A DNA stretch of 64,000 nucleotides from Thalia democratica. Its lineage: Eukaryota. The stretch covers positions 32,116,001 through 32,180,000 of the forward strand of contig OZ241831.1 in assembly GCA_965202585.1 (NCBI GenBank). Direction: 5' to 3'. This document shows positions 1-64,000 of the stretch, piece by piece. A program made the translations under genes and the position numbers. Every line of letters starts with the position of its first letter. Within the stretch, counting starts at the first letter, position 1. The notes below the pieces were generated by a model. It was not told the DNA's origin. It made no database searches and saw nothing but the letters and a program-made list of their open reading frames with translations.

Positions 1-2
1 CA

Positions 3-1175
3 TGCTCGTACACATGTAAATGCCCAAAGGATGGCTGTAATCAAATGATAGATTTCACAGACATAATCCTAAAAGATGTCATGGTAACAGGTTTAGCCGA
101 TGAGGATATCCGTAAAGAGGTGCTAGGATGGGAAAATCTAGATGAGAAAAATTTCAATGAGACAATCGGTTATATTGAAGGAAAAGAGATGGCACGTGAT
201 GCAATGTCAAAACCCGCTGTTACAGCATCAGTTTTCTCATTCAAATCCTCAAAGAAAACCACACAAAAACCAAGTGGTAAAGTAACTTGTGACAGATGTA
301 ATAAATTTACTGATAAATTTGTTTGGAGCAGTAAAAATATGAGGTATATTGAGTGTTCTACCTGTAAAAAATGCTGGTTAAAGTCCTGTAAAAAAATTAA
401 TCAAAGTCACCAAAATTATGCTGATGAGTCAAATGCACTTCTTGTTGGTGGATTGTACACACCAAATGTGCGCAAATCCTTAAAGAAAACCACACAAAAA
501 CCAAGTGGTAAAACAACTTGTAGCATATGTAATAGATCAACTGATAAATTTGTTTGGAGCAGTAAAAATATGAGGTATATTGAGTGTCTTGCCTGTAAAA
601 AATGCTGGATAAAGTCCCGTAAAAAAGTTTATCAAAGTCATCAAAATTATGCTGATAAGTCAAATGCACTTCTAGTTGGTGGTTTGTATGCACAAAACTT
701 TGATGGCCTTTGCAGCCGAGGTCGTAGAAAAAATATGTTCGAGCGGAAAAACGCGAAGAAGAAAAAGGAGGTACAGGGACAGAAAAACGTACTTTTACAC
801 ACTGGATCGCGACAAAATTTAAAGAAGTCATTACCTTACGTCAGAAAGAGTGTTATGACCTACAATAACCCGCAGATCTCAAAAATTTGGCGTGACGTTT
901 GGAATAAAAAGGAAGAATCTCTCAGTATTTGTTTTGTTAAGTCTCTGGAAAATATAAGTGAGAACACAAAATCGTTGCCACCACTGAATTGCGGTGATCA
1001 TGTCGTGATACTAAATCGAACAGGTAACTTTCGTAGCAAGTGGGGGAATAGTGGAGTGGTGGTGGAAGTGAAGGACTGCCATCAATGTGTTGTCAAAGTT
1101 GATGGATCAGGTCGTTTAACTGCTCAAAATCGTAAGTTTCTGAGAAGATTTACCCTCCTGTTTGCATATCGCTAA
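3..1175 (+). CDS. Gag-like protein fused in frame to an integrase C-terminal (SH3-like) tail; protease, RT, RNase H and integrase core absent; 5' partial
   Basis: The frame is open from position 3 (CSYTCKCPKDGCNQMIDFTDIILKDVMVTGLADEDIRKEVLGW, Gypsy gag-like). The C-terminus LPPLNCGDHVVILNRTG...WGNSGVVVEVKDCHQCVVKVDGSGRLTAQNRKFLRRF resembles the tail of invertebrate Gypsy integrases. No protease, YxDD or DDE motifs are seen. Confidence 0.7.
   Translation, partial: CSYTCKCPKDGCNQMIDFTDIILKDVMVTGLADEDIRKEVLGWENLDEKNFNETIGYIEGKEMARDAMSKPAVTASVFSFKSSKKTTQKPSGKVTCDRCNKFTDKFVWSSKNMRYIECSTCKKCWLKSCKKINQSHQNYADESNALLVGGLYTPNVRKSLKKTTQKPSGKTTCSICNRSTDKFVWSSKNMRYIECLACKKCWIKSRKKVYQSHQNYADKSNALLVGGLYAQNFDGLCSRGRRKNMFERKNAKKKKEVQGQKNVLLHTGSRQNLKKSLPYVRKSVMTYNNPQISKIWRDVWNKKEESLSICFVKSLENISENTKSLPPLNCGDHVVILNRTGNFRSKWGNSGVVVEVKDCHQCVVKVDGSGRLTAQNRKFLRRFTLLFAYR
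242..698 (+). repeat. In-frame 231-bp (77-aa) tandem duplication of a Cys-rich module
   Basis: caaatcct...gaaaaccacacaaaaaccaagtggtaaa starts at 242 and again at 473. Each unit encodes CxxC-x18-CxxCxxCW followed by NALLVGGLY. Confidence 0.95.
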
Positions 1176-1364
1176 GTAGTGTCCCTTATCTGAGAAAGGC
1201 AAACATACCACTGTAAAAGTTTGTCTTTTCTGTAACGTTGAGAAAAAGATGTCAAGAAAAGTTTTAACGTTCTATGTTTTTATAGAAGGAAGATTCTTTT
1301 TGTGAAGCATTGTGTAATTTCCTTCTGTACTAGTGGTTTTCTTCGAAATTGATGTTGAACTGGA

Positions 1365-1955
1365 ATGGCTCGGATTTGCTTTGATCTATATTTTCTTGAC
1401 TTATATTTTCTACAGAAAAGCAAACAGACAGCCAAAGTTTACTGCGAACAACAATGTGTCCGGGATGAGTGTGTGAAATTATCGGATTATTTGCAGCGTT
1501 TCCGTGTAAGACTTTACGATGCTTTTCAAAAGCTTCGTGCCACCGATGTTTCTGATATTCATTTATTGTCAAGTTGGAATGTTCTCTGTAAATTAATGTT
1601 TTATGGTCTAATGAATGAGTTTCAGTCCAATGGTGACGTCCTAAAGTTTGTAGTTGACTTTGCAGCAAACTAGTCTAACAGCCATCTGTTCAAAGTGATC
1701 TTGGATGAGGACGCAGAGATTGATTTTCAAAAATTCGAACTTTTTGGTATCGAGTATTTGGAAAATAAGTGTAGCAGTATTTCGTCAGTGTTCAATGCTA
1801 TCAGTAATGCACCTTTTACTTTGTTTAAAGTCGAAAATATTATAAAGATGTTTATCAGCAAATGAAGTGAAGTTTCAAGATGATTAGATGAATGACGTGT
1901 GGTTTCGTTCTTCAAAGCTGAAAAGTTCGAATCGGTGAAGCAATTAAGTTTTTAA
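1365..1955 (+). pseudogene. Degenerate extra reading frame between the pol remnant and the PPT; product unknown
   Basis: The 102-aa ORF continues in the same frame through 4 stops (SNSHLFKVILDEDAEIDFQKFELFGIEYLENK...). Composition is less AT-rich than host DNA. Confidence 0.3.
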
Positions 1956-2235
1956 ATGCTTGTAAAGCAACTGTGTGAAGAAAAGTAAAGATTAAGTCTC
2001 AATTTTTTTGTTACAGTTTGTTTGTTTAAGTTGTAGTTTGTTTTAACAAATCATTTATTAGTGAACTAAGTTGATTGTAATTTTTGAAATGTTTTTGTCT
2101 TTTTGAGTTTAATTTCGTTGAATTTTAGACCTGAAAAATGCGTTTAAGTTGTAACAAAGTATTTAAAAAAAAAATTTTTTTTTGCTAAGTAAATTTGCCG
2201 TTTTATCTCCTTAGTAGATAAAATCTGGGGGGAGA

Positions 2236-2351
2236 TGTAGAAGTATTTACCTAGTTTTAGTTATGTTTTGTGTTACAGACTTTATCATTCTTGTAATTAG
2301 TTTGTGAATAAACTCAACCAAGAAAGATATATTTAATTACTAAACACAACA
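2236..2351 (+). repeat. Putative short 3' LTR
   Basis: Starts TGTAG right after the PPT, contains AATAAA and ends ...ACACAACA (TG...CA). The right boundary is inferred because the 5' LTR is not available. Confidence 0.5.
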
Positions 2352-4261
2352 TGAAATTTTAGAAAATGGTAACCTTGAGAGTTTAGACATTTGTTTTCTG
2401 ATAGCAAGTTACTTTACAAAGTTTTTTCAATACTTTGTTTTGTTAACTTTAAAAAATTTAAATAAAATTTATCATTAAAAGTTATTAGTATTTCGTAATA
2501 CACTTTTTATACATGCTTAAAGCACTAAATTTTTTTGTAATGAAACAGTGTTGTACTTATATTTTTTTTACTTATAACTTAAAAAAACAACAACAAAAAT
2601 ACTTAGTATTGAGTTTACTACTTATATTTGTAGATAACTACAAAGATCTATAACTAAAATATTTGTGAAATAAGTCTGTATTTAATTAATAATATGAGTT
2701 TGGTTTTAGTTGCTATTTAAGGCGCTTAATGTTTTTAAAAAACTTTTGTTTACATACTTATTGATAAAATTATAATGAAAAAGATAAAAAAAATTGTGTG
2801 CAAAAGTTAATATTGTAACAAAAAACTTTTTTAGTAACAGGATCAAAATATAAATTGGAGTTATGGTTCAAACTCTATTTTGTTTTATAACTTTTATTCG
2901 ATGGTTTAGATCTTAATAGTTTTACTTACATACAGTTTTGCTTAACACAACAAAAACAAAATACAACATTTTTTTAGGTTTTGAGAAGTTATCGTATAAC
3001 CTTTCATATAAAATACAAGATACGAGTTAAAAAGGTGCAAAAAAGAAAACATTTGTTTACATGCAAAGTTTGTTTTACTTATAAAAACTTTTTTTTAATT
3101 ATCAAAATATACCTAAATATCGTGTTTGAAGTTCATAAAATAAATTACCAAATAATTAGTTGCTAATAAGTTTAAAAAATAATTACCTTAAAATAAGTCA
3201 GACAAAATAAAGGTAAATATAATAATAAAAAACTACTTTTATTATATATTCAAAATTAAATTATGTATAGTGTGTATTATGCTTTTATTTCTTTTGTAGT
3301 CATACTTTTCAGTTTATGTTAAACGTAAAACAAAAGAATTTGCCTTTAAAAAGTATGTATGGCTTATGTTTTATTAAAAGTGTGATTTTGCTCCTGTTTA
3401 ATTTAATTTCATTTGTATTGGACTTATAAGAGGTTTCCACTAAAGTTTTTATGCTGAAAAATTAACAATGTAAGTAAATACTTTAAAAATTTGAAACTGC
3501 AAACGTAAAGTTAAATTAAATTTATTAATACAATTTGTAATATGTCACTTAGGCAAAACTGAAACTTTAATCTCTGAAGAGAAGTAATTTCAAATGTAAA
3601 ACCTGCTAAAAACATTTTTACATCAATTACGCTAAAAATAGAAAGCATGAATTGAAAATAAATTTTAGTTTCAATTGAATTTAAGACTTCCTAAAATCTT
3701 AAATTAATCAATTTTATAACATTATTTATTTTTTATTTTTGAAGTCAAACTAAGTTTGTTTCTAGCAAAACAGACAAAATCTTAAATGCATAGCTGAAGC
3801 TAAATTAAGTTGTTATTTTTTTACTTAATCTAACATTTTTAGTTCGCAAATGCCTATATAAAAATCTATAATGAAGTTTTGACTTCACTCTATGTATTAA
3901 AAAAGGTAATAGTCTTAAAATAAGTGGTTTTTGATTGATTTAAAACTATAAAAAATATAACTTTTTGAACTGTCGATATTAAATATATTATTTACATTTA
4001 AAATTAAATATCATAAACAATACTTTTAAATTTTCAAAGTTAAGATTTAATTCTTAAAGTCGTTAACTTAAATCTTAGTTCTTAGATAACTCTCTTGAAT
4101 ATCTGGTTTCGAAAAAAAGTTTTTTTTTTTATTGTTTAGTAAATTTTGGTTTAAAAACTCCAAACTAATGCAAACTTATTATTTGAAACATTTATAAATT
4201 TATATAAATTTTTGTCTAAAAATTCAAGGTATTTATTATTCTAGTAGTATACTAAACATAC

Positions 4262-7200
4262 CAAATGATAAGCACTTTTTTAGTAATTAAATGAAGAAAA
4301 CTTTTCATTTAGACTAAATTGATCTTGAACATTTAAATTGAAAAAACTTTTTCCCGCTAACGCGTTTTTGTTTACTTCTAGAGTCTAGAATCTAGACTAA
4401 CATCGTTAAATTTAGCTGGTCTCAAATAACTTCCTACTTTTGCATTCAGTCGTTCTTGGCGGCTTTTTCTCACTTTATTCAGTACCTTTAGAGCTTGAAA
4501 AATACTTATATGTGTTTTCTACGCTTTTTTTTTAAGTACACAGAGAATGAATTTTGTAAGTATGCTATAAAATCACTAGTTTTTATTTACTTCGTACTTA
4601 ACCAAGCCCAAAAAATCTTAATTTTAAAGTAAATCAAGTTATCTAAATTTTATTTTTATTTTAGCAAAGTATTTTTTTTTTCTAACCATATAAACCAGTT
4701 TTAGATGTACACAACCAAACACATTGGTGATAAAGTTAATATTTTTCGGAACCCTATATTTTATAACAAAACACACAGTTTATAATTTTTAACTTTAGCA
4801 AATTTTACTTTTGAATTATAACTTCTACAATCCTTATATTATATTCTTTAGTACTTATTTACATTTTTATCGATTAATATCTACAAACTAATTCATTAAT
4901 AAACTTAGCCGTGTGAGATAAAACAAAATTAAAATTTTTAACAGTAAAGTATATAAGTCTTTGATAAAGATCTAAAACAAGTTAGAGTTTTTGAGGTAAA
5001 AAAATTAAGTTGGCTTTTTAGTTTGGTAACTGAACTACTAAAGTAAAACGTTTATAGAATTTTTATATGATTTTAGTTACGTTTTAAAAGATTATAGGGT
5101 GCTAAAACATTTGGTAAAAATTTTAACTTAAATTTATTTCCCATGTAAATGACAACTTTTTACTAATTCATTAAATCAATACACAACTTGTGAAATGTTA
5201 TAACGGTAATTTGAGAAGAACTAAATTGAAAATAATAAAAGCTTAAATTATCGATTGCTCTGCTCAAAACTATAGCAATATTTCTTCGAATCGTTTTTTT
5301 TTTCTATGAAATAACTTTGAACCGTCATGGCTTAACAGATTTATTTGATTTTACGAAAATGATAAATTACTTTAAATGCACTAACAGTTGTACTTTACCG
5401 AACGTAACAAAAAAATAATTTAATTTACAATATCGTCATATTTTGATCTAAACATACTTTAAGTAGTTATTTTGATAACAAATTTGTTTTTAAAAGTTAT
5501 CTAGAAATATAAAATATTGATCATTATCTCTAAGTTAAAGCATTTATAAAGTTACTCTTTCACTTGTATTTATACTTTCATAACTAAACTTAAGAATAGT
5601 TAGCATAAAAACAACACTTCTAAAGTGTTATTCAAACGAACTTAGATCCTTTCGTAGTCAAAAAAGGAAAAAAAAACAACAAAGATTAATTATTTTTGAT
5701 CATATATCTATTAACTACTGACTTATGTAAAATATTTAAAATACTTTTGATTTTAAGCAATCAATTTCAACTTTAAAACTAAGTAGAATGGTATGGTAAG
5801 TGTGACATACCTTACACTACAAAACACATAGTCCTAATATAACTAAAAAGAAATGAAACTAATGTTGAATAAGTTTTTTAATTCGTTTTAGCTTTGTAAT
5901 CGGACTTATCTCTTTTATACTTTAGTTAAAAACATTATAAACAAACTTAAAACAAAATTTTCCCGTAGTTTATACAACAAACCAAAACCTAATATATAAC
6001 AAACAACAATGATTAAATGAAAGTAAAGACTCGATATTTTTTGTCGAACTAAATACATAGAAAAATATAAAAACTTGAGTATAGCAAGTTGGTTCATTTG
6101 AAATATTATATAGTTTGAAACCAACATAATAGTCTCAACAACTTGACAATTTATAATCAAAAACTTACTTGTTTATGCAATTTTTAGTATATAATTGAAA
6201 AATGTAAAAAAATACTTTGAAAAATATTAATCGAATTTTGTTTATACTACTCAACTCAAATCTGTCAAAAAACTATTCAAGATATTCTTGTTATATAAGT
6301 AGTTGTTTAAAATAACTTAATAGTTGTTGAAAGAATAGTAGCTTTAATCCTGATGATAATACTTCTCATAATTGTTGACATCTTACTCAATTTTAGAAGT
6401 ATATTATGATAGTTACTATACGCATTTAGTTTAGAAGTACTTTTTATAAAGTTTGCAGCTTTTTATGTTTTAGGAAAAATTCAGAAAACTTTTATAGTAA
6501 CTCGCAGTAACAAATTTTATAATTTATAGTTCATTTGTTTAAACAGATTCACAAAACATCAAAATCATATGTGCAGTTCAAACTAGTTTGTATACAAATA
6601 AAAGGTCAAGCGCTACAGCTTATTAAGACGACCTTTCATTTATCACAATTTAAAATATATTATTTGCATATGTTGCATTGCAGTTTTATCATAAGTTCAC
6701 ATCAAAAAACTTTCAGACTTGTTATTTAAAAAAAATCATGTTATTTTAAGGTATCTTACACGTGATATCGTATGATTTTAAAATATATATATTTGAAAAA
6801 AGTTTAAATTAGTCATATCCTCAAATCAAGCTGTTATCACTAGATTCTGAAGTTTTATATTTAATTCAAGAAAAATCTATAAGTAGACAAAAGTATCGAT
6901 AATTTAAACACGCGAATAAAATATTCAAATCTCTGCGTGAATTACTTGTTGCCTGACTAATTTACATCTTGTCATATGTTTTGCAATTTAACTTAACTTC
7001 TTTACAAAGATACATTAGCTTTAATCAATTTTATTTCAGTTGTGATGCTAAATTACTTAACGGAACAAAAATTTAGAAGGCGACATAAAAAAAAACTATA
7101 TGTTAAAGTTTAAAAGCTTATTAAAACTTAAAAAAAATAGTTTAAAATACCTCTAAAATTAGTTTGACGAGTTATTCATGATAATCATGATAAAATTTTT

Positions 7201-10200
7201 AGATTTTTATTAAAACACTACGTAAATGGCATGCTTAATCTAAGTTTAATAGCAGTTTTGTAATTACCAACCGAAGTTCTAATAGTGTGTGAATATTGAG
7301 TGGCTTGTGTGATCAAGATTCATTTACAATATTTTAACAGACAAGATCTGATAAGAAGGAAATCGTAAAAGTCAGGTAGCATGTTGACGGAAAGTAAACA
7401 CAAAATGAAGATAAAACATGAAAACTTTGACGGAAAAAATTAACTTAAATTAGCCGTTTTGACTGCTTATACAAACAATTAAGCTTTCATAGTTTAAATT
7501 TATTTAGCGTGCTGATAAAATTTGTAAACATTTATTTACAATTAATTTTCCAAACTAATCAATCAAATTTACATGTTAAACTATGTGCATACACTTTTTA
7601 TGGAAAAACTACGATTGATTATTTTTAAAACAAGTTGTTTGAAAACTTGTACAGTTCAAAAACTGTTAAGATTAAATGTTTTACCTTTTAACCTATAGTG
7701 TCATAATTTTTAATTTAACGTTTGACAACTTTAAACTTTGGTAATTATTGAAATTTTTCCATTTTCGTGCTAGATGATATGTAGTTTTATCAAATTAAAA
7801 TATAAATAACTTTAAAAATTAGCAAGTATATTTAAAACCCAAATTGAATAATTATTTTTTTAGTCTTTTATAAAACACTTTTAGAAGTTGTTACATGCAT
7901 TTTTATATTCCAAATAAAGTTTTTAAAAGTTTCATACAGTTTTAAACTTATTTAGTTACTTACCATTAAAAACTATATTTATCTTGTTTCCAATTAATGA
8001 GTTCAAGGTAAAATTCTTTCCGTAATAATTTCTTTTTACATCTTTTTTTAAATATTGCTTTGTTCTGTTTAATTTATGTAACTAATTTTTTACTTTATGA
8101 AAACACCAAACACACTTTACGATAAGTTTTTATTGCTTTATGGATTATTGTTCTTCGAGTTATTTTTTTTTTAGCTTCTGATCTTCAGTTAAAAGTTAAT
8201 AACATTTAATATTAAATAAACATACAGTTTTTATTACAATTTCTTTAAGCTTTTAACTAATTTTTTCAGTATTTTTCGCTTAAATCTTTGGCTATGTTTT
8301 TGTTAGATTTTTATATAGAATAGTCGACAAGTTTTTAAGTTAACTAAAAATGTTTTGAATAAATAAAACTTGTAAACTAAAAAGTATGATAATAATGTAA
8401 ACTTATCTTCTAATATGATGTAAGTTTGTTTAATCTACTTTATAAAAATATATAACTAATTTCTGATAATTATTCGTAGTTACATTTATCTTTTAAAAAA
8501 CGATTAGCCGAAATATTTTCTGTTACTTTGTGATAAATTATATCAGTACTTTAATTGCTTAACAAATGAAATTTACATAAGAAAGTATTAAACTAAAATA
8601 TTTGTAGTTTAACAAAACTAATTTTTTTACCATAACTTAAAATACTTTTATGATCTTTATTTTGTTTAAAAAAAACTTATACAAGAGTCAAGCTTTGTAC
8701 TATTATAATGCATAAACTTTTTTATATATAAATGGTTTTCTACAAATTGATCTCTTATGAAACATCAACAATAAATAGTAACCAAGCGTTTAGAAGCTTT
8801 TTTAATTCAACTCAAAAATGTTCGTTAACATAAGTTTCTTGTAAATTAACACAAAGAGGACATGTTTTTTTCTGTTATTAAGTTATTGTTTGTTGTTGTT
8901 ATTAGAAAACTTCATTACAGTTTAAAAATTTGTAATATTACACTTTTGTTATTTTTGTAATTTCACAGTAAGCCTGCAAGGGTTAAACCTAAATGTACTC
9001 AAGTAGCTTAAAAGGTTGAATGTAACAGATAGAGATTTTGTAAGCGTTTACTTAATGGTTTTAAGTCAAGTACATTAGTTAAGCATGTTTATAAAATTAA
9101 CCTATTTTTTTCTCGATTACTTTTCTTAATTATTAGTTACTCTTAGACGTTAAAAGGTTTCTTTTGAGTTTTGTTTTTTCAAAGAAATTGTATGCTAAAA
9201 ATTTAGAAAACTAATGAGGAATATAATAAAATATAATTTATTAGTTCTTGTTATCTTTTAGTAAATAAAATCAAAACCTTGATAAATAAATTACGCAAAA
9301 CAAAAGGCGATAAATTTTTTTTTTTTTTATGTAAACTAACAGACTAGAGTTCATTTTTAAATAATAGCGTTATATTGAAAGCAAAATAAAATACGTTATC
9401 TCGATTTATTCTACAAATGCTAGTCAGCATAAAAGCCATTTTTTTATATGCTAATGAAAACTAGAAACTTTAAACCTTTTTTTTATAAAAAAACAATATT
9501 TTTTGTTCAAACTTCCGAAAAAACAGGGATAATGCTTTCCTGTACATTTCAGTATAGTTAAAATTAATATTAAAACCTGTTGTTAAAGTTAAAAAAGAAT
9601 TATGATAATTTAACTTATATTAGGTTTGTTAAAATAAAAGTTGTGAAAAGGATTTCTTGATTTAACACTTTAGAATACAAACGATAAGATTGTAGGTAAA
9701 GTAACAAAAGTAAACAACGAACCATTTATTTGCGTGTTAGTAGAATACTCAAAAATAGTTGAACTTGTTTGTTCTTGAATATTTGTTTTTACTTTAGAAA
9801 TTCCATCAACTAAAAATATATTTTGTGACTGAATAAATATATCTTCTCATTCTTTTTGTAAAAAATTTACTATGTTTATTTATAACAGTTAAGTATTATA
9901 CCAATTACCTATAAGACAATTACCATTTGTTTCAACATCAGTACTTTATATTTGACATTGGTAAACTAATTGAACCACTTTGCTATATAACTGTCAATCA
10001 AATGTTGATTTATAGTTGAAATGTTGTGCTACGTCTACAACTAACTGATTGTAATTTTAAAAATAAGTATTAATTGAACTTAAAAAAAACATTTATTTTT
10101 ACAATCTTTTTTTCTTTACGTTTTAAATTTATAACTTTATCTTTTTACGAATAAAGTACAACAAAATATTTAAAACTTGATTAATGTTTGAAAAAACGAT

Positions 10201-10397
10201 TATAAAAATGAGCAAAAACAACAAACTACTTGTATGAAAAGTGTCTTTTAAATTACAATATGGTGTCTTTTGTAAAAAAAAGTTATTTGAATTGTACGAA
10301 GTATGCTAGAAATTATTAAAACTCATGTTGGTAATTGCTGCATTGTTAGTTCTTTTAAATCTTTTCAGAAATCCATATCATGCGTATGACGTATCTG
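4262..10397 (-). pseudogene. RNF220-like: RNF220-like gene, tandem copy 1 (disrupted)
   Basis: Exon remnants at 9924-10397 (TGG>TGA and TAG stops), 9723-9809 (intact 87 nt, DGISKVKTNIQEQTSS...), 8783-9090 (acceptor lost, TCPLCVNLQETYVNEHF*VELKKL) and 4262-4485 (VLNKVRKSRQERLNAKVGSYL, 14-nt insertion, stop). Same order as copy 2. Confidence 0.7.
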
Positions 10398-11421
10398 CTT
10401 AAAAATAAGCATTTAAATGTACTATATTCATTTTTGATGTTTAATTATTTTTCATTTAACAGCTTCTGTAAAAACAAAAAAAAATTATAAATTCTAAGAA
10501 AGTTTAATATAGTTATGTTTATAATTACCTTTTTTTGACTACCTAAATAATCAACATAAGTTTTAAACTATACATATGAGTTGTTTCAATAAAACAAAAA
10601 ATCTAGTTATCTGATCTATAATGCTTATAAACGCTGACATAAAAGTTTTAAATAAGTTTATTTTTAACTAATAAATGACTTGAATTTACTTAACATAAGT
10701 AATGTTCAAAAACAGCATACATTTCGGATTATAACTAAATTTAAAAAAAGAATTGCTTGTTCTATCTAACTTAAAATAATCTATCATTAAATAATAGCAA
10801 AAAAAGTTTATATTTCTAAGATATGACAATTGCAAAAGTATTTTTTATTACACATAAGTAAAGAAACTAATAGGTTCGATTTAATAACTTGAACCGAAGT
10901 GTCAAAACATAAGTTTATTAAAAAACTATTACCAACTTTATTTAAACTTTAAATGTAATTTAAGCAAGTTTTTTATTGTGCTCTAACTAAAATATTTTAT
11001 CTGACTCGGTGCTAATAATTTTTTCATTAATTGAATAATTAAAATGCTTACTAGCCTTGTTTCTTTCGCTAACAAAATAATGATGACAGCCGTAGTTTAC
11101 TGATAATTAAATCCGCAAACTGTTTTTTTTAGTATTTTTTACACAACAATAATCGATTCTACAAAATTATATCAAACAAACATAGAATCTTGTTAACTTT
11201 TTTTTACAATTACTAATTTATAAAATTTATTTAGAAAAATACTCTATTAAAAAAGAAACCTACTTCGTGTGAATTGAATACTAAAACTTGTCGCTTCGTA
11301 ATTTTCAGAACAAAATACCTATTTTGTTTTTATAATCTCAACAACATGTACTTTAACTTTATAGTCTTTTTTATGCTTAGTAATTGAAAGATTGTCAAAT
11401 CTAAACATCTTGAGTATAAAC

Positions 11422-12270
11422 CAGGGGTCGGCAGGCTGGAGGTACTCGGGGACCTGATTTCGAATTTGAATCATGTTCGGGGCCGCAGTTTTAGTTTTAG
11501 TGAGACATTAAACTTTTTTAGTTTTAACCAGTCTAATACTTGAGTCTAAGTTATATGGGAACGGGTCAGAAAAGTACGGGTGACACTTTAACACAGAGTG
11601 ACACTTTAGCTCGGGTGACAATTTAGCACGGTGTGACACTTTAGCACGGCGTCATTTTAGCACGGAGTAACACTTTAGCAAGAGGTGACAATTTCGCACG
11701 GTATGACACTTTAGCACAGAATGTCACTTTAGCACGGCGTGACTTTAGCACGGATAGACACTTTAACACGGAGTGACATTTTAGCACAAATATTTTTTTT
11801 CATTTTTTTCTATGCTGAAATCACGTTAGGTACTGTATGGTTTAAAAATCTAAAAACGAACTATGCGACATGTAAACTAAAAGTTAAGAAACTTTAAATG
11901 AGTTACAATATTTAGCTAGAGTTTAAACTAAAACAAAAGTAAATTTGAAAATTTTATTAACTTGTTTTACTATTTGATTTTAGATGAAAATATTTTGATA
12001 CTTTTACTTTAAATTTTTCGACATAAAACTATTTTAATAAAGCTAGCAATAAATACAAGCTCTAGGCCTATTAACTTTATTTTTATTGTTGTAACTAATT
12101 AAATAAGGGACAAAATATGGAATACTTCAAATAACAGAGCTTTAACCAAAAAAATCAAATTATAACTAATTTTTAGTGTGCCAGATCAGCATACTCGCGG
12201 GCCACAGAATTAACCTTTGCGGGCCGCGTCCCATAAAAAATGAAAAAAATGCACGTGTTGCCGACCCTTG
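11422..12270. mobile_element. Non-autonomous hAT (Charlie-like) element
   Basis: TIRs caggggtcggca / tgccgacccttg, an 8-bp TSD gtataaac / atataaac (7 of 8 match), and subterminal gcgggccgc motifs. Confidence 0.85.
11580..11789 (+). repeat. Minisatellite, about 12 imperfect copies of a 16-18 bp unit gtgacactttagcacgg(n)
   Basis: Directly visible tandem units without spacers, nested inside the hAT element. Confidence 0.9.
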
Positions 12271-15200
12271 ATATAAACCAAATTTTTATGTAGATCTTTA
12301 AAATACTTGAAAAAAACGTTTTTACCCTGTATTTTCAAAAATAAAACAAAGTGCTTTTTGTAAATTTTCTAAACTACGTCACAGTAACAAAATAATCTAA
12401 TCTTTAAATCATTTTTTGTAAGCATTTTTAATCATATAATTTGTAATTATAACAAAACATAGTTTTTATTAAAAAAAGTGTTAATGTTCTATGATAAAAT
12501 AATTTCAAAAATATACAATTAATGCCTTAGTAAACAGTTTCGTATATTAACTACACAAAAGTTACTAAAAACGGTAACTGGTTTTCAGTTAAAAGACTAA
12601 GTATTAATTTATAAATTTCTATTTTTTTGTTATTTAAAACTTCTTATATTAACAAAATTTTGGGTTCTTTAACAAAATATTTTAAAGTAAAATCAACAGT
12701 CATAACTTACAAACTTTTATAGGCATAATATTCGTTGCTTAACTTTATAGTAAAATCTCATTTTTAAACATCTTTTTTTATTTCTCTCATATTCTACTTT
12801 ATTTTGCTATCAACTAAGTTGTAGTCTCGTAACAATCATCTTAAATTTTTTTTTTCGATTTCTCAATAATAACTTAATTAGTTTAGTCAATCTTTAGCCG
12901 TACTTATAAAGTTCTGGTTTAAACTATTAATTATTTAAACTGTCGGTTCTTTATTACTTTCTTGTTTGAAAATAGTGGCAGTAAAAGTTATACCAAACAG
13001 GTTTACTCTTAAGATTTTTTAAATAATTGAGAATTTAGTATGCTTATTAACTCTACTAGTACAAATAAAACAACGTTTAAAAATTTTACACAAACATTTT
13101 TCAAAAATCTTCTTTACTCCGAACACAATTTTAATGAGACCTAAACATTTTTAGATGTTATATAGCTGTAAATGAAATAAAAAGTAAGTTTTTTTAGTTA
13201 TTTTTATTAGATATTAATTCTTATAAAGAATTTCTGAAATTTAACTAAACCTCTTTATAAACTTTTGCATAGTTTATCATTTTTATTTTCTATAACACAG
13301 TCTCAGTTTGATAATCCGTTCAGCGGTGGAACTTAGTAGCTGTCTGAATATGTAATAAACGTTTTTCAATATAACATATTAACTAAAAGGTTTATAAACT
13401 TAAAAGTTAGTACATTTGCTTTCTTCAAGCAAGTTAAATAACTAAGCAATCTTTTAAAAATTTCTCGAGCTACCATTTTAGATGTTAAAAGTTTATTTCT
13501 TAAAAAAATAACTGAATTGACATCGTAAAAACTAATATTTAAGAACTAACTATTCATATTAGTCAAATTTTTTTTTATCACAGAACAGTAGAAATGGTTT
13601 GTCTTTCTACCAAGATTATTTAAAAAATTAAAACTAAGAAAACATGTTATAGATAGTTTGATACTTGTATACAACTACGAGCAATTATACTTCACAAATG
13701 GTATTTAAGTATGCGCTATTTAATATTAACTAAAAACAATCGTTATTAACTGTTCCGCTATGTATAAAACGCGTTTAACTTTCTTTTACATAACTTACTT
13801 TAAATACTTTTTAAGAAAGTTTTATAAAAAAAGTTGTGTGCAAAAACTGTTTTTGACAAAAAATTACTAGCAGTGTATAAATATATTTTTTTTATGAGTT
13901 TAAAAAATTATAATGTTCTATCAATTTATCCTGGTGCTTAGAAAGTTAAATAGCTATAATTGTTTACGGTTCTCTTAAGAACAACAACAGCAAAATTATA
14001 TTTTAATATGTAATTATGGTTTTATAGTATAATCAATTCAATTGTTTTTTTTTTGTGTAGAATACATTTCAATATTTTTTTTCTTCAAAGGCATACTAAA
14101 CCTATAATATATACCTTTAAACTTTATTTTTTGATGAAAAGTTTTTAAAAATAGTAAAAGTTTTTATATCAGTTACACATTGAGTTTTAAGAAATTTTGT
14201 TCATTACAAATTAAGATTAACTAGTAGTTTTATAAAATTTAACGATTTTAACTTTTAAAATCAAGTTTAATTTTATTGTAATAAAAAAAACGTAAAAGTA
14301 CTTAATGCACGAATTTAAGTAAACTAATTTGCTACTATTCATCAATATAAAACTTAAAGCTTTTCTAGTATTATTAAATTTACCTGTAGAAATCATGTTA
14401 ACACTTTTATGATATATCAAAGCAATAAAATAATATTTTAGAAAATTTTAATAGACGTTTATAAGGAATTTAATTTTTTACAGTTATATGTAAACTAACA
14501 TTATGTTTTTATTTAAAGCTGTTTTTTAAACAACATTTAAATGTTTTTATAGTTAAAAGAAAATTTATAATAGACTTAGTTTAACTATAAGTTTGATTTT
14601 TAAAGTTTAAACAGTTTTCTTAAACTGTAGTTATACTGATGTTGAAAAACTCTTTTGAAACATTTTTATATTTTAATAATCCTGATTTATTCTTAAACTA
14701 CTTAGTAAAAGCGTCTAAAAGTTGCTTACATAAGTTATAATTTTTGTTTAATAAAAACAAAAAGCCTTAAGTGTAAAATTTATTTTTTTTCACAAAACAA
14801 TTAAATTAATAAAATTATAGAGTAATTGTAAATGTCATGTTTATAGATGATAAAATAGCATACCAAATAATGAGTTGATAAAAAGATACAACATTGATTA
14901 TCATAGAATAAATCAGACTAAAAAATGAAAAAACAACAATAAAAAATTATATAAACTGTATTTAGCAAGTATTTAAAACTATATGAAGTGTAGTGCATTA
15001 TGCTATACTTTTATTGTAAATGTTTCGGTTTCTGTTAGAATTAAAATAAATAAAAAGTGTTCATCTAAAAAAAACATATGAGTATATTTTTCTTTCAAAA
15101 ATATGGTTTTGCTTCTATTTAATTGAATTTGGATAGACAATTTGAATTAAATTGTTGTAACTTATAAAAGATTTCCACTATACTTGCTGTGCTGAAAAAT

Positions 15201-15799
15201 AGTCTAAGTAAGTAAAAAAAAAAAATTTTAATCTGAAACTGCAAACGTTAAATTTAATTAAATTTCAAATACGTTTTGTAATATGTCACTAACGCAAAAC
15301 TGATTAAAAACCTTTTAAAACTTTAATCTCTGAAGAGAAGTATTTGCAAATGTTAAATGCACTAAAAAAAATTTTATATCAATTATGCTCTAAAATGAAA
15401 GCATGAAATACAGATTTTGGTTTCAATTTAATTTAAGATTTACTTAAATCTTAAGTTAATCAGTTTTGTAAAAATAAGTGTTTTTAATTTTGAAGTCAAG
15501 CTTAGTAAAACGTCAACAAATTTAGTTAAAAAACTGTTGATACTATATATATCATTTATATTCAAATGAAATAATAATAAACAAAATTTGGAAAGCTTCA
15601 AAATTGTAATTAATTTAATTCTTAAAGTCGTTAACTTAAATCTTAGTTATTAGATAAATATATATGTGTGGTTAATGAAAAAAAAAATTAAATTTTTTTT
15701 TGTATTTTTAAATACAAACTGTTTAAAAAATTTATAGTTTTTTATAAAAGTTTGATTAAAATCTAAGGTATCTATTATTTTAGTATTACACTAACTTAC

Positions 15800-16015
15800 C
15801 AAATGATAAGCACTTTTTGGGTAATTAAATGAAGAAAACTTGTCATTTAGTCTAAATTGATCTTGAACATCTAAATTGACAAAACTTGTTCCCGCTAACG
15901 CGTTTTTGTTTACTTCTAGACTAACATCGTTAAATTTGGCTGCTCCAAATCTCAAATAACTTCCTACTTTTGCATTCAAACGTTCTTGGCGATTTTTTCT
16001 CACTTTATTGAGCAC
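15800..16015 (-). CDS. RNF220-like: Intact phase 0-0 exon of RNF220-like copy 2
   Basis: tctaaag|GTG CTC AAT...CAT TTG|gtaagt; 216 nt; VLNKVRKNRQERLNAKVGSYLRFGAAKFNDVSLEVNK...AYHL. Confidence 0.75.
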
Positions 16016-16453
16016 CTTTAGAGTTTGAATGTGTTTTCTACGCTTTTTTTAATAAAAGAAGAGTTACTTCAATAGTATTATTATCAAATTTGTTTTGAAA
16101 ATGCCTGTTATATTTGTTTGTATTTAATTACGTTTTTTAGAGTCTAATCTGTAAACAAATTTCTCAAATTTCATATTTGATCATAAATTTTTTTAAATAA
16201 ATTTTAATATACAAAGTATATATAACCCAACAAAAAAAAAGTCGTTAACTAAATATGAAACTAGAATACATATGTATTCTTTCTAAGATATTTCTTATTA
16301 ACAAATCTTTATATGAACGTTTTTATATAGAAACAACTGAACTTGTTTAAACAACTTTGTCAAGATCTTTTAAAAAGGTATACTTTATTATTAGATTTAA
16401 AAAGCCACGAAAATATAAAACTTATAAAGCAAATAAAATTTCTTTACGTCTAC

Positions 16454-19400
16454 TTACTTCAAACTGTTTGATACTTTGTTACCTTTATACAACAAATTGT
16501 ACCAAGTTATAAAAACTAAAGTAGAAATTTTTTCAAGTTTTTTTAACGTTTAAAACGTAGTATTTAAAAATTACTTCCTTTATAACCGCTTTAACGTTTT
16601 GCTTTCAAATTCACTATTACGTAGTCAAATACCAAAAATCTTAATTACATGTTAATTTTTCAAAGCATTATAACAAACATTGTTTCTTATATTAATCACA
16701 GTTGATCAAGAGTTTTTATAAAGATAATCGAAAGTCTTTTGTATGAAAAAATTTAATTAAATAAGTAAGTGCACACAGAACTAGTAAAACAACCAACGGT
16801 GTTTATACTTTCAGGCAAAAGTGCTGTTTTCAAACACAGGAAAACTTTAGCCTAAGAATGCTAAATATTCAATCAAAACAAACAACCACTTCAAAACAAC
16901 TTAACTTAATTTAAAATACTAAATACATTTTAAGCGCAATTTAAATGTTTTTTATTTTACATATACAAGCAAAACTAAAGTTGTTGAAGATAACATTTAT
17001 ATTTTCAATTACCTGAAGCTAAATAGACAGTTTAACTATTTTTGTCAATTTCAAAGTCGACTAAATGTAATTTTTGCAATCAACTTTTTACTGTCCTTAT
17101 ATATTTATATAAGTAGTTTTATTATGTTAACTTTACGATAAGTTATAATTCCACAAATTGCATAACGCATGAAATACAGTGTTAAACAAAGAACTCTGAA
17201 TTTGAAATTGTCTCGTTAATAGAAATAAACGTAACCAGTTTATAAATATTTATTTATGAACTATATCTTAAAACAAAATTAATCTGAGTTATGTTTGAAA
17301 ATAATCATAGGAAAAATATCAAATATAAATTTTGTCTTTAAAAACCAACAAATAAGTATAGCATTTTTATGGTAAAGTTTTAAGTTTAGTACTTAGGTTA
17401 CGTTTAAAAAGACCTGTAAACCACACCAAACTGCTAAAACTTTTGCTTAAACTTGATATTTAAATTGATCTCCTATACAAAATGACAACTTTTCACTAAT
17501 TCATTAAATCAATACACAAGTTGTGAAATGTTTTAACGGTAAGACATTTGAGATGAGCTGAATTTTAAAAAACTAAAACAATCGATTATTTAATTCAAAA
17601 CTAAAACAATACTTTCTTCAAATAGTTTTGTAATTTTTCTAAAACATTTTTGAACTGTCATAGTTTAATAGATTTATTTGGTTTTAGGAAAATGATAAAT
17701 TGCCTCAAATGCACTAACAGTTGTACTTCACCGAACGTAACACAAACAAATAATTTAATTTGAAGTATCGTCATATTGTAAAATATCTATGTTGATCTGT
17801 TTCTTTATTTGTATAATAATTTGAAAGATTTATGTATATATAAACTCATTTCAAAAAAGTTTCATCAACAGATTTTTTAAATATATTTAATGAAATACAT
17901 GTTTAATTTAATGAAAGAACAAAATCACTACGCAATGTAGTAATGCTTTTCTAAACTTTTTTGTTTTTGAAGTATTTTAGATATTTTCATAGTCAAAACT
18001 GAAAAAAACTGTAACCACTTTTTACTATATATTTGATTATAATTAACTTATGTAAAATAATTTAAAGAAGTTTAATTTTTTGTAATTAATCTATTTTACA
18101 AAGTAAACCGAAAGTTAAATGCTAAAAGTGATATTATTATACTTTTGAATAAACACAACTTTACATTTTGTTAAAGATACAAAAGTAATTTTACAAATAT
18201 TTTGTTTAAATCTTTATAACTTTTTCTTAGGGTTATGAGTTTAATGAAAGCAAATGTTTATAATAGGTTTTCTACTTATTAGAAATTAAAGTTTACTAAC
18301 AAACCAATAAGGTATTATACAACAGAAAACATTAAGATTTGTGTTTAATCTTTGCAACTTAGTAAAAAACTGTACCATCTACAAGTGTACTGAGTTGTTT
18401 AAGTTTAAACGTTGTATAGCTTAAAATAACCTGAACATTCGAAAAACTTGACAAACAATTACTTGATTATATTAGTTATCAACACATAAAATTATGAATA
18501 GCAAAACGCATATGATAAAAAGTTATTAAGTTTTATTTACTTAATTTAACTCCAATATATTACAAAAACAAATAAAAAACACTTAAGTTACATAAGTAGT
18601 TATTTGAACTAATTTAGTAGTTAATAATAATATTATTCGATCACTGAAGACAATGTTTTTTAGATTTACTGTTATCTTACACAACTTTAGAAGTACATCA
18701 TGAGTCATGACAAAAATGCACGCATTCAGTATATGTTAAGTTCCAATTATACAGTTAAAATATTTTTATGTTTTAAAACAAGTTATAAAAATTTGTAGTT
18801 AGTGTCAGTTTTAAACTTTAGAATTTATAATTCGTTCGTTAAAACAGATTCACATAGCATCAAAAGCATATTTTTTTGAATTGCTTGAAATTCATGCAAA
18901 TAAATTGCAATTAATTATATTATAAATTATATTATAAATTGCAAATCTACTTAATTCAAACTGTTTGATACTTTGTTACCTTTATGTAACAAACTATACC
19001 AAGTTATTAAAATTAAAGTAGAAAATTGTTCAAGTTTTTTTAATGCTAAAAACGTAGTATTTGAAAATTACTTCCTTATAACCGTTTTCACTATTACTTA
19101 GTCAAACACCAAAAATCTTAAATACATAGTAATTTCTTAAAGCACTATGTTAAACATTTTTTCTTATACTAATCACATTTATTCAAGAGTTTTTATAAAG
19201 ATAATCGAAAGTTTTTTGTATAAAAAAAATAATTAAATAAGTAAGTGCACACAGAACTAGTAAAAGAACAAACGGTGTTTATACTTTCAGGCAAAAGTGC
19301 TGTTTTCAAACACAGGAAAACTTTAGCCTAAGAATATTGAATATTCGATCAAAACAAACTATAAATTCAAAATAACTTAACTTAATCTAAAAAACTAAAT

Positions 19401-21360
19401 TGATTTCAAGCGCAATTTAAATGTCGTTTATTTTACATATACTAGCAAAAACTAAAGTTGTTGAAGATAACATTCATATTTTCAACTACCGGAAGATTAT
19501 AATATAAATTAGACAGTTTAACAATTTTTTCAATTTCAAGGTTGACTAAATGTAATTTTTGCAATAAAGTTTTTACTGTCCTTTTATTAATATACAAATA
19601 ATTTGATTATGCTAACTTTACGATAAGTTATAATACCACAAATTGCATAACGCATGAAACACAGTGTTAAACAAAGAACTCTGAATTTGAAATTGTCTCG
19701 TTAATAGAAATAAACGTAACCAGTTTATAACTGTTTCGTTATGAACTATATCTTATAACAAAATTAAACTGAGTCATGTTTGAGAATAATCATAGGAAAA
19801 CTATCAAATATAAATTTCGTCTTTAAAAACCAACAAATAAGTATAGCATTTTTATGGTAAAGTTTTAAGTTTAGTACTTAGGTTACGTTTAAAAAGAGCT
19901 ATAAACCACACTAAACTGCTAAAACTTTTGCTTAAACTTTATATTTAAATTGATCTCCTATACAAAATGACAACTTTTCACTAATTCATTAAATCAATAC
20001 ACAAGTTGTGAAATGTTTTAACGGTAAGACATTTGAACTGAGCTGAATTTTAAAAAACTAAAACAATCGATTACTTAATTCCAAACTAAAACAATACTTT
20101 CTTCAAACCGTTTTGTTATTTTTATTAAATATTTTTGAACTGTCACCGTTTAACAGATTTATTGGATTTTAAAAAAATGATAAGTTACCTTGAATGCACT
20201 AACAGTTGTACTTTACCGAACGTAACACAAACAAATAATTCAATTTGAAATATCGTCATATTGTAAATATCTATGTTGATCTATTTCTTTATTTGTTTAG
20301 TAATTCGAAAGATATATATCTATATAAACTCATTTCAAAAAATTTTCATCAACAAATTTTAAAAATATGTAGTACATTTTTAATTTTATGAAAAAACAAA
20401 ATCACTACGCAATGTAGCAATGTTTTTCTAAACTTTTTTGTTTCTGAAGTATTTTAGATAATTTCATAGTCAAAACTGAGAAAAACTGTAACCACTTTTT
20501 ACTATATATTTGATTATAATTAACTTATGTAAGATAATTTAAAGAAGTTAAATTTTTTGTAATTAATCTATTTAACAAAGTAAACCAAAAGTTAAATGCT
20601 AAAAGTGACATTATTATACTTTTAAATAAACACAACTTTACATTTTGTTAAAGATACAAAAGTAATTTTACAAATATTTTGTTTAAATCTTTATAACTTT
20701 TTCTTAGGGTTATGAGTTTAATGAAAGCAAATGTTTATAATAGGTTTTCTACATATTAGAAATTAAAGTTTACTAACAAACCAATAAGGTATTATACAAC
20801 AAAAAACATTAAGATTTGTGTTTAATCTTTGCAACTTAGTAAAAAACTGTACCATCTACAAGTGTTCTGATATGTTTAAGTTTAAGCGTTGTATAGCTTA
20901 AAAATAACCTGAACATTTGAAAAATTTGACAAACATTTATTTGATTGTATTAGTTATCAACACATAAACTTATGAATAGCAAAACACATATGATAAAAAA
21001 TTATTAAGTTTTATTTACTTAATTTTACTCCAATATATTACAAAAACAAACAAAAAACACTTATGTTACATAAGTAGTTATTTGAACTAATTTAGTAGTT
21101 AATAAAATAATAAGATTATTCGATCACTGAAGACAATGTTTTTTAGGATTTACTGTTTTCCTACATAACTTTAGAAGTACATCATGAGTCATGAGAACAA
21201 TGCACGCATTCAGTATATTTTAAGTACCAATAATAAAGTTAAAATAGTTTTAAGTTTTAAAAGAAGTTATAAAAACTTTGTAATTAGTCTCAGTGTTAGA
21301 CTTTCAAAATTTTTAATTTGTTTGTTGAAAAAAATTCATATAACATCAAAAACATATGTG
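16454..21360 (+). repeat. Tandem duplication of about 2.49 kb inside the large intron of copy 2
   Basis: aaactgtttgatactttg at 16461 and 18958; cactgaagacaatg at 18642 and 21125. The two units are collinear and roughly 90% identical by eye. Confidence 0.95.
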
Positions 21361-21575
21361 TAATTCAAACTAGTTTGTATACAAATAAAAGGTCAAGCGC
21401 TACAACTTATTAAGACGACCTTTCATTTATGACAATTTAAAAAATACTATCTAAATATGTTGCATTGCAGTTTTGCTATAAGTTCACATCAAATAAACTT
21501 TTAGACTAATTTAAAAAATCAAAATAATATGAAAACTTCGTTTATACTTTTCTTCGTTATAACTTTTTTTGGCTA

Positions 21576-21859
21576 GCTACAAATTTCCGCTACTTTTTTT
21601 TGAATTGCTTGAAAATCATGCAAAGAATTTGCATATTTGCTGAGTCAGCAAAATATTTTTTAAGATTTTTTTAATTTTTCTTTCTATTTATACCCTTATC
21701 CCTAACCCACCTTACCCAAACATAAAAATAACTAAATCAAAAAATTAAATTTTGTTATTAGAATTAAGAATAATATGAAAAAACATTTTCCGACTCAGCA
21801 AATATGCAAATTATTTGCATGATTTTTAAGCAATTCAAAAAGTAGTGGAAATCTGAAGC
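21576..21859. mobile_element. Foldback MITE with long inverted arms (about 85 bp)
   Basis: gctacaaatttccgctac...gctgagtcagcaaaat (21576-21660) is the reverse complement of 21781-21859. The spacer contains cccttatccctaacccaccttaccc. Confidence 0.85.
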
Positions 21860-24751
21860 CACCCACTTTTTATAGATATAATTTTGAAAAATTTATACTA
21901 AGTGATTTCAATAAAAAAATTAAGTTAGTAATATCCGCAAATCAAGCCGTTATCACTAATTCAAAAATTTTCAACATAACCAGCTATAAATAGACAAAAG
22001 TATCGGTAATTTTAACACGCGAATAAAATATCCAAATCTCTGCGTGAATTACTTGTTGCCCGGCTAATTTACATCTTGTCATATGTTTTGCAATTTAATT
22101 TTTTACAAATATATATCATTTTTAAACAATGTTTTGTTTTCAAATGTAATGATAGATTACTTAAAGTAACAAAAGATTAAAAGGCGACATAAAGAAAAAC
22201 TGTTTGTTAAAGTCTAAAAGTTAATAACTGTTTATAAATTAAGTTATATTAAAAAGTTTTAAAGTTAGGTTACAATTTATTTGAATCAGCTTGAAATTTT
22301 GAGATTTTTATTGAAAAATTACGTAAATTACAAGCTTTAAGCTAGTTTTAATACCAACCGAAGTACTAATAGTGTGTGAATATTGAGTAGTTTTGTGTAA
22401 TCAAGACTCATTTACAATATTTTAACAGACAAGAGCTGATAAGAAGGAAATCGTAAAAGTCAGGTAGCATGTTGACGAAAAGTAAACACAAAATGAAGAT
22501 AAAACATGAAAATTGTGACGGCAAAAATAACTAAAAATGATTGCTATACTAACAATGTAAAACTTACTAAACGTAAATTAATGTAGCATTAATAAACTGG
22601 TAGAAATTTTAAGCACTTGTTTGCAATTAACTTTTATAAACTATTTTATCAAAAATTCATGCTTATTTTAATATGAAATATAAGTTATGGCAACACTACA
22701 ACTGATAACTTCTTTGTAAGTGTACAACATTTATACCAACCTTGCTTCTGATTAGTGAGTTTGAAACTAATTCTTTACCATCATAATTTCTTTTTAATTC
22801 TTTTTCCTGTTTTTTGTTACTTAAATTAGTTTTTTACATTATAATAGCAGCAAACAAAATCTTAATTTATCTAAAGCAAATAAATTATTGCTTTTCAAGA
22901 TTTTGCTACTAAATTCATTATTTGTATATTTATTCTATTTCAAACATCAAATTATTGACTTTTAATATTTGTTATATTTTCGTTTGCTTCCGCAGTATTG
23001 TTTGCTTAAGCAGCTTTAAAACTTAATTATTATTTTCATGAGAATAAAAAAACGACGTACATAATCATGATGACGTTTTGTCAGTGATCATTTATATCCA
23101 AAACTAAGTCAAGTTTAAAACTTGTCAAAACTTAAAACTATTTGACTAATTTAGTCCTGTAACAATAGAAAACTATCTTCTAATAAGACGTAAAAAGGTT
23201 TAGTTTGCTATATAGAAACAAATTACTAACTTCTGATGATTGTTCGTAGTTAGATTTTTCTTCTTCGAACTGATTAGTTAAAGAACTATTTGTAACTCTG
23301 CATTAAGTTATACTTATGCTATAATTGTTTATTATACGATATTATATATGAAAGATTTTTAACCCAAAATTCGTTTATTTGACTAAAGTTAAAAGCAAAT
23401 TTATAACGTAAATTGTTTAAAAGCAGTTTATTGAAGTTTTGTGTTAAGAAGATCATATTGAAGAATATTCATTAAAAATTTAGACAGTTACTAAATTTTA
23501 CTGCTGAACATTGCGATTTTGTAAATATATGTAAACTATGAAAAACTTATAAAAATATCTAGTTAACTTTTAAAAAAATTATTTTAGTTTGATAAACATA
23601 AACTAACTAATAAAGAACTACTACAGAATTCCATAGAACTGTTTTACACAAAGTTTTACACAAAGAAAAATATGTAAATTCAACAAAAAGTACTGCGCAT
23701 ATTGTTTTTTATTATATACTCCAGCGTAATTGCTTTGGTAAGATCTGTATTATCAAACTATTAGCTTGAATTTTTGAACATTTAAATGTGTACTATAAAT
23801 GATATAAGTATACTACAATTTTAGCTTTTATGTAAACTATTTCAAGATTTAAAAGTAATAACCCAGCGATAATAAGTTTTTCCAACTCCATTTCAAAGTG
23901 TTTTTCAACATTACTTTCTTCTAAACTAAATCCGCAAAGAGGACATACTTTTTCTGTTATTAAGTTGTTGTTTAATGCTAGAAATCTGTTGTAATCTTTT
24001 ACAACTATACCTTTTAGAGGAATTTTGTCATTTTACAGTAGATTTGCAAAGGTTAAAACTAAATGCACTAAAGTGGCGTAAAAGCTTACATGTAACAAAC
24101 AGAGATTTTCCAAGTGTTCACTAAATGGTTTTAAGTCAAGTACTTTAGTTAAGCATGTTTCTAAAATTAATCAATTTTTTCTCATTTACTTTTCCTAACT
24201 ACTAGTTACTCTTTGACTTAAAAAGCTCTTTTTTGTTTGTATTTATGAGACTAATTGTTACAGTTTAGAAAACCAATTTATAACTAAATAAATTCTCATG
24301 TACTAGTTTTAGTTGTATTTGAGTAACTTTTTTTTTATACAAAAACGATGAAATAACTTTTTCTTTTATCCACACTATCAATTTTAATTTTTGCTTTTTA
24401 ACAGCACTTTATTTTAATTAAAACAATTGACGTTAGCTCGTTTATTAACTCTATGTCACCATAAAAACTGTTAATCTGTTTCAAAAGGCTAAAGCAAGTT
24501 AGAATTGTTTGATTATTTGATTAAGCTTCCGAATAAAAAGCAAGGTTTACTTTTCCTCAGAATAAGTTTATATGGTTCAAAATTATAAATTAACATAAAA
24601 AAGTATATAAAAACTTGAAAAAAGTTCGAAATTAGTTTTGTTTTTCTTGAAGTCTAAACTCAAAAACATATTTTTCGCTCTAAAATAAATTTGAACATTA
24701 TTAAAAACTACACGAATAAACAGATTACGAGTTTACAAACAAATGGTCTAC

Positions 24752-24838
24752 CTTTTATTTGCGTGTCATCAGAGGGGTTGAGATCAGTTGAACTTGTTTT
24801 TTCTTGAACACTTGGTTTGACTTTAGATTTTCCATCAA
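24752..24838 (-). CDS. RNF220-like: Intact phase 1-1 exon of RNF220-like copy 2
   Basis: ttttag|TT GAT GGA AAA...ATA AAA G|gtagac; same length and frame as 9723-9809 in copy 1. Confidence 0.75.
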
Positions 24839-26288
24839 CTAAAATTAATTTAAATTTGAGATAATCTTGATTTTTTAATAAAATAGCTAAAATAGCTAAA
24901 ATAGTTTATAACATTTTAAACATATATACAAATTACCTATAAGATAGTTACCATCTGTTTCAATACCAGTACTTTGATTAACACTTGAAGTAGGTAAATT
25001 GACCAAGTTTTCATTCTTTGTTGCACCTGTTTGTTTGAATAAAGTGCAGAGTAGTTCGGTGCTTTTCTAACTTTCGAATAGTTAAAAAGTTTTTGTGGTA
25101 CGGAGGAAAAAAAATAAAACAAAAACGACAAACTACTTGAATGAACAGTGTCTTTTAAACGACAATATGGTGTATTTGGTAAAACAAAGTTTTTTGAATT
25201 GCACGAAGTCATGTTGGTAAATGCTGCATTGTTAATTCTTTTGAATCTTTTCAGAAATTCGAACCATGCATATGACGTATCTACTTAGAAATAAGTTTAA
25301 AGCTTAATAATAGAATAAATTTTGGTTAAGTACTAGATTAAAAATAGTTTGTCATGTAACAGCCAATTTTTTTAATACTAAAAAGTAGTTATTAAAAACT
25401 TAAAGTAAGTTTAGTTCAGTTTCTTATTTTATTTTTTATTAGTTTATATAGCAAAGTATAGCACAACAAAGTTTAAAACTCGATACTAAGCTTTATATGT
25501 TAATTTGGAACAAGTATGCATACACTGTCGTATATATTTTGTAAATACTTATCTTTCAACTAAAACTTCTTAATTTATATATAAATTTTTTGGAATAGCA
25601 AATGTTTTTCTACAATGTTTAAATACGATGGTTTAAAATTTCTTAGACATAGAGTTTATATTCACGCAATAAATGCCTTGAAAAAAATATGTTGTTGATA
25701 AAAGATTTTGTTAATTAAAACATAAAATCTAAATTTTAACTAATTTAATACAAAATTTTGCTTACTCATCTAGTTTATACTAATCAACCATTAAAACATA
25801 AAGTTTGTACTTTTAGGCTATGTCAACTGCGTAACTGTTTTTTAATAAAATTTACTTAACTACCTTATACATTCAAATCAATGATTCGGAAAAAAAAGTA
25901 CAAAAGTCTCCGACCATTCAAATAAACTAATAAGTATATTATACATTTCAAACAAGTAACTGCAAACAGAATGTAAGCAAATTTAACTGACAATGTTAAT
26001 AAAAGGTGATTGTAATTATAAAGCACGTTAAGAAATTACCAGACCATATACAAAAAAATAATGTTTAAAACAAAAACTCAATTTTGTTCTAGTACTAAGT
26101 TTAAAAAACTATGAATTCTACATTAAACAAATTAAAAAATCACAACATTAAGTTAAAAAAAAATTAAACAGTATTTATACGTTTATTACTAAATGGAAAA
26201 ATGTATAAATAAATTGTTACAAATAGTAATAACTTAAAAAAAGCTTACTAAAATTTTTAAGCATATGCAAAGTTTAAAAAATACTTAC

Positions 26289-26337
26289 CTGAACTTTCAA
26301 ACCGACGAATTTTGTATTGTTTAAAATATGGCTCCAT
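26289..26337 (-). CDS. RNF220-like: Probable first coding exon of RNF220-like copy 2
   Basis: ATG at 26337, MEPYFKQYKIRRFESS, then G|gtaagt; the phase-1 donor matches the phase-1 acceptor at 25283. Confidence 0.6.
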
Positions 26338-29300
26338 ATCGCTTAAAACTTTTATTAACCTGTTCAAAATTATTTATACAAAATAAGTAGCCCTAATATT
26401 TATTTGAACAATAAATTAAGGTATCTTTTTAAAAAAGTACATTAGAAGATAAATTCGTGTTATTAATGTAAAGAAACACTTTAGTGTTTTGATTCGATTA
26501 CTTTCAGCGTTAGTTTTTTATTTATAGTAACAAATACTTATTAGTATGGGAAGTTAGCTGTTACATTTTCTATATTTAAATTGAAAAATCGTATCAAGTT
26601 TTACAATACATAGATTTAATTTTTTTTCTAACGTAGAATAATTTTGTGCATTAAACGTAAATTTACTTAGAAGAATCAAACTGAAAAATATTTGTTTAAC
26701 TTAAAAACTAGACGTAACCAAACTGAAAGTTTGTGTTGAATTACTTTGACTTATACAATTTCTTTAAATTGTCGTAACTTATGATAATTTATATACACAT
26801 AATCTTAAAAGTTTTAAGTGTAAATTTCTTGATACTTTCGCTTACACAAAAATGGTAACAAACACAAATTACTGAGGTTTAAAATTTTTTGTCGTTTTTT
26901 ATTTGCTTAAAAAGTTTAATATAAATGTTATCTCTTTATAAATTTCTACACAGTATGACATTTGTAGTTTTTTTTTTTAACTTATAGAAAATATTTTCTT
27001 TAAAATATTGTTATTGTTCACTAAAATTCTTAAAAACTAAACAAAATAAAGTTGAAAATTTATATACATAAAAATATTTAAAAAACGACACAATAAAATG
27101 TATACTTTTTTAAATATATATTATTTTTGTAAATTGTCGAAAAGAAAAGAATAAAACAAAACATTTTAATCAAAAAGTCCTTTTTGTAGTTTTTTATACA
27201 TAATTTATGAATACAATAGAAACTATGAAGTTTTAAACATATTACTATACATCAAAACCAATTAACTACGAATGTGTAGTTGTTGCCTCTAACAATATCG
27301 TATATTTAAATAAAGAAAAATATATATACAACCAGTTGTTAGTTTCCAGACAATGTCTAAATTTACAAATTATTTTCAGTTAGTTGTTTGTTTTCCAAAC
27401 AAAAACGTATATAACTTTTCAAAATGCTTTAAGCTTTAATTACTTACCATAGCTTACAAACTTTGATAAGTTATAGCGTGCGTTGCTGTGTTTTACAGCT
27501 TAACATCATGCTTGAAAATCTTTTTTTTCTCTCAAAACTATCTTTTTTTACAATCGACTACTTGTAATTTTTTATCAACATTTTTAATTTTTTTTTGTTA
27601 GTTTTGTTATACTTTCAACTTTTAAAATAATTAATCCAGCTAATATTTAGCTGAATTCAAAAATGTTGACTTATCTAATTTATAAATATATACTGGCTAT
27701 TTTAAATTGACCTAACAGCTTTTGTTCATTTTCTAATTTGAATGTTTTAAGTTTTGAAATACATGTCATGTTAGTTAACGTTTTATAAGCATTGTTTAAA
27801 CAATTGAACTTTTATTTTGTCTATTAATCTAATAATACTAATCAAACTGCTTGTTTTTTTTTTAAGTTTATATACTTTACAGTTTTCGTTTCTCTGTAAA
27901 TAATCACAAAGATACAATATAATTTTAAACCTATATACATTTAGTTAAAGTTATATGTAATAATTTTGTTAATTTAAACATTAAAAGTTATTCATTAAAG
28001 AATTAAATTTCAAAAAAAATAATAAAACTGCTAACTAAACTATTTAAACAAAACATCAAATGTAATTTTTGTATTATTTATGTTTGTAAACTTTTGTAAT
28101 TATGGCTTAAATTCTAATTAAACAAAAACATAAAACTTTTATCATTGTACAAAAACTGGTTTCACTCCAACTTTTCGCATAATTTAAATTTTTTACTGAA
28201 TACTTAGATATAGACGATCTTTTTATTGTCCTTATTACAAAAATATTAACTGACTTTGTTTGATTATCAAGTTATATTAAAAAAAGTTTTTTTAATTTAA
28301 TTAATGTTTTATATCTAAACACATTTTTTATACCTTTTAAAGCTAAATCAAGTTTACAGTTTTTGTAAAATAAGCTTTTAAACACACCAAATGCATAAAA
28401 TATTTTAAATACAAAAGTTGCTTAAGTTGTATTTAAAATAAACACAACTTAAAATTTATTATAAAACTTCCTGATGCTAGAGCTATATTACTTTTTAGTT
28501 TTTACTTGAAGTTAATTGTTTTTATTTAACTAATTTCAAAAGTTATAAGCTTACAAAAACTATTTAAATAGTAAATAATATATATTCTCTTAAAGACACT
28601 TGTATAACTACTACACTAAGTAAAGCATAAATACATGTATGTTTTTTTTTTTGAATATTTTGAAAAAAGTAATATTATAAGTTACTTAAATTTTAGTACA
28701 TTCGTAAATGTTTTAAAAATCTGTAAGTTTAATTAGAAAACTATACAATTTATTTACTAAATTATAAAGTGAAAAGACAAAGCAAAGGTAAAATCCAAAT
28801 TTTCATAAAATACTTTTAAAGTTTGTTCTTAAAAAAATACTATATATAATAAACTAAAACTTATCAATTTGTAAAACTACAAATTTTAAAATAATTATTT
28901 AAGTTTCCAAAAACATTTCCTCACAAGTCACTTACGAAAAACTGATTAATTGCTTTAAGTATTAGCAAATTTTAAAAGGGCTAAAAACATTCTTAGATCA
29001 ATTACACTAAAATATGAAAAAAAAATATTTTTTTATTAATTAAGGTTTTACGACAAATCACAAAGTATTACTTTTATAAAATTAGGTGATTTTATTTTTT
29101 TACTACATTTAATTCGTTTGTAATAAAACATACGTTCCAAATTACTTAATGCATAAAGTTAAATAAATCATTTGACTAAATACTTTTCTTAAAATATTAA
29201 ACTAACAATAAAACTTTGGAAACACTTACGTAATAATAAAGCAATGAAACAATTAAAACTTTACGTTTTAAGATGTTTTAGCTTGTGACTAAATTAAACT

Positions 29301-29581
29301 TACAGTCATATATAAATTAAAACTGTAATTTTATTTATAGCTTCTTTTAAATAACATTTGTAACATTGAAAACCATGTTTCTAATATTTTTCTTTTAGTT
29401 TTTACTTTTAATAACTTTAAATCTCAAAAAGTTTTACTCGTGATGTAGTTATACTTATTTTACAAAATGCTTAAATTTATTTTATGCTCTTTTTACATAT
29501 CAGTTTTATTTGAAAATTTAAGAAACGTTTAGAAGGGAATTTTATAAAAAAATCAAGTTGTAAACTTTTTTTTTCCTTTAC

Positions 29582-32500
29582 CGGCTTTGATGATACTTGA
29601 TTAAGAAAATTATTTCAATGAAGTTTAATTAATTTTAACACCTAGATTGACAAAACTATTTCCTTCTAACTCGGTTTTGTTTACTTCTGGACCAAGGTTT
29701 CCTAAACATTTTTTTCATAAGGGCTCTTTTACAGAAATTAAAAAAGTTATAGCGCTTTCCAAAAATGTTTCTAAACAGATTACCCTTAAATACGCCTAAG
29801 ACTTTTTTTCAGCTCTTCATTATCACCTTCTGAATATCTAGTGTAAGTTTCAAATTATGGCCTCATGGCCCCCTTGTGGTCCCTTTACTACTCATGGTCC
29901 CCTGTTTTGCCCCTTTGCTGCTTGTAACCACCTAAACTTCTGTAATGGTCCCTTTTGGAAACCCTTTTCTAGACTTACATTGTTAAATTTCGCTGGTCCA
30001 AATCTCAAATAACTTCCTACCTTTGCATACAAACGTTCTTAGCGATTTTTTTTTTACTTTATTAAACTAAAAAAGATAAACAATTTCTAAATTTTATTCA
30101 CAAATATCTTTCAAATAAAAAGATAATGTTTTTCAAATAACACTTTTATTAGATTTTCTATAGGAAACTTTTTTATTTGTAACTATATTTAAAACTGTTG
30201 TTGCGATTGTTTATTTTTTATCAAAATTTTATTTATATAATACTAATAAAACTTTCTTACCGTTTAAAACCGTCTTAATTTCAACTTACAAATTTTAGAA
30301 CACAGAGGTTTTTTATTGCGATTCAAAAAGCGACAAATTTTGTTCTGTAAACTTTTATTTAAACATATTTCTTGTGTAAGTGACAACTTTACAACACTAA
30401 TTCATTGAATCAATACACAACTTGTGAAATTTTCAAAGGTATGACATTTCAGCTAAGCTAAATTTAAAAACAAAAACTAAAACAATCGATTACATAATTT
30501 AAAAATGAAACAATACTTTCTTCAAATAGTTTTGTAATTTTTCTAAAACATTTTTGAACTGTCATAGTTTAATAGATTTATTTGGTTTTAGGAAAATGAT
30601 AAATTGCCTCAAATGCACTAACAGTTGTACTTTACTGAACGTAACACAAACAATAATTTAATTTACAATATCGTCATACTGTAAAATATTCATACTTCAA
30701 GTAGTTATCTTCTCAAACAATAATTTTTGTAGTTTGTCTTAACATCTAAAACATGGTTGATTATTTATAAGTTTTATTTTGTTATATTATTACTAGTTAT
30801 TAAATGATGTAAAATATGAAGAATTTCAAAATACAAATATAAATCGCTACGCATGAAGCATACTAATACATTTTCTAATATACATTATATATTTAATCAA
30901 CTTAGATCCATTCTAAAGTCAAAAAAGCTAAATATTTTAGTAAAAGATAACTACATTTGACTGTGCATTTAACTATTACTTACTTTAGCTTATTTGTACT
31001 ATATTACAATAAAAATTTCATTAACTTAAAACAAAAAGTTGAGTACAAAGTAAGCTAAAACACTGTAGTTAATTAAATAAATCAACTTATTTCACTTGTT
31101 TAGATTTATTGTTATTTTACTTAAGAAGTACATAACAGGCTTTACGTTTTTCAGTTTATGTTCAGTAATAAGTATTTTGTTTTGAAAATTGTATTAATTT
31201 ATTAGAAAAACAGATCTATTAATAAAAGTATCAAAATTTAAAAGTTATAGTTCATTTGTTAAAACAGATTCACATAACATCAAAAGCACATGTGCAGTTC
31301 AAACTAGTTTGTATACAAATAAAAGGTCAAGCGCTACAGCTTATTAAGACGACCTTTCATTTATCACAATTTAAAATATACTATGTGCATATGTTACATT
31401 GCATTTTTACTATAAGTTCACATCAAAAAAGTTTAAAGCTGTTCAAAATTAAATATTCTTAAATTTATATTTGAAACTTCGTTTTTTTTTTTTAACGTTT
31501 TTTCGTCAAAACTTAGCTTAAATATAATTTCGTTAAACTTTTCAATTTTACATTTAGGCAAAATAACAAATTAGTAATATCCTCAAATCAAGCTGTTATC
31601 ACTAATTTTATAATTTAACATAACCAGCTATAAATAGACAAAAGTATGGGTAATTTAAACACGCGAATAAAATATTCAAATCTCTGCGTGAATTGTTGCC
31701 CGGCTAATTTACATCTTGTCATATGTTTTCCAATTTATATTTTAACAAATATATATATTAGTTTTAATCAATATTTTTTTCCGATTATTATGCCAGATTA
31801 TCTAAAATATGAAAAGTTTAAAAGGTGAAATAAACTTTTTAGTATATTTGGATTATTCTTGTTTTTCGCAATAAAATTAAAAGTTTTTATACTTTTCAAC
31901 ACTACTTGATAAAATTTTAAGCTTTCAAATGAAAAACTACTTAAATTACTTGTTCATGAATAGAATTTTTAAACAGCCGATCAGCAAAGAATCTGCATGA
32001 CCTGTACCTATGAAAAGATGCAAGGGCTGACAGGGGAACGCCATTAAATAAAAGGAACGAGTAAATATGCTAGTGTTTTATTCAAAAACTTAATTTAAAA
32101 CTTAGCAAAAAATGATAAATACATTTTTATTTTAACTTGTATAAGTAAATTGATAAATGATAAATGACAAAATCAACTATAATTTTATAACACCATTAGA
32201 TTCATTAAGCAAAACTTACAATTACGTCGCGCTATTATAGTTGAACTTTTTTTCAAGAATTTAAGCAGTGTAATTTATTTTAGAGTAATAGTTACAGAGT
32301 TTTATTTGTTTACAAATTTTACCAGCCAACAAATTCTAAGTATGTTTATTTGTTTAAACTTTGTAACTTTATAAAGAACCTAAAACTTATCTAAATTAGC
32401 ACGAATTCATCTGTTAATATTATGATTTTACTAAACTGATAGCTTGAAATTATAAACTTTTTTTTTTCTCACATAATTGCCAGTTTTATTTCAACTTTAG

Positions 32501-32812
32501 ACTAATGTCTTCTTTCAAATTTGTTTTTTTTAATGCAGGATGTTTTTATTCAACTGAGGATCTCGTTTGAAACATTTCAAACAAGTGAAACATTATTTTA
32601 ACAATAAAATTTAAAAATTTGAAGTGATTATCCACCAAAGCTTCAATAGTGTGTGAATATTGAGTAGTTTTATGTAATCAAGATTCATTTACAATATTTT
32701 AACAGACAAGTGCTGATAAGAAGCAAATCGTAAGAGTCAGGTAGCATGTTGATGGAAAGTAAACATAAAATGAAGATAAAACAGGAAAATTATGACGGCA
32801 AAATTAACTAAA
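29582..32812 (-). pseudogene. RNF220-like: RNF220-like gene, tandem copy 3 (partial, disrupted)
   Basis: The RQERLNAK-type exon remnant (SYLRFGPAKFNNVSLE) at 29582-30066 is split by a MITE. The same five conserved intronic blocks follow at 30378-32812. Upstream exons were not found. Confidence 0.65.
29693..29966. mobile_element. 274-bp hAT MITE inserted into an RNF220-like exon
   Basis: TIRs caaggtttcctaaa / ttttggaaaccctt; 8-bp TSD ttctggac (29685-29692) / ttctagac (29967-29974). The empty site ttctagac is present in copy 2. Confidence 0.85.
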
Positions 32813-32945
32813 AGTGGCTGCTTATACAAACAGTTTAAAAACTTTCTTAATGTAGCTCAGTCTGGCATGCTGATAAAGTTTCTGAGTACTTAAATACTAT
32901 TAAATTTTCTAAAGTAGTTAGTTACACATACGTGTCTATCTAGGT

Positions 32946-33078
32946 CAGGGGTCGGCAAACTGCGGCCCGCGAAGGATGAACCTGCGGCCTGTGAGAACGT
33001 TTATTTTTGTATTGAATGCAGCCCGCGAAAGAAAATTGTGTGGCCCGCGAGCATGTAAATGTGGCCCGCTGAGCAAAG
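32946..33078 (+). mobile_element. hAT (Charlie-like) terminal fragment
   Basis: TIR caggggtcggcaaac and repeated ggcccgc subterminal motifs; the TIR matches that of 11422-12270. No second end was found. Confidence 0.7.
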
Positions 33079-33374
33079 TTATTTTTTCAGTCAAATTTTT
33101 TTCGGTAGTATGATTTAATTTTATAATTTCGTTTTAAGTCCCTGTATAACATTTTATTTTAATGAAAGACTTGACTGCTTTTGCTTAAAAATGTGAAAAA
33201 ATAGACAAGCGTTTTACTAGTTTTTTTACACAGTTTCATAATAACTTTCTTTTTACAACAACAAGTTAATTTCTGAAACAGATTGTAAAGAATGTTTAGG
33301 TTTAGTAAGTTATATATATAACACTTTTTTAATAAATAAACTAAATGCAAATGTTCTCTATTATGTACAAGAAC

Positions 33375-33422
33375 GAGTAATGCACAGTACTTAACAAAGA
33401 GTAATGCACAGTACTTAACAAA
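33375..33422 (+). repeat. 24-bp perfect tandem duplication
   Basis: gagtaatgcacagtacttaacaaa occurs twice in tandem. Confidence 0.95.
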
Positions 33423-34963
33423 AATATCATTTTTTTACAATTTAGTTTAACATGTAATTTACTCTTATGTTTCTCTTTAAAAAATTTTGTAATTATATGC
33501 TATATTTAAGTGTACACAAACACTTTAAAAATTTCGTACTAATACAACCATAGGTTTATTGTATTTTGGTTTCGACACATTTTGATTTTTTAGAAGTTTT
33601 CTGTGCACTTCAAATTAATTCCTATGCACACAAAAGTACTCAGGTACTCATTTTTTGAACCACTTTTTTATTTAATACTTAGTTATATTAAGATAAGTTT
33701 AAGATAATGTATTATTATTATACCTACAGCAACATCTAAGTGTGTACAGACACTCTTAAAATTATATATATATGGCATAAACTAAAATAGTTTTTGTTAG
33801 GTATATATTTTCAGTTTTCAAACAATATTTTTTGGCAATTTTTTTTTCTATTGTCTTTGTTTCGCGTTCTTTAATAAATTTTAGTACTCCATAATTTAAA
33901 AAAAAAATCAATCAAGCTATCGCACGTATTAAACTTTGGTCGCAAATGTGTGCTACTCTTCAACAAAATACTTTTTTTGTGGAAGGTTTATAGGATCTGA
34001 ATACATTTAGAAGCCTGAGTGTGTGGCAGCCAGTTAAAACTTTTTTATAACGAATAATAAATATAATAGCTGTATATTAACTTAAACAATGAGCCAACCA
34101 CATTTATTAGTCTTTTCTGAGCTTGACTTATCAAAAGTCTTTAGGGACAACGTAATTTTAAAAAGTTACACTAATAAAATAAGTAACTACTTTTTTAAAA
34201 GAAAGTTATAATGAAATAACAACTTATTGAGCGAGCTTTTTTTTTTTAACTTTGTTCATTTTGTTTTGAACAAGTTATTTTTAAGCCAAAAAATGTACTA
34301 TGCGGACAAGAGACTTGTATTTGGTGAGCCATAACAAGCCTTAAAGGTTTACCTTGTCCGCTTCTAGTTCAACTATTTATACAGCCAGAAACAATTAACC
34401 AAGATATGTCAAGAGTTTTATAGTAGAACACATAAATGGTTCAAGCTCTTTATGTAATTATTAGTCACATAGTATTCGAATATTCTGTTCAAGAACATAG
34501 TAAAAACAGTTTTGATTATCACTTACCAAACACATAAACACCTAAAAGATAAACATAATGAGCAAACAAGTAAACTAATATAAGTCATAATAATTTGTTA
34601 ATCAATTCAATAAGTTTATAATAACTGGCATTTTAGATTAAGACGAATAAAAAATCGCTGAGAAACAATATAAAAGTAATGATATCAACTTTAAACAACT
34701 AAAAGTTTAAACTAACCAAAAAGTAATTATTCAGAGTAGTTTATATAAGTTAGATTTATACAAAAGTTGTTGTTCACATGTCTCATTTTATGACTTAAAA
34801 GTATTTTTAGGTAGAGGTTGAAAACGATTAACTAAAAATCTTTTAACAATAACAAACAACTTCATTTCATATTTACAAAACAGCTAAAAACTTTTGTCAA
34901 ACAATTCCAACAAAAGCTTTTTTTCAGTGTCAGTTTTAAAACTTTAAGCAATTTTGTAAAAGA

Positions 34964-37900
34964 GAGAGAAGCTCTAAAACTAAATGGATATCACCACAAT
35001 TGAAGAAAGAAGTCTTAGTTAAAAGAAGAGCTACTTCGTTAGCAACTTGTACGGACCTTTAAAGACTTATAAAATAGCTTGTGGACCTCTAAAAGAAGAA
35101 ATACTTTGTAATAAGAATCCTTTCATTAAAAAATAGTTTCAACAATTTTTTTATCAATAGTTTTCGTTTCTCGTTCTACTTGTTATTCGTTGCTTACCTA
35201 AAGTTTTCCAAAGACAACCTACCACTGAATTGAGCAATAACTTTCTTTTATTTTTATTTATAAGTTGTGTATCTAACATCTTAAAATTATTTTTATGCTT
35301 TATAGAAAACTTAGTATTGTTGCATCACATAAACTTTATTTTTACAAGAATTTACTTGAAGTTAATTGCTGTATAAAAATGGGACTGTCAAACTAATAAG
35401 TCTGAATTGTTAAACAAAAATATACTGCCAACGATTTACTTTTTAGCTAAAAACTTTATATTTCATAACATTAAACAAAAACAAATTCCGGTAAAAACTT
35501 AAAATTAAGGTTCTCAAGTTATTAAATAGTAATTACTTGTGGTTTATTATAGCTTTTTTTATATCATTTTTGTTTTAAATGTTATTTTTTACTGATTATA
35601 ATACTTTTTTGATATTTTTGACACCAGATGACTTTTCTTATATAGTCCTGACCGCCAGTAGCTTTTACTGTCGAAAAAGTGACCAGGACTTATAAAAGGC
35701 TGCCTGCCCCTGGTATAAGACAAACCATATTTTGAATGTTTTAACGCGATGTAAAAAACAAAACAAAAGATAATGGTTTACAAAACATTAGTAATGAAAA
35801 CTAATGAACCTAATAAATAATAGAGAAATTTTAAAGCCTAATAACAGTATAGTTATTTTTTCGTAACAATGAAGCTTTCTTTGTACACGGTTGCGATTCT
35901 TTTAAGTTAAATAGACAGTCAGAGACGCAACAAAAACTCAAGCTTAACTTATTTCAAACAAGCCTGTGTTGACCTGAGTTAGCCCAAGTCAGCCTGAGTT
36001 TGTGACAACCCTTGATGTACTTCGGGCTACATGGGTCTCTAGCTTTATGTGAAATCGCCTTTGTAACAGGTTCGGCAGTTTCGACAGGAGCCAGATTAGC
36101 AGTAGCTTCGGGCCATCTTTATCTCTAGTTGCTACCTCGGTCTGCGACCGAGTACAAGAGGTGTAAGAGCTAATACCCTATACATTTTACTTATAATTTA
36201 AGTTTAAATATAGACTAACAAGTATCTATATGCTTTATTATACAATACAATCAAAGACACGATAAGAAAGGTTATTACTTGAGAAGGCTTCTTGCAGTTC
36301 ACAATTCTAGTTAGGCTGTAACAAGTGGTTGCTCGTACAGTTTACTGGTTCAGAAAGTAGGGACTTATACTTCCTCGTTGACACCGGATGTAGAGCGCGC
36401 GAGATAAAAAGATATAATATTCAAATAAAGAAAATTATAAATAATAGCAATAAGTTTATACCACCGAATGTATGGGCTTATGCGTGGAGCTTAATGTTCA
36501 AATTGATCCAAACTGGAAGTTGTTGTTGCTTGTCTGCTGCAGTATGCGTAGACTTATGAGTATGGCACGTTAACAACTCAAATCAAGTTGTACGCCCCGT
36601 CGACGTTGCTAAAGTAGGTATACAAAATGTATATAGAACAAGATATAAAAACTACGAAGTAATGAAGTTAAGTACAAAGTAAATGTTTCAGACAAACAAA
36701 TACTTGAATAAGAATGTTTTTCCGGAGATCATCTAGCTTTTTCAAGATGGCGACTTACACTCAGAGCGCCAAGAGAAGGTTTTTTCCAGGAGATCAGCTA
36801 TCTTTTCCAAGATGGCGGTTTACGCTTCGGACTGGAAACTGGCGTAGTGATGCTTCTTGTTAAGGTCGAAATCCAAATGTTCCGTTTTCTCGTTCGCTCG
36901 GCTGTTTATATACGTCCTTCTTACATAACATCACCTGGTCAAGACATGATTTCATGATGTAACATGCTGATTAAAGCATGAAACCGGCGTGATCGGTAGT
37001 TAATTCTACATGGCAAAAATGCGTCAACTAGCGGTTGTTACTATTTATTCGAAATAATGTTTTTAAAAACCAAAGTAGTGTTTTTATCATTTAAAGAATT
37101 ATTAGTAAAAGAAAAGGATTTAAATATGAAATTACTTATAAACTCGACTTTTGGACTATCGAAGCGAAAATAAAAAAATTTTCACGTCGATGTCCAACAC
37201 CCTGTTTGTACCAGAGAGAAGAGAAGCTCTAAAACTAAATGGATATCACCACAATTGAAGAAAGAAGTCTTAGTTAAAAGAAGAGCTACTTCGTTAGCAA
37301 CTTGTACGGACCTTTAAAGACTTATAAAATAGCTTGTGGACCTCTAAAAGAAGAAATACTTTGTAATAAGAATCCTTTCATTAAAAAATAGTTTCAACAA
37401 TTTTTTTATCAATAGTTTTCGTTTCTCGTTCTACTTGTTATTCGTTGCTTACCTAAAGTTTTCCAAAGACAACCTACCACTGAATTGAGCAATAACTTTC
37501 TTTTATTTTTATTTATAAGTTGTGTATCTAACATCTTAAAATTATTTTTATGCTTTATAGAAAACTTAGTATTGTTGCATCACATAAACTTTATTTTTAC
37601 AAGAATTTACTTGAAGTTAATTGCTGTATAAAAATGGGACTGTCAAACTAATAAGTCTGAATTGTTAAACAAAAATATACTGCCAACGATTTACTTTTTA
37701 GCTAAAAACTTTATATTTCATAACATTAAACAAAAACAAATTCCGGTAAAAACTTAAAATTAAGGTTCTCAAGTTATTAAATAGTAATTACTTGTGGTTT
37801 ATTATAGCTTTTTTTATATCATTTTTGTTTTAAATGTTATTTTTTACTGATTATAATACTTTTTTGATATTTTTGACACCAGATGACTTTTCTTATATAG

Positions 37901-40900
37901 TCCTGACCGCCAGTAGCTTTTACTGTCGAAAAAGTGACCAGGACTTATAAAAGGCTGCCTGCCCCTGGTATAAGACAAACCATATTTTGAATGTTTTAAC
38001 GCGATGTGAAAAACAAAACAAAAGATAATGGTTTACAAAACATTAGTAATGAAAACTAATGAACCTAATAAACAATAGAGAAATTTTAAAGCCTAATAAC
38101 AGTATAGTTATTTTTTCGTAACAATGAAGCTTTCTTTGTACACGGTTGCAATTCTTTTAAGTTAAATAGACAGTCAGAGACGCAACAAAAACTCAAGCTT
38201 AACTTATTTCAAACAAGCCTGTGTTGACCTGAGTTAGCCCAAGTCAGCCTGAGTTTGTGACAACCCTTGATGTACTTCGGGCTACATGGGTCTCTAGCTT
38301 TATGTGAAATCGCCTTTGTAACAGGTTCGGCAGTTTCGACAGGAGCCAGATTAGCAGTAGCTTCGGGCCATCTTTATCTCTAGTTGCTACCTCGGTCTGC
38401 GACCGAGTACAAGAGGTGTAAGAGCTAATACCCTATACATTTTACTTATAATTTAAGTTTAAATATAGACTAACAAGTATCTATATGCTTTATTATACAA
38501 TACAATCAAAGACACGATAAGAAAGGTTATTACTTGAGAAGGCTTCTTGCAGTTCACAATTCTAGTTAGGCTGTAACAAGTGGTTGCTCGTACAGTTTAC
38601 TGGTTCAGAAAGTAGGGACTTATACTTCCTCGTTGACACCGGATGTAGAGCGCGCGAGATAAAAAGATATAATATTCAAATAAAGAAAATTATAAATAAT
38701 AGCAATAAGTTTATACCACCGAATGTATGGGCTTATGCGTGGAGCTTAATGTTCAAATTGATCCAAACTGGAAGTTGTTGTTGCTTGTCTGCTGCAGTAT
38801 GCGTAGACTTATGAGTATGGCACGTTAACAACTCAAATCAAGTTGTACGCCCCGTCGACGTTGCTAAAGTAGGTATACAAAATGTATATAGAACAAGATA
38901 TAAAAACTACGAAGTAATGAAGTTAAGTACAAAGTAAATGTTTCAGACAAACAAATACTTGAATAAGAATGTTTTTCCGGAGATCATCTAGCTTTTTCAA
39001 GATGGCGACTTACACTCAGAGCGCCAAGAGAAGGTTTTTTCCAGGAGATCAGCTATCTTTTCCAAGATGGCGGTTTACGCTTCGGACTGGAAACTGGCGT
39101 AGTGATGCTTCTTGTTAAGGTAGAAATCCAAATGTTCCGTTTTCTCGTTCGCTCGGCTGTTTATATACGTCCTTCTTACATAACATCACCTGGTCAAGAC
39201 ATGATTTCATGATGTAACATGCTGATTAAAGCATGAAACCGGCGTGATCGGTAGTTAATTCTACATGGCAAAAATGCGTCAACTAGCGGTTGTTACTATT
39301 TATTCGAAATAATGTTTTTAAAAACCAAAGTAGTGTTTTTATCATTTAAAGAATTATTAGTAAAAGAAAAGGATTTAAATATGAAATTACTTATAAACTC
39401 GACTTTTGGACTATCGAAGCGAAAATAAAAAAATTTTCACGTCGATGTCCAACACCCTGTTTGTACCAGAGAGAAGAGAAGCTCTAAAACTAAATGGATA
39501 TCACCACAATTGAAGAAAGAAGTCTTAGTTAAAAGAAGAGCTACTTCGTTAGCAACTTGTACGGACCTTTAAAGACTTATAAAATAGCTTGTGGACCTCT
39601 AAAAGAAGAAATACTTTGTAATAAGAATCCTTTCATTAAAAAATAGTTTCAACAATTTTTTTATCAATAGTTTTCGTTTCTCGTTCTACTTGTTATTCGT
39701 TGCTTACCTAAAGTTTTCCAAAGACAACCTACCACTGAATTGAGCAATAACTTTCTTTTATTTTTATTTATAAGTTGTGTATCTAACATCTTAAAATTAT
39801 TTTTATGCTTTATAGAAAACTTAGTATTGTTGCATCACATAAACTTTATTTTTACAAGAATTTACTTGAAGTTAATTGCTGTATAAAAATGGGACTGTCA
39901 AACTAATAAGTCTGAATTGTTAAACAAAAATATACTGCCAACGATTTACTTTTTAGCTAAAAACTTTATATTTCATAACATTAAACAAAAACAAATTCCG
40001 GTAAAAACTTAAAATTAAGGTTCTCAAGTTATTAAATAGTAATTACTTGTGGTTTATTATAGCTTTTTTTATATCATTTTTGTTTTAAATGTTATTTTTT
40101 ACTGATTATAATACTTTTTTGATATTTTTGACACCAGATGACTTTTCTTATATAGTCCTGACCGCCAGTAGCTTTTACTGTCGAAAAAGTGACCAGGACT
40201 TATAAAAGGCTGCCTGCCCCTGGTATAAGACAAACCATATTTTGAATGTTTTAACGCGATGTGAAAAACAAAACAAAAGATAATGGTTTACAAAACATTA
40301 GTAATGAAAACTAATGAACCTAATAAATAATAGAGAAATTTTAAAGCCTAATAACAGTATAGTTATTTTTTCGTAACAATGAAGCTTTCTTTGTACACGG
40401 TTGCGATTCTTTTAAGTTAAATAGACAGTCAGAGACGCAACAAAAACTCAAGCTTAACTTATTTCAAACAAGCCTGTGTTGACCTGAGTTAGCCCAAGTC
40501 AGCCTGAGTTTGTGACAACCCTTGATGTACTTCGGGCTACATGGGTCTCTAGCTTTATGTGAAATCGCCTTTGTAACAGGTTCGGCAGTTTCGACAGGAG
40601 CCAGATTAGCAGTAGCTTCGGGCCATCTTTATCTCTAGTTGCTACCTCGGTCTGCGACCGAGTACAAGAGGTGTAAGAGCTAATACCCTATACATTTTAC
40701 TTATAATTTAAGTTTAAATATAGACTAACAAGTATCTATATGCTTTATTATACAATACAATCAAAGACACGATAAGAAAGGTTATTACTTGAGAAGGCTT
40801 CTTGCAGTTCACAATTCTAGTTAGGCTGTAACAAGTGGTTGCTCGTACAGTTTACTGGTTCAGAAAGTAGGGACTTATACTTCCTCGTTGACACCGGATG

Positions 40901-41723
40901 TAGAGCGCGCGAGATAAAAAGATATAATATTCAAATAAAGAAAATTATAAATAATAGCAATAAGTTTATACCACCGAATGTATGGGCTTATGCGTGGAGC
41001 TTAATGTTCAAATTGATCCAAACTGGAAGTTGTTGTTGCTTGTCTGCTGCAGTATGCGTAGACTTATGAGTATGGCACGTTAACAACTCAAATCAAGTTG
41101 TACGCCCCGTCGACGTTGCTAAAGTAGGTATACAAAATGTATATAGAACAAGATATAAAAACTACGAAGTAATGAAGTTAAGTACAAAGTAAATGTTTCA
41201 GACAAACAAATACTTGAATAAGAATGTTTTTCCGGAGATCATCTAGCTTTTTCAAGATGGCGACTTACACTCAGAGCGCCAAGAGAAGGTTTTTTCCAGG
41301 AGATCAGCTATCTTTTCCAAGATGGCGGTTTACGCTTCGGACTGGAAACTGGCGTAGTGATGCTTCTTGTTAAGGTCGAAATCCAAATGTTCCGTTTTCT
41401 CGTTCGCTCGGCTGTTTATATACGTCCTTCTTACATAACATCACCTGGTCAAGACATGATTTCATGATGTAACATGCTGATTAAAGCATGAAACCGGCGT
41501 GATCGGTAGTTAATTCTACATGGCAAAAATGCGTCAACTAGCGGTTGTTACTATTTATTCGAAATAATGTTTTTAAAAACCAAAGTAGTGTTTTTATCAT
41601 TTAAAGAATTATTAGTAAAAGAAAAGGATTTAAATATGAAATTACTTATAAACTCGACTTTTGGACTATCGAAGCGAAAATAAAAAAATTTTCACGTCGA
41701 TGTCCAACACCCTGTTTGTACCA
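34964..41723 (+). repeat. Tandem array of three near-identical 2255-bp units
   Basis: Landmarks recur every 2255 bp (ORFs at 36329, 38584, 40839; unit ends gtacca at 37213, 39468, 41723). Only about 4 substitutions between units were noticed. Confidence 0.98.
36062..37199 (-). mobile_element. LTR-like segment (possible solo LTR), repeated at 38317-39454 and 40572-41709
   Basis: GC/CpG-richer than its flanks, TGT...ACA ends, minus-strand TATATAAA (36905-36912) upstream of AATAAA (36234-36239), and an internal direct repeat ttttcc.gagatca...tcaagatggcg. No clean TSD or PBS. Confidence 0.45.
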
Positions 41724-42339
41724 CATAACTTACTGAGCATTTATAAATTTGAAAATAAAGACTTAAAGTTTATAAACACTGCAAAGCAATGCATTACCTT
41801 GACGAAAAATCCGTGCAACTGCCTCAACATCTTTATTTACAGTTGAAGTCGAAGATAAGTTGTTTAGACCGTCTTACTTCTTTTTTTTGCACCTTCCCTT
41901 TACCGCAAGCTATCATCTAATGCAACTTTTTAAACGACATTTGAAATAAAGTATACAACCTAAAAGCAGTGACTTTGTATTAATTTGTTTTTTTAAACCT
42001 TATATTTATCAGCTTAAAAAGCTTTTAAAAATTTTTATAATGTTTTTTTTAGAAATATTTACACATAAAGTAAAATAAGAAATTTGTTTACTACTTTCAG
42101 GGTAAAAAAAAACACGGACACCAACAAAATTGTAACAACTTTGAACGTTTCGTTTATATAATTATATGTGTCGGCCATGGGTTTTGATCTTGCAACGTTC
42201 AACTCATAAAATTTTAAAAACAGACATTAAACCTCTGCACCATCAATTGCAATAATTAATATCAATATGAATAATTTCAATGCAAAAATATTTGAAAAAT
42301 TGCTAAATTTATTACATTTTTAAACGCAAAAACTGCACT

Positions 42340-42412
42340 GGCATCATGACTGAGTGGTTAAGGCGGCATTCTTAGTAATCAGTATATATTTGTGCTAGGG
42401 TCCAAAGTCCGG
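42340..42412 (+). repeat. Degenerate tRNA-derived (SINE-head-like) sequence
   Basis: ggcatcatgactgagtggttaaggcg resembles the tRNA-Ser/Leu A-box region; gggtccaaagtcc is a decayed B box. No intact cloverleaf. Confidence 0.4.
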
Positions 42413-42939
42413 TAACTTCATATTTTATTAATTGTATATAACTATAACTCTTCCAGTAAGTAAGCACATATAATTTAAAAAAATAATAATAAACAGTCTA
42501 TTTAAACTTTTTATCAAAATTACCTCCAAGTTTATTTTTATTTTGATTTAAACTTATTTGAAAACTTTGAAATATAACTTTAATAAAATAAAAATAAACC
42601 TCAAAAGACAAGAAAATTACAGTTGAGGCCAGGGGGTTGAGCACTTCGACTTAAAGAGCAGTAGGTTTTTAATTATTTGTTTAATTTACTTTAGTTTTTG
42701 ATATATGAGGGTAAAAGGTTTAAAAGTTTAAGAGGTTCTTTATAGAAGGACTTAATAACAAACAATCTTAGTACAGAAAGTTTTATAACTTTAAGTTGAA
42801 ATTATTTTTAATAAATAATTACAATTTATCAGCATTTATAATCTTAAACTATTTAAAGTATTATCAAATTAAGGTTTGAGCAACTAATTTCACACTTAAA
42901 ATTTTGTGGGCAAATTTTGGTTTTACCGCATAAAATACC

Positions 42940-43101
42940 CACTAAATTTTTAAATATTTATCTATTATATTTAAAGGCTTTCTTTAAGAAGTACGCATCC
43001 GTGTAAGGTACGTATTCGCATAAGTTACACACTAAATTTTCAAAAAATTTATCTTTTATATTTAAAGGCTTTCTTTAAGAAGTACGGATCCGTGTAAGGT
43101 A
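42940..43101 (+). repeat. About 90-bp period direct repeat (2 copies)
   Basis: cactaaatttt...tatatttaaaggctttctttaagaagtacg.atccgtgtaaggta at 42940 and 43030. Confidence 0.9.
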
Positions 43102-44230
43102 AGAATATTTTTTTTACTATAATACTAAATAATTATTGTTATTATGTGACAAATCAGAATTCCGGTTGTTTAAACAATGTTTTAGATTCAAAACAAAGTT
43201 AGAAAACAATTAGAGACCTGAGTTACCCTGTGATCTTTATTTTATACATTTTTCCTGAACTTAATTAAAACTAACTACAACCGTAGATATTTTAAGCTAA
43301 TACTTCAAAAACTATAACTTTATCTCAATGAATAACTGACCTTTAACTAACCAAAAATTAACTCAACCTTTTCGATTCCAAAACTAAGTGTGTTTAACAA
43401 AAAGTATTAAAAGCTTATTCGTTTAAGTGTCTTTAACACATTTGTATGAGTGATTTTCTCCATCCAGAAATGAATAAATTGTTGTGCATTCATAGTTAAC
43501 TAATATTCTAAAGTAAATTAATAGTCATTTAAATTTTAATTGTGTTTGGATAAAACGTTATTAAGGGCATAGAAAAGGGGTAAATCACTTAATATATTAA
43601 TGTATATAGTTTTACATACATAAGGTGGCCACAGGTTTGGAAATTTTCTTTAGGTTTTCAAAATTTTGTTCACAGGTTTATCAGAATTTCTTCCAAGTTG
43701 TGAAAAGTATGATTTATATATTGTCTCAATTTGAAAATGTTTTGCAATCTTACTCCTAATCAAGACACTAATGGCATTCACTAATGGACTTAATTATGAG
43801 CATGATACAAAGTGTGTTGACACATCTTTTATCATAATTTGTTTAAATTATTTTTCTATAAATATACTATCTTCAAGTTGTTTTTAATATTTAAAAAAAA
43901 TTCCGAAAAATTTATGTAAATTTCTTTTAACTGAAGGAATAAAATATTTTTAGTGATCTTTTCTTTGGTCTTACTTTTTTTCTAAGTTTTAACATAAAAG
44001 TATATTCACTATTGAATTTTATATAATTTTTTAATTAAAAGTACGTTCCTTTTAATTATTTGTTTTAAGATTTACGTAAGTATTAATGGTTTTTTATTAG
44101 TATTTGGTAAAAAAAATCACTTATACTTAGCGGTTTGTATTTAATAAACAGATAAATATATATTCAATATATTGAATAAGGTAATTATTCTTAATATAAG
44201 AAAGACAGGGCTATATTTAGGTAAATTAAT

Positions 44231-45147
44231 ATGTCTGAATTGGAAATAAAAAGTATCATTGAAAACTGCAAAGTTAGTAAAGCAACAAAGGAAAGTTTGC
44301 TGCAACTAGGAAGAAAAAATTATGCAAAATTTCAATCAATGGAAAAAGAAATCCATAACTTGAAAAGTCAGTATGAAACTAAAATCAAGGAACTTGAAAT
44401 CAGTATCCAGAATACACAAAAAACTCATGAGGAGGTCTACAAGAAACAAACTACAAAAAAGTCTCTTGATTACAAAATCAGTTCACTAAATGAAAGTTTT
44501 ATGAAATTTAAAACAGAGTTCTGCAAAAAGTTTGATAATTTTGAAAAGAAACTTTCAATGTATGCAGAAGCATCAACAAACTCCTTTCAAAAACAACCAG
44601 ACTTTATTAGTAACATTGACAGTAAATTATCACTAGTAACACATCAAATAAATGCTGAAACTGAAAGGAAATTGAAAGAAAAAAAGCTTCAAATGTTATA
44701 GTATTTAATATTCCCAAAAACATTAGCAATACATCAGTTTATACGGTAGAAAATGCAAAAAATGACCTCAATAAAATACAAAGTTCTCTAGGTTCCAACA
44801 AGATAGCTGAAACTGAATTAAATACGTTATACCGTATTGGTAAATACAACTGAAATAAAACGAGACCAATAATTTTGAAACTACTGACACAATCTAGCAG
44901 AAAACGACTATTGAGTCTAAGAAACTTTAAAATACAGCATCTGGGAAAACAAATTAGTATCTACATTAATATTGATCGAACAAAATCAGAGATGGAACAT
45001 TTTAGAAAATTAAGATTTGAACTAAAACAAAAACAAGCAGAAGCTGAAAGTAAAAATTTGAACATAAGATACGCTATAAAACAAAACAAAATAGTTGAAA
45101 GTACTCAACTGCCCTTTCGGTTTAATGCCCAGGATCTCTGGGCCTAA
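44231..45147 (+). pseudogene. LINE ORF1 (frameshifted)
   Basis: ORFs 44231-44701 and 44875-45147 are joined by a frameshifted segment (KKASNVIVFNIP...RIGKYN*NKTRPIILKLL). Confidence 0.75.
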
Positions 45148-45200
45148 TAAGTCAAGCTTCAACACTGACATGCACCTTAAATCATCTAGTTTAATCTTTA

Positions 45201-47770
45201 ATGGTTCTAATACGAAGGCCTCAGGCACTGTTTTTTTCTAATAGTTTAACCTCTAGTAGAGATTTATTTTTAATTGTTTCATATACAAATATAAGATCTA
45301 TTTTAAACAAGATAAGCTTCATTGAATGTTATATGTGTACACAAAATTTATATTTATTTTTTTTAAGTGAAACATGGTTAAATTCAAATGTTATTGATTC
45401 AAATTTTTGTCCTCTAGGGTATAATATAATCCGTAATGACAGAATAGGCAGGGGAGGAGGCGTTGCTGTTGTATTTAAAAACTTTTTAAAATTAATTGAA
45501 GTAAAAACTAATTTTGTTTCATCTGATGGTTTGGAATTTTTATGTTTTGATTTGATTCTTAAAGGACTCAAATTGAGATTTTTATGTGTCTACATCCCTT
45601 CAAGTTCTTCTAAATCTCTAGCTGTTGTTTCAAACATGATCGACTTAATCAGAAACCTTATTCCAAAACAGTCTCCTTTTTACATTTTAGGTGACTTTAA
45701 TTTGCCAAATACAGACTGGAATATCCCAAGCACAACCTACAATGACTGTCACAAATGTTTTATTAAATTTTGTTCGGATAATCTCCTTACACAACTTATT
45801 GACTCACCTACCCATAAGAACGGTAATATCCTCGATTTACTGCTTTGTAATTATATGGCGTTAGATAGAGTTAAGTTTCATTTGGTTGATTCACCTTTAA
45901 CAAATATAAATAATCACATGTTATTTTGTTTGGGATAAGTGTTCACAAAAGTAAAAAAAACATCTCCTAAATCACTCTATCCAGATTTTCGTAGAGCAAA
46001 TTTTGAGAATATTAATAAATTTTTATCAAAAATAAATTGGAAAGTTCTTTTTCATAACTCAAAAAATCTACAAATGTTTTATGATAAATTTATCAAAACA
46101 ATAAACTTTTCAATCAAACAATTTGTGCCTTTAATTAAGCAAGACAGAAAAATGAAAACATATCCTTCTGATATAAAAAAGCTGTTAAGAGAAAAACTAA
46201 AACTCTACCAACAATGTAAGCTAGATAAGCAGATGATACAAAAATACAAAACTGTATCAAAAAAATATGAAAAAGCAGTGAAAGTGTTCAATATAGAACA
46301 TGAAAAACGTTTTTGCCAAAACACAAACTCAAAAACGTTCTACAGCTATGTAAAATCAAAGCTCAAGTTAACACCTTCTTTACCTGTATTAATTAATGAA
46401 AATAATTTTCCAATAATATCAGAACTTGATAAAGCCTCTTTTTTTAACAGGTCCTTTCAAAAGGTATTTATTAAAGATTGTGATGACAAAAATTTTTAAC
46501 TTGTTAGTAAAAAGTGTTTGGAAATGAAAAACTTCTTCATAAGCAATGATGAAATAATTAAGTCTGTTAATCATTTAAAAGATAAAATAATCAGAACGCC
46601 TAAAAACATTCCTTCATATTTTATTAAACGTACTATTTATTCCCTAATTCTTTCAATTTCACTAATTTTTAATTGTTCTATAGCTACATCCTCTGTACTA
46701 AACCAGTGGAAAGTCTCATATGTCATACCAGTGCACAAAAAAGGTAGTAAATACAACCCTTTAAAATACAGACCCATTTCTTTGACAAGCAGTTTTTGTA
46801 GAATTTTCGAACATATAATTTCTCTAAAAATACTTGATCATTTTTTTTTAGTAAGCTAATTTCACATAAACAGTTTGGTTTTCTACCTAATCGGTCATCT
46901 AGTTATCAACTGTTGAATTGCTTACACTCATGGTTGGTTTCATTTCTAAGCAATAAGTCAACTAAAGTTATTTACACAGACATTCAAAAGGTTTTTGACT
47001 CTGTATCCCATTTTAAACTAATAAAGACTTTAACTCAATACAAAATTCATAAAAGTTTAGTTAGCTGGTTCAAAGAGTTTCTTGAAAACAGAACCCAAAA
47101 AGTAGTTATTGGTAACAATTTTTCAGAGTTTTTACCTGTTTTCAGTGGAGTGCCTCAAGGAGGGGTTATTGGCCCACTTTTATTTATAATTTATATCAAT
47201 GATATAGCTTTAGAAGTAGATGTTGATAGCAACATAAATCTCTTTGCAGACAATACAAAAAATTTTAGCCATTCTAACACAATTCTACAAAAATCTTTTG
47301 ATAAAATTTATCATTGGCTAAAAGAAAGAAAACTAGTTTTAAATCCTAGTAAATGTCAGGTTGTAAACATTCAAAAAAATACATCTAGTATCACTTCTGA
47401 ATTTAGAATAAACAACATAAGGTTACCTTCAACTAAAGTGTTTAAAGATCTGGGAATTTTTATTGCTGAAAACCTAAAATGGAACCACCATATCAATTAC
47501 GTTTATCAAATTGCATCAACTATTTCTTTTCAAGTTTTAAAGAATTTTAAATCTACAGATATAAACATTCTAAAAAAAATTTATCTCGTTTACATTCGTC
47601 CTAAGTTAGAATACAACACACCAATTTGGTCTCCATACCTGAAGAAAGATATTAACCATCTTGAATCCATTCAAAGAAAATGTACAAGAATAGTCTTCAA
47701 CCGTTGCAACATTTCATACACATCTTATTTTGATAGACTCTCAATTCTTGGTATTAAGTCTTTAGACTAT
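45201..47770 (+). pseudogene. LINE ORF2: endonuclease plus reverse transcriptase, interrupted
   Basis: Four consecutive ORF pieces (45201, 45939, 46518, 46913). The catalytic YADD motif reads FADN. Confidence 0.92.
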
Positions 47771-50700
47771 TTAAACTGTTTTTATATAAAAATGACCCAT
47801 GTACGTTTTACTAAAATTATCATTACTCGGAAATGAAATCCCTTATATTTTTTTTATCGACTTTAAATCTTACTAAGAAATCAGAATGTAATTTAATGAA
47901 AGTTTTAATGATTTAAACTTACCAATACAGGCGCATTACTTTAATTCATTTTTCTAAAGACAGAATATAACACAAGACTACATACAAAATTAAGCTGAGT
48001 ATTTTAATAATTAAAAAACGAGTTGAAAGACATACTTAAAATGACTATTTAAAGCTTTAAAAAAAGTTGTTTTTTTTTATCAAATTGAATGTCTTAATAA
48101 ACGACGAAAGCTTTACAGAGCTTTGTTAGGTGTATTTAATTTAGGCAGTTTACTTTAAAGCTTTTTCTAGAGCGTTTTTGAAGATAAATTGTCAGGTACA
48201 AAATTATTGAGCTTAGGAATTTTTTTACACCCTCTTAGCAGTTTGAATATATTTACAAAAAAAAATTACAATTTAGTTTAAAAAATTTGTTTTTTAGTTT
48301 TCTTATAACCTTTCTAAACTAAACTGTCCTATAAAATGTTTGATTTTTCTTAGAAGTACGACCTAAAGTAACATTTTATAAGTAATTTAAAAATCAAAGT
48401 AGTTTAAAAATTACCTGGACAAGACTTTAAAAATTATCCGTGTTGTGCGACTCGATAACCGAAAGGCTCTTCGTTCACTATGGTTTTAGGACCAAATACT
48501 TTGAGCTTTTTTGTCTTTCAATAAAATATAATTTTACTAAAAAATTAAAGTTTTCAATTTTAAAGGCTGCTGTGCTGGCTTTTGATCAATTTTCAGCACC
48601 TAAATTTTCATAAAACTTGTAACATTACTACTACTAGAGCAAAAGTTATTAAGATTTAATTACTAGCTTTTCAGAAAAAACTTTCTATGATAATTTATTA
48701 ACTTCAAAGAATTTCATTTTCACAAACTACAAAGCAAAATTAATCTAAGCTGTATTTGAATAGTTTCTGTGTTTTTAGAGATCGTAGTTATGTTTTATCA
48801 AATATTTATTACTTAATTACGCGTATAAGTAGTAGAGTAAATTTTTAAACTGTAGTTAAATTTGAAATAACTAATAAAAATAAAAGTTAAAATATTATAA
48901 AAATACATTAAAAAATATTTTAAAAGATATTAAAAAAACCAACGCCATCAAACCGTACTGTTTTGATAGCGTTAGATAAAAAACATCACACCAAGTTGTT
49001 TTGAATCAAGTTTTTTTCTGAAAAGAGTTATTGCATTTGCTATTTGTAATATGGTTTTAGTTAAATTAAAAGGTTAAGTCAGGTAAGTGTCAATCTAGGA
49101 TGTTCTGTACAATAAACGGTAGACTCTAAAAACTAAAATGTATTTATAAAAAAAGACTGTATGTTTATAATTTTCTAACTTTTGCTTCCTCAAAAACAAA
49201 ACTGTTTGCACTAAAAGGCTTCAAAGATTTAAAGTGTAACATTTATTGAATTAAACTAAATAAATACTAAGTTACGATAATAAAGCGTTTGTAAGTGAAT
49301 TAAATAAAATCTAAAAACTCAAAACATCAAAATTTACTACCCGTATTCCGTACTGTCTTAAGTTTAGAACACAAAAATACTTACTTATTTAAGCTCACAA
49401 TTTCTAACAGCTGCTTTTTATAACTTTTAGTATCTAAAGCTTTGTACAAGTACAAGAAGTTTAATACGATGCATTTTTTTTATTAAAAAAAAAAGAAGTA
49501 ATACACATAGTTTGCTTGTATTTTGTATAAATTTTGAGCATGCTTTAATAGTTTCTCAATAGCAGAATGCAAGAACTGAATTTAAATACTTTTCACTTAG
49601 TAAGTAGCTCTTACTGATTAAGTAGACGGTACGGTACAGTAGTACGTTTTATAGAAAGCGACCTAGGATACAATATTTAAGCGCTTATTTTGTCGTCCAA
49701 CTAACTATACTAGTTTTATTATTCAAATTTTTAGGAAATCTAAACATAAACTCTAAATTAATGTTTTAAACTTTATATTGATTTATGTTTTAATTTTTTG
49801 ATAAAAATTAGTATTACAACAGTTTTTATATGAACTTTATACATATTAAATACTTGATAAAATATTTAAATTACTCACTAAGAATAACTTAAAAAATTTT
49901 GGGCATACTCGGTTGTGAAAAGTATTCTTAAACAAACAAAAAGGTATTCGTGGTGTGCGACTTAATAACCGATAATATAACAACCGGTATAGAACCAAAT
50001 ATTTTAAATAGTTTTTTTCTAATTTCAATAAACTATTTACTTGCATTTTTTTTAAAACCGGAGAATATGGCTTTTTCACTAACGCGACCAGCAAAAAATG
50101 TGTAGAATTACAATTCTGATGCAACATTGTATTACAAGTTTGAATAATACTACCATGCTACAGTATTACATAATTCAGTAAAGAATTGTTGGAATTTGAA
50201 AAGAAGATTGTTGCATTTATTCACAAAGAATTTTTTATGCTGATACTTCAGGTTTTGTGATAGTTATATTTATATATGATGAAAAAGTTTTTTTTAGATG
50301 GTGAAAAACATTAAACTCTAATTCTTCATAATCTATTACAACATTATATGTAGTAGATTTTTGCACACTTGGCAGTGTGTTTTTTAAATTTTAAATTTAA
50401 TTTTTTTTTGTAGTTTCATAGAAATGACCTACATTTCTAACATATTATTTTAGTTACATATTTTAATTTAGACACTTATTTTTTCATATATAAGCCTTTT
50501 TTATCCTCTTTAGAACATGTATGCTAGAAATAATAAATAAAATTTCAACTATTTTATTTCTTATCACCACAAGATTACTACAATTTTTATGTATTTTTTG
50601 CATTTAAACTATTACAGAGTTGTCAAAAAACCTGTAAACCCAGAATAAGCTGAAATTTTAGAAATTCTGAAAAAAAATCTGGAATTTTGAACAAAATCAC

Positions 50701-50953
50701 CAAAAAAATTTGAAAAACCTGATTTCTGGTAATTACCTAGGGTGATGTTGCACCAATATCAAGCTGAAATTATATTTTACTTGATGTGTTTTTTAACCAC
50801 AATTCTAGGCTAAAAATTAAGAGTTTTAAGCCTACTAAGTTTAGTCTAGAAAGATACTTTGTTTTAAACAAGCTTTATAAATACATAAATAGAATTAAAC
50901 TAATTAATTTATTATAAACTAATAAAACTTAATAATTTAATTACTTTATTTTT

Positions 50954-51375
50954 CAGGGTTGCCACTTTACCTGGAAACCTTGAAGAACCTGGAATTTGAA
51001 AATTTAGGCAAAAATAACCTGGAAAAACTTAGAATTTGAGAAATTTTGAAAAAAACCTGGAAAAACCTGGAATTTTGATCAAAAAACCTGGAATTTTTAT
51101 TAATTTTAACATTTTCAGTACTAAAATATCAGTTTGACACAAAAAATCTATCATATAAATATGATTTTTTTTGTCATCATCAAAAAAGTTTTACTAAAAA
51201 ACACTTTTAAAGTAACTTTACAGCATCTTTTAAATGCTTTTGTACTATTTAATACAGTTTCTTTTATAGAAATTAACATATAACTAAAAATAGACCCAAA
51301 ATATTTTCTTTTAAAAACCTGGAAGAAATTTGGAAAACCTGGAAAATTTTTTTGAAAAAACGAGTGGCAACCCTG
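50954..51375 (+). mobile_element. MITE of the CAGGGTTGCCAC family
   Basis: TIRs cagggttgccact / agtggcaaccctg with many internal aaaacctggaa motifs. TSD not clean in this copy. Confidence 0.85.
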
Positions 51376-51604
51376 TAATTTTGATGTACTGTAGTCAATA
51401 TAATATATTGTATTGATATAATCAGTTTATATAGTAAAATGAAAGCAATTAAATGTTTAAGTTTTTTTTAATGATAAATAAGTTTTATTTTATTTTCTAT
51501 GTGTTTATAACATTTGATTTTTAACCATAAAATGTTGTTGAAATAGACCTGGAATAAAATAAAAATTCAGTTCGATATTGGTGCAACATCATGCTAGGTA
51601 ATTA

Positions 51605-52013
51605 CAGGGTTGCCACTTTACCTAGAAACCTGGAAAAACCTGGAATTTGACAATTTAGGCAAAAAAGAAGTGGAAAAATCTGAAATATGAGAAATTTTGA
51701 AAAAAACCTGGAATTACCTATAATTTTCACAATTTTCACATGTTTAGTAGTAAATACATGTTTAGTGTATTTGACTCAAAAAATCTATCAAATAAATGAA
51801 AAAAAATTGTTACTGTCAAAAATTTTTCTATTAAAAAACATATTTAAAGTAGCTTTACATTATCTTTTCAATGTTTTTATACAATTTAACACTTTTTTTT
51901 TTCCTTTAACTTAAGTCTAAACTTTAAATAGACCCAAAAATGTGTACTTTAAAAAACATGGAAGAAATTTAAAAAACCTGGAAAAAATTTTGAAAAAATG
52001 AGTGGCAACTCTG
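51605..52013 (+). mobile_element. MITE of the CAGGGTTGCCAC family, 6-bp TSD taatta
   Basis: taatta|cagggttgccac ... gtggcaactctg|taatta. Confidence 0.85.
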
Positions 52014-53031
52014 TAATTACTAATTTTATTTATGTCTTTTTAAAATATATGTATAAAATATATGAAAAAAAAATATATAAAAATTTTAAGTTTTATATTA
52101 TGGTAAAAAGATGTCCAATAAGATATAATTTCAGCTTGATATTGGTGCATCATCATCCTAGGTAATTACCAAATTTTTTACATTTTAAGAAGTAAACTTT
52201 ATATTATCTTTTCAATGTTTTTATACAATTTAACACTTTTTTTTTCCTTTAACTTAAGTCTAAACTTTAAATAGACCCAAAAATGTGTACTTTAAAAAAC
52301 ATGGAAGAAATTTAAAAAACCTGGAAAAAATTTTGAAAAAATGAGTGGCAACTCTGTAATTACTAATTTTATTTATGTCTTTATAAAATATATGAAAAAA
52401 AAAATATAAAAATTTTAAGTTTTATATTATGGTTAAAAGATGTCCAATAAGATATAATTTCAGCTTGATATTGGTGCAACATCATCCTAGGTAATTACCA
52501 AATTTTTAACATTTTAAGAAGTAAAGTTAAGATTTAAAAAGAAGTAAAGTTTTAAGAAGTAAAGTTAAGATTTGACACAAAAAATCTATCATATCGATAA
52601 GATTTTTTTTATCAACAATTTTTTCTATATTAAAAAACACATTTAAATTAGCTATATAGTATCTTTTCAATGTTTATATGTAAAAAACACATTTTCTTAC
52701 CTAAAACTTAACTTAAAACTTAAAATAGACCCAAAAATGTGTACTTTTAAAAACCTAGAGGAAATTTTGAAAACCTAGAGAAAAATTTGCCACAAACATT
52801 TGGCAACCAGGTATTTGTTTTATTTTATTTAATCTTCTTAAATAAGTAGCCTGATGGGTAGGGGCCCAAATGCTAACTTAATAAACTTTCTGAGGTGAAC
52901 ATTGCAAGATCAAAGCCTAGTGGTTAACACATATACCATTAGGGTAATTTAAGTTAGTTTTGTAGCAGTAAGATTTCAACTATAACCTAGAAATTATTTC
53001 TATGACTGGTGAAATAATTTAAAAACAAATA

Positions 53032-53401
53032 CAGGGTTGCAACATTACCTGGAAAAACCCTAAATTTGACAAATTAGGCAAAAAGCCTGAAAAACCTAGA
53101 ATTTTGAACCAAAAACCTGGAATTTTTAACATTTTAACATGTTCAGTAGTAAAATTTTGATTTGACACAAAAAATCTATTGCATAGATAAAATTTTTTTT
53201 GGTGTCATCAAAATTTTTTTTTTAATAAAATTTAAAGCAGCTTTACAGTATCTTATTAATGTTTTTATACAATTTAATACACTTTTCTAACCTTAAACTT
53301 TACTTCAAACTAAAAATAGACCCAAAAGTGTGTACTTGTTAAAACCTTGAAGAAATTCAAAAAACCTGGAAAAGTTTATGAAAAAGCAAGTAGCAACCCT
53401 T
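53032..53401 (+). mobile_element. MITE of the CAGGGTTGCCAC family, 6-bp TSD caaata
   Basis: caaata|cagggttgcaac ... gtagcaaccctt|caaata. Confidence 0.85.
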
Positions 53402-56400
53402 CAAATATAAAAATTTGTGCAATAATCCGATTTATTATAACCACATAAAAATTAAATTCTTTGTGTAGCAGAAAAAAAAAGTTTTTATTGATATTATAGC
53501 TACAGTAATGTTTAAATTAGCGTGAACAATGTTTTGATTGAACAAATTCATTGAATTCGCTAAAAAAACTTCCATTTTTCTCAGAATTACTAAGCAAAAA
53601 TATTTTGTGGGACACATTGGTTTGGGATTGCACAAAAACATTTGAAAACAAATGATTGAAAACAGACATTTTGTAACCTGCCTGCAGACTGAACAAAAAA
53701 AAATTCAAGTCCCATTTTAAACTTTTTTCTAAAAAGGCAAATTTGTAACCTGTGGTAAAAAGTTACAATAAAATAATTTAAGGGTATAGGGAGCCCAATA
53801 TTTTTTTTTTACAAAAATTAACATCAGACCTTATATAAAAGCTATAATTGTATACTATAAGATAAAATTACAGAATAAAGAATGTTTATTAATTTTTAAG
53901 ATATTTCAGTTGTGTAGAAAGTTTCCGATACAAACGTATGGAAGAAAAATTTTTCATTGCTGACTTTCTCATAAATTTCAAAAATTCAATAAAAATCTAT
54001 CTCCTTGTTTTTTGATCAAATAACCTCAAATGTTCATGAAATCTTCTTGGCATAAATAGAAAAAAATATTGTAAGAATAAAAAAAAAATTTAAGCATTTT
54101 ACTACCAAAAAAAAAAATTTACTACTGATGCTTGATGTTTTTAATTAAAAAAACAAAAAAAAATACTAAAAAAAATCTTATAACAAAAATGTTTATTATT
54201 TAGTTAAGATCAAATTGAGAAAGTTTCAGAAAGATTTTAACTTTTTTTAAAAGTTGGTCTTGTTTTTTTACATTTAAGACTTGCTAACAGTGAGTTTTTA
54301 CTGATTAAAATAATTGAAAGTAGCATTTGAGATTTAACACATCAAACTAATATGACGTTTAGATCAATTGGTTCTTTATGGATGGTGTAAACTAAAAAGG
54401 CAAAAACAGACCATTGTTTTGAAATATATCTCTTCCTTCAGTTTTTGAGCTAATAGTTTAAAACTTTCTCAGTCTTGTTTTTCAAAAGGTTTTAAATGAT
54501 TTTTTGGAAACATTACAGAAAATATTGAAAAAAAGTTTCCACCTAAAATTAATCAAAAGTAGATTGAAAAAAATAATCAATTATAGAATATTTTTCATTT
54601 GTTTACAAAACCCTACTTTTTATTAGTTGTTAATAATTAAAAAAAAAATTCTTAAAATTCGTAGTAAATTGCATTAAAACTTAAGAAGATGGTTTTTTAG
54701 TGAATTATTCAAAAAATGGACAAATTTAGCAATAAATGTATGTATTTTGTACTTAAGCATTGGATTAAAAAACAGGTAATATATCAAAATCTTATTTAAA
54801 TAATAAGAGCTGATAAAAAGATTGTTGGACAAACAATTCAAATTAAACAAAACAAATTAAAATATAATTAATAGAATAGACCTGTAAAATTTTTCATAGA
54901 CATTTCCTAGACTGTTTTTTGAAAATTTAGTTGCAATCCTGTATAAGCAATTAAAGTTTGAGAGTTTCATAGATTCCTTTTTGAAGGTGTAAGTTGAAAA
55001 GACAACAAAAGACTTAATCTAAAAACTTTTTCCTTTTACAATTTTTAAAGTTTTTTCAAAAATCTTAGTCTTTAAATTTAGGAAATTTATTATACAACAT
55101 TTTTTACTAAGATATTATGTTTTTGTTTATGATATTTTTATTAAAAAAATTATAGCACATTTCTATATACTGCGAGGAACTTTTTCTAAAAATTTGAAGT
55201 CTATAATAAAAAAAAATTAAAAAATTTTTATCGATTTTTTTAATTTATGAGAGATTTAATCATAAAAAATATAATTTCCCAAGATTGTGTTTGAAATTTT
55301 TTACAAAGATTTCAGTTTCTCAAAAGTTAATTGAAATTTTTATGTTCAAATTAAGTTGGTTATAGTTCATACTTATAAGGTTTTATTTTAAAAATAATGT
55401 TATTTTTGGTAAAAAATGTTGCAACAACTGATGCATCTGATAATTGTTATTACAATTTTACCTAAGAAAAAACTTTCAGAATATTTTTATGAAGTCTAGC
55501 CTAAAAGAAAAACTGTCTATTGCTACTAATAATGTAAGATAATTTTTCAAAATAAGATAAGTTTTTCATTTAAATGCATGGACAGAAAGTTTTTCATGGC
55601 AGGTTTTACCAAAAAATTAAAAAAATTTCCTAAAATTTATCTCCTACTATTTAAAGGCAATTTACTTAATTAGGAAAAGTTCTTTTCAATGTTATAAAAA
55701 ATAACAAGAAAACAAATTTCTTATTTGTTTTTTATTAAAAATGGTATTTACTACACATTTTGCATAATATAGAAAATATAAGATTTATAAATATGGTTTA
55801 AATTATTGCTTAAAATTTTTTAAAGATACATATTTAGTTAGTCTTTTTTTGCCTTTAATGGTAGGTTTACCAGACAATCAGCATATTTTTAAGTTTTTGA
55901 AAAACTCTGATACTTTGAGTTTTGTTTTTAAATTCAGACTAACTGAAAATAGTTATGTTTTTTTTTTATTATAACTTCAAAATGTATTTTTTATAAATTT
56001 TTAATGAAATAAAATTGATTTAGTTAAAATATTTTGTTAATTTTAACCAAATTTGTTGAATAATTTGATTTTTATTAATTTTGAAAAGTTAAAATAAACT
56101 TATGACTCAAGACAGTTTAGGATCACTTAAGACAGTTTTTTAGACTCAAAAGAGTGACAACCTGTAATAAGGAATAATTAAATACTTAGTTTTTTAAGTA
56201 CTTTAAAAATTTTCAGTCTATTAGTTTTATAACAATTACTATAATAAATAAAGTTATTATTGAAAATTTATTTTTTATTAATGTAATTATTTTGTAACAA
56301 GGTTGTCACAGGTTCAGGCTAGTTTGAAAATTTAAGCTAATTTAATTTTTTGAGAGATCAAAAAAAATCATACTAGTTATAATTAAAAAACAACACTATA

Positions 56401-56980
56401 AGTTTATATAATTTCTGAAGTTCTAAATATACATAATTTATATTATCAGTTTAGATTAAAAGAGTAAGGTAGGGTCCAGTATTATTTTAGATTTTTTTTT
56501 GAATAAAAGATTCAAGTATTAACTATTGGGTCATTTTTAGTGAATACAAATATTAAAAAAAAAGTATTTTTTTAGGGATATTAAAATTTTGTTTAAAGTT
56601 TTCAATCAAATCTATAATTTTTTTTTTGTTTTTTTTAAAAACTTGAATTTTTTTTTGGTTATTCATTTGAGCTAGAGACCTTAAATTTTTAGGAATTGTT
56701 TTTGTACTGATTAGAAAAATCAGTAACAAAAAAAATTAAAAGTTTTATAACCAAACAACATTAACATGCCTAGTTTTTTAGATTAAAAAAATCTTGTTGA
56801 CAAAAAAAAAAAAAAAATAATAAAGATTAAACTAAAAAAGTTAAAAAAATTCAGGATTATTTCTTAGAAGATTTATACTGAAATGTTCTATTTATTGCCT
56901 TTGTGATAGTTAGTGCTTTTCATCTAGAACCCTAACTCAAACCCAATCTCAAACTTTGATCGCTTATATCTAAAAGTTAA

Positions 56981-57578
56981 GGCCATAGGGGGTCTAACAC
57001 TTTTTTTTACAAAAATTATTAAAATTTGGCTTTTATATGAAAGCTTTAATACAAACTACAAGGCAGTTTTTATAGAATTCACAAATATCATTTAACTTCT
57101 GAGATATTTTATTTTTTGTAAAAATTTTCAAATACAAATGTATGGACCCAATTTTCTTGAAAATTAAAAAAAAACAATTAAAAATTGATCTCCTTCATTT
57201 TTTAAGTAATTTTTTCAAATTTTCAGGAAATGTTTATTATATAATAAAAAAAAATGTTACTTATGAATTTTAATAATTTAAAGAAATAAAAATTTTGTGA
57301 CAAAAAAAAAGTAAAACATTTACTTGAAATTCTTTAAGTTCAAAGTAATGTTTTTTTATTATTGAAAAATGTAGAAGGAGATAGATTTTAAATGAAATAG
57401 TCTTTTTTCACTGTTTAAGTTTTCCCTTTCTATAGGGATCCTATTATACGGCTCAACTTTAGCCTGTCATATCTTAAAAAATAATTTGAATTTTTAAAAC
57501 AGTAAAAAGCAACTTAAAGCTTAGTAAAATATTTATAAAATAGGATCAAGTAAAAAACATGGCCACCCCCCTATGGCC
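56981..57578. mobile_element. Kolobok-like MITE
   Basis: TIRs ggccataggggg / ccccctatggcc, flanked by ttaa on the left and tttaa on the right. Related internal sequence occurs near 53780. Confidence 0.65.
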
Positions 57579-57957
57579 TTTAATTAGATTTTAACAACTG
57601 TAAAAAGTAACTGGCACTTAATTTATTTATCAAACAAAAAGACTAAAAAAATTGTCTTACCCTTATAAGCCATTGAAAAGTTAAAGTCAGCATCACAAAA
57701 CAATGTTACATACAATATTTTTATTTTAGTTACTTTCTTATAAACTGATGTTTCTCTAATAATTATGTTGTCCCTAGTTGTTTAAAACTAACTTTTTAAA
57801 TTGAAGAGTACTGTTTTTTATATAATAAGATAATTAAAAAAAGACTTTATCATATACACTTTGAAAGATCTTAAATTGTTTTTAAAGTATTGTTTGTAGT
57901 GTTTGGTTAACAAAGAGCTTAACAAAGGGTAGTTATAAAGAGTGTAAAAAACATATT

Positions 57958-59860
57958 AACAGTTGCCAAAAAACCTGGAATCACTTGAATTCTAAGAAAT
58001 TTTGAAAAAAAAACTTGAAAAACCTGGAAAATTAAACAACTTCACATGTAAAATAATGAAATGTTGATAACATACAAAAAGACTATTTTATGTGATATAT
58101 TTTTCTATCATTAATAATTTTATTTATTAACAACACACTTAAAGTAGCATTATAGTATCCTACAGGGTTGCAAAAAAAACCTGGAATTCTAGAAAAACCT
58201 GGAATTTGACAATTTAAAATAAAAATACCTGGAAAAACATCTAATTTTAAACAAAAATCACTAAACAACCTGGAATTTTGAAGAGTTGTAGTGTTTACAG
58301 TAATATTATTTCAATTAGATACAAAACATCTATCATATAAAAGTCACATTTAAAGTAGCTTAACAGTATAGTATCTTTTCAATGTTGTTATGCTATTAAA
58401 GACATTTTTTAATTTAAAATTAAATTTTATAATGAAAGTTGACCAAATAACTTGTTCTTTAAAAAACCTTAAAGAAATTCATAAACAATTAAAAAATTCA
58501 AAAACTTTTGGCATCCATGTGTTATTGTGTTGTTCAAAAAATATATTAAAATACACAATTCTGAGGTATAAGCAGAGTGCCATTTTACCTTGAGTTATTT
58601 GAGATTTTAGACAAAAATAATCTGAAAAAGCCTTGAATTTGATAATTTTTAAAAATTACCTGGAAAAACAAAGAATTCGAAAAAAAGTTGTATGTAAGTT
58701 TATGAAATTTAAACTAGACAAGAAATTACTGTTATACAACAAAAAGTGTATATTATACATACTTTTTTGTTACAAAAAACACATCATTTGCGTCACTGTA
58801 TCCTTTCTGTAAATTTATACTATTAAATACTATTTTAAGAAAATAAAACTTATACATTAAAACTACCTGGAGTAAAATTCAAAAAACCAGTGGCATTGAA
58901 CTGCATTGGATGAAAAATCTTTGATGTTTTTTTTTTAATATGTTCATACTGCCTTTGTGTAGTTTATAGTCAGTTATGCTACTTTTTGTCTGAGTATGTG
59001 ACACTCATGTATTATTTAACTAGTTAGACCTTGACCTTACATAGTTTTACTTCTATACAAATTTATGAGCTACCATTTTTCTTATGTATAAATTAATTTT
59101 AATAATTTTTTTTTTACAGCTATAACACAAATCAAAGTGTTTTATTTATTAATGATTTTGTTTAAATAACAGTTAAGGTGTTTTTAAATTCCAGAACTTA
59201 AAAAGATAAACATTTAGTTTTATTAATGCACATAAAAAGTTAAGAATATACTTTTTGGTATAAATACGGTTTCTGCTACCTCAGGAAACTCTGAAACTTA
59301 TCTATTTTATGGATTACACAGTAAACATTGCGTGAAGTCACTAACTTTTTAAAAACTTGATAAAACACAAAATTTACTATTTATGCTAATCAGGGGACTT
59401 CTTAATGATATATTTGTTAACCAAAAAGTGTTTTGGTATATTAGATAATTTAAACAAATTTTTTTTGATGCTTTTTTTGTTATTCAATAAAATAACTAAG
59501 TATCACTATCAGTCTGGCCACCAAATCTATAATACTGGAAAAACCTAGAATTTAACAATTTTGGCTAAAAAAACCTAAAATTTTAAACAATGATTTACAT
59601 GTCAAGTAGTGAATTTCAATTTCACATTAAAAAAATATCATAAAGACCAAAATTTCTTGTCATCATCAAATTTTTTCTATAAAAAACATTTAAAAGTAAG
59701 TTTACAGTAACTTTTCAACGTTGTTATACTATTTACAACAACTTTTTATCTTTAATTTAGTTTTATACTTAAAAAAGACCCAAAAAAGTGTACTTTCAAA
59801 AACCTGGAAAAATTCAGGAAACCTTAAAGAAATTTCTAAAAAACTAGTGGCCACCTTGAT
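57958..59860 (+). repeat. Additional decayed copies of the aaaacctggaa MITE family
   Basis: Fragments at about 57958-58060, 58163-58512, 58590-58690 and 59510-59857 share aaaacctggaa motifs and the aaagtagctt.acag.atcttttcaa core. Confidence 0.7.
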
Positions 59861-61702
59861 ATATTCAAAAAATACTTGCTTTAACTTATCAAGGTTTTTC
59901 GAAATATTCATATTAAGATTAAATTCTAGCTTTTTTATCAAACTTGTTCAATTACTAAAATAAGCAGTTTCTAAAGAAATTCTTGAGTAATAAAATAGAT
60001 AGCAAAAAATTTATAAACAGAAAAAAATATGAAAAAATAAATGTATTTTGCCATTAAAGCATATTCATTATGTAAAGAAATTACTTTTTACTTAAACTGC
60101 TTTTTACTACTACCAGGATCCACCTTACACTAAAAATTACAAAAATTTTACAATATTTAAAAACTATTATTAACACAAGATTTTACTTTTTTGGCCATGT
60201 ATAATACTATTTTTTAATTGTATGCGAAGTAAAAAAAATCAATTAGTTTGTTACAAATGATATCAGAATGTCAGCATATCTCAAAACAGTATAAAATTTT
60301 TGAAATTCTCAGGACTACTCAGGACGACTATAAACTAAAAAAGGAAACTGAGGATGACTTAGGCTAGTCTTATTTTTTTAATTCATGATGGTTTTTAGAT
60401 TTCTGTTAATCTCAGGCCAGTTTATTGTTTAGATTTTAAATGAAATTTAAATAAATTAGTTACAATATATTGATATTTTGTAACCAATTTTGTTGAAGAA
60501 CTTGATTTTTATTGATTTTAAAAAGTTAAAAATAGTTTTTAGGGTTTCTAAAACTCAGGATGACTTGAGACAGTTTTTTTTTACTCAAAGTGTGATCCTG
60601 AAATTTTAAGCATTGAAAATAATTTAAATTAAACTTTTCTTCTTATCTGTTTACTAAATATAAATACTTATATCTTAAAATTAATAACTCTATTTGTTTT
60701 GTGTATTTTTGTACAGTATAATATGTTGATTTATCTGTATTTAAATTTATAGGTCTTCTATTTTTTAATGACTTTAAAAAAAATGATCTTTTTTAAAGTC
60801 ATTAAAAAGACTAAGATGAGTACCACTATTGCTCTTAGTACAAGCACAATCCACAAAAGCTTAAGTAGACTTGAAAGGGACATGTCTGATAAAATAGTTT
60901 GAAATTGAAAATAAATCAACATGTACAAAAAAGTCCCAATTATTTACATATTTCGGCCAATATGACAACTAAAAATAATAGCCTACATAGTTTTTTCTAG
61001 TTATATGGCCAATTGGGGGCTGTTCAACAAGTGTCAGAAAATTGTCTAAATTGGTGCATGTCAGTCTAAAATTCCACAAGTTTGTCTTTGAACCCTGAGT
61101 TGTCATTTGATAAATTAAATTGTTTCACAGCTATTACTAAGTATTACATTTTAGTTTTAAAAGAATAATCCTGGAAAGTTTTGGATGAAATTAAAAAATG
61201 TTATAGGTATATATTTTTTAATCTAAGATGATGTAAAATATTAGAGAATACAGTTTTTCATAGTTCTTAAAATGATTTCCTGAAGTAGTTTTTCATGTTA
61301 TAGTATTTTAAATCATGATTTTTAATTGGTGCCTGTTTATTTAATACTTATTCAGCTTAATATTGAATCTTTTATTTAAAAATACCTTGTATTTGTAGAA
61401 ATATTTATGAGGTATTGATAAAAGAAAAACTTTATTTAAAGTCTGAACACATATTATAAACAAAATTAATTTGATTTATAAGTACTGTAATTAAGTTGGG
61501 TTGTTGTAAGTTTTTTATAATTTTTATATTTTATTGTATTTATGATGCTACTTTGTGCTTGCAAAAAACCAATAAAAGTTTTGCGATATTGTCTTACAAT
61601 TTCGTTTACAAAAAAAATGTGTAAAAGTGTTTGTTTAACTTTTATTCGAAATATTTGAAAGTCCTAGAAAAAAGACAAATTTAAAAATGTTGTAACTGTA
61701 TT

Positions 61703-62035
61703 CAGGGTTACTACTTACCTGGAATTCTAAAAACACCTGTAATTTGACAATTAAGGCAAAAAAGAACTGGAATTTTAACAATTTTCAAGTGTTCACTAGT
61801 AAAATTTCGATTTGACTCAAAAATTCTATCATATAAATAAATTTTTTTTGTTATCATCAAAATTTTTTTTTATTGAAAAACATATTAAAAGTAGCTTTAC
61901 AGTATCTTTTCAATGTTTTTATACTATTTAACTTAATTTAAAATAAAAATAGACCCAAAAATGTGTACTTTAAAAAAACTTGGAAGAATTTTGTAAAACC
62001 TGGAATTAAAAAAAAAAAAACGAGTGGTAACCCTG
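61703..62035 (+). mobile_element. MITE of the CAGGGTTGCCAC family, 6-bp TSD tgtatt, 127 bp upstream of the QARS ATG
   Basis: tgtatt|cagggttactac ... gtggtaaccctg|tgtatt. Confidence 0.88.
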
Positions 62036-62162
62036 TGTATTGTTGAAAGGTATTTTTTTTATAACTATTTAGTCTCCAAAGACTGACTGTATTCTATGAT
62101 TTTAAAGTTTTATCAAAAATTTAATACCTAATTGTTTGTCACAGATATTTTTTTATATAATC

Positions 62163-64000
62163 ATGACTGCAGACGTAAAGAAACTATTTGAAAATGCTGG
62201 CCTCACTGCTCAAAAAGCAGAAGAGACTATGAAGAACAAAGTTTTATCAGCTGCTTTTGAAAAGGCTATCAAAAATGCTGAGTCAATTTCTAAAGTTGAC
62301 AAGTCTGTTGGTAATTTTCTGTACCAGATCTCTAGCAAGGTCAAAAATTTTGAGCATTTGGACTTTTTAAGCGGGTGCATTGCCAGAAAGGAGCTGAGAA
62401 CTGATGTTCAGCTCAATTTTGCCATCATGTACCTCAAGTCCAAGCCACAAATGCCTGTTGACAAACCTGCTTTTGATAAAGAGTGCGGTGTGGGAATCAA
62501 TGTCACTCCTGAGCAAATAGAGACTGAATGCGAGAAACTTGTGAAGAAGTTTGAAAAGGAGCTGAAAGAGCAGAGGTACAAGCTGTTAGGTAAGTTGCTG
62601 GGCGAAGCAAGGAAGGATCCACTGCTCAAGTTTGCTGATGGTAGGAACGTCAAGCACGAAATTGAAGTTCAAATTCTTGACATGATTGGTGAGAAAACAC
62701 AAGAAGACTTGAACAAGAACAAGAAGAAAAAAGAAAAGCCCGCTGCCGAGTCCAAGTCAAAAGCTGAACCAGAAGTGGAGACGTTGAGCTTGATGGAGCA
62801 GCTGAGAGGAGCCGCGTTGAAGTTCCACAAGCCTGGTGAGAACTACACCACCGACGGGTATGTGACAACAAAAAACACCATGAAGCACATGGAAGAACAT
62901 TTGAAGTTCACCAAGGGTCAGGTCAGGACCAGGTTTCCGCCCGAGCCAAACGGAATTTTGCACATTGGCCACGCTAAGGCAATCAACTTCAATTTCGGAT
63001 ACGCCAAAGCTAATGATGGGATCTGTTATCTGAGGTATGATGACACGAACCCTGAAAAGGAAGAAGAAAAGTTTTTCACTGGCATTTTAGACATGGTTCG
63101 CTGGCTGGGTTATGAGCCTTACAAGATAACAGCTGCCTCTGACAACTTTGGAAAGCTCTACCAGCTGGCAATCAAGTTGATCAAAGAAGACCTGGCCTAC
63201 ATTTGCCACCAGGAACAGAGTGAAATTCAAGGTCACGATCCTGCAGATTCCCCATGGAGAAACAGACCAATTGAAGAGTCTCTGCAGCTGTTCGAAGACA
63301 TGAAAAATGGCAAGATAGACGAAGGAAAGGCAACTCTGAGAATGAAGCACGTCATGGAAGACGGCAAGAAAGATCCTGTCGCCTACAGAATAAAGTTTGC
63401 TGCCCACCATCGCACAGGAAACGATTGGTGCATCTACCCAACTTACGACTTCACTCACTGCCTGTGCGACAGCATTGAGGACATCAGCCACTCCCTGTGC
63501 ACCAAAGAGTTTCAGGCGAGGAGGTCCAGCTACTATTGGCTGTGCAACGCCGTGGACATCTACTGCCCCGTGCAGTGGGAGTACGGTAGACTGAACTTGC
63601 ACTACACTGTGGTTTCAAAGAGGAAGATCGCCAAGCTGATAGAAAAGGGAATTGTCAGCGACTGGGACGATCCGAGGCTGTTCACCCTGTCTGCTTTGAG
63701 GCGCAGGGGTTTCCCCGCCGAAGGAATAAACAATTTCTGCGCTCAGGTTGGCGTCACCGGCAACCAGGTGGTGATAGAGCCAAGCATGCTGGAACACTGC
63801 ATCCACACCACCTTGAACACCACCGCAAAAAGACGCATGGTGGTCAAAGACCCGCTTAAGGTAAACATCACCAACTTCAAGGACTACTCTGGCGATTCGG
63901 TTGAAGTTTTTGACTTCCCCGCGGAAAAAACAGGCGAAAAACGATCGGTTTCAGTCACCGACACGATCTACATCGAGCAAGACGATTTCATGCTGAAGCC
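62163..64000 (+). CDS. QARS: Glutaminyl-tRNA synthetase (eukaryotic, metazoan type), 3' partial, no intron over 612 codons
   Basis: Manual translation from ATG 62163 is open to the window end: N-terminal domain MTADVKKLFENAGLT...ECGVGINVTPEQI, then LKFHKPGENY, VRTRFPPEPNGILHIGHAKAINFNFG (HIGH), RYDDTNPEKE, WCIYPTYDFTHCLCDSIE, QWEYGRLNL...VVSKRKI (KMSKS-equivalent) and WDDPRLFTLSALRRRG. Confidence 0.97.
   Translation, partial: MTADVKKLFENAGLTAQKAEETMKNKVLSAAFEKAIKNAESISKVDKSVGNFLYQISSKVKNFEHLDFLSGCIARKELRTDVQLNFAIMYLKSKPQMPVDKPAFDKECGVGINVTPEQIETECEKLVKKFEKELKEQRYKLLGKLLGEARKDPLLKFADGRNVKHEIEVQILDMIGEKTQEDLNKNKKKKEKPAAESKSKAEPEVETLSLMEQLRGAALKFHKPGENYTTDGYVTTKNTMKHMEEHLKFTKGQVRTRFPPEPNGILHIGHAKAINFNFGYAKANDGICYLRYDDTNPEKEEEKFFTGILDMVRWLGYEPYKITAASDNFGKLYQLAIKLIKEDLAYICHQEQSEIQGHDPADSPWRNRPIEESLQLFEDMKNGKIDEGKATLRMKHVMEDGKKDPVAYRIKFAAHHRTGNDWCIYPTYDFTHCLCDSIEDISHSLCTKEFQARRSSYYWLCNAVDIYCPVQWEYGRLNLHYTVVSKRKIAKLIEKGIVSDWDDPRLFTLSALRRRGFPAEGINNFCAQVGVTGNQVVIEPSMLEHCIHTTLNTTAKRRMVVKDPLKVNITNFKDYSGDSVEVFDFPAEKTGEKRSVSVTDTIYIEQDDFMLK

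Follow-up and report, generated by a model that had tools for sequence, protein, structure and literature searches.

The glutaminyl-tRNA synthetase (QARS) gene at the end of the window (the whole 64,000-nucleotide stretch of Thalia democratica DNA analysed here, C7:32116001–32180000) is very probably the host's native, sole and functional cytosolic gene, which would have lost its coding introns long ago by way of spliced mRNA and undergone an AT-to-GC shift at its synonymous sites later. A preliminary description of the window had drawn attention to an intronless, GC-rich reading frame in AT-rich DNA, and had offered a retrogene, a horizontal transfer from another animal or a chimeric join with contaminant DNA as explanations. 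On the data presented below, the transfer and the chimera fall away, and the retrogene survives in modified form only. The same description had considered that host housekeeping genes might generally be intron-poor and high in GC3, and that the protein might group with the host lineage. For the most part this is what was found: high GC3 is common, several genes are intron-free and the protein has its place in the host lineage.

In the history that we propose, an ancestral tunicate QARS would have contained many introns; 13 remain in Ciona, and some of these occupy the same positions as in amphioxus. In the lineage of the window every coding intron would have been removed through a spliced-mRNA intermediate. 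Either a cDNA would have recombined with the gene where it stood, or a retroposed copy would have taken over and the parent been lost, in both cases before this lineage separated from a relative with an 85% identical protein. At a later stage, synonymous sites in the window lineage moved from A/T to G/C, like those of the host's other housekeeping genes, leaving a GC-rich coding block between AT-rich UTRs and spacers.

A single-copy glutaminyl-tRNA synthetase gene

The QARS coding sequence occupies positions 62163–64000 of the forward strand as a single exon and provides the first 612 of 766 codons, as defined by the ORF, a whole-assembly protein search and Pfam. Translation confirmed two features listed in the preliminary description, the run of 612 stop-free codons within the window and the motif LKFHKPGENY. 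Past the window end the ORF runs for 463 nt more to a TGA at L001:3799–3801 (G000:C7:32180463). From the ATG at window position 62163 (L001:1501) to the stop there are 766 codons (L001:1501–3801); in the whole assembly, the open frame at this locus measures 785 codons.

Profile searches identified the eukaryote-specific N-terminal appended domain, R1 and R2 (PF04558, 152 bits; PF04557, 69 bits), the catalytic domain (PF00749, QARS residues 253–552, 362 bits) and, on the full ORF, a two-part anticodon-binding domain (PF03950, 65.6 bits; PF20974, 72 bits). Motif searches located the HIGH signature of the class I catalytic site inside the PF00749 match (62961–62972, forward strand; residues 267–270) and, on the translation, SKRK, the QARS version of the KMSKS loop (63615–63626, forward strand; residues 485–488). 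The ORF is thereby predicted to encode a complete eukaryote-type cytosolic glutaminyl-tRNA synthetase, with the same five-domain architecture as animal QARS1 (class Ic), namely R1, R2, a Rossmann catalytic domain and two anticodon-binding barrels. It differs from animal QARS1 in having a coding sequence without introns (the gene of Ciona has 13, and that of Branchiostoma gives at least 17 exon matches) and in its GC3 of 0.63 inside a genome of ~23% GC. The best named matches of the protein were Clavelina (64% identity), Ciona (63%) and Styela (59%), with vertebrates at 57–59%. Identity of 58–64% over the full length to named vertebrate and ascidian QARS, together with tree position, indicated orthology to animal QARS and not to the GluRS paralogues.

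The preliminary description had proposed looking for a second, intron-bearing QARS. This search was run on the whole assembly (802 Mb, 1833 contigs), in which protein matches to QARS fell at exactly one locus. A PF00749 profile search of the genome returned three loci: the QARS ORF and two multi-exon genes, on C2 and C4. The C2 gene, a class Ic paralogue with 43–52% identity to QARS in the matched exon segments, is taken to be the GluRS part of EPRS; the C4 gene, also class Ic and ~26% identical to QARS, is taken to be mitochondrial EARS2. Neither the protein search nor the PF00749 search of the 802-Mb assembly found an intron-bearing QARS parent, and the ORF must therefore do the essential QARS job.

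The 5' end of the gene

Intronless, the term used in the preliminary description, is correct for the coding part, which is uninterrupted, and probably not for the gene as a whole. An RNA contig joins L001 1387 to 1511 (window 62049 to 62173), skipping 123 nt bounded by GT..AG. This spliced-out stretch (62050–62172, forward strand) holds the annotated ATG (62163–62165). The joint was seen in one metatranscriptome contig (depth 294; 25 letters on the short side; joint L001 1385>1509, cut +2), which has no continuation into L001 1459–1508; in the same sample, a DNA contig runs colinearly through the 123-nt stretch. The same joint marks the 3' end of a non-coding 5' exon of at least 25 nt (62025–62049, forward strand), which ends in GAAAG and is followed by GT.

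With the ATG spliced out and an in-frame TAA in the 5' exon (62028–62030), the spliced form would start only at a downstream ATG. The first such ATG in frame is Met23, which is found only in the closest relatives of the window sequence, more distant ones having Leu. Yet the 85% relative, in which the AG used by the RNA contig (the 62172 acceptor) is missing, shows conservation of residues 1–22 with the window at the protein level. A further AG at 62141–62142 precedes the ATG by ~20 nt and recurs in the 85% relative; it is a possible alternative or trans-splice acceptor that would keep the ATG. The Ciona-type spliced leader 16-mer was absent from the window. The most economical reading is a 5'-UTR intron with two acceptors, of which the one at 62141–62142 would give the productive mRNA and the other was the one caught by the contig; we attach moderate weight to this reading because the joint was seen in a single contig, in which no more than 25 letters match on the short side. 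Under a minor, tentative reading, an alternative 3' splice site would take out the start codon and give rise to an isoform beginning at Met23.

The 5' exon is abutted by a very high-copy dispersed repeat (61660–62036, forward strand), recognised by contig depth over L001 bins 973–1458. Its summed contig depth in the DNA runs is ~1.3 million, and a second copy lies at window ~50995–51384. Tandem Repeats Finder, applied to 35–43 kb with periods up to 500, returned no repeats. A scan for bacterial-type promoters and terminators found fewer sites than in shuffled sequence, the model being one that is not applicable to an animal gene.

Intron history of QARS in the tunicates

A phylogeny of QARS, which the preliminary description had proposed, was calculated from proteins by maximum likelihood (LG+C20+F+G4, 29 rows). 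The window QARS belongs to a clade (support 100/100) whose other members are sequences from metagenomes, metatranscriptomes and sequencing runs. This clade joins the Ciona pair and the Clavelina group at 100/100, with the Styela group and the non-tunicates outside. The protein thereby groups with the host lineage inside the tunicates, in the position expected of a thaliacean.

The intron state of QARS was then compared between the window and five other tunicate genomic loci; this comparison leaves out the 62–72% relatives L014, L089, L093 and L094, taken from Logan, JGI and metatranscriptome data, whose contigs may be transcripts, and Clavelina, whose gene structure is not on record. The Ciona intestinalis gene extends over 6.5 kb, with 14 exon matches and 13 introns. 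The gene is uninterrupted in Styela clava (L095, a chromosome-scale record) and in L092 and L096, two large genomic contigs from ascidian members of the Clavelina group. With these three and the window clade all intron-free, one loss in the tunicate ancestor followed by the regain of 13 introns in Ciona would be the most parsimonious history by lineage counts alone. We consider it improbable, given the positions of the Ciona introns. Ten Ciona junctions could be mapped exactly, and 3 of the 10 are equal to Branchiostoma junctions in both position and phase (alignment columns 279, 341 and 778), against a chance expectation of ~0.04 (a rough estimate, for 10 x 10 junctions over ~2300 nt). The first QARS exon, moreover, comprises residues 1–37 in both animals. 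The three coincidences indicate that the Ciona introns are at least partly ancestral, and we know of no process by which introns are regained at ancestral sites.

Less probable again is a single ancient retrocopy that arose beside its parent in the tunicate ancestor, with Ciona keeping the parent and the other lineages the retrocopy. One event would in this way account for many intron-free lineages. It predicts, however, that all tunicates other than Ciona form one clade, whereas the free tree joins Ciona, the Clavelina group and the window clade at 100/100 and leaves Styela outside. When all non-Ciona tunicates were forced into one clade, the resulting tree was rejected by the AU test (delta lnL 66, p-AU 4.9e-6). 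This rejection argues against a single old retrocopy, and points to at least two independent complete losses of introns in tunicate QARS.

Mechanism of intron loss

The clean removal of all coding introns suggests a spliced-mRNA intermediate, and we infer a reverse-transcriptase route for the loss. As regards the retrogene proposed in the preliminary description, all 13 Ciona coding introns are gone from the window gene and no parent is left, as such an origin would have it, but the gene is not a recent extra copy. What survives is a modified form of the proposal, with either an old retrogene replacement or a cDNA-mediated loss of introns in place.

The surroundings of the gene were searched for traces of such an event. 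An AATAAA lies ~180 nt past the QARS stop and has no poly(A) remnant 3' of it; the poly(A) tract of an old retrogene is expected to have decayed. Direct repeats flanking QARS were only short and AT-rich, such as chance alone would give. When the flanks of Ciona QARS were translated in six frames and compared piecewise with 74 kb of host DNA, no match was obtained that would indicate shared neighbours; microsynteny is generally poor in tunicates. A degraded LINE with AP-endonuclease and reverse-transcriptase frames (PF14529, PF03372, PF00078; 44225–47833, forward strand) is split into several open frames and lies 14–18 kb upstream of QARS. Its presence at 44.2–47.8 kb agrees with the LINE that the preliminary description had placed about 15 kb away. 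We regard this LINE as context and not as evidence: it shows that the genome carries elements encoding reverse transcriptase.

Both routes have known counterparts. A short non-coding 5' exon followed by an intron is common in functional retrogenes, and QARS probably has this arrangement upstream of its coding exon. Like orphan retrogenes, for example amphioxus SYCP1 (PMC5803294), QARS is the single-exon, sole copy of an otherwise multi-exon essential gene whose parent is absent. It differs from these retrogenes in having neither a poly(A) remnant nor a convincing target-site duplication, and in that the event is old. The position of the only remaining intron, at the extreme 5' end of the gene, fits the 3' bias of the reverse-transcriptase model; this intron, and the occurrence of reverse-transcriptase LINEs in the genome, are points of likeness to intron loss in place. 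Further likeness to in-place, mRNA-mediated intron loss (PMC3652778) lies in the fact that a highly expressed housekeeping gene has cleanly lost every coding intron, although the loss of at least 13 introns at once would be at the extreme of that process. Without synteny, loss in place and retrogene replacement are inseparable.

Timing of the rise in GC3

A metagenome scaffold (L012) that carries a QARS with 85% amino acid identity to that of the window was used to order these events. In L012 the gene is uninterrupted in DNA, its GC3 is 0.32, and its upstream flank (GC 0.22) is as AT-rich as that of the window. Synonymous sites between the two are saturated (pS 0.79), which, with L012 intron-free, shows that the intron-free state is old. 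Third positions were polarised with two further relatives. On the window branch, 56 of the 57 polarised third-position changes were from A/T to G/C (W to S), and the other branch had 19 third-position changes, 10 of them from G/C to A/T. The AT-to-GC changes on the window branch show that the GC richness was not imported; it developed in this lineage once the introns had gone, and the rise in GC3 is the later of the two events. Since the GC enrichment ends at the start and stop codons, selection on codons or on the coding mRNA would be favoured as its cause, and biased gene conversion, or another process acting regionally, would be less likely.

A more specific history can be put forward tentatively from the intron and third-position data. 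All coding introns of QARS would have been lost separately in two or more tunicate lineages, the stolidobranch Styela and the group formed by the pelagic window lineage and the aplousobranch-like ascidians, with Ciona retaining ancestral ones, and the window lineage alone would then have gone through a fast, near one-way AT-to-GC sweep of synonymous sites ending exactly at the borders of the coding sequence.

Composition and codon usage of the host

The full QARS ORF has a GC content of 0.486 (GC1/2/3 of 0.49/0.34/0.63) and its flanks 0.21–0.24, in agreement with the higher GC of the ORF reported in the preliminary description. Per kilobase, GC is 0.40 and 0.50 in the final two kb of the window and 0.19–0.26 in most of the others. 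Within QARS, GC3 climbs in the 5' to 3' direction (first sixth 0.42, last sixth 0.78), and GC is down to 0.22 within ~100 nt 3' of the stop codon. The exon that the preliminary description had used for comparison, and had described as low in GC3, is so (~15794–16048, minus strand; GC3 0.24).

The comparison of GC3 with host housekeeping genes, which had also been proposed, was run on a small sample of ~15 genes (PF00587 synthetases were left out). It showed that high GC3 is common and that several synthetases are likewise intron-free. The intron-free genes comprised two KARS-like genes of 583 and 574 aa (GC3 0.57 and 0.53), a second LysRS-like pair of 475 aa (0.51–0.53) and a mitochondrial-type AspRS-like gene of 608 aa (0.25). 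Listed with the intron-containing genes were two HSP70 genes (0.68 and 0.73), the intron-rich class Ia synthetases (exon GC3 0.40–0.67) and the two class Ic paralogues (0.38–0.46). The GC3 of other host housekeeping genes, at 0.38–0.73, encloses the 0.63 of QARS; host genes span a wide range of GC3, which places QARS in its upper, housekeeping part. Relative synonymous codon usage (RSCU) of QARS correlated with that of host KARS and KRS2 (r 0.57–0.66), and correlation with its own orthologues in relatives was r ~0.1. High GC3 and GC-rich spelling are thus normal for host housekeeping genes. Two general patterns were considered and rejected. The genes do not support a connection of missing introns with high GC3, as exons of the intron-rich class Ia genes reach 0.67 and the intron-free AspRS-like gene has 0.25. 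A 5' to 3' gradient in GC3 is no general rule either: it was seen in QARS and one HSP70, but it runs in the opposite direction in the KARS-like genes.

These values are in keeping with published averages. In a comparative study of 2026, the Thalia democratica genome was reported as 790.7 Mb with 25.3% GC, the lowest among tunicates, and its coding sequences as almost 17 points above the genome in GC (PMC13746493); the assembly used here has 802 Mb, with 22–25% GC in this region, and the published difference between coding sequences and genome is the contrast noticed at QARS. That study gives genome-wide averages, whereas here the rise is dated in one gene lineage and ends at the borders of the coding sequence. 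In Salpa thompsoni, 5633 of 26,610 genes, about a fifth, are single-exon (PMC10686999).

The strong contrast in GC between ORF and flanks and the coding part without introns are what acquisition of QARS by horizontal transfer from another animal with GC-richer codon usage would produce, and the preliminary description had raised this origin. It is very unlikely, as the tree puts the gene in the position expected of the host, inside the tunicates, its codon usage is host-like and its GC3 within the host range, and its closest relatives are poor in GC3 (0.32 and 0.44), an indication that the GC richness arose within the lineage. Furthermore, no other QARS is present to do the essential job.

Integrity, transcription and constraint of the locus

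Contigs of four runs (X1, X4, X5 and X6) were aligned to L001; the RNA evidence and most of the bridging DNA evidence were taken from contig assemblies of environmental samples or of close relatives rather than from the host individual's raw reads. The 5' junction between ORF and flank is crossed by DNA contigs of X4, which has a second organism label (L001 1361–1763), and of the metagenome X5 (1418–2309). At the 3' junction, crossing DNA contigs were found in X1 (L001 3706–4232), X4 (3709–4297) and X5 (2386–4035). On a TARA Oceans metagenome scaffold (L011, 98% amino acid identity) the ORF is likewise uninterrupted, and ~410 nt of its AT-rich 3' flank are the same as in the host. Contigs of the metatranscriptome X6 covered L001 1509–3819, with gaps between contigs, and none lay on the unique flanks of QARS. 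Between QARS and L011, dN/dS was 0.086 at a dS of 0.09. Taken together, these data show that the QARS locus is real, transcribed and under purifying selection. An assembly chimera, or a contaminant joined to host DNA, would account for the abrupt change in composition at both ends of the ORF, but is the least credible of the explanations, with independent contigs across both junctions in X4 and the marine metagenome, the same flank on the TARA scaffold, and the placement of the locus ~32 Mb along a 67.7-Mb contig. As far as these data go, they exclude both horizontal transfer and misassembly.

Implications

QARS is a gene that is ordinary in function, with a modest evolutionary footnote: its intron loss is old, of a known kind and recurring in tunicates. 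A GC-rich, intron-free ORF in the AT-rich DNA of this genome is no sign of foreign DNA, and similar flags raised in this genome should be checked against host codon usage first. That an essential single-copy synthetase gene turned single-exon repeatedly in tunicates is a modest evolutionary point. The finding that GC3 rose after the introns had gone, and in codons alone, is relevant to the dispute over whether selection or biased gene conversion sets GC3 in AT-rich animal genomes. If the tentative history of repeated loss and a later GC sweep is true, tunicate synthetase genes would form a natural replicate system for the repeated conversion of genes to a single exon, and the same system would serve to test for selection of GC-rich codons where the genome as a whole is extremely AT-rich.

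The 5′ end of the QARS gene

At the 5′ end of the glutaminyl-tRNA synthetase (QARS) gene, over window positions 62025-62173 (1363-1511 of the QARS cut-out, L001), one metatranscriptome contig joined 62049 directly to 62173. This RNA contig skips a 123-nt GT..AG stretch, and the start codon annotated for QARS lies inside it. Near the QARS start there is also a short ORF in another frame; its ATG is at 62194, and the TGA that closes it overlaps the codon of Met23, the first in-frame methionine downstream of the skipped stretch.

Repeats and other open frames in the window

An AT-rich dispersed repeat of roughly 380 nt is present in two copies (61660-62036 and about 50995-51384) that are about 80% alike. 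CCTGGAA motifs recur within this repeat, which ends in ...ACGAGTGG(T/C)AACCCTGT. Its depth in the DNA runs, summed over contigs, reached up to about 1.3 million, and it was also contained in RNA contigs. A plus-strand LINE (44225-47833), carrying AP-endonuclease (PF14529, PF03372) and reverse-transcriptase (PF00078) domains, is split among five or six open frames. At 36311-41464, the same pair of about 82-codon open frames (GC of the frames 0.38-0.44) occurs three times over with a period of 2255 nt (starts at 36311, 38566 and 40821), so that this region looks like a long-period tandem triplication; neither frame matched Pfam. For a 390-codon plus-strand frame at 3-1172 (GC 0.37, GC3 0.33), the Pfam search gave matches below threshold only.

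GC3 gradients and LysRS genes of the host

Along the 507 codons of a large HSP70-family exon (L058, G000:C8:34073137-34074717), GC3 climbs from 0.38 to 0.93, an extreme gradient that is steeper than that of QARS. In the KARS-like genes of the host, the trend runs the other way. Two LysRS genes of the cytosolic type in the host are free of introns and share 85% identity (L046 and L047, G000:C10 at 23.40 and 22.83 Mb). There is also a second LysRS-like type, which is shorter at 475 aa and shares 46% identity with the cytosolic type; it is present as two 96%-identical copies (L048 on C99; L049 on C7 at 50.9 Mb), and a diverged relative of this shorter type lies on C2 at 24.96 Mb (L050). In other animals, the cytosolic and mitochondrial LysRS forms arise by alternative splicing; in this host, separate LysRS genes could stand in for such splicing.
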